Assembly (NCBI GenBank): GCA_035701265.1
Contig: DASSNU010000015.1
Coordinates: 8,393 to 72,392 of the forward strand
Length of the DNA: 64,000 nucleotides
Direction: 5' to 3'
From: Gemmatimonadaceae bacterium
GTDB lineage: Bacteria; Gemmatimonadota; Gemmatimonadetes; Gemmatimonadales; Gemmatimonadaceae
Part shown: one piece after another, positions 1 through 64,000 of the stretch
How the letters are laid out: every line of letters starts with the position of its first letter
Numbering within the stretch: position 1 is the first letter of the stretch
Notes under the pieces: model-generated
The model's input: only the letters and a program-made list of their open reading frames with translations
Database searches by the model: none
Told to the model about the DNA's origin: nothing
Position numbers and translations under genes: made by a program

Positions 1-337
1 GCGCGGAGTCCATGTTCCACGATGCGCGCTCGCAGTCCACGAACACGGGCCTGGCACCCAGATAGCGAATGGGGAATGCGCTCGCCGCGAAGGTGAGCGT
101 GCTCACCAGCACGTCGTCACCGGCACCCACGCCGGCGAGCTGGAGCGCGAGGTGCAGCGCGGCCGAGCCGGAGGAGAGCGCCACCGCGTTGTCGGCGCCC
201 ACGCGCGCGGCAAACTCCCGCTGGAACGCATCGACGTGCGGTCCCAGCGGGGCGACCCAGTTGGTGGCGAATGCCTCCGCCACGAGCGCCTGTTCCTGGC
301 CGCTCATGTGCGGACTCGAGAGATGTATCCGGTTCAC
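1..337 (-). CDS. DegT/DnrJ/EryC1/StrS-family (PglE-like) PLP-dependent sugar aminotransferase, N-terminal part; the gene runs off the left edge
   Basis: Reverse translation from GTG at 337 reads VNRIHLSSPHMSGQEQALVAEAFATNWVAPLGPHVDAFQREFAARVGADNAVALSSGSAALHLALQLAG..., the typical N-terminus of sugar aminotransferases. It is absent from the ORF track because the window edge truncates it. Confidence 0.75.
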   Translation of the reverse strand, partial: MNRIHLSSPHMSGQEQALVAEAFATNWVAPLGPHVDAFQREFAARVGADNAVALSSGSAALHLALQLAGVGAGDDVLVSTLTFAASAFPIRYLGARPVFVDCERASWNMDSA

Positions 338-344
338 GATCCCT

Positions 345-1022
345 TCATCGGGCACGTCCGGTGGAGGCGTCCATCCCCAGCAGTCGCGCGGGGTTGCCGG
401 CCACGGTGGCACCGTCCTCCACGCTCCTCAAGACGATCGTGCCCGCCCCTACCGTCACACCCGCTCCTACCGTCACCCCGGGAATCACCACCGCCCCCGC
501 GCCGATCCAGCTCTGCTCCCCCACGTGCACGCCCCCGCACAGGACCGCGCCCGGAGAGACGTGCGCGGCGTCGCCCAGCACGCAGTCGTGCTCCACCACC
601 GCGCGCGAGTTCACGATCACCGCGCACCCCACGCGCGCCGCCGCGTTCACCACCGCGCCGGGAAAGACAACCGTCCCCGCGCCCAGCAGCGCCGACGCGC
701 TCACCACCGCTGACGGATGCACGAGCGCCGGGAGCAGCTCGGCGGGAACGGCCGCCAGCGCGCCGAACCGTGCGGCGTTGTCCCCTATGCCGAGCGCCAC
801 GGCATCGGCATCGAGCGGCAGGGTGCCGGCGCGGAGCGCGTCGCGGAAGGAATCTTCGAGCAGCTCCACGCGCGCGCCGCCAGGCTCCGCCTCGGTGCCC
901 AGTCTGGCCGCGTCGCGGTCCATGTAGCCGGCCACCTCGCCGCCGGTGGCGCGCACCAGGTCGGCCACCACCTTGCCGTGGCCCCCCGCACCCCAGATGA
1001 GGAACGTCCTAGAGCGAACCAC
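345..1022 (-). CDS. NeuD/PglD-family sugar N-acetyltransferase (left-handed beta-helix, hexapeptide repeats)
   Basis: 225-aa ORF. The N-terminal Rossmann-like LIWGAGGHGKVVADL is followed by hexapeptide-repeat-rich sequence (GAGAVVIPGVTVGAGVTVGAGTIV). It lies directly upstream of the aminotransferase. Confidence 0.85.
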   Translation of the reverse strand: MVRSRTFLIWGAGGHGKVVADLVRATGGEVAGYMDRDAARLGTEAEPGGARVELLEDSFRDALRAGTLPLDADAVALGIGDNAARFGALAAVPAELLPALVHPSAVVSASALLGAGTVVFPGAVVNAAARVGCAVIVNSRAVVEHDCVLGDAAHVSPGAVLCGGVHVGEQSWIGAGAVVIPGVTVGAGVTVGAGTIVLRSVEDGATVAGNPARLLGMDASTGRAR

Positions 1023-2805
1023 GGAATCTCTCCATGGTGGCGTGCCCCTGGTGGCTGATGCCGTGCCGCACGATCACCTGTTTGAGCGTGCGGAGCAAGA
1101 TGCGGAGGTCGAGCGCCGTACCGCGGTGGTCCACGTACCACACGTCGAGGGCGAGCTTCTCCTCCCAGGTGAGCGCGTTGCGCCCGTTCACCTGCGCCCA
1201 TCCGGTGACGCCGGGGCGTACGTCGTGCCGCCGCGCCTGCTCCGGCGTGTAGAGCGGGAGGTACTCCATGAGGAGCGGGCGCGGCCCCACCAGGCTCAGG
1301 TCCCCCTTGAGGACGTTCCACATCTCCGGCAGCTCGTCCACGCTCGTGCTGCGGAGCAACCGACCCAGCGGAGTGAGCCGTTCGGCATCGGGCAGCGGGG
1401 TGCCGTCTGGCGCAGTGGCGTTCCGCATCGTGCGGAACTTGTAGAGCACGAAGGGGCGTCCGTGGAGCCCCGGTCGCGTCTGCCGGAAGAGGACGGGCTT
1501 GCCGAGTGCGATGCGCACCGCCAGCGCGGCGAGGAGCATGACCGGGGAGAGGAGCACCAGCGCGGCGAGAGCGGCGGCCAAGTCCATCGCGCGTTTGACG
1601 GCCGCGTAGACACGGCGGCGCGCGGGGCGCGCGAGCAACCGCGCGTATTCGTTGTACAGCGCGTCCCACAGCCGCTCCGGGCGGAAGTCGCGCAGCACGC
1701 GCTCGCGGCCGGCGTGCCCGTGAGCGCGGCGAAGCTCCGCGTCCCCCAGATAGGCGGCGAGCGCGTGAGCCAGCGCCGTCGCATCGCGCGCGGGGACGAG
1801 CGTGCCCGTCACACCATCCACCACCGCGTCCACGCAACCCGGAACGCGCGTGGCCACCACTGGGAGACGCATGGCCGCCGCCTCGAGCGGCACGTTCGGG
1901 AACCCCTCGCGGTAGGTGGGAAGGGTGACCAGATCCATGGCCGCGTAGAGCGGCGGTGTGTCCCAGTCCATGCCGGCCAGGTGCACGCGCGGATCGTTGC
2001 GCAGCGCGTCGAGCGTTTCCGCCGGCACCGGATCCTGCGGCTCCACGGGGCCCACCACCAAGAGGTGCGCATCGGGGAAGTCGTCGCGCAGGCGGTGCCA
2101 CGCGTCCAAGAGCTCCACCACTCCCTTGTCGCGCACCACGCGTCCAACAAATCCCACCACCAGCGCATCGACGGGGATCCCCAGCCGAGCGCGAACTTGC
2201 GTGCGCGTGTCCGGCGGCAGGCGGTCCGGGTGAAAGCGACCCTCGGCATCCACGCCGTTCCCGCTCCCTGCGCCCAGCACCACCATCTTCTCCGCCGCGC
2301 ACACTCGCTCGGCCAGGGCCACCTGGCGGAGCGAGGCGCTGTTGCAGATGACGCGGTGCGCCATCATGCAGGAGACGCGCTCGGTGGCGCGGAGGAGCGT
2401 GCGCCGCCACCCGGTAGCGGCGGTGAGCGGGAGGCCGCGCATGTGATAGATGCGAACCGGCACACCGGCAATGGCGGCTGCCGTGGTGCCCAGGAGTCCT
2501 CCCTTGGGAGTGTGCGCGTGCACCACGTGAGGGCGGATGCGCCGGAGCGTGCGCACGAGCGCGGCGAGCGCGGCGAGATCGCGGAGCGGCGTGATGCGGC
2601 GCGGCATCTCCACGGTGTGTACGTCGATGCCGAGCTGCGCGGCAAAGCGCTCGCGGTCGGGGCCGGGAGAGGAGATGGCCGACACCGAGAAGCCGCGCGC
2701 GCGCATGAAGTCCACCTGTCCCACCAGGAAGGTGAGGGACATGGGGATGGTGGTGACGTGCACCAGGCGCGTGGGAGCGGCGGCCGGCGACACGCGCGTG
2801 CTCAC
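1009..2805 (-). CDS. Fusion protein: N-terminal GT4 glycosyltransferase + C-terminal PglC/WbaP-type bacterial sugar transferase (phosphoglycosyl transferase)
   Basis: One open frame carries both domains. The GT4 part reads LVHVTTIPMSLTFLVGQVDFMRARGF...REGFPNVPLEAAAMRLPVVATRVPG. The PGT part reads KRAMDLAAALAALVLLSPV...GKPVLFRQTRPGLHGRPFVLYKFRTM...DELPEMWNVLKGDLSLVGPRP. There is no stop, and no ATG/GTG, between the domains except the M inside KRAMD. I chose the GTG at 2805, which overlaps the TGA of the upstream deacetylase (GTGA). The 744-aa track ORF extends further, but that part overlaps the deacetylase gene. Confidence 0.8.
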   Translation of the reverse strand: MSTRVSPAAAPTRLVHVTTIPMSLTFLVGQVDFMRARGFSVSAISSPGPDRERFAAQLGIDVHTVEMPRRITPLRDLAALAALVRTLRRIRPHVVHAHTPKGGLLGTTAAAIAGVPVRIYHMRGLPLTAATGWRRTLLRATERVSCMMAHRVICNSASLRQVALAERVCAAEKMVVLGAGSGNGVDAEGRFHPDRLPPDTRTQVRARLGIPVDALVVGFVGRVVRDKGVVELLDAWHRLRDDFPDAHLLVVGPVEPQDPVPAETLDALRNDPRVHLAGMDWDTPPLYAAMDLVTLPTYREGFPNVPLEAAAMRLPVVATRVPGCVDAVVDGVTGTLVPARDATALAHALAAYLGDAELRRAHGHAGRERVLRDFRPERLWDALYNEYARLLARPARRRVYAAVKRAMDLAAALAALVLLSPVMLLAALAVRIALGKPVLFRQTRPGLHGRPFVLYKFRTMRNATAPDGTPLPDAERLTPLGRLLRSTSVDELPEMWNVLKGDLSLVGPRPLLMEYLPLYTPEQARRHDVRPGVTGWAQVNGRNALTWEEKLALDVWYVDHRGTALDLRILLRTLKQVIVRHGISHQGHATMERFRGSL

Positions 2806-3824
2806 GCGGTGCTCCCGGCGAGAGAGATCGCCTCGCGCCGCGCCAGGTCCGCCGCGCCGGCCATGGTGAGGGAGAGGAGACCGCGCCGCGCGCGCTCCTC
2901 CTCCGCCACGCGCAGCACGGCGCGCAGGACGTCGAGGTTTTCCTGCTGGTGCGCGCCGAAGTTGTGCGGATGCCACCAGAGGTGACAGATGCGCCCCGTG
3001 CGCGCGGCCTCGCGAATGCGCCCGACCACGCGCTCGAAGCGCCGCCGCTCGAGAGAACGCGCGCGTGGCGCGTAGGGGCGGAGCAGCGCGGTGGCGCGCA
3101 CGTCGGCCAAACCGGAAGGTTGGGGAACCTCGTCCCACCGCTGCAGGTCGCTGCCGGGAGGGCCGGCGTAGCTGTCGAGGAGACGGGCGAGACGCTGCAC
3201 GCGTCCGTCGCTTTCGCGTGTATTTCGGAATCGCCACATCCACGAGAGCGGGTTGCCGCGATACACGTCAATGCCGTGGTCCAGCAGGATCACATCGTAC
3301 GCCGCGTCGCGTTGGTTGCGCGGAAACACGATGGAGCGCACTGGGGCGCCCCACGCCGCGGCGATCCGGCAGGCAGCGGCAAGATCCGCGCGGAACGCGT
3401 CCGCTGTCTGTCCGGGCTCGCCGCAGTAGTAGTGGGAGAACGTGTGTGTGCCCAGCTCCTGGTATGGCGTCTCGAGGATCCGGCGGACGAGGGACGGCGC
3501 GTAGTGGAGCGGATCGTCGTTCTCATCCGCGCCGAGTGGCTCGGCGTACGGATCCAGGTGCCGGTTGGCGTAGGCCGGGCGTGCGGTGGGGGAGTACGCG
3601 TGCAGCTCGTCACGAGAGCGAGCGAGGAGGAACCCCACCGTGGCCCAGGTGGCGGCGATCTGCGTTTTCTCGAAGAGCTCGAGCAGGCTCGGGATGACCT
3701 GCCTGGCGCCGAGGAGGTTCGCGTGATAGGGAGAGGTAGGGGTGTGCCGGTCGCGCACTCCCCAGTGGAGCTCGAAGTCGAGGGAGAGGACCAGGGCGCC
3801 TGGGAGGGCGAGCTGGCGGTTCAC
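2802..3824 (-). CDS. Polysaccharide deacetylase-family protein (CE4-like)
   Basis: 340-aa ORF with LSLDFELHWGVRD near the N-terminus and THTFSHYY. Its size and context match deacetylases found in EPS loci. Both ends are coupled to neighbouring genes (4-nt overlaps). Confidence 0.65.
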   Translation of the reverse strand: MNRQLALPGALVLSLDFELHWGVRDRHTPTSPYHANLLGARQVIPSLLELFEKTQIAATWATVGFLLARSRDELHAYSPTARPAYANRHLDPYAEPLGADENDDPLHYAPSLVRRILETPYQELGTHTFSHYYCGEPGQTADAFRADLAAACRIAAAWGAPVRSIVFPRNQRDAAYDVILLDHGIDVYRGNPLSWMWRFRNTRESDGRVQRLARLLDSYAGPPGSDLQRWDEVPQPSGLADVRATALLRPYAPRARSLERRRFERVVGRIREAARTGRICHLWWHPHNFGAHQQENLDVLRAVLRVAEEERARRGLLSLTMAGAADLARREAISLAGSTA

Positions 3825-5086
3825 GTGGAGGCCGGGGCGGGATCAAGGAGCGTAGCGACGTCCCCTTCCTTCGATTCCTGCTGTGCCAACTCCTTCGGCA
3901 ATTGCGGCATTGCTTCGAGTATCGCAAACAAGAAGGGGAAAAGGAATACACGCTGGCGAGCGATGATGCCGAGGTTGGTGATGAGGAAGCCGATGCTCAG
4001 CGAGTACGCAAGTACGAAGGGAATACTCACGCGAAGCAGCCTGTTGGATCTCCACTGCCGTAGAGAAATGGCCAGCCGGCGACGCTGATGGATGACGAGC
4101 CCCCAGAAGAACAGCATTTCCAGGCACGAGAACGCGACCATCGGGTTGTCGACTTCCCAGGGGAACGGTCGGAACAACACGTTGAAGAGAGCTTGTGGCG
4201 CGCCCAGAGGGCTGAGAGGCACTGCGTCTATCGCGCTGCCGCCACCAACCCGGCGAGCTGGCTCTGTCTCGATGTAGCTCTGGACTCCCTCAACATCGAA
4301 GCCACCTGCACCGATGGTGCGAAGGGAGTACCAGATCGCGCCGAGCCCCAAGGCGAGAATGAGCACGCCCTGCACCATCCTTGCGGGCGTCCACTTCCCA
4401 CCGAACGAGAGCCAGTGACCGACGATAAAGCACAGAACGAGCACGGCGGCAAACTGCGGGCGGACGGCATACACGAGTACGGTTCCACTGCCGATCGCGA
4501 ACCAATTGATGCGCCCGCGCCGCCCGATGTAACCCAACACGGCCAGCCCGATGCCGAGCATGATAACGGCCTCTTTCCCTACGCTCGACGGCCAGAACCA
4601 GAGTGAAGGAAAGAGCCAGATCCATCGGGCGTACCGTGAAAGCGGCACCGTCGGAAACGCGCGGCGAAAGGCCCGGGCGAAACCGAGCAACCCAACGAAG
4701 GCGAATAGCGAGAAGACGACGAACTCGCCTACGAGCGTAGGGCCGATGACCGCGAGCACCAGTCCGGAGGGCAAGTACATGAACTGTGTGCCCGTCCACG
4801 TGCCCTCGCGCCAGATGAGAGGATCAAGAACCTGAGAGAAATCCCAGTGACGGAATGACCGCGCATACCCGAGACCGACGTCGAAGTAGCCAATAGCGTC
4901 ACCCACACCGTGGTAGTACTGCGTGAGCACCAGATATCTCGTGACGGCCCCCACGACCCGCAGCGCAAGCCCTGCGAGCACGAGTAGCTTGAGCGCTCGC
5001 GGAAGCCGGGACATCAGAATGAGGCCGGCCATCGCAACAAGGAGCGCTGGTACGAGCGCCGCAGCAATCCAATCGGTGGGAGTCAT
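3821..5086 (-). CDS. Polytopic integral membrane protein, possibly a Wzy/EpsG-like polymerase; function not established
   Basis: 421-aa ORF with roughly 10 hydrophobic segments (for example ALVPALLVAMAGLILM, VFSLFAFVGLLGFA, VLILALGLGAIWY). It sits inside a polysaccharide locus. I recognised no catalytic motif. Confidence 0.55.
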   Translation of the reverse strand: MTPTDWIAAALVPALLVAMAGLILMSRLPRALKLLVLAGLALRVVGAVTRYLVLTQYYHGVGDAIGYFDVGLGYARSFRHWDFSQVLDPLIWREGTWTGTQFMYLPSGLVLAVIGPTLVGEFVVFSLFAFVGLLGFARAFRRAFPTVPLSRYARWIWLFPSLWFWPSSVGKEAVIMLGIGLAVLGYIGRRGRINWFAIGSGTVLVYAVRPQFAAVLVLCFIVGHWLSFGGKWTPARMVQGVLILALGLGAIWYSLRTIGAGGFDVEGVQSYIETEPARRVGGGSAIDAVPLSPLGAPQALFNVLFRPFPWEVDNPMVAFSCLEMLFFWGLVIHQRRRLAISLRQWRSNRLLRVSIPFVLAYSLSIGFLITNLGIIARQRVFLFPFLFAILEAMPQLPKELAQQESKEGDVATLLDPAPAST

Positions 5087-6139
5087 TCAGAAGAGCTCGA
5101 GATCGCCGACGCTCAGGTGCCACGACGAGAGGCGCAGTGGGTCCGGTGCAACGTCATCGCGCAGCGCCCGAACCGTGAGTGTGGGGCCTACCCGGGGAAT
5201 GGGAAGGAAACCGACTGGTCTCAGCACATCGCGGTGCGTTGAGCCGGAGGGCGCCATGGCCGCAGCATAGTCCACATCGCGCGTGCTGCACAACTCCCGC
5301 ACGAGCTGCTGCGCTACGCGCACGGAGAGCCGGTCAGGCCCTACCACCAGTTCGCAAATCCGGAGCTCGCGCAGCGCCCCGCGTGTAACGATCCGGAAAA
5401 TCACGGCCGCTCCTGCATCTCCTTCCAGCCGCCAGGCAGCTCGGTATCCCTCGACGGGGGTTCGGGCGTACCGCCAGGAGAGATACTCGATTGACCGCCG
5501 GGTTCGCAGCCGCACGTCCGGTGTGACGTCGGCGTGCTCCAGCAGTGGGCCGAGACGCGGGTCTGCCACGAGTTCCGCTACAGGACCGCCGACCACCGGG
5601 GCGGGCTCGCCCATCGAGGACTGATGCCTAGCGCGGCTCCGAACGAGTCCGGCGACGAAGCGGAGTGGGCGTAGTGGGCGGACGAGTATCGTCACGCGCC
5701 CTACACGCTCCCACCCCATCTTGAGGTACCCTGGCCGGCTGGAGCTATTGGGCGTGTTGAAGACCATGGCAACGCCTGCGTCGCGCACTCGTTCAACGAG
5801 GGCCAGGGTCAGTCGAGAGAAAATTCCTTTCCCGCGCCAGTCGGGATGCGTCACGGTGTCTACCGCTCGGACGGCCGTCACGTCTCGATTGCCCGTCCTC
5901 CAGAGCCATCGCATGAACACTCGCAATCCCACGAGGCGGTCCTCGTCCAGCGCGAGCAAACACGGCGACGGGCCGAAGGGATTCTCCTCATGCTTCCAAC
6001 GCCAGAAGCGTTCGCCCCACGCCGGATTCGAGGAGCCGAGGGATGTGGCGATGAGATGAAGGATGGCCGGGACATCGTCCGCGGTGGCAGCTCGAACTGC
6101 GAGGTCAGCGCCGCGTGCCACGGCCATTGCCGGCGACAT
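5087..6139 (-). CDS. GNAT-family N-acetyltransferase with a C-terminal extension
   Basis: 350-aa ORF. Motif A region reads VDTVTHPDWRGKGIFSRLTLALVERVRDAG...VFNTPN. Alternative starts are ATG 6127 and GTG 6121. It overlaps the end of the upstream GT4 gene. Confidence 0.7.
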   Translation of the reverse strand: MSPAMAVARGADLAVRAATADDVPAILHLIATSLGSSNPAWGERFWRWKHEENPFGPSPCLLALDEDRLVGLRVFMRWLWRTGNRDVTAVRAVDTVTHPDWRGKGIFSRLTLALVERVRDAGVAMVFNTPNSSSRPGYLKMGWERVGRVTILVRPLRPLRFVAGLVRSRARHQSSMGEPAPVVGGPVAELVADPRLGPLLEHADVTPDVRLRTRRSIEYLSWRYARTPVEGYRAAWRLEGDAGAAVIFRIVTRGALRELRICELVVGPDRLSVRVAQQLVRELCSTRDVDYAAAMAPSGSTHRDVLRPVGFLPIPRVGPTLTVRALRDDVAPDPLRLSSWHLSVGDLELF

Positions 6140-7244
6140 CCAAGTAGACCTCCTCCAACTCGGCCATCATGCGGCGCATACCGAACCGCGCATGCACCAG
6201 CATGCGCGCGGCACGTGCAAGGCGTGCACGCTCGTCCGGAGCGTTGAGGAGCCGGATACAGGCATCCGCCAATGAGCGTGCATCCCGTTGCGAGACGAGT
6301 ACTCCCGTCTCACCGTCTCGCACTACCTCTGGCACGCCACCGACGACGGTCGAGACCACCGGACACTCCATGGCCATTGCTTCCAGCAGCGCAACCGGGA
6401 GACCCTCAAAATCGGAGGACATGAGAAGGAGGTCAAAGTTGGCGAGGTAGCTCCTCACGTCTTCCTGCAGGCCGGCGAAGCGCACATACCCGTCCATGCC
6501 ATACTGCACAGCCAGTGTATGTAAGGCGGGAGCGAGCGGGCCGTCGCCCACCAGGACGAAGTGTGCGTTGGGGATATACTCACGGACGATGCGCGCTGCC
6601 TCCAGCCACCGATCGAGTCGTTTCTGTGCGCGAAAGACCGCGACCGTGCCGATGATCGGTGCATCGGCGGGAATATGGAGCGTCGCTCGCAACCCGCTGG
6701 CCTCTACTGCTCGCCGGGAAAACGTCGTCGTGTCGACACCGTTCAGGATGGTGCGCACCGGTACCGGCCCTTGTACGTGAGCCCGGATGGAAGCCTCGAC
6801 GTCCGCCGACACGGCGATCACCTGCGCCTGCCACCGCCACGTGGCCAGATTGAGCCAGCGGGTGGCTGGGTGGTATCGCTCCATGCGATTGTGTTCGGTG
6901 TACACGACAGGTACGCCTGCCAGCCGACCGGCGACACGGCCCACCGCGCCTGCTAATGGCAGATGGCAGTGCAGAATGTCCGCATTCCACGCGCGCAACG
7001 CCGATGCGACGCGCCATGCGGACAGAAGGATCCGCATGTTCGATGGCGCCGCGAAGCACGTGACAGGGGCACCCTGCTCCTCGAGAGCGCTCACCATCGC
7101 GGTTTTCCCCGGGAGGAAGTAGCCGTACGCGAATGTGAAGCGCTCTCGGTCGGAATGCCTCAGCCCCTCCGGAAGCAACATCTCCGCGCCACCACGGCCC
7201 AACGATTTGATCAGATGAAAGACACGCACGTGACGGGAGTGCAC
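6105..7244 (-). CDS. GT4-family glycosyltransferase
   Basis: VRVFHLIKSLGRGGAEMLL at the N-terminus. The C-terminal half contains SSDFEGLPVALLEAMAMECPVVSTVVGGVPEVV (the E-x7-E region). I trimmed the start to GTG 7244 (alternative GTG 7229) because the track ORF overlaps the upstream gene, which ends at 7256. Confidence 0.8.
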   Translation of the reverse strand: MHSRHVRVFHLIKSLGRGGAEMLLPEGLRHSDRERFTFAYGYFLPGKTAMVSALEEQGAPVTCFAAPSNMRILLSAWRVASALRAWNADILHCHLPLAGAVGRVAGRLAGVPVVYTEHNRMERYHPATRWLNLATWRWQAQVIAVSADVEASIRAHVQGPVPVRTILNGVDTTTFSRRAVEASGLRATLHIPADAPIIGTVAVFRAQKRLDRWLEAARIVREYIPNAHFVLVGDGPLAPALHTLAVQYGMDGYVRFAGLQEDVRSYLANFDLLLMSSDFEGLPVALLEAMAMECPVVSTVVGGVPEVVRDGETGVLVSQRDARSLADACIRLLNAPDERARLARAARMLVHARFGMRRMMAELEEVYLDVAGNGRGTRR

Positions 7245-7255
7245 GAGATGCCTAG

Positions 7256-8440
7256 CTATGCGGCGGCAACGGGATTCTCGCCCCGAAACAAACGCCCAAT
7301 TGCCTCGCGAAGCCTGCGTTCCGCCGCTGACTGATCGGGGACGAACCGCCGGCACGTTTCCGTCCAAGAGTGGGGCATCCCCGATTCCCGCAGCGCGAAC
7401 AGTCTTTCGATGAGGGCCTGTTCCTGGGTGAGCGGCGGGACGGTTCGGATCAGTGCCTCAAAGAACGTTCCTTCCCCGATCTGTTCTGGCACGACGTGAA
7501 CCGGCAGAAGCGGCCGACCGGTGGCCGCGAAGCTGGCCGATAGCGACGTATGATCCGTAATCGCGATATTGCAGCGGGCGAAGTGTACGGTCCAATCGTC
7601 TTCAGGCGAGAGCACTCTGACTCGGTCGGCGGCGCCGAAGCTGTGTAACACATCGGTCCAGTTCCGCGTGGCCCGGCGCCCTGCCCAGATGTTCGGATGA
7701 GCGCTGAGAACCACTTCGATACGGCCTTGCTGCGCGAGATCGGCAAGAGCGGGCAGGAGCCAGGTGGCATGCTGCTCTAATAGCCCGAATGGCCCCCACG
7801 TGGACATGATGGCGACAACCGGATGACACTCAGCAGGAGCGCGTTGAGCATTGGTGACCAACCTGGCCGTGCGCAAGTCGCCCGCTGCCACGATGCGACC
7901 CCGATACGAGGGGATGCGGGCAAGTGCCTCTGCAACGGCCTCGTCGCCGATATCCACCATCAAATCGTACACGGGGCGCCCGTCCGCCCAGAAGATACGC
8001 CGCTCGTCATAATAGTAGCTCCACCCCCGAACCGGCCTCGAGCGAACAGGGCCATGTGGCACGATGATGCGGCGCGCGTACGGATCGAAGCGAGCTGGAG
8101 CGTGATCCGCGAGCAGGATGTAATCGAAGGCTGCCACGCGCGCGCGCACGTCACTCAGAACTCTGAGTCCAAGAGCTCGGCAGCTCTGTCGAAGCTCGGC
8201 CGGCGCCGTGGCGAAGCCGTCCACGTGTGCGACATCCCGTACGAGCTCCCAGAGGAGCGCGACATAGTCGTACATCAGCCTGTTCTGAGCGACCACCAGC
8301 ACCCGCGCCGCCCGCTGTGTAGCGCTTCTTCTCCCCCGCCGCCCGATGAACGCGAGTGTGTTCGCCGCTTCGTACAACCTGCGCTTTAGCAGCAACCGCG
8401 CCGGCGCCACAGGCTCTAGATGAGTGCCCATCTTCGACAT
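7256..8440 (-). CDS. Hypothetical protein, weakly TagB/TagF-like (CDP-glycerol glycerophosphotransferase / capsule biosynthesis fold)
   Basis: The ORF has good codon bias. VVLSAHPNIW and CNIAITDHTSLSASFAATGRPLL resemble the TagF-family HP and ITDYSS...KP motifs. The start is taken at MSKMGTH (8440), just after the upstream stop at 8466. Confidence 0.4.
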   Translation of the reverse strand: MSKMGTHLEPVAPARLLLKRRLYEAANTLAFIGRRGRRSATQRAARVLVVAQNRLMYDYVALLWELVRDVAHVDGFATAPAELRQSCRALGLRVLSDVRARVAAFDYILLADHAPARFDPYARRIIVPHGPVRSRPVRGWSYYYDERRIFWADGRPVYDLMVDIGDEAVAEALARIPSYRGRIVAAGDLRTARLVTNAQRAPAECHPVVAIMSTWGPFGLLEQHATWLLPALADLAQQGRIEVVLSAHPNIWAGRRATRNWTDVLHSFGAADRVRVLSPEDDWTVHFARCNIAITDHTSLSASFAATGRPLLPVHVVPEQIGEGTFFEALIRTVPPLTQEQALIERLFALRESGMPHSWTETCRRFVPDQSAAERRLREAIGRLFRGENPVAAA

Positions 8441-8465
8441 CCTGGAGGTGCCCAACGGCCACGGG

Positions 8466-9341
8466 TCACTGTTCGTAGCCCCACGTGCGTGCTTGCTGAG
8501 CCACCATCGTCCAGAGTCGTTGTTGTGTAGCACGCGGCATCTTGTGTCGCCAATCCTCCGCGCGCGCTGAGGTGACGAACCGTGCGGCGATCTCGCCTAC
8601 GAACGACGGCCGATCGGACGACGCGAACTCCGCCACCTGCGCACCCACGGAGCGCGGATCCTTCACCACGTCTTCGTATCGCACCGTAAGCGCAGTGTAA
8701 CCGTTGGCGATGGCGCCCTCGATGCACTGCATTTCCCGACACCACAATTCCGCTGCCAAGGTTAGATGATCTTCGTCGGAGGCGGCCAAGGCATTCGGTG
8801 TTTCACCGCCGCGGAACCACAGTGGCGTGTGCGGCCACCATTGCACCCGAGTCAAGGAGCGTGCAACCGCAAGTGGGTGCCTGACGACGTGGAGAAAACG
8901 GACATCTACGTCCGGCAGACTCGCGAGGACGCGGATCCGTCGGCCGTTCCGCGTGTTCTTGTTGAGGAACACGCGATTCCCTCGGGCGAGCTTCCGAATT
9001 GCGCGAGAGACACGCTCCACTTCCGCGCTGGAAATGTCATTCGGAGCCAATTCACCCGTCGTCGCGCCCGCAAACCTCGGTAGCTGCCGATCCCACCATA
9101 CGTATGCCTCCGATGGTGATAGCCAGCGGGAGCGCCTCTTCCCGTGCGCCATGCGCGTCGCATGATCATGAACCGCGATGCGGTTGATGAGTCGACTCAC
9201 ACCGACATCAGCCTCCACACGACTGATCCAACGGAGATTCGGCGATACGGCGAGCATGTCGTACACCATCGTCGTGCCGGACCGGCCGACTCCGATGACG
9301 AAAACTGCGCGCGCGATTCCTCGGTGTCGCGACACTCTCAA
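8466..9341 (-). CDS. Sulfotransferase-family protein
   Basis: 291-aa ORF. VFVIGVGRSGTTMVYDML matches the 5'-PSB P-loop of PAPS-dependent sulfotransferases. A downstream RxxxS-like region reads VRHPLAVARSL. Confidence 0.7.
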   Translation of the reverse strand: MRVSRHRGIARAVFVIGVGRSGTTMVYDMLAVSPNLRWISRVEADVGVSRLINRIAVHDHATRMAHGKRRSRWLSPSEAYVWWDRQLPRFAGATTGELAPNDISSAEVERVSRAIRKLARGNRVFLNKNTRNGRRIRVLASLPDVDVRFLHVVRHPLAVARSLTRVQWWPHTPLWFRGGETPNALAASDEDHLTLAAELWCREMQCIEGAIANGYTALTVRYEDVVKDPRSVGAQVAEFASSDRPSFVGEIAARFVTSARAEDWRHKMPRATQQRLWTMVAQQARTWGYEQ

Positions 9342-10345
9342 TGACCCTTCAGTCGAAACGCCGTACGGAAGACGGTGGATACCGATGGGGCAGCGCCGGG
9401 CGCGCCAAGGAATCTATGACGCCGGGCGAGTCCATCCACCACCGCCAAAGTCCCATACGCCAGTGCTTTCCATGCTGCACGCGGCCGGATCGGAATAGAG
9501 AGCAGCGGTTTGGCAATTCCGCGAAGGGCTCCCTGGAGTACCGCGATCCGGGATGAACCGAAGCGCGTCTGCAGGGAAATCAAGTTGCGGAGCCCGTAGT
9601 AACGCCTCAGCGTCGGCAGGGATTCGACCAGTAGGCGGGGGTGCTGGTGAAGACGAACGGACTTCTCAGGTCCCAACACACGATCATCTTCCAGGGACAA
9701 GAGAGTCCACCCTTGCGCCCTCAAGTGCATGCCGAGACCAAGCTCCTCGAACCCCCAAAACATGGTCTGCACCCAATCCGGTAGGTCCAGCAGAGCTGCG
9801 AGACGATAGACGGGGCAGTATCCACCATGGAGCGAGCTGACCTCTACCACGGCCTCTGTTGGTAGCTTCTCTGGGCGCTTCGTCAGCATTCTCCTCGTGT
9901 CAAAGACCGACCCACGATGGCCAACCCCTGCAATCCGCCGCCCGCCCAGTTTTGCCTCGGCGTCCAACAATGCCCGCACAGCGCGCTCGACGCACTGTCT
10001 ATCCCGGAACGGGTCGTCGTCGTCCAATAGAACGACAAGCTGATTCTGAATATCGGATGTCGTCGCGAGGTATTCCGCGGCCAGGGGGATCGCGCCAGCG
10101 GGTCCAAGATTCTTCTGGGTCCTGATCACGTGGATTCTGCTTGCAAGCGGCAGCGCAGTTGGATCGAATGGATCAGTTCCGACATCCACCACGACAAACG
10201 TGTTTGGCGTCAGAGTTTGGTCGACGCAACTCTGTACAACCTCGCACGCGAGATGCGGGCGATTGTGCGTTACCAACACGCCGGTGAGGATGAGCTGTTG
10301 CACGTTCCTCGCTGCGATGGCACCCGTTCCGTTGCTCTGGAGCAC
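9338..10345 (-). CDS. GT2-family glycosyltransferase
   Basis: 335-aa ORF with LTGVLVTHNRPHLACEVVQSCVDQT, VVVDVGTD and VLLDDDDPF (a DxD region). It starts at a GTG. A 4-nt overlap couples it to the sulfotransferase gene. Confidence 0.7.
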   Translation of the reverse strand: MLQSNGTGAIAARNVQQLILTGVLVTHNRPHLACEVVQSCVDQTLTPNTFVVVDVGTDPFDPTALPLASRIHVIRTQKNLGPAGAIPLAAEYLATTSDIQNQLVVLLDDDDPFRDRQCVERAVRALLDAEAKLGGRRIAGVGHRGSVFDTRRMLTKRPEKLPTEAVVEVSSLHGGYCPVYRLAALLDLPDWVQTMFWGFEELGLGMHLRAQGWTLLSLEDDRVLGPEKSVRLHQHPRLLVESLPTLRRYYGLRNLISLQTRFGSSRIAVLQGALRGIAKPLLSIPIRPRAAWKALAYGTLAVVDGLARRHRFLGAPGAAPSVSTVFRTAFRLKGH

Positions 10346-10628
10346 CCGTTATTGCTGATTACGCAACCGCTGCACGCAGCACCGCCTGTGGCGTCATGTC
10401 CTCGGGCATCCGTAGATTGCCCAGCCATACGGGTGCCTGCGTAAGTACCATCGCACATTGGGACGGTGCAAACGTTTTCGGAAGCCGCACCGAACATGAG
10501 CCGCAGCACCGGCTGGTGGGATATTCCGCAACTGGTGCAAAGTTGACGTTCCGGAGGGCGGAGGCCCACCGACACTTCGACCAGCAGCCTTTTTCTGCGC
10601 CATCTTAGAGACGACTCAAGGAGTGAGC

Positions 10629-11333
10629 ATGCGTTTCGTCGTTACCGGCACCGGGCGATCTGGTACGGGATACGCCGCGAAGCTTTTCAACGCAGCCGGA
10701 CTCAGGTGCGGCCACGAAGATGTCTTTACAGACAAACCTGGCCTATGGGATTCGGCGGCCCCGCGCCAAGGGCTCGTCGCACGGGCAAAGGAGCCACTTG
10801 GGCGTGCCAAGGAGGAGCTGCGCCGACGGCGCACGCACTTCGAAGGAGATGCGTCTTGGATGGCCGTGCCGCGTCTGGCAAGATTCAAGGGCGTGTCCTT
10901 CCTGCAGCTCCGCCATCCTATCCCCGTCATTAGGAGCTTTATGGGGACGAAGTTCTTCTCGAATCCACTTGAACATCGCGCGCAACGCCGATTTGCGAGT
11001 GCACATTTTGAAATTACCGGCGACGATATTCGCGACGCCATGCGGTGGTGGACCTTCTGGAACGGCCTCGCAGCTGCTCATGCCACCATGGTTTATCGCC
11101 TCGAAGATATGGGCGAGCCGCTGTTCACTGAAATCTTGCGTAAGCTGGGCGTCGAGACGCCGGCCGACCGCGCGCGCGTTGCGCTAAGTACGGTCGCCGG
11201 CGGCGTGAACTCCTCACGAGAGCGAGGGATTACTCCAGGTGCGATCACGTTCGAAGATCTACCAGATGGTGAAGACAAGGCTGAGCTATTCCGAGCGGCC
11301 GTCGCGTGGGGATACGACCCGGAGGACAGCTAG
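10629..11333 (+). CDS. P-loop protein, possibly a second sulfotransferase-like enzyme
   Basis: MRFVVTGTGRSGTGYAAKLF resembles the sulfotransferase PSB loop. ATG 10629 is preceded by AAGGAG with a 5-nt spacer; the track start at GTG 10623 is less likely. It is the only plus-strand gene in the left arm. Confidence 0.45.
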   Translation: MRFVVTGTGRSGTGYAAKLFNAAGLRCGHEDVFTDKPGLWDSAAPRQGLVARAKEPLGRAKEELRRRRTHFEGDASWMAVPRLARFKGVSFLQLRHPIPVIRSFMGTKFFSNPLEHRAQRRFASAHFEITGDDIRDAMRWWTFWNGLAAAHATMVYRLEDMGEPLFTEILRKLGVETPADRARVALSTVAGGVNSSRERGITPGAITFEDLPDGEDKAELFRAAVAWGYDPEDS

Positions 11334-11475
11334 GTTCTGCGCGTGGTGGCCGGAACTTCAACAGATGTCGCGGCGGTAGCCTGTAGTTGGTGGCCAACGC
11401 GGTGGGCCGCTTGAGCACGCGGTTCTGAGGCGGCCAAGTCCCGAGCGCTTCCAGACCACCGGCGTTGCGGCACGT

Positions 11476-13332
11476 CTACGCCGCCCCTCCTGCCATTGCA
11501 CGGAATACCGAGCTCGAGCCTATCAATTCGTCGTACGTTCCCGACTGCACGATGCGTCCCTTGTCCAGCATATAGATCGCGTCGCAGTCCCGGACGGAAC
11601 TGAGCCGGTGCGCGATCATGACGAGCGTCTTGGCACGTGCGATGTTGTGAATCGCCTCCATGACAGCAGCCTCGGTGATCCCGTCCAGCGCACTCGTTGC
11701 CTCATCGAAGATGATGAGCTCCGGATCGTTGTAGAGTGCACGGGCGATTCCGATGCGCTGCCGCTGTCCACCACTCAAGCGGACGCCCCGCTCCCCCACC
11801 ACCGTATGATACCCGTCGGCAAGCGAGCCGACCGCCTCATGCAGGTTGGCGATCTTCGCGGCACGCTCCACAGCGGCCATGTCGATTTCATCGTCCGGCA
11901 TTCCGAACGCGATGTTTCTCGCGAGCGTGTCGTCACACAAAAAAATGTGTTGCGGGACGTAGCCGACGAGCCGTTTCCATCCCGGAAGCATCGCGGCGTT
12001 CACGGGCGCCCCATCCACCAGGACCTGCCCCTCCTGTGGCACAAGCAACCCGAGGAGGACATCCACGAGCGTGGTTTTGCCAGACCCGGTCGCGCCGACG
12101 AGCGCAATCTGGCCGTTCTTCGGCACCACAAGGTCAATACCTTCGAGTGCGGGCGTGCTGCATTCGGGATACCGAAAGGTCACCTTGCGCAGCTCGATCG
12201 CTCGCGTGAACGCGAGCGCTGACGCTCCCTTCTGCGGTAATGCGATTCTCTCCGGCACAGAGGCGACCGGTGGGTGCCGGTTCGGCTCCAGCAGGTCAGC
12301 GTGCAACACATGCAACGCCGCTCGATTGAAGCGCAACGACGTCACGCCGAGGAACACCTGCTGCAGCGCAGGCATCATCCTGTATCCAGCGAACGCGAAG
12401 AGGCTCACGATCGGCAGTATGTGCGTCACGTTCCGCCCAGCCATCAGGGACAGCAGGATAATGACCAGCGCGCCCCCGAACGCCACGGGCTCCATAACGT
12501 AGCGAGGAACCGCCGACACAATCTGATTGTTCGCCATGTGCCGGGAGAACAGCGCTGATGGTCCGGTGAACCGCCGGAGGAAATGATCCTCGCGCCCCGT
12601 CACTTTGAGTTCTTTGATGCCACCGAATGCTTCCGCGGCCGTCTTGAACCGGAGTGTGTTTGCGTGCAGGCGCTCGCGGCCAATGCGCCCCTGACGCCGA
12701 CGTACCCCGAGATAGATCACACCGTACGCGCCGCCGAACCCGAGACCGATGGTAACCGCCAATCGCACATCCACGACAACAAGCAATGCGATAAGAGCGG
12801 TCACCATTACTGCTCTTGCCAACGCATTCAACACCGGGATCAGAATGCCGGTGATAACGGAGTTTACCTCACCCAGAATGTTCTTCGAGAGATCCGACGT
12901 GTTGCAGTTGAGGAAGTAGACGTATGGCTGCGACAAGTACTTGCGGAGTAGGCGTACGGAGAGCGAATGGTTCTTGTTCCAGACCAAGCGAAGCGTCAGC
13001 CACGTCGTGAGCGCTGACAGTACGTTGTTCACCAGAATGAGGATGAGGACGCCGAAGCCAACCGCGATCACGAAATGCTGCATGTTCGTGAAATGGAACA
13101 TGGCATAGACGCGACTGAGCACGCGATGACGTGTCACGACGGTCGGGTCCGCGACCAGCGCCATGAACGGCATGATCGACGCCACCCCGGCCATCTGAGC
13201 GAGCGCGGTGACGACGATGACGCACAAGAGCGCCAATAACCCAAGGCGCTCTCGACCCTCGAAAAGGTCCAGGATCTTGCGGAGGTCGGCTAGCATGCCG
13301 GCCCCGGATTTGGTCGTCGCATGCCGGACCAT
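11476..13332 (-). CDS. ABC exporter, fused permease + ATPase (MsbA/type I exporter-like)
   Basis: The N-terminal half has six hydrophobic segments. The C-terminal NBD carries Walker A (GATGSGKTT), the signature motif (LSGGQRQRIGIARAL) and Walker B (LIIFDEATSALD). An alternative start is ATG 13296 (MLADLRKIL). Confidence 0.9.
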   Translation of the reverse strand: MVRHATTKSGAGMLADLRKILDLFEGRERLGLLALLCVIVVTALAQMAGVASIMPFMALVADPTVVTRHRVLSRVYAMFHFTNMQHFVIAVGFGVLILILVNNVLSALTTWLTLRLVWNKNHSLSVRLLRKYLSQPYVYFLNCNTSDLSKNILGEVNSVITGILIPVLNALARAVMVTALIALLVVVDVRLAVTIGLGFGGAYGVIYLGVRRRQGRIGRERLHANTLRFKTAAEAFGGIKELKVTGREDHFLRRFTGPSALFSRHMANNQIVSAVPRYVMEPVAFGGALVIILLSLMAGRNVTHILPIVSLFAFAGYRMMPALQQVFLGVTSLRFNRAALHVLHADLLEPNRHPPVASVPERIALPQKGASALAFTRAIELRKVTFRYPECSTPALEGIDLVVPKNGQIALVGATGSGKTTLVDVLLGLLVPQEGQVLVDGAPVNAAMLPGWKRLVGYVPQHIFLCDDTLARNIAFGMPDDEIDMAAVERAAKIANLHEAVGSLADGYHTVVGERGVRLSGGQRQRIGIARALYNDPELIIFDEATSALDGITEAAVMEAIHNIARAKTLVMIAHRLSSVRDCDAIYMLDKGRIVQSGTYDELIGSSSVFRAMAGGAA

Positions 13333-13653
13333 CCCAGCGGCCGCGGAACAGCGACTGCGATCGCGGAACGGTACGTGTGAGCTCGCATGGGTGGCGGCGG
13401 TGCTGGATGCTCCGTACGCGCGGACGTGGAATGGGCTCTGAGAGGGGACGGCTCGCCGCAGAGAGGCCCCGCATCAAGCGGATGTCCACGATGGACGGGG
13501 AGACGCACTGTGGAGCAGACTGGCCCACGCATTTTGCTCTTGAATCCGAGATGTGACCGAGTGGCAGCGCGACACAGATGTGGCGGCGGGAGTGTCGGCG
13601 CACCGCGCCGCATGCTCAGCAACGATCTGGCCGCACGTGCGAACCTGTTCCCG

Positions 13654-14751
13654 TCATGCCATCGTCCGAGCTTCGAGCGTGATTTCCCCTAGCTTTGTAA
13701 TATACCACCCGATCGACTCGCGCATGCCGTCGGCAAAGCGGTGGGTGGGCTCGTAGCCGAGCTTCGCCCGGATCCGCCCGATGTCCGCCTGCGAGTGCCG
13801 CACGTCCCCAGGACGCTCGGCTTCATAGAGCGGCGTGGGGTGCGCGATGCACACGCCCTCGTCGCGCAGCGCCTGCACCAGCACGGAGAAAAGCGTGTTG
13901 AGCGTGGTGCGCTCGCCGCACGCCACGTTGTACACGGTGTCCGTGGCGTCGCTGGTCGCGGTGCCGGCCAGGATGTTGGACTGGATGACGTTGTCGATGT
14001 AGCAGAAGTCGCGGCTGGTCTCGCCGTCGCCGAAGATCGTGCAGGAGCGGCCGGTGAGGAGCCGCCCGATCCACGCGGGGATCACCGCGGCGTAGGCGCC
14101 CTCCGGGTCCTGCCGCCGGCCGAAGACGTTGAAGTAGCGGAGCCCGATGCACTCCAGGCCATAGGTCCGCTGGAAGACGCCGGCGTAGAGCTCGTTCACC
14201 ACCTTGGTGACCGCGTACGGCGAGAGCGGGCGGCCGATCTCGTCCTCCACCTTGGGGAGCCCGGGATGGTCGCCGTACGCGGCGCTCGATGCGGCGTACA
14301 CGAAGCGGCGCACGTGCATGTCGCGCGCGGCGACGAGCATGTTGAGGAAGCCGCCCACGTTCGACCGGTCGGTCGCGATGGGATCCTCGATGGAGCGCGG
14401 CACCGAGCCGAGCGCGGCCTGGTGCAGCACCACATCCACGCCCTCGCAGGCGCGACGGCAGGTGCTCAGGCTCCGGATGTCCCCTTCCATGAACTGGAAG
14501 CGCTCCGCCGCTTCGGGGCAGAGTCCGGAGAGGACGTCATCCAGGTTGTGCTGGTAGCCGGTGGAGAAGTTGTCCAGCCCCACCACCGTCTGGCCGAGCT
14601 GCAGGAGCTGCTCCACCAGGTTGGAGCCGATGAAGCCGGCCGCGCCGGTCACCAGCCAGCGGCGCGGCGACTCGCGCAGCTCTTCCAGAACGTGTTCGTA
14701 TCGCGTCACGCGCTCAGCTCCGTCGTCTCCCGAGTCGTCTCCGGGCTCCAT
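13654..14751 (-). CDS. NAD-dependent nucleotide-sugar epimerase (WbpP/TviC-like UDP-GlcNAc/UDP-hexose 4-epimerase family)
   Basis: [19 protein letters not shown] (GxxGxxG), then SSAAYG and the YAVTK (YxxxK) catalytic motif. The start is placed at MEPGDD (ATG 14751). The upstream part of the track ORF has poor coding character. Confidence 0.88.
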
Positions 14752-14878
14752 GCGGGCACGGGAAGGCAATCCACGTGCTTGTTGGAAGACGAGCGGGAAG
14801 GCATCCGCGCAATCTGAGCGGGTGCGGGGGTGGATGGAAGCGGGGGGCGTGCTCGGCAGACAAGCCTCTCTCCCCACG

Positions 14879-15712
14879 CTACCCCTTTGCAAGCTCGCTG
14901 AGCAATTCGTCCGCCAGAACGACGAACGATGCGGCCAGCGTGTCGCCATTCTCGAGCGGAGCCGCGGCACGCACGGCCATCCGAACGCCCTGCGCAGAGC
15001 GTGACCCGAACAACTGTGGAATCTGACGCAGGGCGCTCGCCGTCACCCCAAGCGAGACGTCGTCCAGCTCAAGGAGATGAAATCGTCGGACGAGCTCCGC
15101 AGTCGGAATGGCGCGCAGGAGCCGGTAGACGTCCAGGGAATCCTTGTCCCGCAGCCGCTCACCCGTGTCGGTCCGGTCCAGTATCTTGTGGATCTTCGCA
15201 ACAATGAGCGCAGCAGGTCCGGCCACAGCGACGTCGAACCGGCGCTGGTCGCCGGATTCCAGTCCCGCGATCGCTTTGAAATCCTTGTCGACCACTGCGG
15301 CTTCCAACCCCTCGGCCTTGCGGGCAGCACGCCGTGCATGGGGTGGAATTCTCGCGCTGCGCCGTCCACCTCCACCCAGCGATTCCGGCACAAGGAGATC
15401 TACCGCGACCACGCGCGGTGCCCCGTCCACAACGATCGAACGCTCCCACTGTCCTACAGCAGCTCCCGGGCGAAAGCCTCGCTGCCCGAGCGCTTGCTCC
15501 AGAAGAGGCTCTCCACCCAGGTGCCGCGGGTCGATCGCAAGGTCACCGTCAGTCGTGAACGGCGCCACATTGAGGTCGGATTCCCCCGTGTGGAGATACA
15601 CTGCCTGCGCACCCACGAGCACGATGGAGCCCAGGTGGGCGCTCAGGCACTCCAGCGCATCGAGCAGGACGCGCCGCGCTGCGACGTACAGCGGATCAGG
15701 AGCGCCAGGCAC
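14879..15712 (-). CDS. AbiEii-like nucleotidyltransferase-fold protein (putative type IV TA toxin)
   Basis: [10 protein letters not shown]...TTDGDLAI is consistent with the pol-beta NTase G[GS]...DxD signature. AKIHKILDR...[12 protein letters not shown] resembles the AbiEii K..A...R / RD.yD motif pair. It overlaps the upstream partner gene by 17 nt. Confidence 0.6.
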
Positions 15713-16808
15713 TTTCGTTCGATTGCATCCAGGTGAGGAGCGCCTCGCCCTCGGACGGCTCGCGTCCCGTTCCTGTCAACAGGTCTGCGGCACACTGCGA
15801 TACGGCCACGCACGTCAGCTCTGCTTCGCTCCTCGTGCGCTCCCAGATGACGCCGTCGAACGGCTCGAGGAGAAGCACGTTCGCTCCCACGTCCACACGC
15901 GTGAGACCCAGATCGGCGGCCGCCTGCTCGGGCTCCTCCACGTAACACGACAGCAGGCGCGCCGTTGCGGTGGCCGCTGCGCGTGGTACGGCGCGAGACC
16001 CCGTCAGCGCCCACAACGGCTTGTACACTCGCAGGCGCTCCACGAGTCGTTCGACGCCTCGCGGCTCGAGAACTGCCAGCGCGCGGTTGCTCCGCGTCAC
16101 GGCGTAGTCCTGCGTCCAGCGTCGGATCAGCGCCCGCCAGTCCACCGAGCCGACCCCACCGCTCTCATTGCGCGTGATGACCGCTTCTCCTTCCAGCAGC
16201 GCCAGCACTCGGGTGACGTAACCGGGGTTCACCATCGCTCGGCGCGCCAGCTCGCGCACGCCCACCGGCGGGATCCAGTCGCAGAGGGCGCGTACCACGC
16301 GCGCGGCGGATCCGCCCTTGAGCGAGCGCACCTGCCTTTCCTGCGGGGCCGGATCACGCTCAGCACCCTGTGACGTGATGAAAATCGCAGGGCGGTCGAC
16401 CACGATGCTCGCATTCCCCGTCATGTCGAGGTAGGACACCCCTTCCGCCGCCAGAAGTTCTCGAGCACGAGGGCTGAGGTACCCCGCTACGAGCAGCACT
16501 GCCGAAGCGCCGCGACTGCGCGCACCCTCGTGCAGACGCGACGCGAGAGCCGCCGCTTCGACGGCGCGCACGCGTGGCTTGGCCTCGAGGATGATCCTCC
16601 CCACGGAGCCATCCGGGGCGGACACGCGAAGCATCGCGTCCGGCCGGTCGCGCGAGCGTCGGGATCGTGGCTCGCGGTCCGCCACGATGGTCCATCCCGT
16701 AGGAAGCTGCGTGCGCAGAAGCTCGATGGCACGCTGTACGAGTGTGTTGCCGCTATACATAGTGTTGCGCATGGTGTGCAACATAGCATGTTTGCGCAAC
16801 ACAAGCAA
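15696..16808 (-). CDS. AbiEi-like regulator/antitoxin with an N-terminal PD-(D/E)xK-like module and a central wHTH
   Basis: RPDAMLRVSAPDGSVGRIILEAK gives PD-x17-EAK. A wHTH-like segment reads VRELARRAMVNPGYVTRVLALLEGEAVITR. A C-terminal domain follows. The start is uncertain: TTG 16808, or ATG at 16784, 16772 or 16760. Confidence 0.55.
   Translation of the reverse strand: MLVLRKHAMLHTMRNTMYSGNTLVQRAIELLRTQLPTGWTIVADREPRSRRSRDRPDAMLRVSAPDGSVGRIILEAKPRVRAVEAAALASRLHEGARSRGASAVLLVAGYLSPRARELLAAEGVSYLDMTGNASIVVDRPAIFITSQGAERDPAPQERQVRSLKGGSAARVVRALCDWIPPVGVRELARRAMVNPGYVTRVLALLEGEAVITRNESGGVGSVDWRALIRRWTQDYAVTRSNRALAVLEPRGVERLVERLRVYKPLWALTGSRAVPRAAATATARLLSCYVEEPEQAAADLGLTRVDVGANVLLLEPFDGVIWERTRSEAELTCVAVSQCAADLLTGTGREPSEGEALLTWMQSNESAWRS
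16762..16802. promoter_or_regulatory. 9-bp perfect inverted repeat GTGTTGCGC-N23-GCGCAACAC at the 5' end of the AbiEi-like gene (candidate autoregulatory operator)
   Basis: gtgttgcgc at 16762-16770 and gcgcaacac at 16794-16802. A related half-site, gtgtgttgcc, lies at 16743-16752. The region is unusually AT-rich for this genome. Confidence 0.45.
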
Positions 16809-16911
16809 CCGCGTCCCAGCCGTTCTCCCTCGCGAGACTTACTCCGCCGAGCGCGCTATGCGGACGGCGTATTGGACGTGTCGACCGGGAACCGCCCCCA
16901 CCCCCGCCCCC

Positions 16912-17976
16912 CTACCCCTCCACCAGCGCGCGCGCGATCCGCTCCCCCGCGCGACCGTCCCACCCGTCCGGCCGCCGCGCGGTGCGGTCTCCGTGCTCCA
17001 ACGCCGCGATGGCCGGCGCGATCTTCGCCGGATCGGGGACGAGCTGGTTGGTCCCCTCGGTGATGGTGATGGGACGCTCGGTGTTCTCGCGCACCGTGAT
17101 GCACGGGATGCCGAGCGCGGTGGTCTCCTCCTGCAAACCCCCGGAATCCGTCACCACCACCGCGGCGCCCTCCACCAGGTCCACCATCTCGGGGTAGCTC
17201 ACCGGATCGAGGAGCCGCACGGCGCCGAGGGAGATCCCGCTGTCGCGGAGCCGCTGCTGCGTGCGCGGATGCGCGGGGAACACCACCGGCCGTCGCTCGG
17301 CCACCTGGCGCAGCGCGGCGGCGATCGCGGCGAGCCGCGACGGCTCGTCCACGTTCGACGGGCGGTGCAGCGTGACGACCACCGCATTGGAGTCGAGCGC
17401 GAGCGATGCGCGAAAGCCGGTGGCGCGCGCGGTGGGGAGCACGTGGAAGAGCGAGTCGATCATCACGTTCCCCACAAAGACGATCTCCTGTTCCGATTCT
17501 CCTTCGCGGCGGAGCGTCTCGCTCGCATCGCGCGAAGGCGTGAGCAGGAGACTGGCCAGCCGGTCGGTGACGATCCGGTTGATCTCCTCGGGCATGCTCC
17601 AGTCGTTGCTGCGGAGCCCCGCCTCCACGTGCGCCACGCGGAGCCCGAGCTTCACCGCCACGATCGCCGCCGCCATGGTGGAGTTCACGTCCCCGTAGAC
17701 CACCACCCAATCGGGACGCCGCTCGGCGAGCACCGGCTCGATGCGCTCCATGATGCGCGCGGTCTGCACCGCGTGCGACGCCGAGCCCACCTCCAGGTTG
17801 TGATCGGGCGCGGGGATGCCGAGATCGCGCAGGAATCCGCCCGACATCTCGTCGTCGTAGTGCTGCCCGGTGTGCACGATGATCTGCCGCGCGCCGAGCT
17901 CGCGCGCCGCGCGGTGCACGGGGGCGAGCTTGGGAAAGTTGGGGCGCGCGCCGACGACGTGAAGGAGTGTGGGCAT
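16912..17976 (-). CDS. wecB: UDP-N-acetylglucosamine 2-epimerase (non-hydrolysing)
   Basis: 354 aa. VVGARPNFPKLAPV, HTGQHYDDEMS, VVVYGDVNSTMAAAIVA, VAHVEAGLRS and PEEINR are hallmark WecB/MnaA motifs. Confidence 0.92.
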   Translation of the reverse strand: MPTLLHVVGARPNFPKLAPVHRAARELGARQIIVHTGQHYDDEMSGGFLRDLGIPAPDHNLEVGSASHAVQTARIMERIEPVLAERRPDWVVVYGDVNSTMAAAIVAVKLGLRVAHVEAGLRSNDWSMPEEINRIVTDRLASLLLTPSRDASETLRREGESEQEIVFVGNVMIDSLFHVLPTARATGFRASLALDSNAVVVTLHRPSNVDEPSRLAAIAAALRQVAERRPVVFPAHPRTQQRLRDSGISLGAVRLLDPVSYPEMVDLVEGAAVVVTDSGGLQEETTALGIPCITVRENTERPITITEGTNQLVPDPAKIAPAIAALEHGDRTARRPDGWDGRAGERIARALVEG

Positions 17977-18194
17977 CGTGTGAGAGATAAGCTAACGGAG
18001 GGGAGATCTCGCTTCATCGAGACGCGGCGGGACGACGGGAGGCAACGGGGACGTGCGCGCTCCCCTCCCCCGCCAACGCGACATCGGTGCGAGGGAAGGA
18101 TGCCGGCCTCCCCGATCCGATGCCATTCCCCGCCGTTGTAGCCGCCAGCCTGAGGTACGGTCACCGGCACCCGCGCCGTGGCCCACCCTCCCAC

Positions 18195-18223
18195 ATTGAC
18201 GACTATGGTACAGCGTACTATAT
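18195..18223 (+). promoter_or_regulatory. Near-consensus sigma70-type promoter: TTGACG - 17 nt - TATATT
   Basis: TTGACG at 18195-18200, a 17-nt spacer, and TATATT at 18218-18223. It sits in an AT-rich patch just upstream of the conserved part of the toxin gene. The spacer contains ATGGTAC-agc-GTACTAT, an imperfect inverted repeat. Confidence 0.5.
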
Positions 18224-18231
18224 TCTACGGC

Positions 18232-18573
18232 GTGCCCGACTGGCACGGGATCGAGTTCATCCATCTGCCCAGCTATCGCCGGTCTGCCGAAGTGCTGATC
18301 GATGATGAGGAGCAGCGGACGCTCGAGGAGCGGCTGGTGCACGATCCGGAGACCGGGCCGGTAATGCCCGGCACGGGCGGCGTGCGCAAGCTTCGCGTCG
18401 CGATGCCCGGGCGCGGGAGACGCGGCGGCGCGAGAGTGATCTACTACTATCGCAGAAGCGCGCAGCGGATCTACCTGATCGTCGCGTACGCCAAGGGTCG
18501 GAAAGACGATCTGACCCCTGCGGAATGCGCGACGATGCGGAGGCTCACTACGCTACTCGAAGGGGAGACATGA
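18232..18573 (+). CDS. RelE/HigB-superfamily toxin (the GGxRKxR...RGGxRvIYYY type)
   Basis: GTGGVRKLRVAMPGRGRRGGARVIYYYRRSAQRIYLIVAYAKGRKDDLTPAE matches the conserved core of this toxin family. The track start (18178) lies upstream of the predicted promoter. GTG 18232 gives the family-typical length of about 113 aa. Confidence 0.75.
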   Translation: MPDWHGIEFIHLPSYRRSAEVLIDDEEQRTLEERLVHDPETGPVMPGTGGVRKLRVAMPGRGRRGGARVIYYYRRSAQRIYLIVAYAKGRKDDLTPAECATMRRLTTLLEGET

Positions 18574-18962
18574 CCACGCGCACGGTGGGAGAGGAGATCA
18601 TCGCGGGGCTGGAGGAAGCGCTCGCCTACGAGCGCGGCGAGCTGAAGGGGGTGAAGGTGACGCGCGCCACGCTCGCCACGCAACGCGCGGGCGTCGCGCC
18701 CGCGCCGAGCGTGGGCGCGCAGGGAATCATGGCGCTGCGCGAGCGGCTGCGGCTGTCGCAGCCCGTGTTCGCGGCGGCGCTCAACGTGAGCCCGGAGACG
18801 GTGAAGAAGTGGGAGCAGGGGACGCGCGATCCGGACGGCGCCGCGCTCCGTCTGCTCGAGCTGGCCGACGCTCACCCCGAGTGGATCATCGAGCGGATCA
18901 CCGCCGCGCCAGCGCGTACGCGATCACCGCGCGGGACAGCCCGACATTCTCGCCGTCGATGA
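18570..18962 (+). CDS. XRE-type HTH antitoxin (HigA-like) partner of the upstream toxin
   Basis: ATG 18570 overlaps the toxin stop (ATGA). The HTH reads LRERLRLSQPVFAAALNVSPETVKKWEQGTRDPDGAALRLL. The toxin-first gene order is typical of HigBA modules. The C-terminal tail extends into the duplicated segment described in the findings. Confidence 0.78.
   Translation: MTTRTVGEEIIAGLEEALAYERGELKGVKVTRATLATQRAGVAPAPSVGAQGIMALRERLRLSQPVFAAALNVSPETVKKWEQGTRDPDGAALRLLELADAHPEWIIERITAAPARTRSPRGTARHSRRR
18897..18933. repeat. Left copy of a 37-bp perfect direct repeat (atcaccgccgcgccagcgcgtacgcgatcaccgcgcg)
   Basis: Identical to 20029-20065. Weaker similarity extends upstream (18841-18896 versus 19939-20028). 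The minus strand of this copy encodes ...SRAVIAYALARR*, a duplicate of the C-terminus of the gene ending at 20030. Confidence 0.85.
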
Positions 18963-19019
18963 GCTCGTCCAGAAGCTCGCATCCGGATCGGCGAATCGCG
19001 TGCGAACGCGAGAACGTCC

Positions 19020-19271
19020 TTACGGATCGCACGTCTCGTCCCGTTCCCACCATCTGTCGGGCAAGTCGCGTTGTGCTATCTCGCACGGCACGAAGTCAAT
19101 GCGCACGACCGCATCCAGCGCCCGGGCGAGCTCGGCGAGAGTGGACAACCGTGGGTTGGCCGTGCCGGATTCGAGGCGCGCGATGGCGGGCTGCCTTGTG
19201 CCGAGTTGCTCCGCCAGCGCCTCCTGACTGAGACCGCGGCGCTGCCGGAGCCGCAGGACCGCTTCTGCCAC
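19020..19271 (-). CDS. XRE-type HTH antitoxin (second HigA-like protein)
   Basis: VAEAVLRLRQRRGLSQEALAEQLGTRQPAIARLESGTANPRLSTLAELARALD is a canonical Cro/C1 HTH. The start is taken at GTG 19271. The longer track ORF (155 aa) overlaps the toxin gene and has a low-complexity, basic N-terminus. Confidence 0.7.
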   Translation of the reverse strand: MAEAVLRLRQRRGLSQEALAEQLGTRQPAIARLESGTANPRLSTLAELARALDAVVRIDFVPCEIAQRDLPDRWWERDETCDP

Positions 19272-19326
19272 ATCGAACGAGGGCTGGCGCAGCCACTCCT
19301 TCAGGAAGGAAGCGCTACCGAGCCGC

Positions 19327-19764
19327 TCAGACAGGCGGGATCTCGACCTCTTGGAGCGAGTACGCGCCGCGCTCGAGGGCACCGATGAGCGTCGAGCAGC
19401 GGACGAGGTCTTGCGCGTCGCGTTTGTCACGTTTTTTCGAGACGGAATGGAGGAAGACGATACGCCGGTGTTCCCGGTCGGGTACAAAGAAGTACAATCG
19501 CCAGGGGCTGGGCTTGGCTTTCAGGACGTAGACGCCAACCGATCGCCCCTCGAACGTGCACTGGCCTAGCTTCTCGTAGCGCGGGCGCCCCTTCCCGCGT
19601 TCCGGAGGACATCCAGCCAGCCGCAGCAGGCGAAGCTGCCGCAGGATGGTGGCGAGCTCCCGATCGTTCGCGTCGCAGTAGGCGTCGCTGGATGGACGCC
19701 TGGTCCCCCGCACCACTTCGAGCAGTTGCCAACCGCCCGCCCGATCGGGAGGGGTATAACACAT
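19327..19764 (-). CDS. Gp49/HigB-like RelE-superfamily toxin
   Basis: GVYVLKAKPSPWRLYFFVPDREHRRIVFLHSVSKKRDKRDAQDLVRCSTL matches the y-R-l-y-F...iv-llh-f-KK pattern of phage Gp49-like toxins. It is followed by an HTH gene. Confidence 0.65.
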   Translation of the reverse strand: MCYTPPDRAGGWQLLEVVRGTRRPSSDAYCDANDRELATILRQLRLLRLAGCPPERGKGRPRYEKLGQCTFEGRSVGVYVLKAKPSPWRLYFFVPDREHRRIVFLHSVSKKRDKRDAQDLVRCSTLIGALERGAYSLQEVEIPPV

Positions 19765-19776
19765 ATGTTATACCCC
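19751..19776. promoter_or_regulatory. Perfect 9-bp palindrome GGGGTATAA-N8-TTATACCCC overlapping the toxin start codon (candidate operator)
   Basis: Left arm 19751-19759 and right arm 19768-19776; the ATG (minus strand, 19764) lies in the spacer. A possible promoter sits just upstream on the minus strand: TTGCGA, 17 nt, CATATT. Confidence 0.5.
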
Positions 19777-20028
19777 CGGAATATGACGAGGCTCGGCTGT
19801 GATCGCAACCGGAGCGCCTGCGGGCAGTAGTTGCGCGGCCATGACTGCGCACACTGGGGGCAGTCGAGGCACACCGCACCATCATTCGATTGGCGGGAAG
19901 AGCAGAAGTCGGCGGAAGTGATCCGCGCCGGCAGGGCCCCGCGCTCAAGCCTACTCGCGCTGGCCGACGCTCACCAGGACCGAACGGGTCGAGCGCGTTA
20001 GCGAGCGAATGATCGCGCCATCGAGCGC

Positions 20029-20065
20029 ATCACCGCCGCGCCAGCGCGTACGCGATCACCGCGCG
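20029..20065. repeat. Right copy of the 37-bp perfect direct repeat
   Basis: Identical to 18897-18933. It overlaps the true 3' end of the nucleotidyltransferase gene. The flanking 19939-20028 is a degenerate copy of the 3' end of the HigA-like gene (LLALADAH... versus LLELADAH...). Confidence 0.85.
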
Positions 20066-21043
20066 CGGCGAGCCCTCGGCCAGCGCGCCGCCCGCGGCGA
20101 TGAGCCGGCGCGCGGCGTGGCGCCCCTGCACGCGGACGGCGATCTCCGCGCGGAGCCGCCCCACGCGCCGCACCGCGCGCCATGACGCCTCCGGCACGCG
20201 CGCAGCGGGCACGCGCGCGTCGAGCACGTGCGCCGCGCCCAGGAGCGTCTCCATGGCGCGGCGCTCCACGCTCGCGTGCACGAACGCCGAGACGCGCGCG
20301 AGGTCCACCTGCGGATCGCTCACCACTGCGGCCACGTCGATCACGTCGCGCAGCGTGTAGCGGAGCATCCGGCTGGCGGTCGCGTGCGCGAGCGTGTGCT
20401 CGGCCAGCGCGGCCGGCGAGGGGAGCCACACCGGCGCGCCGCCAACCTCCACCTCACGCGCGTCCTGCCAGATGTCGACGCGCGCTCCGTCGGCGCCGTG
20501 CCGCCGCGCGAGGCGCGTGTGAATCTCCACCGGCAGCCAGCCAGGGAGCGCGATGGCGTCCAGGTGGTGATGCCCGGGGATGTGTTCCACCACGGCGTAT
20601 CCCATCTCGCACTGCAGCGCGCGGTGCAGCAGCTCGGCGCCCGCGCGATCGTCGACCAGGAGGTCGATGTCATCCATGGTGCGCGAGGCCGCGGTGTGCG
20701 CGCCGGCCAGGAGACGCGCGGCGCCCTTGAGCGCCATCACGCGCACGCCGCATCGCGCAGCCAGCATGGCGATGCGCGCGAGCTGCGGCGCCACGCGGAG
20801 CGACTGGCCGAGCGCGAGCTGCGCGTCGTCCTTGAGCAGGGCGCGCACGTGCGCGGGAAGATCCAGCGCGTGTCCCGCGTCGAGCATCCACCCCCACACC
20901 GCGGGTCCGCACCGCTCGTAGCGCAGCACGCGGCGCCACCACGACGCGTCGGCGTCCGATGCGCGGCGCAGCACGGTGGCACCCGGCTGCTCGCGGCGCA
21001 CGGCGCTCGAGAGGAGATCGTGAATGGCGGAGGCGATGGACAT
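20030..21043 (-). CDS. Uncharacterised nucleotidyltransferase (NTP_transf_5 / PF14907-like)
   Basis: VRVMALKGAARLLAGAHTAASRTMDDIDLLVDDRAGAELLHRAL matches the KG...R..DiDlLV core of this family. The start is at ATG 21043 (MSIASAIH). The upstream part of the track ORF is Arg/Ser-rich junk. Confidence 0.7.
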   Translation of the reverse strand: MSIASAIHDLLSSAVRREQPGATVLRRASDADASWWRRVLRYERCGPAVWGWMLDAGHALDLPAHVRALLKDDAQLALGQSLRVAPQLARIAMLAARCGVRVMALKGAARLLAGAHTAASRTMDDIDLLVDDRAGAELLHRALQCEMGYAVVEHIPGHHHLDAIALPGWLPVEIHTRLARRHGADGARVDIWQDAREVEVGGAPVWLPSPAALAEHTLAHATASRMLRYTLRDVIDVAAVVSDPQVDLARVSAFVHASVERRAMETLLGAAHVLDARVPAARVPEASWRAVRRVGRLRAEIAVRVQGRHAARRLIAAGGALAEGSPRAVIAYALARR

Positions 21044-21074
21044 CGTGCGCGCGGAGTGCGGCGGTGCGCGAGCG

Positions 21075-21938
21075 CTACGGAACGAGGAACGCCGGCTGGC
21101 GATCGTCCTGCGAGCGCGCGAGCAGCACGCGGCGGCGGTGATCGGACACCGTGTAGGCCACCAGATCGGCGGCGCCGCTCGTGGGGACGAGCGCGCCCAC
21201 GCAGTACGACGCATCGCACGCGGGCTCTCCCATGTCCTGCGACTCGATCGGGAAAGCGTCCGTGGCACCGGTGCCCAGCGTCACCACGTGCAGCGCGTTC
21301 CCCACGCCGGGCGTGTAGACGATGCGCGTGCCGTCGGCGGTCCATGCCGGCTCGAAAGCGCCGCTCGCTTCGTGCGTCACCTGCTCGGCCGTTCCTCCGG
21401 CGGCGGCGACGACGAACACCTGCGACGTCCCCGTGCTCACCGAGGCGAAGGCGATCATCGAGCCATCGGGGCTCCACGCCGGCGACTGCTCCGGCACCGA
21501 CGCCGCGGATCCGGTGGCAAGGGCAGCCACGTTGGCGCCGCTCGCGTCCATCACGTACACGCGAACGATCCCGCTCCGATCGCTGGCGAACGCAACGCGT
21601 GAGCCGTCGGGTGAGAGGGCGGGAGCGAAGTCCGCCGCGGCGTTGGTGGTGAGACGCTGCACGTTCGCGCCGTCGTTCGCGGCAGTGTAGATCTCGCTGT
21701 TGCCATCACGATCGGAGGTGAAGACGAGCTTTCCGGCGGCGCTGTGCGGCTCGCTCTCGTTGCTCGTGGTCTCCGTGATGGGTGTGACGACGCCGCTCTC
21801 CGCATCGAGCGAGTAGAGCTGCGAGTGGCCGGCATCGTCGGTGGAGACGAAGACGATGGGCGCGAACGGCGGGAATGGCGGATCGCCGCCCGGACCGGCG
21901 CCGTCGCTGCACGCCAGGAGCACGGCGGCGGCGAACAT
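21075..21938 (-). CDS. TolB-like (PD40/WD40-like) beta-propeller lipoprotein, paralog 1
   Basis: MFAAAVLLAC is a lipobox-type signal. Repeated motifs follow: SPDGSRVAFASDRSG, VYVMDASGANV, SPDGSMIAFASV. Confidence 0.78.
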   Translation of the reverse strand: MFAAAVLLACSDGAGPGGDPPFPPFAPIVFVSTDDAGHSQLYSLDAESGVVTPITETTSNESEPHSAAGKLVFTSDRDGNSEIYTAANDGANVQRLTTNAAADFAPALSPDGSRVAFASDRSGIVRVYVMDASGANVAALATGSAASVPEQSPAWSPDGSMIAFASVSTGTSQVFVVAAAGGTAEQVTHEASGAFEPAWTADGTRIVYTPGVGNALHVVTLGTGATDAFPIESQDMGEPACDASYCVGALVPTSGAADLVAYTVSDHRRRVLLARSQDDRQPAFLVP

Positions 21939-22015
21939 CGCGATTCCCGCGCGCGAGCGTGCGACGCGCCATCCAGCGCCGCGTCCGCGACGCTCGTGCA
22001 ACGGTGCGCGATGCG

Positions 22016-22855
22016 TTACGCGAGACACGGTTCCTCCGCCACCGCTTCGGCGAGCGTGTGGGCCACGCGGTGTAGTTGCGCCGGCGAGTGCTCGAGCAGG
22101 CGCACCGGCACCGACTGCACCATGTGCGCGAGCAGGCGCAGGTGCGCGGCGGCGTGCCGGTCGTTCACCATCACCCAGCGCGACTGCCGCACGAGCGCGG
22201 CGAGTGCGTCGAGGGGGCGGAGGTGGTGCACGGCGTCGTGCGCGGCGAAGCGGACGAAGATGATCGCGGCGAGCGAAGCGGAGCGCGCGGTGTGCGCCGT
22301 CACCGGCATGCGGCGGCGCGGGTCGGCGACGTCGGCGGCGTGCGCCCAGCGTGCCAGCTCGGGAAAGTGATCGATGAGGGCGTCGCTCACGTGCAGCGGC
22401 TCGCGCCACGCGTGACAGCGTACCGCGTCCCCGTCCCGCTCCACCACCACGCCGTCATCGCCCAGCACGCCCCATCCCGCGCGCGCGAGCGCGTAGGTGA
22501 GCGTGGATTTTCCGCTGCAGCTGTCGCCGGCGAGGAGCCAGGCACGTCCGGTGGGATCCACCACGCCGGCGGCGTGCACGTGGTAGCGTCCGCGAGAGCG
22601 CAGCCGCTGGATGGCACCCGCGCGCGCGAGCACCTGTCGCGCTGCGCGCGATGCGCTCTCGAAGCCGGTTCCCCTCTCGAGCCGTCCGCCGCGAACGTGC
22701 AGCTCGGCGCCTTCCGTATCGTGACGGAGGTGCACCGTGTCGCCGCGCACGAGCCCGGTGACGGGGCCGAACTTCCAGGGGAGATCGGCGCCGCGTGGAG
22801 TGATGCTCTGTGCGGTGCGGGTGCGGCGAGCGGCTGCGCGCGACTGAGCGCGCAC
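22016..22855 (-). CDS. HPr kinase/phosphorylase C-terminal-domain-like P-loop protein (HprK-related kinase)
   Basis: HAAGVVDPTGRAWLLAGDSCSGKSTLTYALARAGWGVLGDDGVVV matches the HprK catalytic-domain P-loop region. GTG 22855 overlaps the TAG of the upstream small ORF (TAGTG). Upstream of that point, G/C-ending codons in this frame fall to 23/42. Confidence 0.72.
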   Translation of the reverse strand: MRAQSRAAARRTRTAQSITPRGADLPWKFGPVTGLVRGDTVHLRHDTEGAELHVRGGRLERGTGFESASRAARQVLARAGAIQRLRSRGRYHVHAAGVVDPTGRAWLLAGDSCSGKSTLTYALARAGWGVLGDDGVVVERDGDAVRCHAWREPLHVSDALIDHFPELARWAHAADVADPRRRMPVTAHTARSASLAAIIFVRFAAHDAVHHLRPLDALAALVRQSRWVMVNDRHAAAHLRLLAHMVQSVPVRLLEHSPAQLHRVAHTLAEAVAEEPCLA

Positions 22856-23022
22856 TAGCAGGGCGGATCGGGGGGTACGCCGCTGCACGTCTGGCCGGCC
22901 TGCAGGAGATAGAGCCCGGTGAAACCGGAGACGTTGAGCGTGAGCTCGGTGAGCGATGCGTGTCGCACCAGCGCCGGGGGGCACCAGGGGCGTGGCCTCT
23001 TCTCGATTGTACTGATTGTCAT
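22855..23022 (-). CDS. 55-aa small protein, candidate modified-peptide precursor: MTISTIEKRPRPWCPPALVRHASLTELTLNVSGFTGLYLLQAGQTCSGVPPDPPC
   Basis: 45 of 55 codons end in G/C, against 23 of 42 in the overlapping kinase frame. A GGGGAAG Shine-Dalgarno-like element lies 6 nt before the ATG. The stop overlaps the kinase start. I recognised no homolog. Confidence 0.5.
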   Translation of the reverse strand: MTISTIEKRPRPWCPPALVRHASLTELTLNVSGFTGLYLLQAGQTCSGVPPDPPC

Positions 23023-23146
23023 GAGGTCTTCCCCTGTGGTGGGCGCCGCGCCCCGAGCAAGAACTGCTCCGATCACGTATCTGACGATCCAGGGCCCCTT
23101 TGGAGTAACAGTCTGGGTGTCACACCAGGGGGTGAGATGTGAAGGC

Positions 23147-23181
23147 GCCTGGCAGGGGCCGGTACTGCGCCCCCACCAGGC
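23147..23181 (-). terminator. GC-rich stem-loop between TolB-like paralog 2 and the small ORF (possible terminator or attenuator; no U-tract)
   Basis: Arms gcctggcaggggc (23147-23159) and gcccccaccaggc (23169-23181) pair 6+5 bp around a 2-nt mismatch, with a 9-nt loop. Confidence 0.25.
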
Positions 23182-23208
23182 GGTCCCCCCATTCGAGTCG
23201 AGCTATGA

Positions 23209-24234
23209 CTAGCGGTGCAGGATCGCGGGCTGGCGGGCGGTGCCGAAGGCCGGTACGACGTCGGCCGGTGTGCCAGCGGCTGCCGCGTAGAAGTCCACGT
23301 CGGAGCCCGCTGCGGTGGTGACCGCGGCCACGCACCCATCCGCCGAGCACGACGGCTCGCTCACGCCGAGCGTCGCGGTGGCGTATTCGGCCACGGCTTG
23401 CGTGGAAACGTTCACGGAGCGAAGGCGCAGCCCACCCGCGTCGGCCACGTAGACGATCGAGCTGCCGTCGGCGCTCCACGTGGGGAGGAAGGCGCCGTTG
23501 AACTCGTGCGTCACCTGCACGGCGGATCCGCCGGCGGCGGGGACGACGAACACCTGCGACGTGCCGGTGCGGACGGAGGTGAAGGCGATCATCGAGCCGT
23601 CGGGGCTCCAGGCGGGCGCGTCTTCCGGCGTCCAGCTCTGCGAGCCGGTGGCGAGCTCCACCTGGTTGGCGCCGGTGCTGTCCATCACGTAGAGGCGTGC
23701 GGTGCCGCTCCGGTTGCTCACGAAGGCCACGTGCGCGCCGTCGGGGGAGAGCGCCGCCTGGTCGTTGGTGCCGGCGGTGGTGAGCTGCGCGACCGACTGG
23801 CCGGCGACATCGGTGATGAAGATCTGCGCAACGCCGTTCCGATCGGAGGTGAAGACGATCCGTCCCGCTGCGCTACTCGGCGCGAAGTCGTTCGCGTTGC
23901 TCGTCATGAGCCGCGAGACGGTGCCGCCGCTGTAGATGTAGAGCTGGTCGCTCCCGCTGGCGTTGGAGACGAAGGCGAACTCGAGCGATGCAGGCGCCAC
24001 GGTGGAGTCCTGCTTCGGCTTCTTGCTGCCCTTTTCACCGCCGTTGGACGGCGAGTTGCCGCCCTTGGCGAGCTCGCCCGTCTGGGTGAGTCCGGTGCCG
24101 AGCTGGTTGGAGCAGGCGCTTGCGCTGGCGATCAGTGTGACGATTGCAATCGCGAGCACCTGGCGGCGCGCGCGTGAGCCGTTGGTGCGCGCCGAGCGAT
24201 TGTCCGTCGCTGCACTCTGGCGGGAGTTCGACAT
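23209..24234 (-). CDS. TolB-like (PD40) beta-propeller lipoprotein, paralog 2
   Basis: The signal plus lipobox reads RRQVLAIAIVTLIASASAC. Repeats include SPDGAHVAFVSNRSG, LYVMDSTGANQ and SPDGSMIAFTSVRTGTSQVFVV. It is collinear with paralog 1, including the C-terminal C-x4-C and RQPA motifs. The start is at ATG 24234. Confidence 0.78.
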   Translation of the reverse strand: MSNSRQSAATDNRSARTNGSRARRQVLAIAIVTLIASASACSNQLGTGLTQTGELAKGGNSPSNGGEKGSKKPKQDSTVAPASLEFAFVSNASGSDQLYIYSGGTVSRLMTSNANDFAPSSAAGRIVFTSDRNGVAQIFITDVAGQSVAQLTTAGTNDQAALSPDGAHVAFVSNRSGTARLYVMDSTGANQVELATGSQSWTPEDAPAWSPDGSMIAFTSVRTGTSQVFVVPAAGGSAVQVTHEFNGAFLPTWSADGSSIVYVADAGGLRLRSVNVSTQAVAEYATATLGVSEPSCSADGCVAAVTTAAGSDVDFYAAAAGTPADVVPAFGTARQPAILHR

Positions 24235-24768
24235 GGGGGGGTCTCCTGGAGTGGTTCGTCGTGCTGCTGTTTGGATCGAGCGTGGCCCGATCGCGCCTTT
24301 CTGACCCAAAAGACTGGCCCAGTTTCCAAACTGTCACATTATTTGTCACTCATGAGGTCTAGCTGATATTGGAAAGGAATTTGTGGGCATAGTGACTGAA
24401 AACGTGCGGTTTGGCGGGGTGTCGGCGCGTTTTGAGACGGGATGGGCGAGCGCCCGCGATTCCGGGGGTGATCTATCGGAGCGATCGGACTGGCGGCGGT
24501 GATACGATCGTCTTCCAGACTTCACCGCCCTGTCCATTTCCACAGGGCCGCCAAGTACCACGGGGCCGCCAAGCGCGCACGGCGGCACATGCCGCCATCC
24601 GATCGACCGTCTCCTCATCCACTCTCGACACCTCCCACTTTGAATGCCGCGTTCGGCAGGCTTCGACGCCGGGCGATGCAGATTTCAACGCCGCGTTCGG
24701 CAGGCGGCTGGTGGTGCCATTCCGTCCTCCACTCGACCCTCCTCTCCTGCAGCACCATGTAATCAAGT

Positions 24769-24919
24769 GATATCGCCCGCGATACCATGCGAACAGGATC
24801 CCAGGTGATGAGCTGTGATCAGATGGTATCGCCCGCGATACCATACGATGACGATGCCATGTGATGAGGTGGTATCGCCCGCGATATCACTTGGATGAGG
24901 TGGTATCACCCGCGATATC
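24769..24919. repeat. Four copies of an 18-bp palindromic element G(G/A)TATC(G/A)CCCGCGATA(C/T)C
   Basis: Copies lie at 24769-24786, 24825-24842, 24871-24888 and 24902-24919. The arms GGTATCGC and GCGATACC are exact complements. The last two copies sit in a 31-bp tandem unit (gatgaggtggtatc.cccgcgatatcacttg). Confidence 0.85.
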
Positions 24920-24960
24920 ACTTGATCGCAGGGCGCGGGAGACGGAGGGGTGCAGGGTGG

Positions 24961-25205
24961 TCCGAAGCGGAGAGCGGGGTCCGAAGCGGAGAGCGGGGTC
25001 CGGAGAGGAGAGCGGGGTCCGGGGCGCCGCCAGGCCTCTGGGGCGCCGAGAAGCCTCTGGGGCGCCGAGAAGCCTCCGGGGCGCCGAGAGGCCTCCGGAG
25101 CGGAGAGAGGGGTTGTGAGAAGAGAGGGCGAACCGGGGAGGAGCGGCTGCCCGGACAGGAGAGGGTAGCCCGGACAGGTGAGGGTAGCCCGGACAGGAGA
25201 GGGTG
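24961..25205. repeat. Three adjacent families of 19-bp tandem repeats (3-4 copies each)
   Basis: Family A (tccgaagcggagagcgggg) starts at 24961, 24980 and 24999. Family B (gggcgccgagaagcctctg) starts at 25022, 25041, 25060 and 25079. Family C (gcccggacaggagagggta) starts at 25149, 25168 and 25187. A 19-nt period is not a multiple of 3. Confidence 0.9.
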
Positions 25206-25561
25206 GTTGTGACAGGGTGGACTGGTGACGAGGCGGGCGCAGACGGGCGCCAGGTAGGCGATCGCCGCCCCTTCCGCCATGTCTTCCGCGCCTCACGCCG
25301 GGAGTCGGGTGCATGCCGCCACCAGATGCGTGACCGGAGGGATATGCAAAGGGTCAGTGTCGCGCCCCGCAGGGGAGCCGCCCCTCCCGCTCACGCACTC
25401 GGCACACCCCTCACAACTCCCCTCGAACTCGAGCACCGAGAGTGGCGCCACGCGGGAGAGCTCCTCACACAGTCCCGCCCCAACGATCGAGCGGCCGTCC
25501 CATCTCGATCGAGATGGGACGGCCGCCGGTTGGGCTCCCCCAAGGGAGCGTGGGTTCCGTG

Positions 25562-25738
25562 GAGTGGAGGCCTGGGGTTCCGGGCCGTGCTGCTGTACAG
25601 TGCGCCTATCCCTTCCTGCTTGCTCTTCCTGTGCCGCGTTCCAGTCCTACTTGCCTGTCCTTTACCGCGTTCCCGAAAAGACCGGTGAAAGGTTGACTGA
25701 TGAGTGGAGGCCTGAGGTTCCGGGCCGTGCTGCGTACA
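25562..25738. repeat. About 38-bp direct repeat, two copies 140 bp apart (gagtggaggcctg(g/a)ggttccgggccgtgctgc(t)gtaca)
   Basis: Copy 1 is 25562-25599 and copy 2 is 25702-25738. They differ by one substitution and one 1-nt indel. Both lie just downstream of the lipoprotein gene stop at 25773. Confidence 0.8.
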
Positions 25739-25772
25739 TCCATGGTACCTGCTGGCGCGTCACCGCCGAGTG

Positions 25773-27113
25773 TTACGGCTGCGTCACGCCGATCTCGTAC
25801 GTCACGTTCGACCAGAGCGTGCTCATGGTCTTCCGCGACCCGTTGTTGAAGAACCCGAACATGAAGCTCCGCGAGTGGCTCACGTCTCCCTGCGACGTCC
25901 AGGGGTCGTTCGGCAGCGCGCTGTAGCTCACCGTGAGCGCGGGGGTGGTGGAGAAGCCGATGAAGAGCTGCACCGACGTGTTCCCGTTCTTCACGATGCG
26001 CAGCTGATCGTTGCTCGTGAACGACGACGTGCTGATCTGGCCGCCCACCTGGTTCAGATTCCCGTCAATGAAGTACGTGTTCTTCTGTCCGATGGCCAGG
26101 AGGATCAGCTTGTTCTGGTCCGTCATCCCGATGAGCCCGACCTGTTGATCGCTGTTGGCGCCGTACGAGCCACTGTATGAGAAGGCGATGTACGCGTTCT
26201 GGCTGGTGCCCAGCGAATCGCTGCGGTAGTAGAGCAGCTCCGCCTGGTCGCTGCTGCGGTTCGTGTCCTCCACCTTGAGGCAGCGCGAGGCGAAGAGCGG
26301 GCAGCCGGAGGTGACGATGCTCCCCCTGGTGGTGCCGACGTCCACCGTCTTCCAGAACGGCTCGGTGCCGTTGTCGGGGAGCGAATCGGGGCGGTAGTCC
26401 ACCTTCCAGCGCGACTCCTGCGGCGCCTGCCATGCGGCGCTCAGCGCGATGCCGAACGAGTACCGCTTGATCGCCGTGTCCACCACGAAGGTGATGTTCT
26501 GCGCTCGCGAGAGGTCGGTGCCGGAGTTGGCCACGCCGTCGCTCTTTGCCAGGACGTCGTTGAAGAACCAGTACGGCTGCGCGGTGGGCGTGGTGAACGA
26601 CGCCGACCCGTGCTGCTGCGAGACGGTGATCCGGCAGCCGGCCGTGTTGGCCACGCAGCCGGAGGTTGCCACCGGCATGGTGGTGAGGAACGCGAACTCG
26701 CCGAGCGTGTCGCGCGCCGTCGCGGCATTCCCCGCCTGCGAGGTGCCGACGGCGAAGCTCAGCAGGTTCTCCACGCGCATGGTCATCGGCAGCTTCCACT
26801 GCCCCTGCGCGTTGATCGTCGCCGGCGACGCCATGGCGAAGCGGAAGGCAGCCTGCTGCTTGGTGCCGTAGATCTGCCGGTTGCTGCCGGCGCTCGCCGA
26901 CATGTTGTCGATCGGCGTGGTGGTCACCGTGCCGCTGGCGACGTCCACGTCTACGCGATACATGCCGGTGATCTCCTGCTCGGCCGCAGGGGTGCCGGGA
27001 AGATCGGGCTGCGTGAGCGGCGCGACGATGGAGTCGCTGCTGCAAGCGGTGCTCGCCAGGAGGGCGACCATCGCTGTAACGATACCGGCACGCTTCAGAG
27101 TCAGGCTGAACAT
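25773..27113 (-). CDS. Secreted lipoprotein of unknown function
   Basis: 446 aa. MFSLTLKRAGIVTAMVALLASTAC is a signal peptide with a lipobox. The mature part is Ser/Thr/Asn/Gln-rich and Arg-poor, with beta-rich character. I recognised no catalytic motif. Confidence 0.72.
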   Translation of the reverse strand: MFSLTLKRAGIVTAMVALLASTACSSDSIVAPLTQPDLPGTPAAEQEITGMYRVDVDVASGTVTTTPIDNMSASAGSNRQIYGTKQQAAFRFAMASPATINAQGQWKLPMTMRVENLLSFAVGTSQAGNAATARDTLGEFAFLTTMPVATSGCVANTAGCRITVSQQHGSASFTTPTAQPYWFFNDVLAKSDGVANSGTDLSRAQNITFVVDTAIKRYSFGIALSAAWQAPQESRWKVDYRPDSLPDNGTEPFWKTVDVGTTRGSIVTSGCPLFASRCLKVEDTNRSSDQAELLYYRSDSLGTSQNAYIAFSYSGSYGANSDQQVGLIGMTDQNKLILLAIGQKNTYFIDGNLNQVGGQISTSSFTSNDQLRIVKNGNTSVQLFIGFSTTPALTVSYSALPNDPWTSQGDVSHSRSFMFGFFNNGSRKTMSTLWSNVTYEIGVTQP

Positions 27114-28013
27114 GGCGAGCTCTCTTTCCTTGGTGCCGCCGGCCGAGTGTGTCCGGCAGCCTCCCGTCCCGACCTGGTGCCTTGGGACGTGGCGACAAGT
27201 TAGGGGTGGTCAATCATCGTGAAAACGCCCTAACATGACTGATTTCCAATGCGCAAGTCACAACTTCCGGCGCACGACAGAGCGCCGCGGATCACTCGCG
27301 TAACTAGCTGATACAGGGTAGGTTGTGACGCAGGAGCGCGAGACGCCTCCGGGCAGACGGACCCTCGACTCGTCGTGCCGGTCAGATGGGCCGCCGCATT
27401 CCGGTTAGAGCGACTCTAATCCACCGGTGGCGTGTGGGAGGTCGTCAACAACATTTCTTTGCAACCGGCTCGATCATCACGACCGAATCCGCCCTCCGTG
27501 CCCACTCTGCCGTCGCAAAATCACGCGCGCAGAAGCGGGGCGAGTGTGGGGGGGAGGGGGCAGCGCGCGTACCGCGGAGCGGTGGCGTCCTCCGAAAAGC
27601 GATCGACGCTGGATCGCCGGTACGAAGGAAGCCGCGCGGCGGCGAGCGATCGGGTACAAACCATGCACTGGGGCGCCACACTTGGGCGCCAATAGATCAC
27701 GCCGGCGAATCTCGCTCGAGGCGTGTCGGTGCGATCCGGAGGCCCTGGCGGTGGCAGGTTGTGGGTGGTGGATCACGTGGCCGGCAGTGGCGCGCGGATG
27801 TGACGAGACGGTACCGATCTCGTCCCATTCTGAGCGCGCACGGCGTGTGGCGGCCGCCGAGTCTCACGGCGTGTGACGCTTGTGTCGCACGGACTGAGCA
27901 GTTCTTATTCACTGCGTTCGCGGCGCCGCCCGATCCGGGCGATGTGACGCATCGGCGAACGCTCCGCGGGGACACTCTGTCCTTTCTCGAGTCTTCACAG
28001 CGAGCGACGTAGC

Positions 28014-30050
28014 TTGGGCCGCCTTCGAAATCGGCATCTCCTTCTCCTCGACGCCGCGCTGATCGCCGCCACGGCGATCGTGGCGTACGCGCTGCGTTTC
28101 GAGGGATTCAACTGGTCGCGCTTCGAGACGTCCGCGGCCCTCCTTTATACCGCGCTCTCCGTCGTGGTATGGATCGGCGTGCTGCTGGCGGCCGGGCTGT
28201 ACCGCCGGCTCTGGCGGCACGCAAGCGTGGTGGAGCTCGAGCACATCCTGCTCGCCGGCCTCTCCGCCGGCGCGGTGTGCTTCGCGCTCGGCGCGATCGT
28301 GATCCCGGGGCTGGGGATCTCCCAGGCGCGCGTCCCCCTGTCGGTGCTCTCGCTGCACGTCTTCTTCGCGCTCACCGTCGTGGCGGCGCCGCGGATGGCG
28401 CTCCGCGTGCTGGGCGCGCGCAGCCAGCGGCGGCGGAGGAGCGACGACCGCCGGGCGCTGGTGGTCGGCGCCGGCGCGGCGGGACAGTTGATCGCGCGCG
28501 AGCTGCTGGCACACCCGCAGCTCGGGCTCAATCCGATCGGCTTCGTGGACGACGATCCGCGCACGCACAACCTGCGGCTGCACGACCGTCCCGTGTTCGG
28601 CCCGCTGTCGGACATCCCCGAGGTAGTACACCGCCACGACGTGGGGGAGATCGTCATCGCGATGCCGAGCGCGCCGGGACACGTGGTGCGCGAGGTGCTG
28701 CGTCTGGCCCAGCTCGCGCGCGTGCCGACGCGCACGGTGCCCGGGCTGTACGAGATTCTGAGCGGGCGCGTGGGGGTCTCGAGTCTGCGCCAGGTGCAGA
28801 TCGAGGATCTCTTGCGGCGCGAGCCGGTGCGCACCGATCTCGCGTCGGTGCGCGCGCTGGTTGTGGGGCGCACGGTGCTGGTGACCGGCGCGGGCGGATC
28901 CATAGGGAGTGAGCTGTGCCGTCAGCTGGCGCAGCTCGATCCGGGGACGCTCGTGGTGCTGGGACACGGGGAGAACTCGATCTTCACCATCCTGCACGAG
29001 CTGCGCGAGCAGTTCCCCGGGTTGGCGGTGGTGCCGGTGATCGCCGACGTGCGCGACCGGATGCGTATACGCCGCGTGTTCGAGCAGCACGCGCCGCAGG
29101 TGGTGTTCCACGCCGCGGCGCACAAGCACGTGCCGCTCATGGAGCACAACGTGGTGGAGGCGATCACGAACAACGTGCAGGGGACGCGGAACGTGGCGGA
29201 CGCGGCAGCCGCGGTCGGCACGGAGCACTTCGTCCTCATCTCCACCGACAAGGCGGTGCGTCCCACCAGCGTGATGGGGGCGAGCAAGCGCGCCGCCGAG
29301 CTGGTGGTGCAGAGCGCGGCGGCCGCGTCGGGGCGGAACTTCGTGTCGGTGCGCTTCGGGAACGTGCTGGGGAGCCGCGGGAGCGTGGTCCCCACCTTCC
29401 TGCGGCAGATCCGCGCGGGCGGCCCGGTGACCGTCACGCACCCGGAGATGCGCCGCTACTTCATGACGATCCCGGAGTCGGTGCAGCTCGTGTTGCAGGC
29501 CGCGGCGCTGGGGCGCGGCGGGGAGGTGTTCGTGCTGGACATGGGCGATCCGGTGCGGATCATCGACCTGGCCACCGATCTCGTGCGCCTGTCCGGACTG
29601 GAGGTCGGTACGGACATCGAGATCCGCTGCACCGGCGTGCGTCCCGGGGAGAAGCTGTACGAGGAGATGTTCTTCTCCGAGGAGAACGCCACGCCCACGG
29701 AGCATCCCAAGGTGCTCCGCGCGCGGAACGCCGTGGCGTCACCCGATGTGGCGTCGCTCATCGACGACCTGATCGACGCCACCGAGACCGGCGCCAAGGC
29801 GGACCGGTCGCTCCGCCAGATGCTGGCCTCGATCGTCCCCGACTACGTGCCCGACGGATCGCCGGCGGCGGTGCCGGACGCGCCAGCGGATGAGGACGGG
29901 GACGAGGACGAACGCGCCGCGCAGGCGCCTGCGGCCGGCATGTCGACCGGGGCGGTGGTCGCGCCGGGCAACGGGCAGATTTCGGCGGAGTCGAGTCGAA
30001 CCGCAGTGAGCGCGCCAGGGTTGGTGGTACCCGCCCCCGCGCCGGACTGA
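28014..30050 (+). CDS. Membrane-anchored UDP-sugar 4,6-dehydratase (CapD/WbpM/PglF family)
   Basis: Four N-terminal TM segments are followed by a pseudo-Rossmann region (RALVVGAGAAGQLIAREL). The SDR domain has VLVTGAGGSIGSELCRQL, STDKAV and MGASKR. TTG start. The C-terminal tail is acidic and low-complexity. Confidence 0.9.
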   Translation: MGRLRNRHLLLLDAALIAATAIVAYALRFEGFNWSRFETSAALLYTALSVVVWIGVLLAAGLYRRLWRHASVVELEHILLAGLSAGAVCFALGAIVIPGLGISQARVPLSVLSLHVFFALTVVAAPRMALRVLGARSQRRRRSDDRRALVVGAGAAGQLIARELLAHPQLGLNPIGFVDDDPRTHNLRLHDRPVFGPLSDIPEVVHRHDVGEIVIAMPSAPGHVVREVLRLAQLARVPTRTVPGLYEILSGRVGVSSLRQVQIEDLLRREPVRTDLASVRALVVGRTVLVTGAGGSIGSELCRQLAQLDPGTLVVLGHGENSIFTILHELREQFPGLAVVPVIADVRDRMRIRRVFEQHAPQVVFHAAAHKHVPLMEHNVVEAITNNVQGTRNVADAAAAVGTEHFVLISTDKAVRPTSVMGASKRAAELVVQSAAAASGRNFVSVRFGNVLGSRGSVVPTFLRQIRAGGPVTVTHPEMRRYFMTIPESVQLVLQAAALGRGGEVFVLDMGDPVRIIDLATDLVRLSGLEVGTDIEIRCTGVRPGEKLYEEMFFSEENATPTEHPKVLRARNAVASPDVASLIDDLIDATETGAKADRSLRQMLASIVPDYVPDGSPAAVPDAPADEDGDEDERAAQAPAAGMSTGAVVAPGNGQISAESSRTAVSAPGLVVPAPAPD

Positions 30051-30211
30051 GCGTCACTCTCCTCGCTACCGGAGCGGGCTGGGCTTCACGTCCGGAGCCA
30101 GGCTGGGCGACGGTTGCGTGGCGGGCCTTGAGCGTCGAGTCAGCGCAGGACCGCGCGTGGATCGAGCGGCCGTAGGCGCGGCGGGCGCGCGACATGTATA
30201 CTTGAGGCTCC

Positions 30212-31735
30212 ATGCGCCGACCCTCCCTGGGCGCCGAAGCCGAAGCAGGCGCCATCCATCTGCGAAAGTCCCTCCCCCTGGCCGCCGCCATCCGCTGGAC
30301 TCCGGATGACGGGCACGGCGACCCGGCGTGGGACCGCTACGATGTGTTCATCACGCAGGATGCCCTGCGCGGGGTGGACCGGCACGTGTGGACCGCCCCC
30401 GACCGGGAGCTGCTCGGCTTTCTGCTGGGCGACCTGTACGAGTGTCCGGAGAGTGGGGAGGTCTACGTCATCGTGCACGCCGTGGTGCGCACGGAGCACG
30501 AGATCGACGAGGAGGCGGTGGAGCAGATTCCGGAGCAGGTGTGGCGGGACACGATGACGGCAGTGCGGACGCGGCGGGCGCGGGTGGTCGGTTGGTATCG
30601 CAGTGCGCCGTACGTCGGCCAGGCGCCCACCGCGGCGGACGTGGCCACGCACCGGTCGCGCTTTCCCGAGCCGTGGCAGGTGGGGCTGGTGGTGGCCACC
30701 TCCGGTCCGCCGGCGGGCGCGGTCTTTCGCGTGGTCGAGGGAGCGGCCGGTGGGGGAAGCGCGGCTCGTGGGGTCGCAGCCGCCGGCGCGGGCACCGGCG
30801 CCGGTGCCGGCGCGGCGGGTGGCGAGGGGAGCGACTCTCTGGGCGCTGCGGCTTCGCTGGGTGTGCTGGGCGGTTCGCGCGGGATCTTCTCTCCTTTCCT
30901 GGAGCTGCTGCACAAGGATGCGCTCCCTGAGGGAGACGGTCCCAAGTCGAGCGTGATCGACTGGGAGAACTACGTGGCCGGGGAGCCGGTGCGCGTGGTG
31001 GAGAGCGTGCAGAAGGTGCGGACCGCTGCCGCCGGGCGGAGCGCGACGGGCGCCACAGGTGCCGCGGGTGCGGGCGGCGCCGTTCCGGCCGCGGTGGCGC
31101 GCGGGACGATCACCGGTTCGCCGGGGATTCTGATCCCGACCGGTGCCGATCATCCTGTCGTTCCGCCGAGTGCTCCCCAGCGGCGTCGTCCGATCTTTCC
31201 GGTCATCGGATACGTGCTGGCGACGATCGCCGTGCTGGTGGGTGCGGTGATGCTGGCGAGGCGCGTGGTGCCCGCGCTCGAACCCGACGGGGGTGGGGCG
31301 CGGCGCGTGACTGCGGCGCACGAGAGCGGCGCGGGCGCGGTACCGGGCGCGCCGGCTGGCACGGGCGCACAGCCGGGAGCACCGGGGCTCGGCGCGACGC
31401 CGGGAGTGGCAGGTGGCACCCCCGGTGCGGCGCTCCAGCCGTCCGGCGCGAGCGCGGCGGCCATTCGTCGTTTCTCGCTGGCGGCCGACTCGCTGTCGCG
31501 CGCGGTGACGAACTACCAGGCGCGCGCGGAGGATTTTCGTCTGCACCGGATCGCGTGCTCGCAGCTCGCCACCGGCTACCGGTTGGCGGACGAGCAGTTT
31601 CAGACCGTAGCGAGTGTGTATGGCGAGGTGCGCGATTCTCTCCTGGCGCCGCAGCACGGGCGATACCAGCAGATCGTGGACAGCGTGGCGGTGCTGAACC
31701 AGCAGTTCGACGCCTCGGGCTGTCCGCGACCGTAG
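30212..31735 (+). CDS. Hypothetical protein: N-terminal degenerate MPN/JAB-like domain, low-complexity linker, one TM segment, C-terminal domain of unknown function
   Basis: RELLGFLLGDLYE...VVGWYRSAPYVG aligns to the MPN E...GWYHSHP pattern but lacks both His residues. The TM segment is IFPVIGYVLATIAVLVGAVMLA. GAGG lies 4 nt before the ATG, and TATACT lies upstream. Confidence 0.5.
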   Translation: MRRPSLGAEAEAGAIHLRKSLPLAAAIRWTPDDGHGDPAWDRYDVFITQDALRGVDRHVWTAPDRELLGFLLGDLYECPESGEVYVIVHAVVRTEHEIDEEAVEQIPEQVWRDTMTAVRTRRARVVGWYRSAPYVGQAPTAADVATHRSRFPEPWQVGLVVATSGPPAGAVFRVVEGAAGGGSAARGVAAAGAGTGAGAGAAGGEGSDSLGAAASLGVLGGSRGIFSPFLELLHKDALPEGDGPKSSVIDWENYVAGEPVRVVESVQKVRTAAAGRSATGATGAAGAGGAVPAAVARGTITGSPGILIPTGADHPVVPPSAPQRRRPIFPVIGYVLATIAVLVGAVMLARRVVPALEPDGGGARRVTAAHESGAGAVPGAPAGTGAQPGAPGLGATPGVAGGTPGAALQPSGASAAAIRRFSLAADSLSRAVTNYQARAEDFRLHRIACSQLATGYRLADEQFQTVASVYGEVRDSLLAPQHGRYQQIVDSVAVLNQQFDASGCPRP

Positions 31736-31898
31736 CGCGGAGCGTCGCGCCGGCGCGTGGTGGCGTGCGGAGCCGGCGTCGCGGCGGCATTCTGCGATTG
31801 CGTCGCGGCGGCATTCTGCGATTGCGTCGCGACGGCATTCTGCGGCGGAGCCGTGGCGGTAGCGCGGCGGTAGTCGCTTCCTGCACAGTGGGCTTGCG

Positions 31899-33287
31899 AT
31901 GAGCGGCACACTCGTACTCTTGCTGGCCGTGGCGGTCGCCTACCTGGCGGCGCGTATTGCCTTCGATTGGCTTGCGCGGCGCTTTCTCATTGTCTCCGGC
32001 GCGGAGTACCTGCTGCTTGGCATCCTGCTGGGGCCGCAGGTGTCCGGCGTGCTGTCGGCCGGGGTGCTGGAAGGGTTCTCGCCACTCATCATTCTCGCGC
32101 TCGGATGGATCGGCGCGATCGTGGGGACGCAGTTCTATCTGCGCGGGCTGGTGCGGATTCCCGGCATCGCGTATCGGCTCGCGTTCGTGGAGGGGGTGGC
32201 CACGTTCGTGTTCGTGAGCGGGCTGGAGTGGTTCCTGCTCGCGCGCGCGTTCGAGCTCACGTCGCGCGATGCCATCGTGCCCGCTGTCGGGCTCGGCGCG
32301 ATCGCGGTGGTGTCGGCGCCGGCCGGGATCGAGGTGGTGAGCCGCCAGTTGGGGCGGCGCGTTCCGGTGGTGCGGCAGCTACAGGTGACGACGGCGATCG
32401 ATGCGCTGGTCGGAATCTGCGCGCTCGGGCTGCTCTACTGCGTGTACCATGCGACGCCGCCGGCGGCATCGCGCGTCGTGACGCCCACCGAGTGGGCGGT
32501 GATCACGCTCGGGATCGGGCTGGTGGGCGGGATGCTCTTCCATCTCTTCCTGGGATCCGAGCGCGGGAGCGACCGGCTGTTCATCTCGCTGGCGGGCGCG
32601 GTGGTGCTCATCAGCGGCGCGGCGGCCTCGCTCCATCTCTCGCCACTGCTCGCGGCGATGGTGCTGGGAGCGACGCTCATCAACACCTCGGCGAACCGGA
32701 CCGAGATCGCGACCACACTGTCGAACGCGGAGCGTCCGTTCTATTTCGTGCTGCTCGTGTTCGCCGGGGCGATGTGGCAACCGCGGTGGAGTGGGTGGTG
32801 GATCGTCCCCGTGCTGCTCTTTCTCGTGGCGCGCGCGCTGGGGAAGGTGGCGAGCGCGCGGCTGTCGTCGCGGTTGAACGGCGCGCTGGCCATGACCGGG
32901 AGCTACTGGGGGCGGGCATTGCTCGGCCAGGGAGGATTGGCGGTGGCGCTCGCGCTGGACTATCACGGCTTTCAGGGGGGACGCGGTGACGTGGTGTTCG
33001 GTGCGGCGATCGCGTCGGTGTTGCTGACGGACATCGCGTCCGCGCGCTTCGTGAAGTCGGTCGTGGCGCCGATGGTGCGCGAGCCTGCGCGCGGGGACCG
33101 GCGGCGGGGGCGGCCCGGGCTTGGCGAAGGGGCGTGGGAGGACGTGGATGGTTCCGACGGCGCCGCCGGCGCGGGCCGCGCGAGCGGTGCGGTGGCTGGG
33201 GCGGGGGATGGTGCCGGCGATGGTGTGCCGGGCGCGGCGGACGGGATGGCGTCTCCACGCCCGGGTGCGAGGGAGTCCGAGCGATGA
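31899..33287 (+). CDS. Cation:proton antiporter (CPA/Na+-H+ exchanger family)
   Basis: 462 aa and polytopic. The N-terminus, GAEYLLLGILLGPQVSG, is typical of Kef/NhaP-type exchangers. The C-terminal tail is Gly/Ala/Asp-rich. Confidence 0.75.
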   Translation: MSGTLVLLLAVAVAYLAARIAFDWLARRFLIVSGAEYLLLGILLGPQVSGVLSAGVLEGFSPLIILALGWIGAIVGTQFYLRGLVRIPGIAYRLAFVEGVATFVFVSGLEWFLLARAFELTSRDAIVPAVGLGAIAVVSAPAGIEVVSRQLGRRVPVVRQLQVTTAIDALVGICALGLLYCVYHATPPAASRVVTPTEWAVITLGIGLVGGMLFHLFLGSERGSDRLFISLAGAVVLISGAAASLHLSPLLAAMVLGATLINTSANRTEIATTLSNAERPFYFVLLVFAGAMWQPRWSGWWIVPVLLFLVARALGKVASARLSSRLNGALAMTGSYWGRALLGQGGLAVALALDYHGFQGGRGDVVFGAAIASVLLTDIASARFVKSVVAPMVREPARGDRRRGRPGLGEGAWEDVDGSDGAAGAGRASGAVAGAGDGAGDGVPGAADGMASPRPGARESER

Positions 33288-34903
33288 GGCGCGTGGCGAT
33301 CCTGCTGCTTCTGTATGTGGGGGTACAGCTCATCGAGCCGCTCCGGACCGTGGCGCGTGCGGTGGGGGACGGCGGTCTGCTCGCGCCGGCGGGCGTAGCG
33401 GGGCGCGTGGCGGTGGACGCCGGGAGCGCGAGCGTGGCACTACTTGCCTTCGGCTTCCTGATTCTGGCGGCGTATACCGTCGGCGAGCTGGCGGGGATGG
33501 CGAATCTCCCCAAGATCACCGGTTATCTCTTTGCCGGGCTGATCTTCGGTCCGTCGTTGCTGGGTGTGGTGCCTGCGGCCGCGGTGGATGCGCTGGCGCC
33601 CGTGAACCGGCTCGCGATCGCGCTCATCGCCTTCCTGGCCGGCGCCGAGCTGCAGTGGCGGGAGCTGGCGCAGCGGTGGCGAACCGTGCTGGGGATGCTC
33701 ACCGCGGAGCTCGCACTGGCGTTCGTGCTGATCGTGGCGACGCTGGTCGCGCTGCAGCAGTACGTGAGCTTCCTGCGCGGCGGCAATCTCACCGAGGTCG
33801 TGGCGTTGAGCGCGTTGTTCGGGGCGGTGGCGATCGTGCACTCCCCCGCGGTGACGATGGCGCTCCTGTCCGAGACAGGCGCGCGTGGGCCGGTGGCGCG
33901 CACCACGTTGAGCATCGTGCTCGTGGCGGACGTGGTGGTGGTGCTGCTCTTCAGCAGTGCGCTGGCGCTCACGCGGGCGCTCGTGCCGGGGCACGAGACG
34001 AGCGCCGGCCTGTCGGCCGGGGTGGTGGCGTGGGGGATCGGCGGCTCCGTGCTCGTTGGGGCGGCGCTGGGGGCGGGCGTTGCGCTGTACATGCGATTCG
34101 TACAGCGGGAGCTCTTGCTCTTCGCGATCGTGGTGGCGTTCCTCGGTGCGGAGATCGCGCGGATCGCGCACGTGGAGGAATTGCTGACGTTGCTCGTGGC
34201 CGGTTTCGTGACCGAGAACGTGACGCGATACGGGGGACGGGAGCTGCTGGCGGCGATGGAGCGGTCGGCGGCGCCGGTGTTCGTGGTGTTCTTCGCCCTG
34301 GCGGGCGCGTACATCCGGCTCGATCTGCTCGTTGCGCTGTGGCCCATTGCACTCGCGGTGGTCCTGGCGCGCGCGCTCGGAATCTGGGGCGGGAGCCGGG
34401 CGGGCGCGGCGTGGGCGATGGGGCGGGCCGCGGCGCGGAGCGGTCGGGATCCGCGCGACGCTCGACGCGAGGAACGCGGTGAGCCCGGGCACGAGGTCGT
34501 GCCGCACGACGCGGCGGACGTTGCGGCGGACGTTGCGGCGCGCGATGCGGCGCGCGATGCGGGGGCGGCCAGTGGAGCGAACTCCGCGGTTGCACCCGAC
34601 GGTCGGCTCGTACGTGACAACGTCTGGCTCGGGCTTATCTCGCAGGCGGGGGTGGCGATCGGGCTTACGACCATCATCGCGAGCAGCTACCCGGAGCGTG
34701 GTGAGCAGATGCGCACACTGCTCCTCTCTGTGATCGCCATCAACACCGTGGTTGGCCAGATCCTGTTCCGATTCGCGCTCGTGCGGAGCGGCGAGGTGCG
34801 AGACGGGCGCGAAGATGCAGCAGCCACCACGCGCGCCGGCGTGGCCCGCGGGGCAGGTGTCGGTGGCGCGGTGAGCGGCGGAGAGGCGAGGCACACGAAC
34901 TGA
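33284..34903 (+). CDS. Cation:proton antiporter (second, paralogous CPA-family protein)
   Basis: ATG 33284 overlaps the upstream stop (ATGA). PKITGYLFAGLIFGPSLLGVV is a typical exchanger N-terminal motif. The protein is polytopic throughout. Confidence 0.75.
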   Translation: MRRVAILLLLYVGVQLIEPLRTVARAVGDGGLLAPAGVAGRVAVDAGSASVALLAFGFLILAAYTVGELAGMANLPKITGYLFAGLIFGPSLLGVVPAAAVDALAPVNRLAIALIAFLAGAELQWRELAQRWRTVLGMLTAELALAFVLIVATLVALQQYVSFLRGGNLTEVVALSALFGAVAIVHSPAVTMALLSETGARGPVARTTLSIVLVADVVVVLLFSSALALTRALVPGHETSAGLSAGVVAWGIGGSVLVGAALGAGVALYMRFVQRELLLFAIVVAFLGAEIARIAHVEELLTLLVAGFVTENVTRYGGRELLAAMERSAAPVFVVFFALAGAYIRLDLLVALWPIALAVVLARALGIWGGSRAGAAWAMGRAAARSGRDPRDARREERGEPGHEVVPHDAADVAADVAARDAARDAGAASGANSAVAPDGRLVRDNVWLGLISQAGVAIGLTTIIASSYPERGEQMRTLLLSVIAINTVVGQILFRFALVRSGEVRDGREDAAATTRAGVARGAGVGGAVSGGEARHTN

Positions 34904-35129
34904 GGCGGCGACCAACCTCCGAGATCACGGAATCGACTATTGCCGGCGCCGCTTGGGCGGGCGCGGGCGCATGTGTGGTGGGCGGCCACGAGCTCCGGAC
35001 GCCGCCGGAGGCAGGCTCATTCCGCACACCATCATGAGATGTTCGCGTTCGGTGTTGGTGACCTGCCTGGGTCGACGCATTGCCGCTGCCACCGCGCCGG
35101 CGCTCGCACGACCGCCGGCATGCAACGCG

Positions 35130-36230
35130 TCACATTCCGAGAGCGGGAAGCGACCAATGTGGGGATGCCGCCACGGCTCCTGCCAGAAGTCGTTCTGCAG
35201 CCGTCTCCGAAATCACGTCGCGGTGACGCTCGAGGAAGCCGTGCAGCGCGAGATAGTGCGGCAGGTAGCGTGACGCGACGCTGTGGAATCGCGCCATCCA
35301 GGTCCGAAGTTCACGTGCGATCGCCCAGACGGCGGCACCACTCACGGCTGGCGGGGTTCTGTCACCTCCCGCGGGCAGCGGAGAGCCTGTCATCTCGTAC
35401 CGATTCCGCCACGACACGCCGAGTTTGCGGCTGAGCGCGGGGCCGAGGCGTGGATGTGTCACCCAGAGAACTGCCGGCATGCGGAGCGATTGCGCGAGGA
35501 GCTCGGCCACGCTGGCCGGTGTGAGGCTGACTGGCACCGCAGGTGTGTACGAGAGCAGGTGTGCACGCGTATCGGCGGCGAACAGTACGGGCACCTGGCC
35601 TTCTGCGTGGACTCGTCTTGTGGGCGGAAGCACGCGACGTCGTGGCGGGCGATTCAGTCGGCGTGCGCCCTTGAGCGAGTGGGGGACATGCACAAGGAGG
35701 ACGCCCGCTTGTCCCACGAGTTCAACTGGCGAAGCTCGCCGCGCCGCCGCCCACGACGACAGGAGGCGATGTCGCCACCGGAATACCGTCGACGTGGCGA
35801 CACCTAGCCTTCGAGCGGTGTAGCGGATCGAACGTCCTGCCAGCAGGCAGCTCGCGTGCGGCCCCCAGCGCTCGGGACGGCGCGTGCGCCACATCGGCGT
35901 GCGGGTGAGATCGTTAAACGTTCGCCCGCATCCGCCGACGCATCTGAAGCGCTGATGCCGTGCCGCGCCGTATCGACCCCAACGCGCCACGCGGGCCGAC
36001 CCACAATGCGGGCAACGGACGCCCACGGGCCAGCGGACGGCGCGCAGCGTCGGGCGGGACGGTGTGGATACGAACCTCAGCCGGAATAGGTCGCCGACGT
36101 CGGTCAGGAACTGGGCTGTCGAGAAGTCGAGCGCGGGCTGCCGGCTATCGAACGAGGCACAGCACGGAGGGCGGAAGGATGCGGCAGCGCGGATGAGGTC
36201 CGGATCATCGATCCTGAATGCGGCGCACAC
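35130..36230 (-). mobile_element. IS1595-family transposase-like gene (possibly inactive relic)
   Basis: The N-terminal zinc ribbon reads VRWPVGVRCPHCGSARVARWGRYGAARHQRFRCVGGCGRTFNDLTRTPMW, as in IS1595/ISXO2-type transposases. I did not identify terminal inverted repeats. The positions where I expect the DDE aspartates read VHVPHS and VTHP. Confidence 0.55.
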
Positions 36231-37016
36231 GGGTAGCTCCGGTGGGTGGGATCGACATGGTAAGGCTGGCGCCGCACCACACCGGCATCAGTACAAGGCG
36301 ACGGGTATCACCACCGCCCACACTCAACGCGAACATCTCGCGATGTAGCCACCGGCAGCCCCCCTCGGACGGTGGGAGGAGCGCGGCTCGCGCCACCGCT
36401 CGGGATCCCGCGACCAAGCGGTAGCACCACCTGCTCGGTCGCTCGGCACTCGTCGGGAGACGCCGTAGATTGCCCCGCTCGGGTTCTCGCGACCGCCAAT
36501 CTGTGGCGCGCTACCCACACCGGAGCGCCGCTCCGCGACAACCGAGTGTCCACTTCGGCCACCCACACCACGGCGACAGACAGACAGTCGGATCTCTCCG
36601 CCGCCATACGTGCCGCAACGTGTTCTCGCGATGGGGATTACGCGCCCACACTCATTGTCACACCTTTATGCCATCATCGTCACTCGGATGCACGTTAATT
36701 GCACGAAGACCGCGTCCGCCTTGCGGGAAAGGGTCGCGTCCCTGACGCCGCAGAGCTTGCTGGGAACACGGAAACGTGCGGGATGCGTCATCCTGTAGCC
36801 GATGCCGATCCGCTGAAGGCCGGCACGACCACGAGGTAACCGTGCGCGCGGCGGCGCCTGGTAGTGCCTGGCACGCCAACGTCGTCAGCAACCCCGCAGG
36901 TGCCAGTCACCGTTGCTCTCTCTAACCAGGTCATGCGCGACGACCGCCAGCACACGAGCACCTTGCACGAGCGGCCACCGCACGCGCGGACCTCCACGTC
37001 GCCCACACCGTCGCCC

Positions 37017-38255
37017 ATGGTGGGCGCGCCCGGCCCCATCCCACCCTTCCCGGCCTTCCGCGGCGCCACGCGCCGGATCGCCCTCGTCGCCCCGCAGCCG
37101 TTCTATCAGGACCGCGGAACGCCGATCGCCGTGCGCCAGCTTCTCGCAGCGCTCGCGCAACTCGGTCACGAGGTGGACGTGATCACCTATCCGATAGGAC
37201 GGTCGGTCGACTTCCCAGGGGTTCGATACATCCGGTGCGCCAACCCGCTCGGCTTCGGCGGCGTGCCCGTGGGATTCTCCTTCCGCAAGCTCGTGCTCGA
37301 CGTCCCGATCGCCACGACGCTTCGGCGCCAGCTCGCCACGCAGCCGTACGACCTGATTCACGCCGTGGAGGAGGCGGCGTTTCCCGCCGTCGTCCTCGGT
37401 CGCCGCCACAAGGTGCCGGTCATCTACGACATGCAGTCGAGCCTCCCGGAGCAGCTCGTCAAACATGCGGCTCTCCGAAACGGCCCCGCCCAGGCGATGC
37501 TGCACGCGTGCGAGCGGTGGCTCCTGCGTCGGGCAGACGCGGTGGTGAGCAGCAAGGGGCTCGCGTCGCGCGTGCGTCGGATGGTCCCGGAGGCACGCGT
37601 GCACGAGTGGCGCTACGCCAGCGAGATCACCGACGTCGCACCGCGCGTGATCCAGGCGGAACGGCGCGCGCTCGGCATCCCGGATGGCGCATCGATCGTG
37701 CTCTACTCCGGCACATTCGAGCCGTACCAGGGGCTCCCCGATCTACTGCGTGCCGTACCCGGGGTCCTCGCGGCATGTCCCTCGGCGCGCGTGGTGCTGG
37801 TGGGCGCGGAGGGTGAGGCGGGGACGACGGTGCGCGAGCTCGCCCGCACGCTCGGCGTGAGCGACCAGGTGCTCATCCTCTCCCGCCAGCCGCGCGAGCG
37901 CATGCCGATCTTCCACACGATGGCGGACGTGCTCGTCTCCGCACGACGCTACGGCGGCAACCTCCCACTCAAGATCTTCGATTATCTCGCAGCGGGACGC
38001 CCGATCGTCGCGACGGACATCCCGACGCACCGCACGCTGCTGGACGAGAGTCGCGCGCTCCTCGTATCCCCCAACTCGGAGGAGCTGTGCCGCGCCATCG
38101 TCCGCCTCCTCACCGACCGGGATGAGGCCGCGCGCCTGGCGGCCGCGGCGCGCTCCTACGCACAGGAGCACCTCGGCTGGCGTGCATTCGTGCAGTCGGT
38201 GGACGAGCTGGTCGCCACCGTCTGCGACTCCGCCCCGCCGCGCGCACGGCGGTGA
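37017..38255 (+). CDS. GT4-family glycosyltransferase
   Basis: RIALVAPQPFYQDRGTPIAVRQLL is followed by a C-terminal ...GNLPLKIFDYLAAGRPIVATDIPTH (E-x7-E-like region). The start is at ATG 37017. The upstream track extension is low-complexity. Confidence 0.82.
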   Translation: MVGAPGPIPPFPAFRGATRRIALVAPQPFYQDRGTPIAVRQLLAALAQLGHEVDVITYPIGRSVDFPGVRYIRCANPLGFGGVPVGFSFRKLVLDVPIATTLRRQLATQPYDLIHAVEEAAFPAVVLGRRHKVPVIYDMQSSLPEQLVKHAALRNGPAQAMLHACERWLLRRADAVVSSKGLASRVRRMVPEARVHEWRYASEITDVAPRVIQAERRALGIPDGASIVLYSGTFEPYQGLPDLLRAVPGVLAACPSARVVLVGAEGEAGTTVRELARTLGVSDQVLILSRQPRERMPIFHTMADVLVSARRYGGNLPLKIFDYLAAGRPIVATDIPTHRTLLDESRALLVSPNSEELCRAIVRLLTDRDEAARLAAAARSYAQEHLGWRAFVQSVDELVATVCDSAPPRARR

Positions 38256-39526
38256 GCACGCGCATGTCCGCTCCCACGCGAGGGGCGCTCGCATCACGCG
38301 AGAACTCCGAACCGCGCGACAAACCCGAGTCGCGCGACAACTCCGAGTCGCACAACAACTCCGAGTCGCGCGCCAGCCACGAGTCGCAGGACGCACTCCA
38401 GTCGCCCGGCGCCGCCGCCACGATGATCGTCTCGGTCATCATCCCCGCGCGCAACGAAGCGGCAGCGATCGCCGGCGTGGTACACGCGGTCCGCGCGCAG
38501 CAGCTCGGCGCGCACACGGAGATCGAGGTGATCGTGGTGGACGACGGCTCCTCCGACGACACCGCCGAGCGCGCGGCCGCCGCAGGGGCACGCGTCGTTC
38601 GTCGCGGCGAGAGCGAAGGCAATCCCGCAGCGGCACGCAACGCAGGCGCGCGCGCGGCACGCGGCGACCCGCTGGTCTTCCTGGATGCCGACTGCACTCC
38701 CGCACCGGGCTGGCTCGACGCGCTGTTGTCCGGACACGCGCGCGGCGCGGCGGTGGTGGGCGGCGCGCTCGAGATGGCGCCCGGACTGCCGATCACCGCG
38801 CGCTGCGACTACTACGCCACCAGCACGCAGCAGCACGCACGGCGGCCGGCGGGGAGGGTCGTGAGCCAGTCGCCCGCCAGCCTGAGCGTCCGGCGCGACG
38901 CGTTCTTCGCCACGTGCGGCTTCATCGAACGGCACCCGGTCGCCGACGGCCACGAAGAGTTGGCGTGGCAGGGTGCGCTCACCCGCGCCGGCGAGCAGAT
39001 CATCTTCGAGCCGCGCGCGGTCGCCTATCACCGGAACCGCGCCGGCCTCGCGCACCTGCTCCGCCGGAGCTATCGCTGGGGATACAGCAGCATCGAGGCG
39101 AAAGCGCTCTCGGGCGCGGCGCGCGTGGCGACACTCTACCGCCACCCGCGGCTCCTCGTCGCCGCCGCGCTGCCGCTCAGTGCCGCACACACGCTCCACG
39201 CGCTCACGAGCTGGATGCGCGCGGGACGCGTGGAGCCGCTCGTTCTCGCGCCAGGGATCCTCGCCGCGCGCATCGCGTACGCGTGCGGCATGATGATCGG
39301 CGGCATCCGCTGGCTTCGCCGCACCGAACGCAGCAGCGCCGAACGCAGCAGCGCCGAACGCACCAGCCCCGAACGCACCAGCGCCAGGCGCACCGGCGCC
39401 GAACACGCGTCCACCGGGCTCGCGCGCGCCGAGTACACGCGCGCCGAGTACACGAGCACCGACGGCACACGCGCGGAACAGTCGGGCGCCGATGCGTCGG
39501 GCGACGACCGCCCACGCTGGCGATGA
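38252..39526 (+). CDS. GT2-family glycosyltransferase with repeat-encoded N- and C-terminal extensions
   Basis: The core reads MIVSVIIPARNEAAAIAGVV...IVVDDGSSDDT...LVFLDADC. GTG 38252 overlaps the upstream stop (GTGA). An alternative start is ATG 38423, immediately before the catalytic core. Confidence 0.78.
   Translation: MSTRMSAPTRGALASRENSEPRDKPESRDNSESHNNSESRASHESQDALQSPGAAATMIVSVIIPARNEAAAIAGVVHAVRAQQLGAHTEIEVIVVDDGSSDDTAERAAAAGARVVRRGESEGNPAAARNAGARAARGDPLVFLDADCTPAPGWLDALLSGHARGAAVVGGALEMAPGLPITARCDYYATSTQQHARRPAGRVVSQSPASLSVRRDAFFATCGFIERHPVADGHEELAWQGALTRAGEQIIFEPRAVAYHRNRAGLAHLLRRSYRWGYSSIEAKALSGAARVATLYRHPRLLVAAALPLSAAHTLHALTSWMRAGRVEPLVLAPGILAARIAYACGMMIGGIRWLRRTERSSAERSSAERTSPERTSARRTGAEHASTGLARAEYTRAEYTSTDGTRAEQSGADASGDDRPRWR
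38303..38410. repeat. Six 18-bp tandem units (aactccgagtcgcgcgac-like), in phase with the GT2 frame
   Basis: Units start at 38303, 38321, 38339, 38357, 38375 and 38393. If translated they encode NSEPRD/KPESRD/NSESHN/NSESRA/SHESQD/ALQSPG. Confidence 0.85.
39326..39453. repeat. 15-bp tandem repeats (about six units of gaacgcagcagcgcc, then two of gcgcgccgagtacac) at the 3' end of the GT2 gene
   Basis: Units start at 39326, 39341, 39356, 39371, 39386 and 39401, then at 39424 and 39439. They encode an ERSSA/ERTSP-type pentapeptide tail. Confidence 0.85.
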
Positions 39527-40596
39527 CGTCGACGAGCAGTCACACACCTCCCCTCCCCACCGTCACGGCCGTCGTGTGCACGCACGACCGCCCCGCGCTG
39601 CTCCGGCGCGCGCTGTCGTCACTCCTGTCGCAGCGTCTGCCCGCGACGGAGATTCTCGTGGTGGACAACGCGCCCAGCTCCGACGCGACGCGCAACCTGG
39701 TGCACGGGGAATTTCCCGCCGTACGCTACGAGCACGAGCCGGTTCCCGGGCTGGACTTCGCGCGCAACCGCGCGCTCCACGCCGCCACGAGCGACGTGGT
39801 GGCCTTTCTGGACGACGATGCCGCAGCGGACGCGGGGTGGGTGGAGGCGCTCGCGCACGTGATGCGCGATCCGCACGTCGGGATGTGCACGGGGCGGGTG
39901 GAAGCGCTCGCGACCGACACCGAAGCGCAGCGGCTGTTCGAGGAGAACGGCGGTTTCTCGCGCGGGATGGAGCGGCGCCGTCTCCCCGCACAGGCGGGAC
40001 TCGCGCTCGCCACGTGGCGCGCCGCCGGCCGCGGTGCGAGCTCCGGCGCCACGTCGCGGGCGGCGCGCCTGCTGCCGGTGCCGCTCATCGCGTGCGCGTT
40101 CGACGTGGGCGCGGGGTGCAGCATGGCGGTCCGTCGCACGGTCGCGGTCGCGCTCGGCGGGTTCGACGAGGCGCTCGACCTGGGCGACGCGCTCCCCGGC
40201 GGCGGCGATCACGACATGCTCTGGCGCATGCTCGAGGCGGGGCACGAGGTGGTCTACGAGCCGGCAGCGCTGGCGTGGCACGAGCATCGGCGCGAGATGG
40301 AAGGCGTGGCGGCGCAGATCGCCGGACAGCAGCGCGCGATGGTCGCGTTGCTCACCAAGTGTCTCGTCACCGCGCGCGGGAGGCGCCGCGCCAGCGTGGC
40401 GGCGTATCTTGGGTGGCGGCTGGTGAAACCGGGGGCGCGGCTCATCCGTCGCGCGGCGGGACGCGACCCGCTTCCCGCGTGGCTGTTGGCGCGCACCTGG
40501 CGTGCGTGCTGGCGCGGCATTCTGGAGTACCCGCGAGCGCGGCGGATCGCGATGGAGCGCACGACGCGAGCATGGAACCAGACAGCCTCTCAGTGA
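39523..40596 (+). CDS. GT2-family glycosyltransferase (paralog family A)
   Basis: ATG 39523 overlaps the upstream stop (ATGA). Motifs: VTAVVCTHDRPALLRRAL, VVDNAPSSDAT, VAFLDDDAAADAGW, GGGDHDMLWR and WHEHRRE. Confidence 0.82.
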   Translation: MTSTSSHTPPLPTVTAVVCTHDRPALLRRALSSLLSQRLPATEILVVDNAPSSDATRNLVHGEFPAVRYEHEPVPGLDFARNRALHAATSDVVAFLDDDAAADAGWVEALAHVMRDPHVGMCTGRVEALATDTEAQRLFEENGGFSRGMERRRLPAQAGLALATWRAAGRGASSGATSRAARLLPVPLIACAFDVGAGCSMAVRRTVAVALGGFDEALDLGDALPGGGDHDMLWRMLEAGHEVVYEPAALAWHEHRREMEGVAAQIAGQQRAMVALLTKCLVTARGRRRASVAAYLGWRLVKPGARLIRRAAGRDPLPAWLLARTWRACWRGILEYPRARRIAMERTTRAWNQTASQ

Positions 40597-41540
40597 TCAT
40601 CTGCACGCACGAGCGTGCGGACGACCTCGCGCGCTGTCTCGACGCGCTGGCACGACAGACCGTGCCGCCGCTCGAGATCGTGGTCGTCGACAACGCGCCA
40701 CGCACCGGTGAGACGCGTGCGGTGGTGGAGCGCGCCGCGTCGAGCCAGAGCGCGGTGCGTTACGTCGTGGAGCCGCGCGCGGGGCTCAACCGCGCGCGGA
40801 ACGCGGGCGTCGCCGCGACTGCGGGCGCGCTGGTGGCGTTCACCGACGACGATGCCGTACCCGCGCCCGACTGGGGGGCGGTCCTCCAGGAACGATTGCG
40901 TGACCCCGCGCTGGCGGGCGTCGCCGGCCCCATGCTCCCGCTCGAATTGGAGACGGAGGCACAGCAGATGTTCGAGCGGTATCTGGGCGGTCCGGCCGGC
41001 CGGCGCGAGCAGGAGCGAGCGCGCGCCTTCGGCGGGGACTTCGCCCCCGCGTGGGCGGGGAAGGTGGGCGCGGGCGCGAACATGGCGTTCCGGCGCGCGG
41101 CGCTCGAGCGCGTGGGCGCGTTCGACGAGGCGTTCGATGCGGGCACGCTCACGCGGAGCGGCGGGGACACGGAGATGTTCGGGCGCCTCCTCACCGCCGG
41201 CTTCACGCTCGCCTACGAGCCGCGCGCGCGCGTGTGGCACCGGCATCGCCGCACGATGGCCGAGCTGCGCTCGCAGCTCTTCGGCTATGGCGTGGGGGTG
41301 TTCGCCTACTGGACGCTGCGCGTGGTGGAGTACGACGAGCGCGAGGCGCTGCGGTCGGCGCTGGCCACGCTGCGCGCGCACGTGGCGCGGCGCCTGGTCC
41401 GTGCGCTCCAGGGACACGACGGCGATGTGCCGCCGGAGCTGGTGCTGGCCGAACTGGCCGGATGCTTCTATGGTCCGGTGGCGTACTTCCGCGAGCGGCG
41501 ACGCGCGGGTGCGCACCCCGGGCCGGACGCGCGACGATGA
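40572..41540 (+). CDS. GT2-family glycosyltransferase (paralog family A)
   Basis: Motifs: LSVIICTHERADDLARCL, VVDNAPRTGET, VAFTDDDAVPAPDW, PLELETEAQQMFE, GGDTEMFGR and WHRHRRTMAELRSQLFGYGVG. Confidence 0.82.
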   Translation: MEPDSLSVIICTHERADDLARCLDALARQTVPPLEIVVVDNAPRTGETRAVVERAASSQSAVRYVVEPRAGLNRARNAGVAATAGALVAFTDDDAVPAPDWGAVLQERLRDPALAGVAGPMLPLELETEAQQMFERYLGGPAGRREQERARAFGGDFAPAWAGKVGAGANMAFRRAALERVGAFDEAFDAGTLTRSGGDTEMFGRLLTAGFTLAYEPRARVWHRHRRTMAELRSQLFGYGVGVFAYWTLRVVEYDEREALRSALATLRAHVARRLVRALQGHDGDVPPELVLAELAGCFYGPVAYFRERRRAGAHPGPDARR

Positions 41541-42664
41541 GCGAGCTCGACATCAGCATCGTGATCCCCACCCGCGCGCGCGCGGAGATCCTGCGCGACA
41601 CGCTCGGCGCGCTCGCGCGCCAGCACTGCGATCCCGCGCGGATGGAGGTGATCGTCGTGATGGATGGCGCCTGCGCCGACACGCGCGCCATGGTGGAGAC
41701 GCTCCGCGCGCGCTTTCCGTCGTCGCTCACCCTGCTGGAGCAGCCGCGCGCCGGGCAGGGCGCGGCACGTAACCGCGGGATGACGGCGGCACGCGCGGAC
41801 ATCGTGCTGCTCCTGGACGATGACATCCTGGCGGAGCCGCAGCTCGTGCGCGAGCACACGCGCCATCACGTCGCCGGAAAGGACATGATCGTGACCGGCA
41901 ACCTGCCGGTGGAGGACGTCGCCGGGGCGGGGGCACATCACCGCGCCACGCGCGACTGGTGGGCCGGAGAGCTGCGCGCGCGCGCCCTGCCGGATCATCG
42001 CTTCACCCTTCGTGACTTCGTCACCGGCAACGTGTCCTTTCCTCGGGCGCGGCTGCTGGCGCTGGGCGGGTTCGATCCCATGTTTTCCGGCTACGGACGC
42101 GAAGACTACGAGGCGGGCTACCGCCTGCTGCGCGCCGGGCTGCCCATGGTGCACGAGCCACGCGCCGCGGGGTTGCACCGCTATCGCAAGGCGCCGCTGG
42201 AATGGCTGCGGCAGACCTACAGTCAGGGACGGGCCGACGTGCTGTTCGCGCGCAAGCATCCGGAGATCGTGCAGGACGTGATGGGGCTCTCTCCCTTTCC
42301 CGCCGTGTCGTGGATCGCACGGTCCATCGCCGCGCAGGAGCGTCGCGTGCTCGCGCTCAACGCGGAGGGCGGCCCGCAGTGGCAGCGCGCAGCGGGGATC
42401 GTGCAGGCGGCGCACTACTGGCGCGGCGTGCGCTCCGAAGCGCACGGGCGGCGCGAGCTGTCGTGGCTCATTCGTGCGCAGCACGCCGCCCTGCGCGCGG
42501 CGGGGCGCGACCTGGGTGCGCGCCGGCGCTTCCTGGCCGCGCTCCTCCTCGTGACCGCGCGAAAGCGCGCATCCGTCTCCGAAAGGCACGCCGCCGCAAA
42601 CACGGACCGCGCGGCACCCGCCGCGGCTGGCGGAGCCGCGGCTACTACGGAGCCCCGGCCATGA
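41537..42664 (+). CDS. GT2-family glycosyltransferase (paralog family B)
   Basis: ATG 41537 overlaps the upstream stop (ATGA). Motifs: ISIVIPTRARAEILRDTL, QGAARNRGM, VLLLDDDIL and GREDYEAGYRLL. Confidence 0.82.
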   Translation: MSELDISIVIPTRARAEILRDTLGALARQHCDPARMEVIVVMDGACADTRAMVETLRARFPSSLTLLEQPRAGQGAARNRGMTAARADIVLLLDDDILAEPQLVREHTRHHVAGKDMIVTGNLPVEDVAGAGAHHRATRDWWAGELRARALPDHRFTLRDFVTGNVSFPRARLLALGGFDPMFSGYGREDYEAGYRLLRAGLPMVHEPRAAGLHRYRKAPLEWLRQTYSQGRADVLFARKHPEIVQDVMGLSPFPAVSWIARSIAAQERRVLALNAEGGPQWQRAAGIVQAAHYWRGVRSEAHGRRELSWLIRAQHAALRAAGRDLGARRRFLAALLLVTARKRASVSERHAAANTDRAAPAAAGGAAATTEPRP

Positions 42665-43485
42665 CCGCGCCCGCCGCCGTCCGCACCTCCGACGCGCACC
42701 GTGCGCGGCTCCCATCGCTCCGCGAGCTGTGGCGCTATCGCGAGCTGCTCCGCTCGCTCGCCGCGCGTGATCTCAAGGTCAAGTATCAACGCTCCGCGCT
42801 GGGGTTCGTGTGGACGCTGCTCAATCCGATCCTCACCGTGGGCGTGCTCGTGGTGGTGTTTCACTACATCGTGAAGATCCACGTCGAGCAGTACTGGGCG
42901 TTCGTGCTCAGCGGCTACTTCGCGTGGAACTTCGTGATGCAGATGCTCAATACGTCCACCTACGTGGTGGCGGAGCACGGCGCGCTGCGACGGAGCGTGG
43001 CGTTCCCCAGCGAGGTGCTCGTCTTCGGAGCAGCGGCCGCGCGGCTGGTGGAGTTCGCGGTGGAGCTGGGGCTCATCATCGTGGCGCTCGTGCTCTGGCG
43101 GCACCACGGATTGCCGGCCAGCTACCTGCTGCTCCCCGTGCTGATCGTCATCCAGCTGCTGCTCACGATCGGGCTCGTGATGCCGATCGCGACGTTGTCC
43201 GTGTTCTACACGGACGTGCAGCACGCGCTGCCGATCGCGCTCATGTCGCTCTTCTACGTGTCCCCCGTCTTCTATCCGGCATCGCTCGTCCCCGCCGCGG
43301 TGCGCGACCTGTACATGCTGAACCCGATCGCCGACCTGCTCACGCTCTATCACACGGTGCTCTACGACGGGCGCTTCCCCTCGGCCGCGCTCCTCGGCGC
43401 GACGGCCGCCGTGTCGCTGGTGCTGTACCTGGCGGGGAGCGCGATCTTCAATCGATATCAAGCGCTGTTCGCGGAGGTCGTCTGA
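42661..43485 (+). CDS. ABC-2-type polysaccharide export permease (Wzm/TagG-like)
   Basis: ATG 42661 overlaps the upstream stop. LAARDLKVKYQRSALGFVWTLLNPIL is the family signature. There are six hydrophobic segments. Confidence 0.88.
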   Translation: MTAPAAVRTSDAHRARLPSLRELWRYRELLRSLAARDLKVKYQRSALGFVWTLLNPILTVGVLVVVFHYIVKIHVEQYWAFVLSGYFAWNFVMQMLNTSTYVVAEHGALRRSVAFPSEVLVFGAAAARLVEFAVELGLIIVALVLWRHHGLPASYLLLPVLIVIQLLLTIGLVMPIATLSVFYTDVQHALPIALMSLFYVSPVFYPASLVPAAVRDLYMLNPIADLLTLYHTVLYDGRFPSAALLGATAAVSLVLYLAGSAIFNRYQALFAEVV

Positions 43486-43486
43486 G

Positions 43487-44530
43487 GTGACCGCAGACGA
43501 TCGCGGCGCGCCCACGCCGCAGGACGCGACGCGCGGCGCGCCCGGACGGATGTCCCCCGACGCGCAGGACGCGACGCCACGCACGGCGCCCGACCCGGCG
43601 GCGCTCGCCGCTTGGGATGCCACCACGGCGGTCAGCTGCCGCGGCGTGGTGAAGCGATTCTATCGATACGAGCACCGCACGCGCTCGCTCCGCGAGCTAT
43701 TCATCCGCGCCGTGCTGCGCCGCCCCATTCACGTCCGGCGCGCCGAGTTCACGCTGCGCGGGCTGGACCTCGCCGTGCATCGCGGGGAGGCGGTGGCGCT
43801 CATCGGACGGAACGGCTCCGGGAAGAGCACCGCGCTCCGGCTCATCGCCGGCATCTACGCGCCGTCGGAAGGGGTGATCGCCACACAGGGACGGTTGGCG
43901 GCGGTGATCGAGCTGGGGGTGGGATTCCACCCCGACCTCACGGGTCGCGAGAACGTGGTGATGTATGCCGCCGTCATGGGGTTCACCCGCGCCGAGATCG
44001 CCGCCCGCTACGACGACATCGTGGAATTCGCCGGGATCGGGAACTTCATCGACGAGCCGGTGAAGTACTATTCCTCGGGAATGCAGGCGCGGCTGGCGTT
44101 CGCGGTGGCCGCGTGCGTGCGCCCGGACATCCTGCTGCTGGACGAGGTGCTGGCGGTGGGGGACCAGTCGTTCCGCGAACGGTGCCTCACCCGCTTGCGC
44201 GAGTTCCTGGCGTCAGAGGGGACGCTTATCGTGGTGTCGCATGACCTGGACTCCATCCGGTCGCTGTGCACCCGTGCGGTGTGGCTGGACGCGGGGCAGG
44301 TGCTGATGGACGGCGGGGTGGAGGAGGTGCTCTCGGCGTACGAGCGAGAGATGGGGGGGGACGGCGCGGGAGGCGGAGGGGGCGAGAGCTCCGGCGCCCC
44401 TGGCGACGCTGCTGCGCCGGTGGGCGAAGGGGCGCACGCAGGGGGTGGGGGTGAGGACGAGACACGATTGTCCACAGACGTGACGGCTTCCGCACCCACT
44501 TCGACGGAGATCGAGCTACCACCTACATAG
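43487..44530 (+). CDS. ABC-2-type polysaccharide export ATPase (Wzt/TagH-like) with low-complexity termini
   Basis: Walker A is GRNGSGKST, the signature is YSSGMQARLAFAVA, and Walker B is ILLLDEVLAVGD. GTG start. The Gly/Ala/Glu-rich C-terminal tail has no recognisable carbohydrate-binding module. Confidence 0.88.
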   Translation: MTADDRGAPTPQDATRGAPGRMSPDAQDATPRTAPDPAALAAWDATTAVSCRGVVKRFYRYEHRTRSLRELFIRAVLRRPIHVRRAEFTLRGLDLAVHRGEAVALIGRNGSGKSTALRLIAGIYAPSEGVIATQGRLAAVIELGVGFHPDLTGRENVVMYAAVMGFTRAEIAARYDDIVEFAGIGNFIDEPVKYYSSGMQARLAFAVAACVRPDILLLDEVLAVGDQSFRERCLTRLREFLASEGTLIVVSHDLDSIRSLCTRAVWLDAGQVLMDGGVEEVLSAYEREMGGDGAGGGGGESSGAPGDAAAPVGEGAHAGGGGEDETRLSTDVTASAPTSTEIELPPT

Positions 44531-45026
44531 TACGAACCCGCCGGCCGGTACGTCCCTGCCGCTCCCCGCGGCGGTGTCATGGCCAGCTGCTAACTTCTCT
44601 TCGTTCTTCAAGTTCCACCCGCAGCCCGAGCTCAGCCGGCACCGCCAGATGTGCTCACACGGCGGGGCGCCCGCCTCTCCCGTTTCGGGTCCTCCGACGC
44701 CCGTTTTCCTCTCCGCACGAGGGAGCGATTCTTGCCCAACCGCATGTCCCGGTACTCCCGACGGGGAATGGATCCCGCTGCGGGGCGCGTGGCTCCGCTC
44801 GCGGTGGGCTCCCCGGAACCGACGCTGATGGGCCGTGGAGGCAGGGGCTGCTTCCGGTGGAGGAATGCAGAGGAATCCGCTCGTGGAACCTGGCGTGACG
44901 CAGCGCTACCCTTGGCTGTCTTTGTTGCGTGTATCCCGCGACAGTAAAAGGACTTCGCGGGCCGGCACGTCGCCCATCCCCACCTCGCCGGTGCGTCTGT
45001 CGCTCTCGGCGGACCACCTACCCTCG

Positions 45027-46265
45027 ATGCCGACCGCCATCGTCGACGTAGACGTCGAGCGCATTCCCGCCGAGCTCGTCGGGCTGGAGCGCTACGAGCG
45101 CGCGCTGGTACTGTTGCGCGTGCGCGGCCATCCCGTAGGACAGATGACACTGCCGGTGACGCATGGGCGCATCGACGGTGCCGCGATCCGGGACTACGCC
45201 CTGGACCGCGAGCGGTGGCCGCTGTGGGAGCGCTGGCTGCTGGAGCACATCGGCTGGGACCCCGTGAACGCGGCGAGCAACGCGCCGCGCGTGGCGACGG
45301 TAGTGATCATCACGCACGACCGCCCGGACGATCTGCAGCGCGCGCTGGAGGCGGTGCTGCGTCTGGAGCCCGACGGCGAGGCGCACGAGATCCTGGTGGT
45401 GGACAACTGTCCGTCCAGCGATGATACGCGCGCGCTGGTGGCCGGCTACCGCGGGGTGCGCTACGTGCGCGAGGACCGCCGGGGGGCGAGCGCGGCGCGC
45501 AACCGTGCGCTCAGCGAGGCGCGGCACGACATCGTGGCGTTCACCGATGATGATGCCGCCCCCGATCCCGGCTGGCTGCGTGCGCTCCTGCGCAACTTCG
45601 ACGACCCGCTGGTCTACTGTGCCACCGGGCTCACGATGCCGCTGGAGCTGGAGACGGACGCGCAGGAGGCCAGCGAGCGGTACACGCCGCACGGGCGCGG
45701 CTACTCGCGCATCGTCTTCTCCGGCTCGCGCTGCAATCCGTTGTCGGTGGGACAGGTGGGCGTCTCGCTCAACATGGCGCTGCGGCGCAGCGTGCTCGAG
45801 CACGTGGGCGCGTTCGACGAGCTGCTGGGTCCGGGGACGCCGTGCCGCTGCGGCGAGGACTACGATCTCTTCTCGCGCATCCTCGCCGCGGGTTACCGGA
45901 TCGTCTACGATCCCGCAGCGCTGAGCTGGCACCGCCATCGCCGGACGTGGGAGGAGTTGCACGACACCGTGTTCGGCTACGGGGTGGGCGTGTACGCGTG
46001 GTGGACGCGCAGCGTGCTGGTGGAGCGCGAGTGGAGCGCGATGCAGCACGCACTGCGCTGGTTCGTGCGCAAGCAGATGCCGACGCTCGCCCGCGCACTG
46101 CGCGCGCGCCGCCGCAGTCCGGTACCGGCCAGCCTGGTGTGGGCCGAGCTGCGAGGGTGCATGGCCGGTCCGTGGGCGTATCTCGCGTCGCGGCATCGGG
46201 CGCGTCGTGCGTCGCGCGCCGCGCGGGCGAATGCGCCCGCACCGGCAACGGAGCGTGCGGCATGA
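45027..46265 (+). CDS. GT2-family glycosyltransferase (paralog family A) with an extra N-terminal domain of about 90 aa
   Basis: Motifs: VATVVIITHDRPDDLQRAL, VVDNCPSSDDT, VAFTDDDAAPDPGW, PLELETDAQEASE and WHRHRRTWEEL. The N-terminal region IVDVDVERIPAELVGLERYERALVLLRVRGHPVGQMTLP resembles the linker region of the next gene. Confidence 0.8.
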   Translation: MPTAIVDVDVERIPAELVGLERYERALVLLRVRGHPVGQMTLPVTHGRIDGAAIRDYALDRERWPLWERWLLEHIGWDPVNAASNAPRVATVVIITHDRPDDLQRALEAVLRLEPDGEAHEILVVDNCPSSDDTRALVAGYRGVRYVREDRRGASAARNRALSEARHDIVAFTDDDAAPDPGWLRALLRNFDDPLVYCATGLTMPLELETDAQEASERYTPHGRGYSRIVFSGSRCNPLSVGQVGVSLNMALRRSVLEHVGAFDELLGPGTPCRCGEDYDLFSRILAAGYRIVYDPAALSWHRHRRTWEELHDTVFGYGVGVYAWWTRSVLVEREWSAMQHALRWFVRKQMPTLARALRARRRSPVPASLVWAELRGCMAGPWAYLASRHRARRASRAARANAPAPATERAA

Positions 46266-48901
46266 GCGAGCACGCCGCATTCGCGCCGCGCGTCTCGGTC
46301 ATCATCCCCACGCATGACCGGCGCGACACGCTGAGGCAGACGCTCCAGGCGCTCGCGAAGCAGGAGTTCCCGTTCGAGCGGATGGAGGTCGTGGTCGTGT
46401 GCGACGCGTGCAGCGATGGCACCGACCAGATGGTGCGCGAGTTTCAGGCGCCCTTCTCGCTCCGTCTGGTGCGCCAGCGCGCAGCCGGCGCGGGGGCGTC
46501 GCGCAACGCGGGAGTCGCAGCCAGCACGGGGGAGCTGCTGCTCTTTCTGGACGACGACGTGGAGCCTACGCCGGGGCTGGTGGCGGCGCACGTCCGCGCG
46601 CATGGTGCCGGGCGCGACCGCGTGGTGGTGGGACCGTACCCGCCGGTGGCGCCGGGACGGCTGTCGCTCTATCGCATCCAGATGCGCGAGTGGTGGGAGC
46701 GTCAGTTCCACACCATGCGCCAGCCGGGACATCGCTTCACCTACCGCGACGTGGTGAGCGGTAACCTGTCGCTCTCGCGGGAGCTGTTCACGCGCGTGGA
46801 AGGGTTCGACCCGGCCATCACGGGCGCGGGAGGGGAAGACTGGGAGCTGGGCGTTCGGCTGCTCGCCGCCGGCGCGGAGCTCACCTTCGCGCCCGACGCG
46901 CTGGCCGCGCACCACGAGCACTCCGACCTGGCGCGCTCCTTCGCGCGCACGCGGCAGGAGGGGCGCTCCGACGTGCGCATCGGGATGCGCCATCCGGCGC
47001 TGCGTCCGTCGCTCCCCCTCGGTGCGGTGCACGCGAACGAGCGCGCGGACGCGTTGCTGCGCTTCTTCGCCTTCGACGTCCCCCTCCTGGGCGGCATGAT
47101 CGCCACACTCCTGCGTCATGCGCTCACGCTGCTCGAGCGCGCGCGGTTGCGGCAGCTCTGGCGCGCGCTGAGCGGGGCGCTGCGCCGCTACTGGTACTGG
47201 CGCGGCGTGGCGGAGCGGATTCGCAGCGCCCGCGCGCTGCGTGCGTTCGTGGCGGAAGGAGCGGCCGCGCGCGTGGAAGAGCCGTTGCTGGAGCTGGACC
47301 TGCGCCACGGCGTTGAGGAAGCGGAGCGCGCGCTCGATGCGCAGCGCCCCGCGGGTGCCCGGCTCCGCTGCGGCGCGGTGGAGATCGGCGTCATTCCCGC
47401 GCTCCCCGCGGCGGAGCGTCTGCGCGGCGCGCACCTCCGCCCCGCGCTCGCCGCCATGGCACCGGCAACGCTCATCGCGCTGGCGGCCGACCGCGTGCTT
47501 CCTCCGGTACAGATCGCCGACGCGAGCAGCCCGCGCCCCGCCGCGGCGGTCGCCGGGGACGTGCTCCGGCCGGCGAAGGTGATCTCGGTGGAGATCACGC
47601 AGCCCATGCGCTCCGTACAGGATCTCACGCACTATCGCGCGTTGCGCGTGCTCGTGCGCCGCCACGGGATGCCGGTGGGGTGGGTGGAGCTTCCCGGAGA
47701 GCGCGCGATGGTCTCGGCCACCGAACTGCTGCAGGCGATCGTGCGCAGCTACGGATGGTATCTCGTGCCCGCATTGCTCGACCGTGCGCTCCCCGCGCCG
47801 GCGCGCGCGGGTGCCGCGGGGGGCGGGGAGCGCGGCGACGCGGTCCACGCCAGTGCGGTGCGCCACGAGGCTGGGGGAGCGCGGATCACGCCGACGGACA
47901 GCGCGGTCGTGCCGCGCATCACGGTGGCCGTATGTACGCGCGACCGCGCGGCGATGCTCCGGCGGTGCCTGCAAGCGCTCTCGACGCTCGACTATCCGTC
48001 GTACGAGCTGCTGGTGGTGGACAACGCCTCGCGCGATCCGGAGACGCGCGAGGTGGCACTCCAGTTCGGCGCGCGCTACGTTCGCGAGCATCGACCGGGG
48101 CTCGACTGGGCGCGCGCACGCGCCGTGCGCGAGGCGCGGACGCCGATCATCGCGTTCACCGATGACGACACGGTGGCCGACGCGGGGTGGCTCCGCGCCA
48201 TCGCGCGCGCGTTCGCCGACCCGTCGGTGGCGGCGGTGACGGGCCTCATCGCGCCGCTCGAGATGGAGACGCACGCGCAATGGCTGTTCGAGACCATCTA
48301 TGGCGGGATGACGCAACGGCTCACCCCCTGGCGCGTGCAGCGCCAGACGGTCACGCGCTGGCAGATGCTCTGGGCGAGCGCGTACGGCGTGGGCGCGAAC
48401 ATGTCCTTCCGCCGCGAGGTGTTCGACGCGGTGGGGACGTTCGATCCGGCGCTCGACGTGGGGACGCCGAGCGGTGGCGCGGGAGACATCGAGTTGCTGC
48501 ATCGCATCGTGGCCAGCGGGCGCGTGTTGCGGTACGAGCCGTCGGCGGTGGTGTGGCATCATCACCGCGCCACGATGGACGCGCTGCGGCGCCAACTGTT
48601 CGACAACGGCCGCAGCTTCCCGATCTATCTCATGACCTGCGCGCGTAACCGCACGCTTCCGGTGCACACGATCGCCTCGTTCGCGCTCCGCGAATGGATG
48701 GGGCGCTGGTTGCTGCGACGCATGGTGCGCCCGCGCGGGATGCCGCGTCGCATGGTGTGGGCCGAGCTGTGGGGGACGATGCTCAGCCCGGTGCTGTACG
48801 TCCGGACGCGCGCGCATGCCCGGCGCATCGCGCAGCTTCCCGACGAGGAGCCGGTCGTGGCGCGCGAGCCGGACGCGGCGGCGTCGCTCGCCGCGCGGTG
48901 A
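46262..48901 (+). CDS. Dual-domain GT2-GT2 glycosyltransferase (family B domain + N-terminal-domain/family A domain)
   Basis: Domain 1: VSVIIPTHDRRDTL...LLFLDDDVE...GGEDWELGVRLL. The linker contains VISVEITQPMRSVQDLTHYRALRVLVRRHGMPVGWVELP. Domain 2: ITVAVCTRDRAAML...VVDNASRDPET...IAFTDDDTVADAGW...PLEMETHAQ...WHHHRATMDAL. ATG 46262 overlaps the upstream stop. Confidence 0.82.
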   Translation: MSEHAAFAPRVSVIIPTHDRRDTLRQTLQALAKQEFPFERMEVVVVCDACSDGTDQMVREFQAPFSLRLVRQRAAGAGASRNAGVAASTGELLLFLDDDVEPTPGLVAAHVRAHGAGRDRVVVGPYPPVAPGRLSLYRIQMREWWERQFHTMRQPGHRFTYRDVVSGNLSLSRELFTRVEGFDPAITGAGGEDWELGVRLLAAGAELTFAPDALAAHHEHSDLARSFARTRQEGRSDVRIGMRHPALRPSLPLGAVHANERADALLRFFAFDVPLLGGMIATLLRHALTLLERARLRQLWRALSGALRRYWYWRGVAERIRSARALRAFVAEGAAARVEEPLLELDLRHGVEEAERALDAQRPAGARLRCGAVEIGVIPALPAAERLRGAHLRPALAAMAPATLIALAADRVLPPVQIADASSPRPAAAVAGDVLRPAKVISVEITQPMRSVQDLTHYRALRVLVRRHGMPVGWVELPGERAMVSATELLQAIVRSYGWYLVPALLDRALPAPARAGAAGGGERGDAVHASAVRHEAGGARITPTDSAVVPRITVAVCTRDRAAMLRRCLQALSTLDYPSYELLVVDNASRDPETREVALQFGARYVREHRPGLDWARARAVREARTPIIAFTDDDTVADAGWLRAIARAFADPSVAAVTGLIAPLEMETHAQWLFETIYGGMTQRLTPWRVQRQTVTRWQMLWASAYGVGANMSFRREVFDAVGTFDPALDVGTPSGGAGDIELLHRIVASGRVLRYEPSAVVWHHHRATMDALRRQLFDNGRSFPIYLMTCARNRTLPVHTIASFALREWMGRWLLRRMVRPRGMPRRMVWAELWGTMLSPVLYVRTRAHARRIAQLPDEEPVVAREPDAAASLAAR

Positions 48902-50307
48902 CCGCGCGCGCCGAGTCGGAGCCCGGCCGGCACCGCGCGGCCATCCTGCTCACGGCGGTCGCGCTCACCGCGCTCGCGCTCCGGCTGCTCGCCGCCTGGC
49001 ACGCCAACGCGCACCTGCCCGACGATCCGTCGCGGCTCACCGGCGACGAGACCAACTACGACGGGCTGGCCTACGCGCTCCTGCAGGGCGCGTTCTTCAC
49101 GTGGCCGGGACGCGCGCCGCTCTACCCTGCCCTCCTCGCTGGCGGATATCTCGCCTGGGACTACTCGTTCGCCGCCGTGCTGTATGCGCAGGCGGTGCTG
49201 GCAACCGCCGTCGTGCCGCTCACGTACCTGCTGGCGCGACGGTGCACGCTACGGCGCGCCGTGGCGCTCGGCGCGGCGGCCATCGTTGCCGTCCACCCCG
49301 CGCTCATCCGCCAGGTGACGCGCATCGACGCGGCGGTGCTCTTCACGCCGCTCCTGCTCTTCACCGTGCTGCTGCTCGAGCGCGCGCTCCGGCGGGAGCG
49401 CGCTGAACGCGCGCACGTTGCCGCCGGCGCGGCGCTGGGGCTCGCCGCGCTCTGCCAACCCACCGTGTTGTTCCTTCCCCTCGCGCTCCCCTTCGCCCTG
49501 CCGCGCACGCGAACGCGCCGAGCGCGATGGCGCGCGTGGGGTGCGATCACGGGCGTCATGCTGCTCACGATCGCGCCGTGGAGCTGGCACAACTGGCGGA
49601 CGTACCACCGCGTGCTGCCGGTGTCGGTCTCGATCGCCGCGCTCTGGCGCGGCAGCCCGGAGTTCGATGCGCTCACGCGGAAGGGGGAGACGATCGTGGA
49701 CGTCTTCGCCACCGCGCTCAACCCCGCGCGCAACGGCGGCCACGATCCGTTCACGGTGGATGGCGACCGATGGTTCACCGCGCGCGGCTGGCACTCCATT
49801 CGCGCGCACCCGCTGGCGTATGCCGGCTACGTGGCACGGAAGCCGGTGTATTTCTGGATGGGAAACCGTGCCGGCGATTGGCCGGGGAATCGCGTGTTCG
49901 ACGTGGCCGCGCTCTGGCGCGCGGAGGGGGCGTGGAAGGCGGTCGTGGACCTCGCCATCAGGATCCTTCCGTTGGCGGCGGTCGCCGCGCTCCTGGTGCT
50001 GCGCCGCCGCCTCGGTGAGCTCCGGCTGCTGCTCGTGGTGCTCGGCTACGCCACGGTGTATCATGCTCTGCTGTACGCCGAGGTGCGCGCGAGCGAGCCG
50101 TGGCATCCGTTGCTGGCGATCCTCGTCGCTGCGGCGATCGGCGAGCTGGCGGCACGGTACGCGCCGTCTCCGGCGCCGGCGCCGCGGCGGATCACCACGT
50201 ACGCCATGCGCCGGCTCGTCATCTCCGACGGCCACGACACGGTGGGCACATCGCACACGCTGCCGGCACAGGATCCGGATCGACCACCGAGCGCGGCACG
50301 GAGCTGA
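48898..50307 (+). CDS. GT-C fold membrane glycosyltransferase (ArnT/PMT_2-like, GT39/GT83 type)
   Basis: GTG 48898 overlaps the upstream stop (GTGA). The DE motif (GDETNYDGLAYALL) lies in the first loop. About 10 TM segments follow. Confidence 0.72.
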   Translation: MTARAESEPGRHRAAILLTAVALTALALRLLAAWHANAHLPDDPSRLTGDETNYDGLAYALLQGAFFTWPGRAPLYPALLAGGYLAWDYSFAAVLYAQAVLATAVVPLTYLLARRCTLRRAVALGAAAIVAVHPALIRQVTRIDAAVLFTPLLLFTVLLLERALRRERAERAHVAAGAALGLAALCQPTVLFLPLALPFALPRTRTRRARWRAWGAITGVMLLTIAPWSWHNWRTYHRVLPVSVSIAALWRGSPEFDALTRKGETIVDVFATALNPARNGGHDPFTVDGDRWFTARGWHSIRAHPLAYAGYVARKPVYFWMGNRAGDWPGNRVFDVAALWRAEGAWKAVVDLAIRILPLAAVAALLVLRRRLGELRLLLVVLGYATVYHALLYAEVRASEPWHPLLAILVAAAIGELAARYAPSPAPAPRRITTYAMRRLVISDGHDTVGTSHTLPAQDPDRPPSAARS

Positions 50308-50330
50308 CCGCGCGCGCCGCGCGACATCGC

Positions 50331-53300
50331 ATGCTCGTCTCGGTCATCATCCCCGTCCACGACACGGTGGACACGCTCCCCGACACGCTCGCGTCGCTCA
50401 TCGCGCAGCGGCATGCGTTGTGGGAGGCGATCGTGGTGGACGACGGCTCCACGCGCGACGTGGCAGCCGCGGTGGCACGCGCCGCTCCCGGTCCGGGCGA
50501 CGCGCGCATTCGCGTGGTGCGGCAGGAGCGCGCCGGGGTGAGCGCCGCGCGCAATCGCGGGATCGCCGACGCGCGCGGCGAATGGCTGCTCTTCCTCGAT
50601 GCCGACGATTGGATCGCCCCCGACGCGCTCGCGCACCTCGTCGCGGCCGTGGAAGGGGATCCCTCGCTGGATGCGGTGCACGCGGGGTGGGCGCGTGTGC
50701 TCCCCGATGGGACGCACACCGGCGTGCGCCACGCCGCGCTCGAGGGAGATCTCTTCCCTGAGCTGGCGCGCTACTGCGTGTTCGTCATTCATGCGTGTCT
50801 GGTGCGGCGCGCGGTGGTACAGCGTGTGGGCGGGTTCGACCCCGCGCTCCGCACCAACGAGGATTGGGACCTCTGGCAGCGCATCGCGCGCACGGGTGCG
50901 CGCTTCGGCGCGGTCCCGGAGGTGCTCGCGCTCTACCGCACGCGCGCCGGCTCCGCGTCGGCGGACAGAGCACGACTCCTTGCCGACGCGCTCACGGTGA
51001 TCGCGCGCGGACATGCGCCCGATCCGCGCGTCGCGGAGCCGGCGCCGGCGCACCGCGCCGGAGCGCCGCGCGGTGAGTGTTCCGACGCACAGCTCACCTA
51101 CGCCTGCTGGCCGCTCGCGCTCGCCATCGGGAGCGGCGCCGACGTGGCGCCCCTCCTCGCGCTCCTCCGCGACGTTGGCGCCACACCGGGGATCGATCCC
51201 GATCCGATGGTGCGCGTGTTCGTGGAAGCGGTGCCGCTCGCACGCGGTGCGCCGCCCTCGGCGTGGCCGGACATCTGGACGGACGTCGAGAGCGCGCTCG
51301 GCACCTGTCTCGACGCGCTGGAAGAGCGTACCGGCGCGCCGGAGCTCGCGCGCCGTCTGCACCGCGGCATCGAGACGGCAGTGCTGGATGACCGGCTGTG
51401 CGCGGTCGAGCGAGTACAGGCGCCGGACGACGCGGGAAAGCAGCGCGCGCCAGCATCCGCTCACGACGGCGAACGACCAGATGCAACAGCGCGCGGCGCG
51501 GCGTCGCTCGCGGCGTGGACGGCGGTGGGGCGGAGCGCGGGGGGGGTGCTGCAACTCGAGCATGGCGTGCCCGACGTCGTCGCGCCGCCGCGTGTGGAGC
51601 ATCTGCGCGTGCACGCGCGGCTGGGTGCGGACGCGGTGGGCACGATCTCGCTTCCGGTGTGTGACGGTGTGGTCCCCGCGCGCGTGCTGGGCGACGCGGT
51701 GGCCGCCGCGCACGCGTGGGAGCTGCTGCGTCTGCTGCGCTCGCGCTGGCGCGGAGAGCCCATCGCGGCCGCGGATCACGACACCGAGGGATGGGGCGAG
51801 CTGCTGCGCGACATCTGGGGGCTGCCGGCGCTCGCCATGGACGCGTTCTACGACGCGAGCGCCGCGGTGGACGCCGATACCACCGCGCCGGAATGCCCGG
51901 CGCCGGATGGCATCGCCACCGTGGAGGTGAGCGAGCCGGTCCCGGCGGTGGTGACCGATCGCGACATGCTGGTGGTGCGCGTCACGGTGGGCGGCGTGTC
52001 GACGGGTATGGTGGCGGTGCAACCCGCGGACGGACGCATCGCCCCGCACGCGCTGCGCGTAGCGATCACGATGGCCATGGGATACGAGCTGTGCATTGCC
52101 GCCGTGCGCGAAGTGTTGCTCGCGATGGGAACGGCGGGGGATGATACGGCGGGCAGCGAGACAGCGCATACACTGCGCGGCGCGCTGTCGCGCTCGGCCG
52201 CACGGTGCGAGGGCTCCGGCATGCGGGCGGGGCAGAGCGCTACGGTGCCTGGCCTGAGTGGGGAGCCGGACGCGCGCGGGCTCGTGCAGCCGCATGCGCG
52301 TGGGCTCCTGCTCGAGCGGCGCGACGCGATGGTCTTCGGCACGAGCGCGTCGCGCTGGGCGGCGCTCCCGGCGCGGAGCGCGGACGCGTTGCGCGAGAGC
52401 GCACGGGCGGCGGGAGAGCGCGTGGCAGCGGTGGACGCCGAGGGGCAGACAGGCGACGCACCCACCGCACCGGCGTGGGCGGTCTATCGCCCGGACGTGC
52501 TGCCCGACGCGCCCTCCATCACGACGGCGCAGAGCGCGGCGGCGGATGCGGCGGCGGGCGTCCTGTCGCCCGCGTCCGCCGCGGGCGCTCGCTCGAGCGA
52601 CATCGCACCGCGCGAGCACGCAGCGCAGGAGGCCGCGCGCGCGCCGTGGGGGCGTGCGTACTTCGAGCGCCTGTTCGCCACCAGCGAGGATCCGTGGAGC
52701 TACATCTCGCCGTACGAGCAGCGCAAGTACGAGCAGACGCTCTCGCTCCTTCCGCGCGGGCGGATCGCGCGCGCCCTCGAGCTGGCGTGCGCCGAAGGGC
52801 ACTTCACGGTGCAGCTCGCGCCGAGAGTGGCTCAGCTCGTGGCGGCGGACATCTCGAGCGTGGCACTCGAGCGCGCGAAGCTCGCATCCGAGCGCGCCGG
52901 GCTGGACAACGTGCGCTTCGAGCGCCTGGACTTCATGCGGGATCCGATCCCGGGACAGTGGGATCTCATCATCTGCAGCGAGGTGCTGTACTTCGCCGAC
53001 GATCCGGCGCAGTTGCAGCGCGTGGCGGATGCGCTCGCCCGTGCGCTCGCGCCGGGCGGAGTGCTCCTTGCGGCACACGCGAACCTGCGCGTGGATCAGC
53101 CGACCGACACCGGATTCGACTGGTCGCTTCCCTGCGGGGGGGAGACGATCGCGCGTACGCTCGCGAGCACTCCCGGGCTGGTGCTGGAGCGCGTGGTGCG
53201 CACGGATCTCTACCGCGTGCTCCGTCTGCGCCGCGTCCCGAGCGCCTTCACCTCACTCGGCCGTTCGCTCGTGCGCCTCGCGCCGGGGCGCATCGTGCAG

Positions 53301-54176
53301 GCCGACGTCGCGATGCCCGAACCGCACGTGGCGCGACACATCATCTACGCCACGCGGCAGGACGGACATGCCGCGGCGGGCGAGGCTGCACCGGACGCCA
53401 CGCACACAGAAACGGCCGCGGTGGCGCGCGTCGCTCCGGACGCATCGCCGCAGCCGCCCGTGCTCACGCACGCGCTCCCGATCCTCCTCTATCATCGCGT
53501 GGCCGACGACGGCGCGCCGGCAACGGCCGGGTGGCGCATCACCCCCGCCGCGTTCGAGGAGCAGCTCGCATACCTGCGCGATTCAGGCTACCAGAGCGCG
53601 ACGATCGAGGAATGGCACGAGGCGGTGCGAACGCGGCGCGCGCTCCCCGGGCGCCGCGTGCTCATCACCTTCGACGACGGCCCGCGCGACTTCCTCACAC
53701 ACGCGTGGCCGCTGCTCCGCCGCTACGGATTCGGCGCGACGCTCTTTCTGGTGACGGACCTGGTGGGCGGATGGAACGAGTGGGATGCGCGCTACGGCGA
53801 GCGCGTGCCGCTCCTGTCGTGGGACGAGGTGCGGCAGCTCGCCGATGACGGCGTGGCGCTCGGCTCGCACTCGGCGCGTCACCGTGCACTGGCGGCGCTG
53901 GAGCCGCACGAGGTGGTGACGGAAGCCGCACGATCGCGCGCCGCGATCGCGCGCCACACGAGTGGCGGAGCTCCGCCGCGCGCGTTCGCCTTTCCTTACG
54001 GCGTGGAGGACGCACCCGCACGGCATCTGGTGGGCGCGGCGGGGTACGCGTACGCCTTCACGGTGCGCATGCGCCGCGCGCGTCTCACCGATCCGCTGCT
54101 GGCGCTCCCCCGCATCCTCATTGCGGGCGCGGACGACCTCGGGCGCTTCGTGACGAAGGTGGAATCGCCGGCGTGA
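50331..54176 (+). CDS. Trifunctional fusion: GT2 glycosyltransferase + long middle region + NodS-like SAM methyltransferase + NodB-type (CE4) polysaccharide deacetylase
   Basis: GT2: LVSVIIPVHDTVDTL...IVVDDGS...LLFLDADDW...NEDWDLWQR. NodS-like: EDPWSYISPYEQRKYEQTLSLLPRGRIARALELACAEGHFTVQLAP...AADIS. CE4: VLITFDDGPRDF...HSARH. The start is at ATG 50331. Confidence 0.82.
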   Translation: MLVSVIIPVHDTVDTLPDTLASLIAQRHALWEAIVVDDGSTRDVAAAVARAAPGPGDARIRVVRQERAGVSAARNRGIADARGEWLLFLDADDWIAPDALAHLVAAVEGDPSLDAVHAGWARVLPDGTHTGVRHAALEGDLFPELARYCVFVIHACLVRRAVVQRVGGFDPALRTNEDWDLWQRIARTGARFGAVPEVLALYRTRAGSASADRARLLADALTVIARGHAPDPRVAEPAPAHRAGAPRGECSDAQLTYACWPLALAIGSGADVAPLLALLRDVGATPGIDPDPMVRVFVEAVPLARGAPPSAWPDIWTDVESALGTCLDALEERTGAPELARRLHRGIETAVLDDRLCAVERVQAPDDAGKQRAPASAHDGERPDATARGAASLAAWTAVGRSAGGVLQLEHGVPDVVAPPRVEHLRVHARLGADAVGTISLPVCDGVVPARVLGDAVAAAHAWELLRLLRSRWRGEPIAAADHDTEGWGELLRDIWGLPALAMDAFYDASAAVDADTTAPECPAPDGIATVEVSEPVPAVVTDRDMLVVRVTVGGVSTGMVAVQPADGRIAPHALRVAITMAMGYELCIAAVREVLLAMGTAGDDTAGSETAHTLRGALSRSAARCEGSGMRAGQSATVPGLSGEPDARGLVQPHARGLLLERRDAMVFGTSASRWAALPARSADALRESARAAGERVAAVDAEGQTGDAPTAPAWAVYRPDVLPDAPSITTAQSAAADAAAGVLSPASAAGARSSDIAPREHAAQEAARAPWGRAYFERLFATSEDPWSYISPYEQRKYEQTLSLLPRGRIARALELACAEGHFTVQLAPRVAQLVAADISSVALERAKLASERAGLDNVRFERLDFMRDPIPGQWDLIICSEVLYFADDPAQLQRVADALARALAPGGVLLAAHANLRVDQPTDTGFDWSLPCGGETIARTLASTPGLVLERVVRTDLYRVLRLRRVPSAFTSLGRSLVRLAPGRIVQADVAMPEPHVARHIIYATRQDGHAAAGEAAPDATHTETAAVARVAPDASPQPPVLTHALPILLYHRVADDGAPATAGWRITPAAFEEQLAYLRDSGYQSATIEEWHEAVRTRRALPGRRVLITFDDGPRDFLTHAWPLLRRYGFGATLFLVTDLVGGWNEWDARYGERVPLLSWDEVRQLADDGVALGSHSARHRALAALEPHEVVTEAARSRAAIARHTSGGAPPRAFAFPYGVEDAPARHLVGAAGYAYAFTVRMRRARLTDPLLALPRILIAGADDLGRFVTKVESPA

Positions 54177-56322
54177 CGCGCGCGTCGGTCGAACGATCGA
54201 GCGCGGCCACGCGACGCGTGCTCTGCGGCGCGGCGCTCTCGCACGCGCCGGACACGCCTCCCGCGTGCCACGCCACGCTCGGCGCCGGCGAGGGTGGGAT
54301 GATTCCGGTGATGCGCGTGCCGGTCACGCGCGTGCCCGCGCCGGGGCGCAGGTCGAGCATCCCCATTCCGGCGAGGATCACGAGGTAGAGCACCGCCGCG
54401 GCGGTGACGACCATGGAGTGCGCACGGAGGAAGCGCGGCCAACGCACGCGCGGCCGCCAGGCGCGTGCGCCGAGCACGAGCAGCGCGCCGGTGAGGAGCG
54501 CGGAGAGCGGCGGCACGTAGAGCAGCACGATCATGTACGGGCGCAGCCCGAAGCCGATCTCCTGCGCCGCCGGCCAGAGAAAGGCGGGGATCATGCCGGC
54601 CACGAACACGATGTCCAGCGCCGCGATCACCGCGGCCAGTGCGATCATGGCGCGCGCGACGCGGTCGGCCGCCGGCGGCGCGCGCCGCCGCGCGACGAGC
54701 TCCACGCCTCCCCACGCCACCACCGCCGTCACGAAGAGGATCAGCAGCACGACACCGATGGCGCGAATGATGGAGCCGCGCGCGAGCTCGGGCTCCTTGT
54801 AGTAGCTGTCCACGCCGAAGATGACGCGCTGCACGTGGCCGCCGGCGTCGCGCACGAAGGCCACGCGCCCAAATCCGTCGGCGCGCTCGAACAGGTCCGG
54901 TCCGATCTCGATCAGCTCGAGCGTCCCCTCGGGGCGGCCGTACACGGTGAGCATGCCGTCGAAGTGATCCACCACATCGAGTTGCGGAGAGAGGAGCAGC
55001 GTGCCCGCGTGCTCCATGCCGCGCATAGCGTACTCGGTGCCGCGATACAGTCCGGTGTAGCGGCGCGCGCGGCGGGCGAAGTCCTTGGGGGGCGTGTGAC
55101 GCGGCGCCCACGCGGCGGGGGGATGATATCGCTCGCGGAGGGCCGTATAGAGCCGGTACTTGAGGACGTCCACCCACTCCGAGTTCGCGGCGAGAACGAC
55201 TCCCACGCCGCGGTCGGGGAGCAGGTACACGGAGCTCCCCTGCCCGGGGAGCCAGCCGTCGTGTCGCAGCCCGCGCTCCCCGCGGTAGAACTCCTCGTAG
55301 AACCCGTACGCGGCGCCGGGGAGACCGGGATACCCGGCGTGCCAGGCCTGCATCTCGCGCATGGCGGAGTCGCTCAGGATGCGCGCGGCACCGTAGCGTC
55401 CCCCCTGCAACTGCGCGATGAGAAAGTGCGAGAAGTCGGTGGCGGTGGTGAACAGTCCGCCCGCGGGAACGAGATTGAGATACGGATCGAGCGTGGGCTC
55501 CTGCCGGCCATCGCGATACAGATAGCCGCGCGCGAGCGTGCGCGTGCCCGGCGGCGGATGCGCGAACGCGCTGTGACACATGCCGAGCGGCTGCAGGATG
55601 TGTCGCGCGGCATAGTCGGCGAACGGCTCGCCGGAGACACGCTCCACGATGTAGCCAGCCAGCGCCATCCCGTGATTGGAGTAGACGTACATCTGCCCGG
55701 GCGGGCGCACGATGGGAGGGAGACTGTGCGCGAGGTACGTGCCCAGCGGCTGCACGGCGGAATCCGCGCGCGCGGCCGCGCCGATGTAGCGCGGGTCGAA
55801 GCCGGCCGTGTGCGTGAGCAGCTCGGCCATCGTCACCGGCGTGGCGAACGGATCGCGCAGGGTGAAGCCCTGCAGGTAGCGATCCACGTCCGCGTGCAGG
55901 TCCAGCGTGCCGTGCTCGGCGAGCTGCATGGCCGCGGTGGTGGTGACGAGCTTGGAGATGGATCCCACGCTGAAGAGCGTGCTGTCCGGATCCACCGGCG
56001 TGCGCGAATCGAGGTTGGCGATGCCGTAGCCGCGCGAGAGCTCGATGCGCCCGTCGCGCACAATGACGATCGCTACGCCGAGGATGTGATACGTGCTCAT
56101 CTGCGCGGTGACGAGCGAATCCACGAACGCGCGCAGGGCGGCGGTATCGGCGAGATCACCCTCGGTGGGGCGCGCCTCCCTCACGCGCGCGGGCGCGAGC
56201 ACCGTCGCGCGCGCGTCGCTGCCGGGCGCTCCGGCGCGCGAGGCCTGTTGCCGCGGAGCGGGTGACGTCCCGCTCCACGCCGCGGCGGCGAGCAGAGCGC
56301 TCAGCAGCGCGGCGCGCGCCAT
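54118..56322 (-). CDS. Serine hydrolase of the beta-lactamase/PBP (class C-like) fold with a C-terminal multi-TM region
   Basis: Signal peptide MARAALLSALLAAAAWS. The SxxK motif appears as FSVGSISKLVT, and YSNHG is a YxN-type motif. The C-terminal roughly 200 aa contain about 5 hydrophobic segments. The start abuts the glgP stop. Confidence 0.78.
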   Translation of the reverse strand: MARAALLSALLAAAAWSGTSPAPRQQASRAGAPGSDARATVLAPARVREARPTEGDLADTAALRAFVDSLVTAQMSTYHILGVAIVIVRDGRIELSRGYGIANLDSRTPVDPDSTLFSVGSISKLVTTTAAMQLAEHGTLDLHADVDRYLQGFTLRDPFATPVTMAELLTHTAGFDPRYIGAAARADSAVQPLGTYLAHSLPPIVRPPGQMYVYSNHGMALAGYIVERVSGEPFADYAARHILQPLGMCHSAFAHPPPGTRTLARGYLYRDGRQEPTLDPYLNLVPAGGLFTTATDFSHFLIAQLQGGRYGAARILSDSAMREMQAWHAGYPGLPGAAYGFYEEFYRGERGLRHDGWLPGQGSSVYLLPDRGVGVVLAANSEWVDVLKYRLYTALRERYHPPAAWAPRHTPPKDFARRARRYTGLYRGTEYAMRGMEHAGTLLLSPQLDVVDHFDGMLTVYGRPEGTLELIEIGPDLFERADGFGRVAFVRDAGGHVQRVIFGVDSYYKEPELARGSIIRAIGVVLLILFVTAVVAWGGVELVARRRAPPAADRVARAMIALAAVIAALDIVFVAGMIPAFLWPAAQEIGFGLRPYMIVLLYVPPLSALLTGALLVLGARAWRPRVRWPRFLRAHSMVVTAAAVLYLVILAGMGMLDLRPGAGTRVTGTRITGIIPPSPAPSVAWHAGGVSGACESAAPQSTRRVAALDRSTDARVTPAIPPSSRSARGRPRPQ

Positions 56323-58206
56323 TCACTCCCGCGTGCGCGAGGTGGTGCTGAGCACACCGCCGTCTTCCGCGCGCGCGGTGTCGCGCTCCGCGGGCGTGGC
56401 GGCGTTCGGCGCGGCGCCGTTGCCGCTCGCACCGTTGCCGCCGGCGCTGCCCGCCGCGTGCCCCACGCGCAGCGCCTCCTCCGCGGCCGCGCGGTGCCCC
56501 ATGTCCGACGGGAAGTACGCGTTGTGCACGTACTGCATCACCATCCGCTGCGTGTTGAAGAACGACCCGTTGAGCGCGATGGCGTAGCGCATCACCTCGG
56601 CGTACGCGAACGGCAGCCCGTAGAAGAGCGGCAGGATCACGTGCTCGAGCTTGACGTAGAGGTCGAGCGCATCCGACGACGGATCGGCGGTCGGCTGCGC
56701 GCCGCCGATCGACCATCCCGTCACTCCTTCCACGTGCCCCTCCACCCACCAGCCATCCAGCACGCTCAGACTCGGCACGCCGTTGAGCGCGGCCTTCATG
56801 CCGCTCGTGCCCGATGCCTCGAGCGGCTTCATCGGGTTGTTCAGCCAGAGATCGACGCCCGGGATGAGCGTCTGTGCGAGCGCGATGTCGTAGTTCTCCA
56901 GGTAGACCACGCGCACCCGATCGGACGTGAGCGCGTCGCGCGCTTCGAAGATCTTCCGGATGAGCGCCTTGCCTCCGGCGTCGGCGGGATGCGCCTTGCC
57001 GGAGAACACGATCTGGAGCGGCCCGGCCGCGGTCGCCTGCTGCAGCCGCTCGAGATCGCTGAAGATGAGATCGGCGCGCTTGTACGGCGTGGCGCGCCGC
57101 GCGAAGCCGATGGTCATCACCGCCGGATCGAAGCGCACGCCGGTTCGCCGCTCCACCTCCTGCACCAGCGCCTGCTTGGCCTGCACGTGCGCGGCGCGAA
57201 TCTCGTTGAGCGGGATCCCCACCGCGTAGCGGAGATACAGGTTGTCCCGCCGCCACTGCGGCATGTGCCGATCGTAGAGCGCGGCGAAGGGCGCCGACGT
57301 CCACGTGTTGGCGTGCACGCCGTTGGTGACGGAGTTCACCGGGTGCGCGGGGAACATCTCCTGCGACACCTCGCGGTGCCGCATGGCGACGCCGTTCACG
57401 TAGCGCGCGAAGCGGAGGGCGAGGTAGGTCATGTTCAGCGTGTCGCCCTCGAGCGCGCGCGACGCCTCGAGCAGCCGCGCACGGTCGTCCCCCAGCACCT
57501 GATGCACCAGCGTGGACGGGAACTTGTCGTGCCCCGCGGGGACCGGCGTGTGCGTGGTGAACACGCAGCGGTGGCGCACTGCCTCCACGTCGTGCTCGGT
57601 CACGTCACCGTGCGCGTGGCCGGCCAGCTCGCGCTCGAGCAACGTGAGCGTGAGCAGCGCGGCGTGTCCCTCGTTGATGTGATAGATGAGATTGCCGTCG
57701 TGGCCGAGCTCCTGGAGCACCGCCGCACCGCCCATGCCGAGCACGGTCTCCTGGCAGAGGCGGTAGTAGCTGTCGCCGCCGTAGAGCACATCGGTGAGCG
57801 CGCGATCCCACTCGCTGTTTTCCGGGAGCATGGTGTCGAGCAGATAGACGGGCACGGTGTGCCCGTTCAGTCCGCGCACGGTGTACCGCCACGCGCGCAC
57901 GTGCACCGTGCGTCCGGCGATCTCGATCGGCACGCGGACATCCAGCGGCTCGAGCAGCTCCTCCGGGCGCCACGCGACGGGCGATTCCGTCTGCTGACCG
58001 GCGGCATCAAGGTGCTGCTCGAAGTATCCCTTCCGGTGCAGGAGGGAGACGGCGACCATGGGGACGCCGAGGTCAGCGGCCGAGCGCAGCGTGTCGCCGG
58101 CGAGCACCCCCAGTCCGCCGCTGTAGGTGGGAAGTCGCTCCTCGAGGCAGATCTCCATCGAGAAGTAGGCAACGGTCGTACGATTGTCGTCCGGGAGGTT
58201 CAACAT
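56323..58206 (-). CDS. glgP: Alpha-glucan phosphorylase (GT35, short GlgP-type)
   Basis: VAYFSMEICLEERLPTYSGGLGVLAGDTLRSAADLGVPMVAVSLLHRKGYF, plus C-terminal EASGTSGMKAALNGVPSLSVLDGWW (the PLP-Lys region). The start is at ATG 58206. Confidence 0.9.
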   Translation of the reverse strand: MLNLPDDNRTTVAYFSMEICLEERLPTYSGGLGVLAGDTLRSAADLGVPMVAVSLLHRKGYFEQHLDAAGQQTESPVAWRPEELLEPLDVRVPIEIAGRTVHVRAWRYTVRGLNGHTVPVYLLDTMLPENSEWDRALTDVLYGGDSYYRLCQETVLGMGGAAVLQELGHDGNLIYHINEGHAALLTLTLLERELAGHAHGDVTEHDVEAVRHRCVFTTHTPVPAGHDKFPSTLVHQVLGDDRARLLEASRALEGDTLNMTYLALRFARYVNGVAMRHREVSQEMFPAHPVNSVTNGVHANTWTSAPFAALYDRHMPQWRRDNLYLRYAVGIPLNEIRAAHVQAKQALVQEVERRTGVRFDPAVMTIGFARRATPYKRADLIFSDLERLQQATAAGPLQIVFSGKAHPADAGGKALIRKIFEARDALTSDRVRVVYLENYDIALAQTLIPGVDLWLNNPMKPLEASGTSGMKAALNGVPSLSVLDGWWVEGHVEGVTGWSIGGAQPTADPSSDALDLYVKLEHVILPLFYGLPFAYAEVMRYAIALNGSFFNTQRMVMQYVHNAYFPSDMGHRAAAEEALRVGHAAGSAGGNGASGNGAAPNAATPAERDTARAEDGGVLSTTSRTRE

Positions 58207-58578
58207 GGAGGCATCCGGCGCGCGGGGAGCGCGCTGTGCGGTGCGGTGGCGACGAGACGTGGCGCGCGCATCCGCCCGCGATGGAGGCGTTCGGCAGGTG
58301 CCGGCCGGCGATCGTGGTGACACACCCGATTCGCACGTCCGGCCCGTCTACATGCATGGGTGGCGCCCCGGTGGCAGGGCGCCTGGCACTGCGATGAAGG
58401 TCGAAAGATCGTGAGCACGTGATCCCGGCGCCAGTGCCAGAGAGGAGGCCGGCGACGGCGTTACCGGCCGAAATATAGTGGGGACGCCGTGGCCCCCCGC
58501 GAGTCCGCTGCGCCTCGCCGTCCCGTACCCGCACCCTGATCGACGAGCGGACGACGGCCATGGTTGCATTGTGCGTGC

Positions 58579-61416
58579 TCAGGGGACGGGGAAAAGGAGT
58601 GCCGCCGGAAGGTGACCGAACAGGGCGTCCGCCGGGAGCGCGCCGCCGGCCGCCGTCACCGTACGCCCGCTCAGCTCGCATCGCCACGTGTCTCCCCACC
58701 CGTCAGGAAGCGGAATCGCGGTTCGGGAGAATGCCGCGGACAGGGGATCGGGGACGTGCGCGGTGAGTCGCGGGACGGCCGTGATGGCGGTGGCGCCCTC
58801 CAGGCGGCGGGCGAAGGCCAGCACGCTGGCGGCCGCTCCCCCCGCTGCGGCGAGGGGGACGTACTCCCCGCGCGCGAACAGCTCCGCGTGCGCGCGCCGC
58901 GCCTGGAGCGATCGCCAGGTGATCCACAGCTTCACGCGGCCGTCCTCCGGATGCGCGACCAGCTCGCCGACCAGCGCGCGCACGGCGTCGTCGCTCCCCT
59001 CCGCGGCCGATGCGCGTGCCTCCAGCTCGGCGAGCAGCCGCTGCCGGAGTGCGAAGTCCACCGGGCGCCGGTTGTCCGGATCCACGAGGGTGAAGCTCCA
59101 CAGCTCGTCCCCCTGGTAGAGATCGGGGACGCCGGGGGTGGTCGCATGCACGACCACGCGCGCGAGCGCGTTGCGCATGCCGGCGGGGGCGAGCTCGGAC
59201 ACCAGCGTGCTCACCTGTCGCGCGAAGGGGGTGTCGGGACGCTCGAGGAGCGCGCAGATGAAGCGGTCCACCGCGCCCTCCCACCCTTCGTTCGGGCGCC
59301 CCCAGCTCGTGTGCACCTTCGCTTCGCGCCCCGCCTTGCGCAGGTAGTCTCGCGTGCGCTGCAGGATGTCCGCGTGCTCGTGGCTGGGCAACGACGCGCC
59401 CGGCACGAGCGGCGGCCAGATGCCGATCACCGTCTGGTAGATGAGATACTCGGTGGCCGCGTCGGGGACCGTGCGGCCGGCAACGCGCGTGCGGAACGGG
59501 CGGTGCGCGCGGCGCCACGCGCTCACCTGGCGCAGCCATCGATCGGGGATCTCGCTCAACACGTCCAGCCGCGCGCGCGTGTCGGCGCTGTGCTTGGTGT
59601 CGTGCGTGGTACCGGCCAGGAGCGTGTCCGGCCAGTGGCGCGCGCGCTCATCGCACGCGGCGTGAAAGTCCGCCACCGCGTGGTGAAGGTCGCGTGCCGG
59701 GTCGCCGCCCACTTCGTTGAGCGACGCGAGCGGCACATAGCGGTAGAGCGCGGTGTCCTCGATGCCCTTGGCCGCCGCGGGGCCGCTCGTCTGCTGCACG
59801 CGCGTGACGAAGCGCAGCCGCGCATCATCGTGCGCGCGTGCCGCCTCCGCATCCGCGCGCTCGCCGTGACTCCACGATGCGCGCGGCGACTCGACGATGA
59901 GCGCGGCGAGCCACGAGATCACGCCGGGATCGATGCCGCGGCGCGCCTCCGCCTGGCGCGCGGCGTCGTGCACCACCTCCCGGTCCGCCTTGCGTGGCGC
60001 ATCGCGCGCATCGATGTACGTGCGGTAGACGGGGAGACAGGCGATGAGCGTCTCCACCGCGCGCGTGAGCGCCGCGCCGCGCGCGGCGGGTGCGCCCTGT
60101 TCGGCGGCGAGCGGCCCGAGCAGCCGGCGCAACCGGCGCACGTCAGCAAGGAGCGAGTGGGAGAGCACGAGCAGCTTGGCGCGGATGCCGATCTCGCGGA
60201 ACGACACGCGCGTGCGCGTGACGCGGCGGTACGCGCTCTCGATGCGCGCGGCACCAGCGGGGTCCACGAACACCGACTCCAGCTCGTTCAGGAACTCGTA
60301 GCCCGTGGTCCCCTGCACCGGCCATTCGCGCGGCAGCCGCTCGCGCGCGGCGAGGATCTTCTCCACCACGATCGGCATCTCCGCCGGCGCGCCCGCGCTG
60401 CGCGTGGCCGCGCGCAGCCGCTCCAGGTAGCCGCGCGGATCGGCCAGACCGTCCACGTGATCCACGCGCAACCCATCCAGCGCGCCCTCGCTCACGAAGT
60501 GGAGCACGAGCGCGTGCGTGTCGGCGAAGACGGCGGGATCTTCCATGCGCAGCGCGACGAGCTCGTTGATGTTGAAGAAGCGCCGGTAGTTCAGCTCGCG
60601 CTCCGCGCGCCGCCAGTACGCCAGGCGATATGCCTGCCGCCTGAGCAGCGCACGCAGCCGGTCCCGACCCTCGCTCCCTTCCGTGAATGTCCGCGCCGCG
60701 GCGCGTGCATCGCCCGGCACGGCGGCGCGCACCTTGTCCTCCGATTCCGGGCTCAACGGGAAGCGCCGGTCGGCGTAGGCGAGCAGCAATTCCCCGTCCT
60801 CCTCCACGATCGACAGCTCGCCGCGCGCGAGCACGCGCTCCAGCGAGTCGCCCAGCAGGGGGAGCAGGACGCGCCCGCGCAGCGGACGGCGAATGGGATC
60901 CCAGTCGATGTCGAACCACCCGGCGTACGCGGAGTGCCGGCCGCGCCGCAGCACGTCCATCCAGAACGGATTGTCGCGTCCCACCCCCATGTGGTTGGGG
61001 ACGATGTCGAGCAGCCATCCCATCCCGCGGTCGTGCAGCGCCTGGACGGCGGCGCGGAATTCGTCGCGCGCGCCGAGCGCCGGATCGAGCCGCGTGGGAT
61101 CGGCCACGTCGTAGCCGTGCGTACTGCCGCGGCGCGCCATCAAGATGGGCGAGCTGTACAGGTGCGAGATGCCGAGCCGCTCCAGATACGGCACGAGCTC
61201 GCGCACGCGCGCGAAGGGCATCTCGGCGCTCATCTGGATCCGGCAGGTGGCGCGGAGCGGGCGCGGCGGGCGTAGTGCCGGCGCGTCCGAGCTCGGCGCA
61301 TCGGAGCGCGGTGCGGCCGAACGCGGCGTGTCCGAACGCGGCGTGTCCGAACGCGGCGCGCCGGGTCGTGTATTGGGCGACGCGGCGGACGCTGCGGCGA
61401 ACGGCAGCGCGCTCAC
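58579..61416 (-). CDS. treY: Malto-oligosyltrehalose synthase
   Basis: ATCRIQMSAEMPFARVRELVPYLERLGISHLYSSPILMARRGSTHGYDVADP...LLDIVPNHMGV matches the TreY N-terminus. The only start upstream of the conserved ATxRxQ strand is GTG 61416, which overlaps the malQ stop (GTGA). That start adds a repeat-encoded extension. Confidence 0.85.
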   Translation of the reverse strand: MSALPFAAASAASPNTRPGAPRSDTPRSDTPRSAAPRSDAPSSDAPALRPPRPLRATCRIQMSAEMPFARVRELVPYLERLGISHLYSSPILMARRGSTHGYDVADPTRLDPALGARDEFRAAVQALHDRGMGWLLDIVPNHMGVGRDNPFWMDVLRRGRHSAYAGWFDIDWDPIRRPLRGRVLLPLLGDSLERVLARGELSIVEEDGELLLAYADRRFPLSPESEDKVRAAVPGDARAAARTFTEGSEGRDRLRALLRRQAYRLAYWRRAERELNYRRFFNINELVALRMEDPAVFADTHALVLHFVSEGALDGLRVDHVDGLADPRGYLERLRAATRSAGAPAEMPIVVEKILAARERLPREWPVQGTTGYEFLNELESVFVDPAGAARIESAYRRVTRTRVSFREIGIRAKLLVLSHSLLADVRRLRRLLGPLAAEQGAPAARGAALTRAVETLIACLPVYRTYIDARDAPRKADREVVHDAARQAEARRGIDPGVISWLAALIVESPRASWSHGERADAEAARAHDDARLRFVTRVQQTSGPAAAKGIEDTALYRYVPLASLNEVGGDPARDLHHAVADFHAACDERARHWPDTLLAGTTHDTKHSADTRARLDVLSEIPDRWLRQVSAWRRAHRPFRTRVAGRTVPDAATEYLIYQTVIGIWPPLVPGASLPSHEHADILQRTRDYLRKAGREAKVHTSWGRPNEGWEGAVDRFICALLERPDTPFARQVSTLVSELAPAGMRNALARVVVHATTPGVPDLYQGDELWSFTLVDPDNRRPVDFALRQRLLAELEARASAAEGSDDAVRALVGELVAHPEDGRVKLWITWRSLQARRAHAELFARGEYVPLAAAGGAAASVLAFARRLEGATAITAVPRLTAHVPDPLSAAFSRTAIPLPDGWGDTWRCELSGRTVTAAGGALPADALFGHLPAALLFPVP
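61276..61365. repeat. 15-bp tandem repeats (acgcggcgtgtccga-like, 5-6 units) at the malQ-treY junction
   Basis: Units start at 61276, 61291, 61306, 61321, 61336 and, degenerate, 61351. On the minus strand they encode PRSDT/PRSDT/PRSAA/PRSDA/PSSDA. Confidence 0.85.
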
Positions 61417-63533
61417 CGGCGGCCGCGCGCGCAGCGGAGTGCGCGTGCCACGTGCGGGTCGGACGAGAGCGCCTCCACCGGTACGGCGAGTCGCCGCGTC
61501 CAGCTCGGGAAGCGGTCGGCGCTCACGCCGGGCACGTTCACTGGGCGTTCCTCCCCCACCAGGTCGTCGAGCGAGAGCGCCACGAGCGCGGACGGCGTGC
61601 GGCAGAGGAAGGCGTGCACCGCCGCGCACAGCTCGCTCTCGTCGGGCGTGACGCCGGGCGCGAGAAGGCCTTCCGTCTGCAGACGCTCGATGAGCCGCTT
61701 GCGATCCGCGGCGCGCTCCGCCTCCGCGCGGCGCAACGCGTCGTCGTCGGGGATGAGCTCGAGCGCGCGGCGGAGCGGCAGGTCGGTGCCGCGCCAGAAT
61801 GCACGAAGCGTGGGATGATCGTGCGTGGTGGCCGACGCGAGCGCGCGCGGCTCGTAGGATGCCGCGTCACGGTAGCCGCCATCCTCGGTGCGCTCGAAGG
61901 GGAGCACGCGCGAGGAGAGGATCTGCCAGCGCGCCAGCGTGCCGTGCACCTCCGGCGGTACGGTGCCCAAGTCTTCTCCCACGATGATCGCGCCGTGACG
62001 GACGCTCTCGAGCGCGAGGATGCCCAGCAGATCCTCGGTGGGAAAGCGGATGTACGCGCCCTCGCGCGCGGGCGCACCGTCGGGAATCCAGAACTGGCGG
62101 AACAGCCCGAGGATGTGGTCCACGCGCAGCGCGCCGGAGTGCGCGAGCGTGGCGCGCAGCAGCAGTCGCCAGTACCGGTATCCGCTCTCGCGCAATCGCG
62201 CGGGGTGCAGTGGGGGCAACCCCCAGTTCTGTCCTTCCGCGGCGTACGCGTCGGGAGGCGCGCCCAGCGTCGCGCCGCGCACGAAGATGTCGGGGAACGA
62301 CGCGACGTCGCTCCCTCCCGGCGCGCTCCCGATCGCCAGATCCTGGTAGATCCCGATGGCGAGCCCCGCGTCGCGTCCGCGCGCGGCGGCGACGGCAAGC
62401 TGCCGGTCGAGCTCGAACTGCAGCCAGCGATGGAAATCTTCATCGTCACGTGCGTCCTCGCCGGCGCGCCGCTCGGACGGCGCGGGATCGAGCGTCGCCA
62501 TGAAACGGGCGAACTCATCCAGCGGCGCCCCCTGCGCGCGGCAGTACGCCAGGTACGCACGCTCGCGCTCGCTGTCGCGCTGGTGGTGCAGCGCGCGGAA
62601 GGTGCGATGGAGCGCGCGCAGCACCGGCATCTTGAGCGCGAACACGAGGTCGTACAGCACCGCGTCGCTCGCGCGCGCGCGGTGCAACGTCTCCTGCACG
62701 TGCGCGGTGGCGAGCAGGGCGCGCGCCTCGTCGCACGCGGGCATCTCCGGAACCGCTTCCACGTCGATGTAGATCGGGTTGCGGTAGAGCCGGCTCACGG
62801 GCGAATACGGCGAGATGTCCATCCCGCTGTTGCGCGTGGCGTGCAGAGGATTCACCCCCACGAAGTCGCCGCCGCGCGCGCCGGTCCACGCGGCCAGCGC
62901 GCCGAGGGTGGTGCAGTCGCCCACTCCCCAGTCGCGCTCGCGGCGCACCGAGAACAGACTGGCGGTCACGCCGAACGCGGTGCGCGCGCCGAGCACCTCG
63001 GCGGGGGACACGCATCGCTCGGGAACGACGATGAGCGCCTGCTCCGCGCGCTGCTCCGCACCGTCCAGCCGCGCGACGATCTCCAGCCGGTGATAGCCGA
63101 GCGGTGGGACCGCCGGCAGCGGTGCACGGACCACGCTGCCGTCCACGCGCGCGCGACCCTCGCGATGCAGTACGTCGCCCTGCTCCGTGTGCAACGCGAG
63201 CGACCATGTCACATCGCTTCCGACCGCCTCGGGCGGCACGCGGAGCTCCAGGCGCGAGCGGGCGTGCACCGCCGCGGTGGCCACGCGCACCGGCTCGAGG
63301 AGCCGTGCCGCGGCTGCCGCGTCGAGCGCGGCGACCGTGCGTGCGGCCGCATCTTCGTCGCTCGCATCGAGACCGAGCACCGCCAGCAGCGCGACGGCCG
63401 ACGATGCGCACAGCTCGCGCGTGCGCCCTTCGGTGTCCATGTACGACGGGAGGATTCCCGCGCGGTCGCACAGCGCGCGCAGCGCGGGGCTGGCGAGCGC
63501 CGGCACGTCGCGGGGGGCGGATGCGGTGGACAC
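61413..63533 (-). CDS. malQ: 4-alpha-glucanotransferase (amylomaltase, GH77) with an N-terminal extension domain
   Basis: 706 aa. Motifs: GVGDCTTLGALAAW, GGDFVGVNPLHA, YSPVSRLYRNPIYID, QNWGLPP, LRVDHILGLFRQFWIP and IVGEDLGTVP. Confidence 0.88.
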   Translation of the reverse strand: MSTASAPRDVPALASPALRALCDRAGILPSYMDTEGRTRELCASSAVALLAVLGLDASDEDAAARTVAALDAAAAARLLEPVRVATAAVHARSRLELRVPPEAVGSDVTWSLALHTEQGDVLHREGRARVDGSVVRAPLPAVPPLGYHRLEIVARLDGAEQRAEQALIVVPERCVSPAEVLGARTAFGVTASLFSVRRERDWGVGDCTTLGALAAWTGARGGDFVGVNPLHATRNSGMDISPYSPVSRLYRNPIYIDVEAVPEMPACDEARALLATAHVQETLHRARASDAVLYDLVFALKMPVLRALHRTFRALHHQRDSERERAYLAYCRAQGAPLDEFARFMATLDPAPSERRAGEDARDDEDFHRWLQFELDRQLAVAAARGRDAGLAIGIYQDLAIGSAPGGSDVASFPDIFVRGATLGAPPDAYAAEGQNWGLPPLHPARLRESGYRYWRLLLRATLAHSGALRVDHILGLFRQFWIPDGAPAREGAYIRFPTEDLLGILALESVRHGAIIVGEDLGTVPPEVHGTLARWQILSSRVLPFERTEDGGYRDAASYEPRALASATTHDHPTLRAFWRGTDLPLRRALELIPDDDALRRAEAERAADRKRLIERLQTEGLLAPGVTPDESELCAAVHAFLCRTPSALVALSLDDLVGEERPVNVPGVSADRFPSWTRRLAVPVEALSSDPHVARALRCARGRR

Positions 63534-63565
63534 GGCGCGCCTGGTGCGAGGGAGCGGAGGCGGCG

Positions 63566-64000
63566 TCAGCCGCGCGCGCTCTCCTCCGGAGCCAGGATGA
63601 GCGCGCCCAGTGGCGGAAGAACGAGCCGCATCGACTGCGGGAATCCGTGGAAGGGCGACGGCTCGGCCGCCACCGTCGGCAGGGTGGGCAGCTCGCTGCC
63701 GCCGAAGCGCGGGTCATCCGATGAGAAGCGCTCGCGGTACGTGGCGAGCGCGGGCGCGCCGATGCGGTACTCCTCGCGCGGCACGGGAGTCATGTTCAGC
63801 ACCACCACCACGTGCTGGTCGCCGTCACGCCGCACGTACGAGAGCACCGAGTTGTCGCGATCGGCCACGTCGATCCACGAGAAGCCCTGCGGCTCGTGGT
63901 CGTGGCGCCAGAGCGCGGGCGTCTCGCGGTAGAGCGCGCCCAGGGCGCGGACGTACTCGCCGAACTCCGCGTGGCGCGCGTCGGTGGCCAGGTGCCAGTC
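63566..64000 (-). CDS. glgB: 1,4-alpha-glucan branching enzyme, C-terminal part (the gene continues beyond the right edge)
   Basis: ...SVLSYVRRDGDQHVVVVLNMTPVPREEYRIGAPALATYRERFSSDDPRFGGSE...MRLVLPPLGALILAPE is the typical GlgB C-terminal beta-sandwich sequence. Confidence 0.82.
   Translation of the reverse strand, partial: DWHLATDARHAEFGEYVRALGALYRETPALWRHDHEPQGFSWIDVADRDNSVLSYVRRDGDQHVVVVLNMTPVPREEYRIGAPALATYRERFSSDDPRFGGSELPTLPTVAAEPSPFHGFPQSMRLVLPPLGALILAPEESARG

Follow-up and report, generated by a model that had tools for sequence, protein, structure and literature searches.

[quoted passage not shown] 2000, Gene 259:99; Furuta, Abe and Kobayashi 2010, PMC2853133). Such insertions are defined by their anatomy and have no recombinase of their own. 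The published criteria are an insert of <20 kb, a duplication of >30 bp, the absence of mobility genes and repeats that are unique in the genome; the Haemophilus cases have 46-bp repeats that overlap the 3' end of a gene (PMC2853133). Cis-mobilizable elements (CIMEs) are decayed integrative elements that have kept attL and attR and lost the integrase (PMC5704250).

The window analyzed here, a 64,000-nt stretch from the genome of a soil-dwelling member of the Gemmatimonadaceae (GCA_035701265.1, contig DASSNU010000015.1, positions 8,393 to 72,392, forward strand), contains a locus with the anatomy published for insertions with long target duplication. The insert (18934-19903) is 970 bp long, below the 20-kb limit, and holds a complete cargo unit; the direct duplication exceeds 30 bp, with a 47-nt core inside a segment of 129 nt (left copy) or 162 nt (right copy, core included in both). 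Among mobility genes, those for tyrosine recombinases (PF00589 profile) are absent from the 372-kb contig, and the insert, too small to hold a recombinase gene, has no ORF beyond a toxin-antitoxin pair. The repeat is not multicopy, its perfect 37-mer being found twice in the genome. Probably, although by no means certainly, foreign DNA of about 0.97 kb entered where a higA-like gene and a nucleotidyltransferase (NTase) gene overlapped tail to tail, and the junction segment was duplicated.

As in the restriction-modification insertions, the inserted unit is small and of the addiction type, has no transposase or integrase, and lies between direct copies of a unique target of tens to hundreds of bp, the duplication overlapping gene 3' ends. 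The cargo here differs in being a (predicted) type II toxin-antitoxin pair, the target is an overlap between convergent genes in which each copy rescues a different gene, and the repeats have diverged unevenly. Moreover, the restriction-modification cases were defined by an empty-site genome, while the original junction is reconstructed here from an occupied one in a sister species (genome G001). We found no paper on insertion with long target duplication in which the cargo is a type II toxin-antitoxin pair.

To the left of the insert is a resident toxin-antitoxin module, consisting of a higB/RelE-like toxin gene (18205-18573, plus strand; Pfam RelE PF06296, E = 7.6e-10) and a higA-like HTH antitoxin gene (18570-18962, plus strand; HTH_31/HTH_3, E about 1e-7). 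To the right, a PF14907 NTase gene (20030-21043, minus strand; NTP_transf_5, E = 2e-24) is the last gene of a minus-strand block. Its product ends in ...PRAVIAYALARR*, with the stop codon at 20030-20032, and is 67% identical to the ortholog in G001, while the next best matches are ≤50% identical. The higA-like ORF crosses the left core and stops at 18962; its 3' end is built from the left arm and the left core of the repeat, and its last 29 nt (9 codons) are supplied by the insert. Homologs in the higA family align to residues about 108-123 of 130, and the 37-mer starts at codon 110. Since the last 9 codons come from the insert, it is only the conserved part of higA that stayed intact.

The initial annotation, made from the sequence without database searches, had described a 37-bp perfect direct repeat around the inserted module, with degenerate similarity continuing upstream. 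The 37-mer (ATCACCGCCGCGCCAGCGCGTACGCGATCACCGCGCG) is indeed identical at 18897-18933 and 20029-20065, and it belongs to a wider block of 47 nt with a single mismatch (46/47; left core 18887-18933, right core 20019-20065, both given on the plus strand). The upstream similarity is also present, with a different extent that reaches further left than had been proposed: the left arm (18805-18886, plus strand) aligns to the right arm (19904-20018, plus strand) with 57/70 identical positions (81%) and small indels. Aligned without the core, the arms score 59, compared to 17.6 ± 2.8 for shuffled sequences (0/500 shuffles as high). The right arm has 43 nt in place of 10 nt in the left arm, making the right copy 33 nt longer, close to the insertion of about 34 nt that was first noted; an origin of these 43 nt as native NTase 3' flank, or as a copy templated from elsewhere, finds no support. 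Past the right edge of the core, into the NTase gene (18934 onward versus 20066 onward), there is no significant similarity (score 17 versus 17.1 in shuffles). The repeat is not dispersed, as the initial annotation had considered possible; with ≤3 mismatches allowed, the 37-mer has only two sites in the 3.69-Mb assembly, and two public collections (metagenome_contigs and genome_contigs) gave no exact match to 29 nt of the core.

Each copy of the repeat completes one resident gene and carries a dead end of the other, and the peptides originally quoted for these four ends are all present. The left arm is functional higA 3' coding sequence (83% identical to a higA remnant in G001) and the left core encodes the higA tail; on its minus strand, the left core repeats the final 11 NTase codons and the stop in a form that is no longer used, in the frame ...SRAVIAYALARR*. 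The right core provides the functional last 11 NTase codons and stop plus 10 nt of NTase 3' flank, and from 20031 onward it has homology to the end of the NTase gene in G001. In the right arm, the higA 3' end is present as a decayed copy without function, interrupted by a premature stop at 19999-20001; the dead higA frame of the right copy reads ...LLALADAHQDRTGRAR*.

The junction as it was before the insertion was sought in 40 relatives. Only G001, which is also the only other genome of the genus (two are known), has the locus. Its wecB and NTase flanks are present and the toxin-antitoxin module is absent; higB and the 5' part of higA have been lost, leaving a 66-nt remnant of the higA 3' end, and a different insert of 3.9 kb occupies the same point as the module does in the genome studied here. 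When this insert is disregarded, the flank with the higA remnant meets the NTase flank at a common CACC, and the joined sequence is colinear with the left arm, core and right flank of our genome, save for two 1-nt indels. Because the flanks join into one colinear sequence, higA and the NTase gene evidently once converged with overlapping 3' ends, as the initial annotation had supposed, and the comparison of the two genomes shows a contiguous higA-NTase junction to have been the probable ancestral state. The clean empty site that was expected among related genomes was not encountered in any collection searched, the junction in G001 being occupied by the 3.9-kb insert. No other Gemmatimonadaceae were found in which higA or the NTase gene adjoins wecB, and a search for related loci with the NTase gave no match. 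Among 15 variable sites in a three-way comparison, the right arm agrees with the left arm against G001 at 7 and with G001 against the left arm at 1. This grouping indicates that the right arm was copied within this lineage rather than being an older paralog. A core copy beside the higA remnant of G001, which would have made the duplication ancestral, was not significant (p about 0.1).

The insert is a self-contained operon comprising a toxin gene (19327-19764, minus strand), an XRE-type antitoxin gene (19020-19382, minus strand; HTH_3, E = 3.3e-14) that starts with GTG at 19382 and overlaps the toxin 3' end, and an upstream region (19765-19903, minus strand). The pair had been labeled a Gp49-like toxin with an XRE antitoxin; the second half of this label stands, while the match of the toxin to Pfam Gp49 (E = 0.008) falls below threshold. 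The AlphaFold2 model of the toxin (mean pLDDT 83.6) has a RelE/HigB-like fold, and its best Foldseek matches are all HigB/RelE toxins (6af4, 1wmi, 9g12 and 7nbu; E about 1e-3, TM 0.5-0.73, probability 1.00). In sequence, the toxin is marginally similar to RelE/HigB toxins of known structure (E = 0.73), and homologs of it were found at 73-44% identity. On the basis of the modeled fold and the adjoining DNA-binding antitoxin in the same operon, the pair is predicted to be a type II toxin-antitoxin system of the RelE/HigB superfamily. A perfect palindrome read from the sequence, GGGGTATAA-N8-TTATACCCC (19751-19776), lies over the toxin start and is likely to be an operator; a similar palindrome (GGTATAACATATGCGTTATGCC) occupies the same place in a homologous module on metagenome contig L028.

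The homology between the two modules is substantial, with the unit at 19022-19851 having 74.6% DNA identity to positions 512-1341 of L028 (blastn, window 19851-19022). The gene upstream of the module in L028 is a different one and the context unrelated. The G+C content of the unit (0.63-0.66) is lower than that of the flanks (0.69-0.76), and the unit is absent from G001. These results identify the module as foreign in origin and as a transferable unit, and bear out the original proposal that about 1 kb carrying the toxin-antitoxin pair was inserted. Homology to L028 ends at 19851, with no significant residual homology in 19852-19903. At the other end, the inserted antitoxin has a shorter C-terminus than its closest homolog, the L028 protein running at least 34 residues past the stop codon in the window. 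The spacer between the left core and this stop (18934-19019) matches the L028 antitoxin tail weakly (score 21 versus 14.8 ± 2.4, a marginal result with 29/1000 shuffles as high) and has no second copy in the genome; it may be the decayed remnant of a longer antitoxin tail.

The preferred sequence of events can be outlined as follows. Before the insertion, the plus-strand higA-like gene and the minus-strand PF14907 NTase gene would have converged with overlapping 3' ends, in a junction segment of about 129 nt that held the last conserved higA codons plus the tail, the final 37 nt serving on the other strand as the last 11 NTase codons and stop. A foreign operon with its palindromic operator/promoter region, toxin and XRE antitoxin would then have entered at what is now 18934-19903, presumably through host recombination or repair at the junction. 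The junction segment would thereby have become a direct repeat around the insert, with the left copy completing higA and the right copy completing the NTase gene, while the higA half of the latter, being redundant, decayed. The 47-nt repeats could permit RecA-type precise loss of the insert, restoring the old junction, and the addictive nature of a toxin-antitoxin pair would select against such a loss.

In the initial annotation, the insertion itself was taken to have duplicated about 95-125 bp and so to have left both genes intact. Insertion plus duplication in one step that preserved both genes is plausible, with the qualification that the last 9 higA codons come from the insert and that the core and arm have diverged to different degrees. 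The core pair differs at 1/47 nt and the arm pair at 19% plus indels, although in the comparison with G001 the core has changed as fast as the arm (77% identity for the core, 83% for the arm). With a rough clock, the probability of at most one core difference lies between 0.25 and 8e-5, according to the age assumed. Since the core is near-perfect while the divergence of the arm is about that seen between species, it is doubtful that one duplication simply decayed at a uniform rate; such a history agrees poorly with the data unless gene conversion followed or the core arose by recombination. The core and arm may thus be of different ages. In the version of the insertion model that we prefer, the 47-nt core would be the stretch of exchange or of the latest homogenization, younger than the decayed arm.

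A sharp, near-perfect core next to a diverged arm is also what a crossover inside a common core would produce, as in site-specific or Campbell-type integration. A circular module with the right arm and core as an attP-like segment would have crossed over with the resident core, the exchange being due either to an integrase supplied in trans or to homologous recombination across the 47 nt, and would have left an integrase-free element between attL and attR. The CIME concept is published (PMC5704250), and the likeness extends to the direct repeats (about 40-60 nt), which take in a gene 3' end and flank cargo without a recombinase gene; moreover, the core length fits that of the att repeats (42-62 nt) at three tRNA-linked islands elsewhere in the genome, of which two have an integrase between the repeats. 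We nevertheless regard integration as unlikely. The contig encodes no tyrosine-recombinase integrase, no related integrase-bearing element and no further copy of the core were found in the genome or the two public collections, and the core does not resemble the tRNA att repeats (compared by eye). In addition, the right arm was copied from the higA end of this very lineage, which an attP does not need, so an earlier duplication would still be required. Classification as a CIME, or as another att-flanked integrative element, was rejected on the same absence of an integrase and of other core copies. The locus further departs from CIMEs in having no known cognate integrase or parent element, in measuring only 1 kb, and in a repeat that extends into a decayed copy of a neighboring gene, which att sites do not require.

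The old arm and young core could alternatively stem from two events. The module would first have taken the place of higB and of the 5' part of higA, with the dead right arm left beside the NTase gene. Later, an intact higBA allele together with the adjoining NTase end would have come back from a close relative, with homology on the wecB side as its anchor and an illegitimate joint at 18933/18934; what looks like a duplication would then pair an old remnant with a young allele. The loss of higB and 5' higA in G001, with its retained 66-nt remnant, provides a precedent at the same locus, and the module's antitoxin is truncated and without the SecB partner seen in relatives, as would fit DNA loss at an illegitimate joint. 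However, this history calls for two rare events and for a donor whose locus was intact, the joint must fall precisely where the segment shared with the NTase gene ends, and there is no independent trace of a recombination tract, making it quite improbable. A local tandem duplication could instead have copied all of the higBA segment, with the module then replacing most of the second copy. This would explain why both repeat copies have the same ancestral arm-core junction, but more steps are needed than in the other models, the insert begins on its left exactly at the repeat end and no trace of a second higB or 5' higA is left; we give it very little credence. Chance similarity, a dispersed repeat or an assembly artifact can practically be dismissed, since, although this high-G+C DNA yields many spurious short matches (14-30 nt in the repeat comparison), only about 9e-8 exact 37-mer pairs are expected by chance, the genome has just the two copies, the arm is significant against shuffles, and each copy has distinct flanks that a 47-nt repeat cannot create in assembly.

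Chromosomal integrons (e.g., that of Vibrio cholerae with its repeats) carry toxin-antitoxin cassettes of about 1 kb that run from promoter to stop and have repeats of about 100 nt. The insert resembles them as a promoter-to-stop toxin-antitoxin unit of about 1 kb bounded by repeats, but it is not part of an array, and an integron cassette was rejected, there being no attC-type R''/R' boxes (RYYYAAC / GTTRRRY) in 18880-20075 and no tyrosine recombinase on the contig. A DNA transposon, expected to have terminal inverted repeats, a target duplication of <15 bp and a transposase, was likewise rejected; no inverted repeat pairs the insert ends, the duplication measures 47-129 nt and there is no further ORF. 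With HigBA and toxin-antitoxin-chaperone (TAC) systems (e.g., M. tuberculosis HigB1-HigA1-SecB, PDB 7nbu) the module shares the toxin-first order, the RelE/HigB-like toxin fold and the HTH antitoxin. It differs from TAC systems, in which a SecB-like chaperone gene lies downstream and the antitoxin has a chaperone-addiction tail, in having no SecB gene (only 86 nt follow the antitoxin) and in an antitoxin without the C-terminal extension of its closest homolog. The more distant homologs of the module are in toxin-antitoxin-SecB operons beside a DNA methylase, and SecB itself was found only in a distant relative (L029), whose toxin is 44% identical.

The spread of toxin-antitoxin pairs between chromosomes without a mobility gene is still poorly explained, and the locus offers a clean anatomical record of such a case, at a site where, within the same few bases, another insert entered the genome of the sister species. 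Under the preferred reading, insertion with long target duplication would extend from restriction-modification units to a toxin-antitoxin pair and to a different phylum, an incremental gain rather than a new kind of element. A cargo of this type argues against a mechanism that needs the cargo's own DNA cleavage, and the uneven divergence of core and arm is a clue, e.g., to a crossover or conversion tract. More speculatively, and we think it rather less than probable, there could be a general host-driven route in the Gemmatimonadaceae, and by extension in many prokaryotes, that places promoter-to-stop cassettes at gene ends and duplicates 40-130 nt of target without an integrase or transposase. 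The basis for this is limited to the present insert, a Fic cassette at the wecB end in G001 and further 3'-end duplications in our genome. If the route exists, its cargo would include toxin-antitoxin pairs, Fic genes and others, and a near-perfect core by a decayed arm would mark the stretch of exchange; as the cargo here makes no DNA break, it could not depend on a restriction enzyme, as proposed for restriction-modification units.

The AbiE-like module of our genome has no duplicated wecB 3' end around it. For three other duplication-flanked inserts of this genome, synteny with G001 is too broken to tell whether empty sites exist there, and no orthologous wecB-acyltransferase arrangement was found as an empty site for the Fic cassette. 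Several further 3'-end duplications are present in our genome, and G001 supplies a second case, in which the Fic gene lies between two copies of the wecB 3' end (103 nt, roughly 92% identical).

A toxin-antitoxin (TA) module in the window is flanked by a direct repeat, as the initial annotation had proposed. The 37-mer reported at 18897-18933 and 20029-20065 is present in both places, and it forms part of a longer, 47-nt core with a single mismatch between 18887-18933 and 20019-20065. The degenerate similarity described to the left of the 37-mer is also real and reaches 18805 and 19904, giving copies of 129 nt (left) and 162 nt (right). The diverged arms are identical at 57 of 70 positions (81%), with small indels and with 43 nt in the right copy in place of 10 nt in the left; taken without the core, they align with a score of 59, vs. 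17.6±2.8 in shuffled sequences. Rightward of the core, similarity between the copies is not significant, and the duplicated segment thus has a sharp end at 18933 / 20065. The window has a G+C content of 70%, and a search with wecB identifies its source as a soil Gemmatimonadaceae MAG. A search for further 37-mer copies, which had been suggested, recovered no third site in the 3.69-Mb assembly with up to 3 mismatches.

The two copies serve different resident genes. To the left, a plus-strand RelE-family toxin gene (18205-18573; PF06296, E = 7.6e-10) is followed on the same strand by an HTH antitoxin gene, here named higA-like (18570-18962; based on ORF and Pfam), while a PF14907 nucleotidyltransferase (NTase) gene lies to the right on the minus strand (20030-21043; E = 2e-24). 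The left copy forms the 3’ end of higA and the right copy that of the NTase gene, whose stop codon (20030-20032) is within the right core; read in the other sense, both copies are dead, as first described. Alignments of higA-like homologues in the family stop at residues ~108-123 of 130; the part of the protein encoded from the 37-mer onward, which begins with codon 110, is therefore a tail without conservation. The higA stop is reached 29 nt inside the insert, and the extreme tail is therefore altered.

The 970-bp insert (18934-19903) contains no ORF beyond the TA pair, both members of which are on the minus strand: an XRE antitoxin (19020-19382; HTH_3, E = 3e-14; GTG start) and a toxin (19327-19764) predicted from homologues, an AlphaFold2 model and structural matches. 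The toxin had been labelled ‘Gp49-like’; the Pfam Gp49 match is sub-threshold only, and the best structural matches of the model (mean pLDDT 83.6) are the HigB/RelE toxins 6af4, 1wmi, 9g12 and 7nbu (E ~1e-3, TM up to 0.73). A perfect palindrome (19751-19776) spans the toxin start. The antitoxin ORF has no ATG, and its GTG at 19382 gives a 56-nt overlap with the toxin end. The antitoxin also ends early, with its closest homologue, on a 1.4-kb metagenome contig (L028), running at least 34 residues further; in a distant relative (L029) a SecB gene follows the antitoxin. The inserted module may be a TAC-type (chaperone-dependent) system that has lost its tail and chaperone. Over 19022-19851 the window is 74.6% identical to L028, which carries palindrome, toxin and antitoxin in the same order with a different upstream gene. 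Farther homologues (toxin 44% identical) are in toxin-antitoxin-SecB operons adjoining a DNA methylase, and the G+C content of the insert is 0.63-0.66 vs. 0.69-0.76 in the flanks. Judged from these sequence comparisons, the TA pair is an imported unit.

The sister species (G001) is the only same-genus genome in the collections searched; other NTase homologues are ≤50% identical. Its matches to the window comprise wecB (16920-18071) and the NTase block (20031-24358). In G001 higB is missing, as is most of higA, of which a 66-nt 3’ remnant with 83% identity to 18837-18902 persists. This remnant directly follows the wecB upstream region, with the two alignments overlapping by 16 nt. The comparison with related genomes, proposed as a means of finding the empty site, yielded no clean one: the G001 junction is occupied by 3.9 kb between remnant and NTase (L015:6591-10560), which encode a MazE-type/Doc pair, an Eco57I-like N6 methylase and a 242-aa ORF and came without a long duplication. 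Joined at a common CACC, the G001 flanks are colinear with the left arm, core and right flank of the window save two 1-nt indels. This supports an ancestral, contiguous and overlapping higA/NTase junction that appears to have been hit independently in both species. Given the G001 cargo, each of them has a hot spot for defence-type genes at this junction.

A three-way comparison of the left arm, right arm and G001 covers 49 ungapped sites, with changes unique to the right arm at 5 sites (plus two gaps) and to the left arm at 1; G001 differs from both arms at 7 sites, and all three differ at 2. These patterns indicate that the right arm is a copy made in the lineage of the source genome (G000), after its split from G001, and most change sits in the right arm, as expected of a dead copy. 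Arm identity within the pair (81%) is about equal to that between species (83%), whereas the core is 98% identical within the pair vs. 77% between species. Under a rough Poisson clock, the probability of ≤1 core difference ranges from 0.25, if the duplication is one quarter as old as the species split, to 8e-5 on the naive ratio. The initial interpretation is supported in part, for the overlapping ancestral junction and the imported module. One duplication followed by uniform decay is doubtful on these values. Three alternatives remain: later homogenisation of the core, a core that is the stretch of recombinational entry, or two copies that differ in age.

[quoted passage not shown] Among the published cases are 46-bp repeats that overlap the 3’ ends of genes (PMC2853133), and the authors of that work suggested an involvement of DNA breakage by the cargo itself (PMC2853133; PMC3874152). 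The published cargo consists of restriction-modification units, whereas here it is a TA pair, and our literature search returned no paper that extends the mode to classical TA pairs. We favor, with some confidence, an insertion of this kind with TA cargo. The direct repeats would allow precise loss of the insert, which an addictive TA pair would oppose.

No tyrosine recombinase is encoded on the 372-kb contig, and the insert has neither terminal inverted repeats nor integron attC boxes. An att-flanked element without an integrase, for which there is the CIME concept (PMC5704250), or a Campbell-type entry via the core, is unlikely; an origin in two steps, with re-acquisition of an intact higBA allele next to an old remnant, is slightly less probable still. 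Tandem duplication followed by replacement is highly improbable, and chance (expectation for such 37-mer pairs, ~9e-8) or artefact can be practically dismissed.

The signature of the window insert recurs at a neighbouring gene in G001, where a Fic/DOC-family gene (401 aa; L015:4120-5325, minus strand) at the wecB 3’ end is flanked by a 103-nt direct duplication of that end (L015:3989-4092 / L015:5460-5563; ~92% identical), the copies being nearer each other than G000 wecB. Self-comparison of G000 revealed more gene 3’-end duplications around 2.6-3.7-kb inserts: L033:2040-2143 / 4722-4825 (104 nt, 90%; insert 2.7 kb), L034:2049-2091 / 5760-5802 (43 nt, 98%; 3.7 kb) and L035:2027-2117 / 5625-5714 (91 nt, 86%; 3.6 kb). 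These inserts have no obvious recombinase. Among the genes that they carry are an S8 peptidase-like ORF, those for a HEAT-repeat protein together with an unknown protein of 619 aa, and those for an FtsX-type permease and a PadR regulator. Empty sites for them were sought in G001 and none were found. In contrast to the window insert, three G000 islands of 6-14 kb, with repeats of tRNA 3’ ends (42-62 nt) on either side, are ordinary integrative elements (C11:3313-3374 / 9347-9406; C13:2889-2933 / 10996-11040; C2:71581-71624 and 13.9 kb beyond), the latter two with a tyrosine-recombinase gene between the repeats.

A repeat scan also located a CRISPR array on G000 contig C22 (~31300-35400), the repeats of which contain GGTTCATCCCCGCGTGCGCGGGGAAC. 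Upstream of the wecB region, ~10 kb of the window (3800-13600) have lower G+C (0.60-0.65 vs. ~0.70) and long minus-strand ORFs without the usual high third-position G+C; this is probably a horizontally acquired portion of a polysaccharide locus.

Follow-up and report, generated by a model that had tools for sequence, protein, structure and literature searches.

A candidate RiPP-like cassette with a predicted lasso-type leader, an HprK-like kinase and no adjoining lasso cyclase in a soil Gemmatimonadaceae genome

A soil Gemmatimonadaceae genome (a MAG) carries a small conserved cassette, in a block of five minus-strand genes, that on balance we favor reading as a Gemmatimonadaceae-specific RiPP-like system, descended from phosphorylated lasso-peptide clusters but without the lasso cyclase, and whose chemistry we infer. 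Its parts are recognizable variants of known RiPP machinery, and together they resemble the "decorating" part of a pathway for phosphorylated lasso peptides. Since the ring-forming enzyme is absent, the product is probably a modified linear peptide, and probably one uncharacterized so far. The first-pass annotation of this DNA had proposed an uncharacterized peptide-modification system, which conservation of the small ORF and the existence of cyclase-free relatives support. It had also held that the gene combination maps to no described system; this does not stand, because the predicted lasso-type leader and a kinase homologous to a gene of a lasso-type cluster allow it to be mapped to the tailoring module of phospho-lasso clusters, minus the cyclase.

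The gene block and its flanks

All five minus-strand ORFs called earlier are present, at the positions given for them, in the window, i.e., the whole 64-kb stretch of DNA that was analyzed. By exact-sequence look-up, four of them match protein records of the Gemmatimonadaceae MAG, on a 372-kb contig: the 55-aa ORF VFK13_07980, the 279-aa kinase-like protein VFK13_07975, the 341-aa TolB-like protein 2 VFK13_07985, and the 337-aa nucleotidyltransferase; the same look-up found TolB-like protein 1 recorded only with another start. The block had been placed between TA modules and a repeat-rich non-coding tract, and both flanks are real. The TA modules (RelE/HTH and Gp49/HTH) lie at 18.2-19.8 kb, and the tract (24310..25772, unstranded) separates the gene for a 446-aa lipoprotein from the remaining block. 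It contains 19-nt tandem arrays at 24959-25204 and, at 24768-24920, four copies of a 20-nt near-palindrome, TGGTATCGCCCGCGATACCA, and its variants. An Rfam search of the tract gave no match, and the protein records hold no locus-tagged gene between VFK13_07985 and VFK13_07990.

The reported lack of a lasso cyclase, leader peptidase, PqqD, radical SAM and YcaO in the window was borne out. A Pfam search of most large ORFs across the window found no Asn_synthase, PqqD, B2, radical SAM or YcaO, and neither did tblastn and family-specific HMMs applied to all six of its frames. PqqD, B2 and radical SAM are likewise all absent from the closest relative. No transporter or exporter is conserved in the cassette to give a route to periplasmic lipoproteins.

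The precursor-like peptide and its kinase

The precursor-like small ORF VFK13_07980 (22855..23022, minus strand; 55 aa plus stop, MTISTIEKRPRPWCPPALVRHASLTELTLNVSGFTGLYLLQAGQTCSGVPPDPPC) has an SD-like AGGGGA upstream. Its profile matches 97 unnamed peptides in public data and finds exactly one copy adjoining the kinase gene in ~25 related Gemmatimonadota loci, where six-frame ORFs scoring 23-90 bits occupy the same position. This is far beyond chance, and it establishes the 55-codon ORF as a genuine, conserved gene. Compared with the closest relative, it shows 17 synonymous and 14 non-synonymous codon differences with the leader motif kept, and the upstream intergenic DNA hardly aligns; on sequence evidence, the small ORF is under purifying selection.

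Residues 1-29 form a predicted leader (22936..23022, minus strand), with W13, P16, L18, T28 and L29 at -17, -14, -12, -2 and -1. Among 96 family peptides, W(-17), P(-14) and L/I/V(-12) are each found in 96/96, T/S(-2) in 95/96, and S/T(-7) in 88/96. The lasso leader register is YxxPxL...T(-2) (PMC10368454), and the N-terminal half of the small ORF shows exactly this register, marking it as a lasso-type leader; its match to NF033521 lasso_leader_L3 is sub-threshold, at 16.9-17.5 bits vs. a cut-off of 19. The predicted cleavage site falls after residue 29. The predicted core, residues 30-55 (22858..22935, minus strand; NVSGFTGLYLLQAGQTCSGVPPDPPC, from sequence), has two Cys, a Ser at +3, Asn as its first residue and no Asp/Glu at +7 to +9, and is predicted to be unable to form a lasso macrolactam. 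Family cores are variable, with exactly two Cys in 75/96 and lasso-compatible residues at +1 and +7..9 in only four; no core hydroxyl is invariant, S/T at +3 occurring in 20/96 peptides and a C-terminal Ser in only 3/96. The small ORF that had been sought beside kinase orthologues, conserved in its N-terminal half and variable in its C-terminal half, was therefore found.

The adjoining gene (22016..22855, minus strand) encodes the 279-aa P-loop kinase-like protein VFK13_07975, which contains H94, a P-loop at G110-T118 (GDSCSGKST) and D133-D134. Its AF2 model (mean pLDDT 91.8) found PEPCK and HprK/P as best fold matches in Foldseek (E about 1e-6), and from this model we are confident of an HprK/PEPCK kinase fold. 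Fold and motif thus agree with its earlier description as HPr-kinase-C-domain-like, but the matches to Hpr_kinase_C, TIGR04352, TIGR04355 and ScmC TIGR04249 are all sub-threshold. A precomputed Pfam PF27840 'ScmC' match is on record for the window kinase and is weak or faint for its relatives. H94, G110, G115, K116, S117, D133 and D134 are invariant among kinase homologues and fit the BsfK motif H-G-G-G-K-S-D-D (PMC10368454). The catalytic motif of characterized lasso-peptide kinases is kept save for one P-loop Gly-to-Cys change, G113C, which replaces a near-invariant Gly, is also seen in an independent assembly, and may impair the window kinase. As for the proposed translational coupling to the small ORF, the GTG/TAG overlap is there, but strict coupling is uncertain, since the exact kinase start is uncertain and the closest relative lacks the overlap; conservation among kinase homologues begins only at W27.

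We compared the kinase by hhalign with the kinase-like gene of L059, a lasso-type cluster with PqqD, Asn-synthase, kinase and B2 in which this distant homologue adjoins the cyclase-like gene. The alignment (98.5% probability, E 3.9e-15) indicates that the window kinase is homologous to the kinase-like gene of a complete lasso-type cluster. The nearest outgroup proteins include a B2-kinase fusion. The Gemmatimonadaceae kinases form a separate group of ~12 clusters at 50% identity, bounded by a score gap (>280 bits, then ~128 bits for the next proteins), and measure ~253-280 aa vs. 300-360 aa in the nearest outgroup.

Accessory genes and related loci

The 337-aa nucleotidyltransferase (20030..21043, minus strand) is of the NTP_transf_5 (PF14907) type originally assigned, scoring 87 bits vs. 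a cut-off of 31.2 (E = 2e-24), and its motifs KGA...R.M.DIDLLV and (V/I)E(I/L)H are intact and shared with relatives. NTP_transf_5 occurs in type A, C and D loci and is absent from several related loci, so that it is not core to the system. The two TolB-like genes encode PD40 beta-propellers that are probable lipoproteins: propeller 1 (21075..21938, minus strand; 287 aa, LLAC lipobox, start uncertain) and propeller 2 (23209..24234, minus strand; 341 aa, ASAC lipobox). They are paralogs, as annotated, with PD40 scores of 97.5 and 98.8 bits and ~48-49% identity. We ruled them out as TolB orthologues because their TIGR02800 scores, 164.5 and 145 bits, fall below the cut-off of 343. Most related loci with downstream sequence kept have one propeller after the kinase (plus PqqD or, in type A, NTP_transf_5), and none occurs in type C loci; L001 has a propeller 2 orthologue at the same position. 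One propeller is therefore the family norm, but its duplication is confined to the window and the closest relative.

Upstream of the block lies the gene for the 446-aa probable lipoprotein VFK13_07990 (25773..27113, minus strand), to which Pfam/NCBIfam searches assigned no family. Its AF2 model is poor overall (pLDDT 63) and reaches 70-90 in the C-terminal domain, with weak matches to lectin/glycan-binding folds; tentatively, the modeled C-terminus may be a ConA-like beta-sandwich. Homologues adjoin the peptide and kinase genes in ~24/44 loci, and the protein probably belongs to the unit as an accessory member.

Many relatives carry a lasso-type PqqD (B1), and some carry B2 (65 bits vs. a cut-off of 33), radical SAM/SPASM or NTP_transf_5; type A relatives combine B2, PqqD and a single radical SAM/SPASM enzyme. 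The B2 protease is absent from many loci and PqqD from several, including, besides the window, the independent lineages L013, L042, L063 and L065. PqqD-less versions repeatedly adjoin a polysaccharide locus that includes Epimerase_2 and glycosyltransferases. The window and L001 form a clade whose sister in an NJ tree is one group of loci with PqqD, suggesting that PqqD was lost. Searches of ~45 close loci with partly annotated flanks turned up no lasso cyclase next to the kinase, and on this evidence the close relatives are not part of a full gene set for a lasso peptide or another known RiPP. L063 has, 7 kb downstream, the sole Asn_synthase domain seen, which was rejected as a lasso cyclase; the 1011-aa polysaccharide-locus protein that contains it joins it to glycosyltransferase domains.

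Proposed chemistry, alternatives and described systems

In the chemistry that we propose, the kinase would bind the leader and phosphorylate a peptide Ser/Thr using ATP, the candidate acceptors being core S32 (+3), T45 and S47, or the conserved S23 and T28. The NTP_transf_5 enzyme would then attach a sugar or nucleotide-derived group to the phosphate, like PsmN in pseudomycoidin. The product would be linear, possibly with a C46-C55 loop, and would work with the co-conserved envelope lipoproteins, i.e., the TolB-like propellers and the lectin-like 446-aa protein. The PqqD recognition protein would have been lost secondarily in the window version, so that the kinase would have to recognize the leader itself or recognition be provided in trans. 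Lasso kinases are known to phosphorylate the linear precursor, with PsmN adding a hexose to the phosphate (PMC8498205), and BsfK phosphorylates core Ser3 in a leader-dependent manner (PMC10368454). Against the cassette reading, efficient BsfK phosphorylation needed B1 (PMC10368454), and the window has neither PqqD nor B2. Also counted against it are the P-loop Cys, the lack of an invariant core hydroxyl, kinase-family scores all below curated cut-offs, the lack of a conserved transporter, and the loci missing NTP_transf_5.

We consider it unlikely that the small protein is instead part of a regulatory phospho-switch, in which the HprK-like kinase would have it as a dedicated, uncleaved substrate with the S(-7)/T(-5)/T(-2) segment as acceptor, like HprK/P with HPr, and in which it would control the neighboring envelope lipoproteins or the adjacent polysaccharide locus. 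The only near-invariant hydroxyls do sit in the conserved N-terminal segment, at -7 and -2, many loci lack B2 and several PqqD, and no exporter is conserved; PqqD-less versions also recur beside polysaccharide genes, but this adjacency may be mere inherited synteny. However, lasso precursors share this leader register exactly, machinery typical of RiPP maturation occurs in type A relatives, and a hypervariable C-terminal half with paired Cys is what RiPP cores, unlike regulators, typically show. A decaying, non-functional relic of a fuller cluster seems to us similarly improbable. Although PqqD, B2 and radical SAM are gone from the window, the P-loop carries G113C, and the block is flanked or interrupted by TA modules and the repeat tract, none of the five ORFs is broken, all are syntenic with a relative at only 67-71% protein identity, and the peptide keeps its leader motif through 17 synonymous vs. 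14 non-synonymous codon changes. Moreover, the four independent PqqD-less lineages also work without PqqD, and Walker A requires only GxxxxGK[ST].

That the block holds just the precursor and tailoring genes of a true lasso peptide, with cyclase, B1 and B2 elsewhere in the genome, we regard as very improbable. The predicted leader is lasso-type, enzymes of both kinds, kinase and nucleotidyltransferase, are known from lasso tailoring, inspection covered 64 kb of the genome only, and the distant homologue in L059 adjoins a cyclase-like gene. Yet the first core residue is Asn, positions +7 to +9 carry no Asp/Glu, few family cores are lasso-compatible, the close loci yielded no cyclase beside the kinase, and the Asn_synthase domain of L063 belongs to a polysaccharide-locus protein.

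Among described systems, HprK/P and ATP-dependent PEPCK share with the cassette's kinase the P-loop fold and the constellation of catalytic His, P-loop and Asp-Asp. Unlike in HprK/P, there is no HPr or PTS context and the N-terminal domain differs, similarity being limited to the P-loop region (TIGR00679, 15.5 bits vs. a cut-off of 240). The uncharacterized SynChlorMet cassette comprises ScmC (TIGR04249/PF27840), a PqqD-like ScmD and radical SAM/SPASM ScmE/F; the window kinase has the PF27840 match, and type A relatives join an ScmC-like protein, PqqD and radical SAM/SPASM. In contrast, TIGR04249 scores 25.7 bits vs. a cut-off of 125, relatives have one radical SAM enzyme instead of two and the window none, and our cassette has an identified precursor peptide family with a predicted lasso-type leader. 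The uncharacterized HPr-rel-A system (TIGR04352 HprK-related kinase A plus TIGR04353 PqqD chaperone) resembles the cassette in its kinase-PqqD pairing; it also includes a PF14907 nucleotidyltransferase and, to our knowledge, no cyclase. Of the NCBIfam models, TIGR04352 scores the kinase highest, but at 31.5-43 bits vs. an equivalog cut-off of 200, and the window lacks PqqD and the Gemmatimonadaceae clade is separate.

The phosphorylated and phosphoglycosylated lasso clusters compared were those of paeninodin PadeK, ThcoK, SyanK, Bradymonas bsf (BsfK/BsfN) and pseudomycoidin PsmK/PsmN. Unlike these, the cassette has no lasso cyclase or ABC exporter, a core predicted to be unable to form a macrolactam, a C-terminal Ser acceptor that is not conserved, a shorter kinase and, in the window, no B1 or B2. 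Its propeller and lectin-like lipoproteins, and the radical SAM/SPASM of some relatives, are without counterpart in described lasso clusters. Like them, it has a precursor leader of the form [Y/W]xxPxL...T(-2), a precursor-adjoining HPr-kinase homologue with an H...GxxGxGKS...DD motif, and a PF14907-type nucleotidyltransferase in the cluster, and its relatives also have PqqD (B1) and B2.

A small ORF with a lasso-type leader

The first-pass annotation had read the minus-strand block at 20030-24234 as five co-directional ORFs forming a candidate uncharacterized peptide-modification system. All five are present at these positions. For four of them (55-aa small ORF, 279-aa P-loop protein, 341-aa propeller, 337-aa nucleotidyltransferase), the database records are identical to the window reading and place the window on a 372-kb contig of a Gemmatimonadaceae MAG. 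A profile of the small ORF (VFK13_07980; 55 codons, 22855-23022, minus strand, exact sequence on record) gave exactly one match per locus, adjoining the kinase gene or one gene off (about 25 non-redundant loci, 23-90 bits). The expected conserved short ORF therefore does accompany the kinase orthologues, the exception being the loci that we call type C (L002 and L004), where HMM searches turned up no peptide gene and the kinase comes after a gene for a 785-aa lipoprotein. Run against 5.8 billion proteins, the same profile retrieved 97 called peptides of 47-134 aa, all of them uninformatively named and without any Pfam domain. When the small ORF was compared codon by codon with that of the closest relative, L001, 23 codons were identical, 17 synonymous and 14 non-synonymous, and the intergenic DNA upstream was barely alignable. 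Cross-locus conservation, the pattern of codon changes and the identical database entry together rule out a chance ORF in DNA of 70% GC. The GTG start of the kinase gene had also been reported to overlap the small ORF's TAG, with translational coupling proposed. The overlap is seen in the window, but coupling is uncertain, as is the kinase start codon itself, because conservation among homologues starts only at W27 and no overlap exists in the closest relative.

Lasso leaders carry YxxPxL at positions -17 to -12 and Thr at -2 (PMC10368454). In the window peptide, W13, P16, L18 and T28 stand in the exact register of this motif, and the pattern recurs in 95-96 of 96 family peptides: W-17, P-14 and L/I/V-12 are found in all 96, T/S-2 in 95, S/T-7 in 88 and Q-1 in 84. 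The NCBIfam lasso leader model NF033521 scored the small ORF just under its cut-off (17.5 bits vs 19). By the leader register, residues 1-29 would form the leader and residues 30-55 the core, NVSGFTGLYLLQAGQTCSGVPPDPPC. The leader of L065, a locus with the order radical SAM, kinase, peptide, PD40 propeller and with neither PqqD nor B2 (139-3116), ends in T-L as in the window, the usual end being T-Q. Such T-L peptides (7/96) all come from two core subfamilies; both are represented among the inspected loci (the window, L001 and L065), none of which has PqqD or B2.

The cores fall into several unrelated subfamilies, and 75 of 96 contain exactly two Cys. Linear lasso precursors are phosphorylated by HPr-kinase homologues, and the pseudomycoidin nucleotidyltransferase PsmN puts hexoses on the precursor phosphate (PMC8498205). 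The lasso-precursor kinases PadeK, ThcoK, SyanK and BsfK act on a defined Ser, either C-terminal or at position 3; for BsfK, phosphorylation of core Ser3 is leader-dependent and is sped up by the PqqD/RRE recognition protein B1 (PMC10368454). In the window core, position +3 is Ser and the last residue is Cys. Of the 96 family cores, 3 have Ser at the C terminus and 20 have S/T at +3; a C-terminal Ser acceptor of the PadeK kind was rejected for this lack of conservation.

The HprK-like kinase

The kinase-like protein (VFK13_07975; 279 aa, 22016-22855, minus strand, exact record) was modeled by AlphaFold2 from 30 homologues with a mean pLDDT of 91.8; residues 27-61 make up an N-terminal beta-domain. 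The top PDB matches of the model were ATP-dependent PEPCK and HprK/P (E about 1e-6), and the HprK-like fold is thereby confirmed. Lasso kinases share an H-G-G-G-K-S-D-D motif, H...G-x-x-G-x-G-K-S...D-D (PMC10368454), to which the residues invariant in the family (H94, G110, G115, K116, S117, T118, D133 and D134) correspond. The window protein deviates at the middle Gly, where codon 113 (22516-22518) encodes Cys, so that the P-loop reads GDSCSGKST vs GxSGxGKST in nearly all relatives. An independently assembled sequence (P0125) has Cys113 too, which excludes an assembly error; the residue may alter or impair nucleotide binding.

The protein could not be placed in a named HprK-related family. 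It had been proposed as a candidate for PF07475 or TIGR04352, but it scored under both cut-offs (16.2 bits vs 33.3 and 31.5 bits vs 200, respectively); the nucleotidyltransferase and PD40 assignments from the same proposal held. HPr-rel-A additionally requires a TIGR04353 PqqD partner, and there is no PqqD in the window. SynChlorMet ScmC is defined by at least 125 bits together with two radical SAM/SPASM genes and ScmD as neighbors, whereas the window kinase reached 25.7 bits with TIGR04249 and the window holds no radical SAM. A newer Pfam model named "ScmC," PF27840, gave a weak precomputed match, and weak or faint ones in relatives. Identity with HprK/P of the PTS is ruled out by the curated scores (TIGR00679, 15.5 bits vs 240, and PF07475) and by context.

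We found at least 284 close relatives of the kinase-like protein, and every organism-bearing name among its database matches and close loci is Gemmatimonadaceae or Gemmatimonadota. A HMMER scan of 1.84 billion representatives returned 2,877 proteins at E <= 1e-10, among them about a dozen full-length 50%-identity clusters that all score above 280 bits and form a discrete clade; below it, scores drop to ~128 bits, with HprK-like proteins of 300-360 aa. One of 10 sampled outgroup proteins nearest the clade, P0282 (507 aa), has a lasso B2 protease domain fused to an HprK-like kinase domain.

Cluster types and partner proteins

Genome and metagenome collections, together with contig look-ups, yielded ~45 loci with close kinase relatives, which we sorted by gene order; the genes of each type are listed here in that order. 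Type A (L006, L017-L019, L032, L035, L044 and L064) comprises the peptide, a 446-aa lipoprotein, radical SAM/SPASM, the kinase, lasso-type PqqD, the transglutaminase-like lasso leader peptidase B2 (65 bits vs a cut-off of 33), NTP_transf_5 and a TolB-like protein. Type B, with about 20 loci (among them L014, labeled Gemmatimonas aurantiaca), has the 446-aa lipoprotein, peptide, kinase, PqqD and TolB-like genes, and type C (L002, L004 and others) a 785-aa propeller lipoprotein, kinase, NTP_transf_5 and PqqD. Type D, represented by the window and L001, contains the 446-aa lipoprotein, a repeat tract, a TolB-like gene, peptide, kinase, a second TolB-like gene and NTP_transf_5, with no PqqD; PqqD is also missing from L013, L042, L063 and L065. 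Except in type C, peptide and kinase genes co-occur in every locus with upstream DNA, and a TolB-like propeller follows in most loci reaching far enough downstream. In an unbootstrapped neighbor-joining tree, the window and L001 form a clade whose sister is one set of type B loci that have PqqD, which suggests that PqqD was lost secondarily in this lineage.

Several features of individual types were also recorded. L019 (7485-13250), like L006, L017, L032, L035 and L064, is a hybrid in which a lasso-type leader peptide is combined with radical SAM/SPASM, kinase, lasso-type PqqD, lasso B2 and NTP_transf_5; the cores end in ...IPCSQGFCP or ...PGSVTVFP, and no lasso cyclase lies near any of these six clusters. 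In the type C loci L002 (7556-9913) and L004 (7670-9979), a lipoprotein of 770-800 aa is encoded directly 5' of the kinase, NTP_transf_5 and PqqD genes; it has many WAVG...G.I.HYNG.W propeller-like repeats and an N-terminal part like the 446-aa lipoprotein, with no family match above threshold. Seven type B loci (L007, L008, L010, L014-L016 and L034) share a gene pair upstream of the 446-aa lipoprotein gene, encoding an 850-aa DUF5117 + DUF4953 Met-zincin (a secreted protease) and a 480-590-aa protein without a family; the pair may be part of the system or may only reflect synteny.

Within the window, the nucleotidyltransferase gene (20030-21043, minus strand) was assigned to NTP_transf_5 (PF14907, 87 bits vs 31.2); its KGA...DIDLLV and downstream E-x-H motifs are conserved, and it carries the nucleotidyltransferase signature G-[GSA]...D-x-D. 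The two PD40 propellers, of 287 aa (21075-21938, minus strand) and 341 aa (VFK13_07985; 23209-24234, minus strand), are indeed paralogues, 48-49% identical to each other. They are TolB-like rather than TolB, since their scores with the TolB equivalog TIGR02800 (164.5 and 145.2 bits) fall below 343. TolB has about 430 aa, an N-terminal TolB domain and a tol-pal operon context, whereas the window proteins are propeller only and no tol-pal genes adjoin them; curated scores and context together rule out true TolB. For the 446-aa protein (VFK13_07990; 25773-27113), which has a lipobox, no family could be assigned and only four homologues were found. Its AlphaFold2 model is poor overall, with a better predicted C-terminal beta-sandwich, and the weak matches of this predicted domain to ConA-like lectin and other glycan-binding domains are for that reason tentative.

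A candidate pathway in a polysaccharide-rich region

The absence of lasso cyclase, leader peptidase, PqqD/RRE, radical SAM and YcaO genes from the window had been noted on first reading, and three search approaches agree with it: Pfam on most large ORFs, tblastn with the relatives' proteins and relative-built HMMs in six frames found no Asn_synthase, PqqD, B2, radical SAM or YcaO. On these searches we rejected the idea that any of PqqD, B2, radical SAM or cyclase had been overlooked in the window; the best six-frame E-values were 13 (PqqD) and 0.039 (B2), and the B2 match is noise within a glycosyltransferase ORF. The lasso pair of B1 and B2 was not found in the window by tblastn or six-frame HMMs; both are present in relatives. 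Nor were the close kinase relatives seen within complete lasso gene sets, as had been considered: no cyclase was found adjoining the kinase in ~45 close loci, whose flanks are only partly annotated. The sole Asn_synthase domain seen among them, at L063, is 7 kb downstream and fused to glycosyltransferase domains. Only at the distant homologue L059 is a cyclase-like gene next to the kinase, in the order PqqD, Asn-synthase/lasso-cyclase-like, kinase, B2; the L059 kinase matches the family profile (alignment probability 98.5%).

The proposal of an uncharacterized peptide-modification system is supported, and sharpened, by the lasso-type leader and by the lack of a cyclase near the relatives' kinases. 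By analogy with the lasso-precursor enzymes, the most likely function would be ATP-dependent phosphorylation of the precursor by the kinase; the phosphate might then be decorated in an NTP_transf_5-dependent step, and the product would be a linear, possibly Cys-looped, peptide. A bolder reading, which we hold to be less likely than not, is an undescribed RiPP class in which a lasso-type leader would direct an HprK-like kinase, yielding linear, Cys-looped phospho- or phosphoglycosyl-peptides that act with dedicated periplasmic propeller and lectin-like lipoproteins; NTP_transf_5, radical SAM/SPASM and B1/B2 would be variable partners, and the kinase of the window lineage would read the leader without an RRE.

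Three other explanations were weighed against the proposed phosphorylation pathway. The peptide could be a regulatory phospho-substrate acting on envelope or polysaccharide genes, which we regard as unlikely; PqqD-less versions repeatedly adjoin a polysaccharide locus with a UDP-GlcNAc 2-epimerase gene, an adjacency that may be inherited synteny. Equally improbable, in our judgment, is a decaying remnant. Far less credible than either is a genuine lasso peptide whose cyclase gene lies elsewhere in the genome: the leader is of lasso type, but a macrolactam calls for G, A, S or C as the first core residue and for Asp or Glu at +7 to +9, and the window core (NVSGFTGLY...) starts with Asn and has nothing acidic at +7 to +9. 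Residues suited to a macrolactam occur in only 4/96 family cores, and lasso topology was rejected on this composition.

In the literature searched, SynChlorMet, HprK-related kinase and TIGR04352 were not mentioned, and PF14907 appeared once, in an unrelated context; no Gemmatimonadota paper on this cassette came up among those listed. While single parts are recognizable, the architecture appears undescribed in that literature, combining a lasso leader and tailoring enzymes without a nearby cyclase, RRE-less versions, radical SAM/SPASM pairing, lipoprotein partners at most loci and an unannotated precursor family. Lasso-type leaders, B1/B2 and HprK-like kinases are usually viewed as parts of lasso pathways. 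Here a recognition and tailoring module is kept across ~45 Gemmatimonadota loci with no cyclase found adjoining, and is sometimes re-paired with radical SAM/SPASM, which would mean that a RiPP pathway's tailoring half can turn into a separate pathway. If the undescribed class is real, RRE-free leader reading by the kinase would be a new recognition mode for this enzyme family. By analogy, the data point to a phosphorylated linear peptide family from an almost uncultured soil phylum, and a concrete precursor family makes the substrate question testable for the long-uncharacterized ScmC/HprK-related kinase group. Since exported propeller and lectin-like lipoproteins are consistently paired with the cassette, these data hint at a function tied to the envelope and not at an antibiotic of the classical kind.

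The remainder of the window (about 70% GC) is largely devoted to polysaccharide biosynthesis, with glycosyltransferases, a sulfotransferase, ABC transporters, epimerases, a Bac_transf sugar transferase and a deacetylase/methyltransferase. The stretch at 3800-13500, with 61-64% GC vs about 70-74% elsewhere, carries glycosyltransferases, a GNAT, the sulfotransferase (8466-9341) and an ABC exporter (11476-13332), and is probably a horizontally acquired polysaccharide-modification island. Some lasso clusters contain sulfotransferases and ABC exporters; those of the window, 7-11 kb from the cassette, look polysaccharide-related.

Both flanking elements described on first reading were recovered. Two TA modules (18.2-19.8 kb), RelE/HTH and Gp49/HTH pairs (18178-19764), separate the UDP-GlcNAc 2-epimerase gene from the cassette. 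In L001 this position is taken by other mobile defense or TA cargo, namely an Eco57I-type methyltransferase, Fic and MazE (13598-16336), and the site looks like an accessory-insertion hotspot. On the other side, a repeat-rich tract of 1.46 kb (24310-25772) separates the TolB-like and 446-aa lipoprotein genes, with no locus-tagged gene between VFK13_07985 and VFK13_07990. Promoter and terminator scans of the cassette region gave nothing useful, and the tract had no Rfam match. Within it, a 20-nt near-palindrome, TGGTATCGCCCGCGATACCA with variants, occurs four times at 24768-24920; 19-nt tandem arrays, three in number, occupy 24959-25204, and a perfect 36-nt palindrome lies at 25491-25526. The tract may represent an operator array, REP-like elements or an insertion remnant.

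Follow-up and report, generated by a model that had tools for sequence, protein, structure and literature searches.

What is a gene-free tract, crowded with palindromes and short tandem repeats, doing between two lipoprotein genes of a soil Gemmatimonadaceae bacterium? The tract lies in a window of 64,000 nt, the whole stretch of DNA analysed here, with a PD40 (TolB-like) lipoprotein gene on one side and an orphan lipoprotein gene on the other. Among the neighbour genes, Pfam and NCBIfam annotate PD40 propellers, an HprK-like protein, NTP_transf_5, a CapD-like protein, epimerases and RelE/HTH. A literature search for intergenic repeats or CsrA in Gemmatimonadetes found nothing relevant.

The preliminary description took the tract as one object of 1.4 kb. 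It does not hold together as one. The ends, 24235–24358 and 25491–25772, are conserved and belong to the neighbouring genes, and the centre is absent from the relative. Our reading, tentative and held with slightly less than even confidence, is that the gap is composite and that its centre is a lineage-specific, non-coding filler of minisatellite type with no sequence-specific function.

Repeat anatomy and coding status

Repeats cover 30% of the tract by self-comparison; among 107 control windows the median is 0 and the highest value 18%. Their copy numbers are not an assembly artefact of contig DASSNU010000015.1, because an independent Logan contig from run SRR26663109 reproduces window positions 23587–25482 at 100% with zero gaps. 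This contig is the one further copy of the tract in the collections and is 100% identical.

The tract is non-coding. The spread of G+C among codon positions is at most 0.26 over 24250–25700, against 0.4–0.6 in the flanking genes, and 14 ORF translations of the tract have no Pfam match (4 searched at E ≤ 0.01 and 10 at E ≤ 1). Its first description as gene-free is borne out, and so is the dismissal of the ORFs that cross the repeats as artefacts, with neither coding signal nor Pfam match. One of them, of 183 aa, has no second protein-database entry except the identical Logan copy. A coding gene or a pseudogene was rejected by the GC-frame plot and Pfam, and also by a CxxCH scan, tblastn and Smith-Waterman scores against shuffles.

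The palindromes had been reported as four copies, two of them in a 31-bp tandem unit, and this is confirmed. The GGTATCGCCCGCGATACC-like 18-bp copies lie at 24769–24786, 24825–24842, 24871–24888 and 24902–24919 with 0–2 mismatches, and the last two are inside a 31-nt tandem unit at 24863–24924 (96% matches by TRF). A search for GGTATCGCCCGCGATACC returns seven strand-matches against 0.16 expected, zero of them outside the tract. The dyad is longer than first reported, reading TGGTATCGC-CC-GCGATACCA with additional CAAGTG/CACTTG extensions. Copy 1 has an arm asymmetry opposite to that of copies 3 and 4. As RNA, the cluster folds at z = −7.5.

A 56-nt unit pair at 24758 and 24814, 80% identical, underlies part of the cluster. 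Between these two units the 20-nt core has 1 mismatch in 20 positions and the flanks have 10 in 36 (p = 0.038). The better conservation of the core is a hint of selection, of gene conversion or of a separate insertion of the palindrome.

The 19-nt repeats had been described as three families, each with its own consensus. The arrays are where they had been placed, and TRF detects them with period 19 at 24959–25021 (3.3 copies, 95%), 25018–25110 (4.9 copies, 87%) and 25149–25204 (2.9 copies, 94%). They are not independent families; the 15 units share a single register with one 1-nt slip, at 25150. Identity at lag 19 is 0.73 against a background of 0.33, and at a higher order a segment of about 94 nt is duplicated within the array. 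Each of the three consensus sequences has no other occurrence in the window.

Compositionally, the array is 73% G+C and its + strand is purine-rich (GC skew +0.38, AT skew +0.36). GGAG stands in nearly every unit of this strand, and the C-type units can put GGA into small loops. The + strand RNA has no excess structure (z = −0.07), and the − strand RNA folds at z = −2.1. The unit of sub-array B holds two short palindromes, GGCGCC and GAGGCCTC.

Two further pairs were rightly noticed at first and need new limits (Table 1). The 16-bp direct repeat at 24646 and 24690 is present as merely the core of a longer 23-nt pair, and the supposed 38-bp pair at 25562 and 25702 has a core of 32 nt, 97% identical, here called R. 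The 56-nt pair, an 18-nt pair at 24540 and 24558, the 31-nt tandem repeat between the R copies and the hairpin at 25491 had all escaped listing.

Table 1. Features of the gap between the PD40 gene and the orphan lipoprotein gene (window coordinates)
Feature	Position	Strand	Description
Upstream block of PD40 'TolB-like' lipoprotein gene (promoter/leader)	24235–24358	−	Conserved in relative
Unique non-coding segment	24359–24638		Left part of species-specific centre; no coding periodicity, unalignable to relative; degenerate palindrome half at 24451–24463, 18-nt near-repeat pair at 24540–24575
Direct repeat pair, 23-nt core TTTSAAYGCCGCGTTCGGCAGGC	24639–24705		Starts at 24639 and 24683, 44 nt apart; 91% identical; TRF row of period 22
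Palindrome cluster	24747–24941		195-nt composite inverted repeat as a whole; TRF and repeat search
20-nt core TGRTATCRCCCGCGATAYCA, four copies	24768–24787, 24824–24843, 24870–24889, 24901–24920		Nested in 56-, 46- and 31-nt units
Palindrome sequence			TGRTATCRCCCGCGATAYC
19-nt minisatellite	24942–25225		15 units in three homogenised sub-arrays, consensus TCCGGAGCGGAGAGGGGGG; TRF and register analysis
Unique non-coding segment	25226–25490		Right part of species-specific centre
Terminator-type hairpin	25491–25526		Perfect 18-bp stem (18+18 palindrome); conserved in relative
32-nt element R, copy 1, GAGTGGAGGCCTGGGGTTCCGGGCCGTGCTGC	25562–25593		Repeat search
31-nt tandem repeat, 1.9 copies	25614–25673		Between the two R copies; alignment gap, absent from relative
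32-nt element R, copy 2	25702–25733		39 nt from lipoprotein stop codon

The repeats listed in the preliminary description are all far above chance and have zero copies elsewhere in the 64 kb, nor was any repeat copy found in five related loci. A metagenome scan for the palindrome matched at least 120 contigs once each. These matches are taken as chance because they are single per contig, with heterogeneous flanks and no arrays. A viral scan gave eight matches, each single, and blastn against plasmids and phages found no match to the tract.

The TRF periods of the tract are 19, 19, 19, 31, 31 and 22. None of these six tandem arrays has a period divisible by 3; of the ten arrays in the rest of the window, nine do (Fisher p = 0.0009).

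Several standard element classes were tried and rejected. A CRISPR array, with repeats of 23–47 nt and unique spacers of similar length, had been dismissed from the start, and rightly. The 19-nt units abut without a spacer, the palindromes lie at intervals of 56, 46 and 31 nt with partly homologous DNA between them, and no Cas domain occurs among the Pfam- and NCBIfam-annotated neighbours. An MITE or IS remnant is contradicted by the lack of an inverted repeat pairing the boundaries 24359 and 25490, and of plasmid or phage matches. A sigma-54 promoter with enhancer sites is absent from the tract, the window total being at chance level, and no tRNA or tmRNA that might mark an att site was found.

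Break in synteny and conserved ends of the gap

The databases give one close relative. The homologue searches with the lipoprotein and the PD40 protein found no other, and the distant loci L004 and L005 are not syntenic. Against this relative, blastn synteny covers window positions 20031–24358 and resumes at 25775; the 4456-nt alignment stops exactly at 24358. The break proper comprises 24359–25490 (1132 nt), with continuity on both sides. In the same slot the relative has a gene on the opposite strand for a 209-aa lipoprotein cytochrome c, a genuine c-type cytochrome. The difference may reflect loss of this gene here or its gain in the relative.

The centre shows no trace of that gene. Its local alignment with the relative's segment scores 26, where shuffled sequences score 26.2 ± 3.3, tblastn gives no match in the tract with E below 4, and CxxCH is absent from all six frames, so a relic of the cytochrome c was rejected. 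The relative also carries an array in this slot, lying within the gene as an in-frame 18-nt unit that encodes the linker of the cytochrome c (GRPGMA, five times). Homology between this coding repeat and the 19-nt unit was rejected as well, the similarity being not above chance.

The gap has four conserved parts: a 75-nt PD40 upstream block, the hairpin with the 18-bp stem and the two 32-nt repeats. The palindromes and the 19-nt array both fall in the unconserved centre. Lack of conservation is nonetheless weak evidence of lack of function, because there is a single relative, and at 62–71% protein identity neutral DNA would no longer align in any case.

Over the 75 nt of 24284–24358 the PD40 upstream block has 83% identity with the relative, and it carries TGTCAC-N6-TGTCAC at 24332–24349. 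It overlaps a sigma-70-like site, TTGTCA-16-GATATT at 24343–24370. A + strand transcript is possible because this site faces the tract.

The hairpin shares 16 pairs with that of the relative, and 2 of these 16 are kept through compensatory changes on both sides. Its stem has stayed perfect though no + strand gene now ends there. In the relative the hairpin begins 11 nt past the cytochrome c stop codon, and it resembles an intrinsic terminator in being a long, G+C-rich stem-loop right after a stop codon, with compensatory changes. It differs from one here, lying 247 nt past the lipoprotein stop codon and having no U-rich tract 3′ of it on either strand; the region 24000–26000 has 0 terminator-like sites. 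At the position examined for the U-tract, the relative shows GTTTGGTT on the cytochrome c strand.

The relative has both R copies too. A small ORF in R was rejected, as the four copies fall in different reading frames and one of them carries an indel; the conservation is thus at the nucleotide level. As candidates for cis-regulatory elements, the PD40 block, the hairpin and the pair of 32-nt elements rank above the repeats. The ends of the gap would be cis-elements of the neighbours, with the upstream block serving PD40 and the hairpin terminator and R elements making up the 3′ region of the lipoprotein gene.

Alternative roles for the repeats

The protein-binding array, the ncRNA and the regulatory minisatellite proposed in the preliminary description gained no positive evidence. 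A protein-binding array is unlikely. On this view a dimeric regulator would use the four 20–26-bp dyads as operators, with the 19-bp units perhaps as additional sites, and act at a distance on the PD40 promoter, 410–560 bp off, or on a + strand promoter. Such operators would suit the near-perfect dyad symmetry, the clustering of four copies, the conservation of the core above its flanks and the internal palindromes of sub-array B. However, no regulator gene adjoins the tract, whose neighbours are the PD40 propeller and the orphan lipoprotein, and no further site with up to three mismatches occurs in the 64 kb. The sites are missing in the relative despite its conserved PD40 upstream block, their spacing is irregular and a period of 19 bp does not keep helical phase. 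Distinctly unlikely is a low-copy, REP/BIME-like hairpin family gathered here beside an unrelated 19-nt minisatellite. REP families are species-specific, and these palindromes share that trait along with their place between genes, a G+C-rich imperfect dyad of about 20–26 nt that falls within the REP/BIME hairpin range of about 20–40 nt, strong hairpins, a core conserved beyond its flanks and the reversed asymmetry of copy 1. They depart from REP/BIME elements in that the remaining 62.5 kb has no other copy, the 'inverted' copy keeps its central CCCG uninverted, evident local tandem units enclose the copies, no RAYT-type gene is seen among the annotated neighbours and the metagenome matches are of the chance type. 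For an assumed 5-Mb genome, the probability of no further copy in the window is about 0.02 with 300 loci and 0.29 with 100 loci. Dispersal at hundreds of loci, as judged from 64 kb, is disfavoured, and low-copy dispersal is compatible.

Transcription of the centre offers two related accounts. It is very unlikely that a long + strand ncRNA starts in the conserved divergent-promoter block, ends at the conserved hairpin (about 24377–25526) and serves with its four hairpins and about 15 GGAG-bearing units as a sponge or scaffold, for example of a CsrA-like GGA-binding protein. The promoter-like site, the hairpin retained with compensatory changes and the purine-rich array with its GGA in small loops are consistent with it, and CsrB, RsmY and RsmZ likewise have multiple GGA/GGAG motifs in repetitive purine-rich stretches. 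Unlike them, the tract has no Rfam match at the gathering score, searched over the whole window with all CsrB/Rsm families included; at E ≤ 10 it draws chance-level miRNA and snoRNA rows. Moreover, the array has no significant structure and no defined promoter or terminator around it, the + strand promoter match is weak and not conserved in the relative, and FliW, not sRNAs, usually antagonises CsrA outside the Gammaproteobacteria. Less credible still is the conversion of the cytochrome c slot into a + strand ncRNA gene of about 1.1 kb that kept the old promoter region and terminator hairpin. With its hairpins and GGAG units it would titrate either an RNA-binding protein or ribosomal/anti-SD partners, and it would be a sponge RNA that arose de novo in Gemmatimonadaceae through tandem duplication. 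The least probable role is an iteron-type replication origin or a plasmid-style centromere like the sopC and parC arrays. The tract has in common with them contiguous short direct repeats beside palindromes, some units with internal dyads, and a length of 19 bp that the iteron size range covers; iterons usually repeat at about 21–22 bp. It lacks Rep, ParA and ParB genes among the neighbours, an adjacent AT-rich unwinding element, a GC-skew switch and any DnaA box TTATCCACA within one mismatch, its strict period of 19 bp does not stay in phase with the helix, and its context is chromosomal and syntenic with the relative. A replication origin was rejected on these grounds of DnaA box and skew.

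Origin and meaning of the centre

Minisatellite-type filler is the reading that we prefer, at the tentative strength given above. The repeats are most likely duplication-prone filler and not a new regulatory device, because they are confined to a stretch unique to the source species. MIRU-VNTR-type loci are an example of intergenic VNTRs or minisatellites in bacteria. The locus resembles such loci in its head-to-tail units of 10–60 nt in non-coding DNA, local homogenisation of sub-arrays, freedom from a multiple-of-3 constraint and restriction to a lineage. It differs in that a single 1.1-kb locus combines a palindrome cluster with several unit families that are unrelated to each other. With head-to-tail units within 10–100 nt in non-coding DNA it is a candidate for the VNTR/minisatellite class, an assignment drawn from one genome and one identical contig; in practice this class is defined by copy-number polymorphism.

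The centre would occupy a variable slot, taken by the cytochrome c gene in the relative. Nested local duplication may have built it, and remodelling probably continues. Replication slippage would yield the head-to-tail units of 18, 19, 31, 44 and 56 nt, and template switching at hairpins the inverted copies. The single 15-unit register, the ~94-nt copy and the 56-, 46- and 31-nt units around the palindromes fit nested duplication, and so does the 31-nt duplication that separates the two conserved R elements here and is missing in the relative. The contrast in periods is expected of frequent tandem duplication with and without a reading-frame filter. At the utmost, the centre would space or insulate the lipoprotein terminator from the PD40 promoter.

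Some points speak against filler. They are the core bias of the palindromes, the compensated hairpin and the inward sigma-70-like site. A stretch of 1.1 kb of junk would also be unusual, as bacteria normally lose DNA that is of no use. The centre would be of greater importance only if it is transcribed or protein-bound.

If the filler reading is true, the locus offers a clean natural case of one mutational process that passes through two filters. The tandem duplication of units of about 18–19 nt would be held to multiples of 3 in the relative's gene and run free at 19, 31, 44 and 56 nt here. The centre would also be a candidate strain-typing (VNTR) marker for this uncultured Gemmatimonadaceae lineage.

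The tract and its counterpart in the relative

The 1.4-kb tract between the PD40 gene and the orphan lipoprotein gene is three things: a left end, a right end and a species-specific centre. Lipoprotein homologues number three among 5.8 billion proteins, one of them close (62% identity), on a 2.4-Mb contig of the uncultured Gemmatimonadaceae MAG MFD01721.bin.1.79, the relative compared here. Its PD40 protein is 71% identical, the next matches reach at most 52%, and the more distant homologue loci show no synteny with the window. DNA synteny with the relative is unbroken over 20031-24358 (72% over 4456 nt), breaks at the centre (24359-25490, 1132 nt) and restarts at 25775-27287. Within the gap, alignment is limited to four pieces: 24284-24358, a hairpin at 25490-25526 and two 32-nt elements.

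The stretch of the relative from the conserved block to the hairpin holds a 209-aa gene (11632-12261 of its locus L001, minus strand of the locus). The gene runs opposite to the lipoprotein gene, on the equivalent of the window's plus strand in the slot 24359-25490. The product combines a lipoprotein signal peptide with a CFACH haem motif and is matched by the CcoP cytochrome c domain (E = 1.4e-11). This c-type cytochrome gene includes an in-frame 18-nt repeat encoding (GRPGMA)x5, and its stop codon is 11 nt ahead of the hairpin. No counterpart exists anywhere in the 64-kb window. Nor does the centre retain any sign of it: tblastn with the relative's protein finds nothing there, the CxxCH motif is absent in every frame, and the best local DNA alignment of the centre with the relative scores 26 against 26.2 ± 3.3 for shuffles. 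With two genomes compared, either loss of the cytochrome gene here or its gain by the relative would fit. The centre, where the sister species keeps a gene, contains the palindromes and the 19-nt array.

The same syntenic block has a second variable slot, with a RelE-like/Xre-HTH toxin-antitoxin pair at 18178-18962 where the relative has about 3.9 kb extra (L001 16806-20700; Eco57I-type methyltransferase, Fic and MazE). The cassette at 20030-24234 is kept in the relative and encodes an NTP_transf_5 nucleotidyltransferase, two paralogous PD40 propeller lipoproteins and a P-loop protein, HprK-related-kinase or ScmC-like by weak matches (E = 1e-7 to 7e-6). Peptide-modification cassettes look similar, but a precursor gene was not identified here. 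A second large non-coding gap (27114-28013, 900 nt) runs from the lipoprotein gene to a divergent CapD-like polysaccharide biosynthesis gene, and there only patches are shared with the relative, at 27100-27287 (76%), 27448-27492 (80%) and 27990-28042 (92%). Farther on, a 24-nt tandem repeat (31776-31844, x2.9, 97% matches) occupies much of the 164 nt that separate the JAB-domain gene (30212-31735) from the following gene; Tandem Repeats Finder reports no repeat at the matching place in the relative.

Repeat anatomy and coding status

Features of the tract and its bounding genes
Feature	Position	Strand	Remark
PD40 ('TolB-like') lipoprotein gene	23209-24234	minus	its start bounds the tract
Orphan lipoprotein gene	25773-27113	minus	its stop bounds the tract
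31-nt unit x2	24863-24924		96% matches (Tandem Repeats Finder)
19-nt array x3.3	24959-25021		Tandem Repeats Finder
19-nt array x4.9	25018-25110		Tandem Repeats Finder
19-nt array x2.9	25149-25204		Tandem Repeats Finder
31-nt array x1.9	25614-25673		Tandem Repeats Finder
23-nt direct pair	24639/24683		repeat finder
32-nt direct pair	25562-25593/25702-25733		repeat finder
Perfect 18+18 palindrome	25491-25526		repeat finder

Every repeat that the preliminary description listed between the two genes was recovered by Tandem Repeats Finder, motif search or the repeat finder. Self-repeats cover 30% of the tract; across 107 control windows of equal length their coverage has a median of 0 and peaks at 18%. 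The palindrome GGTATCGCCCGCGATACC occurs four times (0-2 mismatches), where 0.16 matches would be expected, and has no copy outside the tract within the 64-kb window. The 19-mer consensuses and the 32-mer are each restricted to the tract in a window-wide search, and blastn of the tract against the remaining window gives no match.

The proposed three 19-nt families hold as arrays but not as separate families. They form one array of 15 units in a single register (24942-25225), with a 1-nt slip at 25150 and the common consensus TCCGGAGCGGAGAGGGGGG. Identity is 0.73 at lag 19 and 0.59 at lag 38, over a background of 0.33. The A type resumes in the unit directly after sub-array B, and a higher-order duplication is evident from two TTGTGA units at a distance of 94 nt. 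The palindromes too are nested, in 56-, 46- and 31-nt units. The Logan contig L134 (run SRR26663109, 1896 nt) is identical to 23587-25482 at 100% without gaps, so a second assembler reproduces the copy numbers. It ends 8 nt short of the perfect 36-nt palindrome, as expected of a k-mer assembler.

The tract is non-coding. Its G+C by codon position spreads by at most 0.26 over 24250-25700, against 0.4-0.6 in both flanking genes. Pfam has no match for 14 ORF translations from both strands (4 at E ≤ 0.01, 10 at E ≤ 1), while Rfam gives no family in the whole window at the gathering score and chance-level rows only in the tract at E ≤ 10. These results bear out the earlier label of gene-free. None of the six array periods in the tract is divisible by 3, against 9 of 10 in the rest of the window (Fisher p = 0.0009). 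The sole exception outside, a 20-nt tandem repeat (x2.1, 59868-59909) within strong coding signal, could have arisen as a frameshifting duplication or could sit at the end of a gene.

Origin of the centre and rival functions

Nested local duplications visibly make up about half of the centre, with units of 19, 22 (the 44-nt-spaced pair), 31 and 56 nt. Because of this nesting and the periods that are not multiples of 3, we read the centre as a lineage-specific, presumably functionless and unconstrained spacer that acts as a minisatellite cluster. Tandem duplication is frequent in this genome and, within genes, lasts only with units divisible by 3. Direct units would arise by slippage and inverted copies by hairpin-mediated template switching.

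The roles first suggested for the repeats are candidates for which the analysis yielded no positive evidence. Some points go against pure neutrality. Comparison of the 56-nt units shows 1 mismatch over the 20 nt of the palindrome and 10 over the other 36 positions (p = 0.038), therefore the dyad may be selected, homogenised or independently inserted. The palindrome cluster folds far better than shuffles (z = -7.5) as a direct consequence of its dyads. A plus-strand transcript across the tract is conceivable, since a weak sigma-70-like site (24343-24370) is directed into it and the hairpin is still perfect. Nearly all units of the purine-rich 19-nt array carry GGAG, which raises the idea of a CsrB-like sponge, but the array has no excess structure (z = -0.07) and Rfam support is absent.

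REP-like dispersal of the palindromes at hundreds of loci is down-weighted by the zero further copies in 64 kb (in a genome assumed to be 5 Mb long, P is about 0.02 with 300 loci and 0.29 with 100) and by a metagenome palindrome scan with single, unrelated, chance-type matches only. A CRISPR array is rejected, as it was from the outset, by the absence of spacers and cas genes. An iteron origin or a centromere is discarded with no Rep/Par genes, DnaA boxes, AT-rich element or skew switch and a period of 19 bp, and a sigma-54 enhancer with no promoter site found in the tract. A MITE or IS is dismissed without boundary inverted repeats or any match in plasmids or phages.

Conserved edge elements

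The left end (24235-24358) is probably a conserved promoter or leader of the PD40 gene. Its 75-nt non-coding block upstream of that gene (24284-24358) is 83% identical in the relative, against 72% for the flanking coding DNA, and holds TGTCAC-N6-TGTCAC at 24332-24349 and a conserved AATAAT on the minus strand.

The right end (25491-25772) combines a conserved terminator-type hairpin with the lipoprotein 3′ region, in which the two 32-nt elements lie. Sixteen base pairs of the hairpin are kept in both genomes, 2 via changes on both sides. The 32-nt elements occur in two copies in each genome (L001 about 11495-11528 and 11405-11450), in the interval from the lipoprotein stop codon to the hairpin, with the pattern GAGTGGAGGCC.G.GGTTC...CGTGCTG. 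On the lipoprotein-sense strand they read ...GGCCUCCACUC, with an anti-Shine-Dalgarno-like CCUCC, and could be part of a 3′-UTR element or a 3′-UTR-derived sRNA. An extra 31-nt duplication sits even between them.

Function is likelier for the edge elements than for the conspicuous repeats. The feature itself adds a case, from a phylum that has received little study, to the known class of intergenic minisatellite and palindrome clusters.
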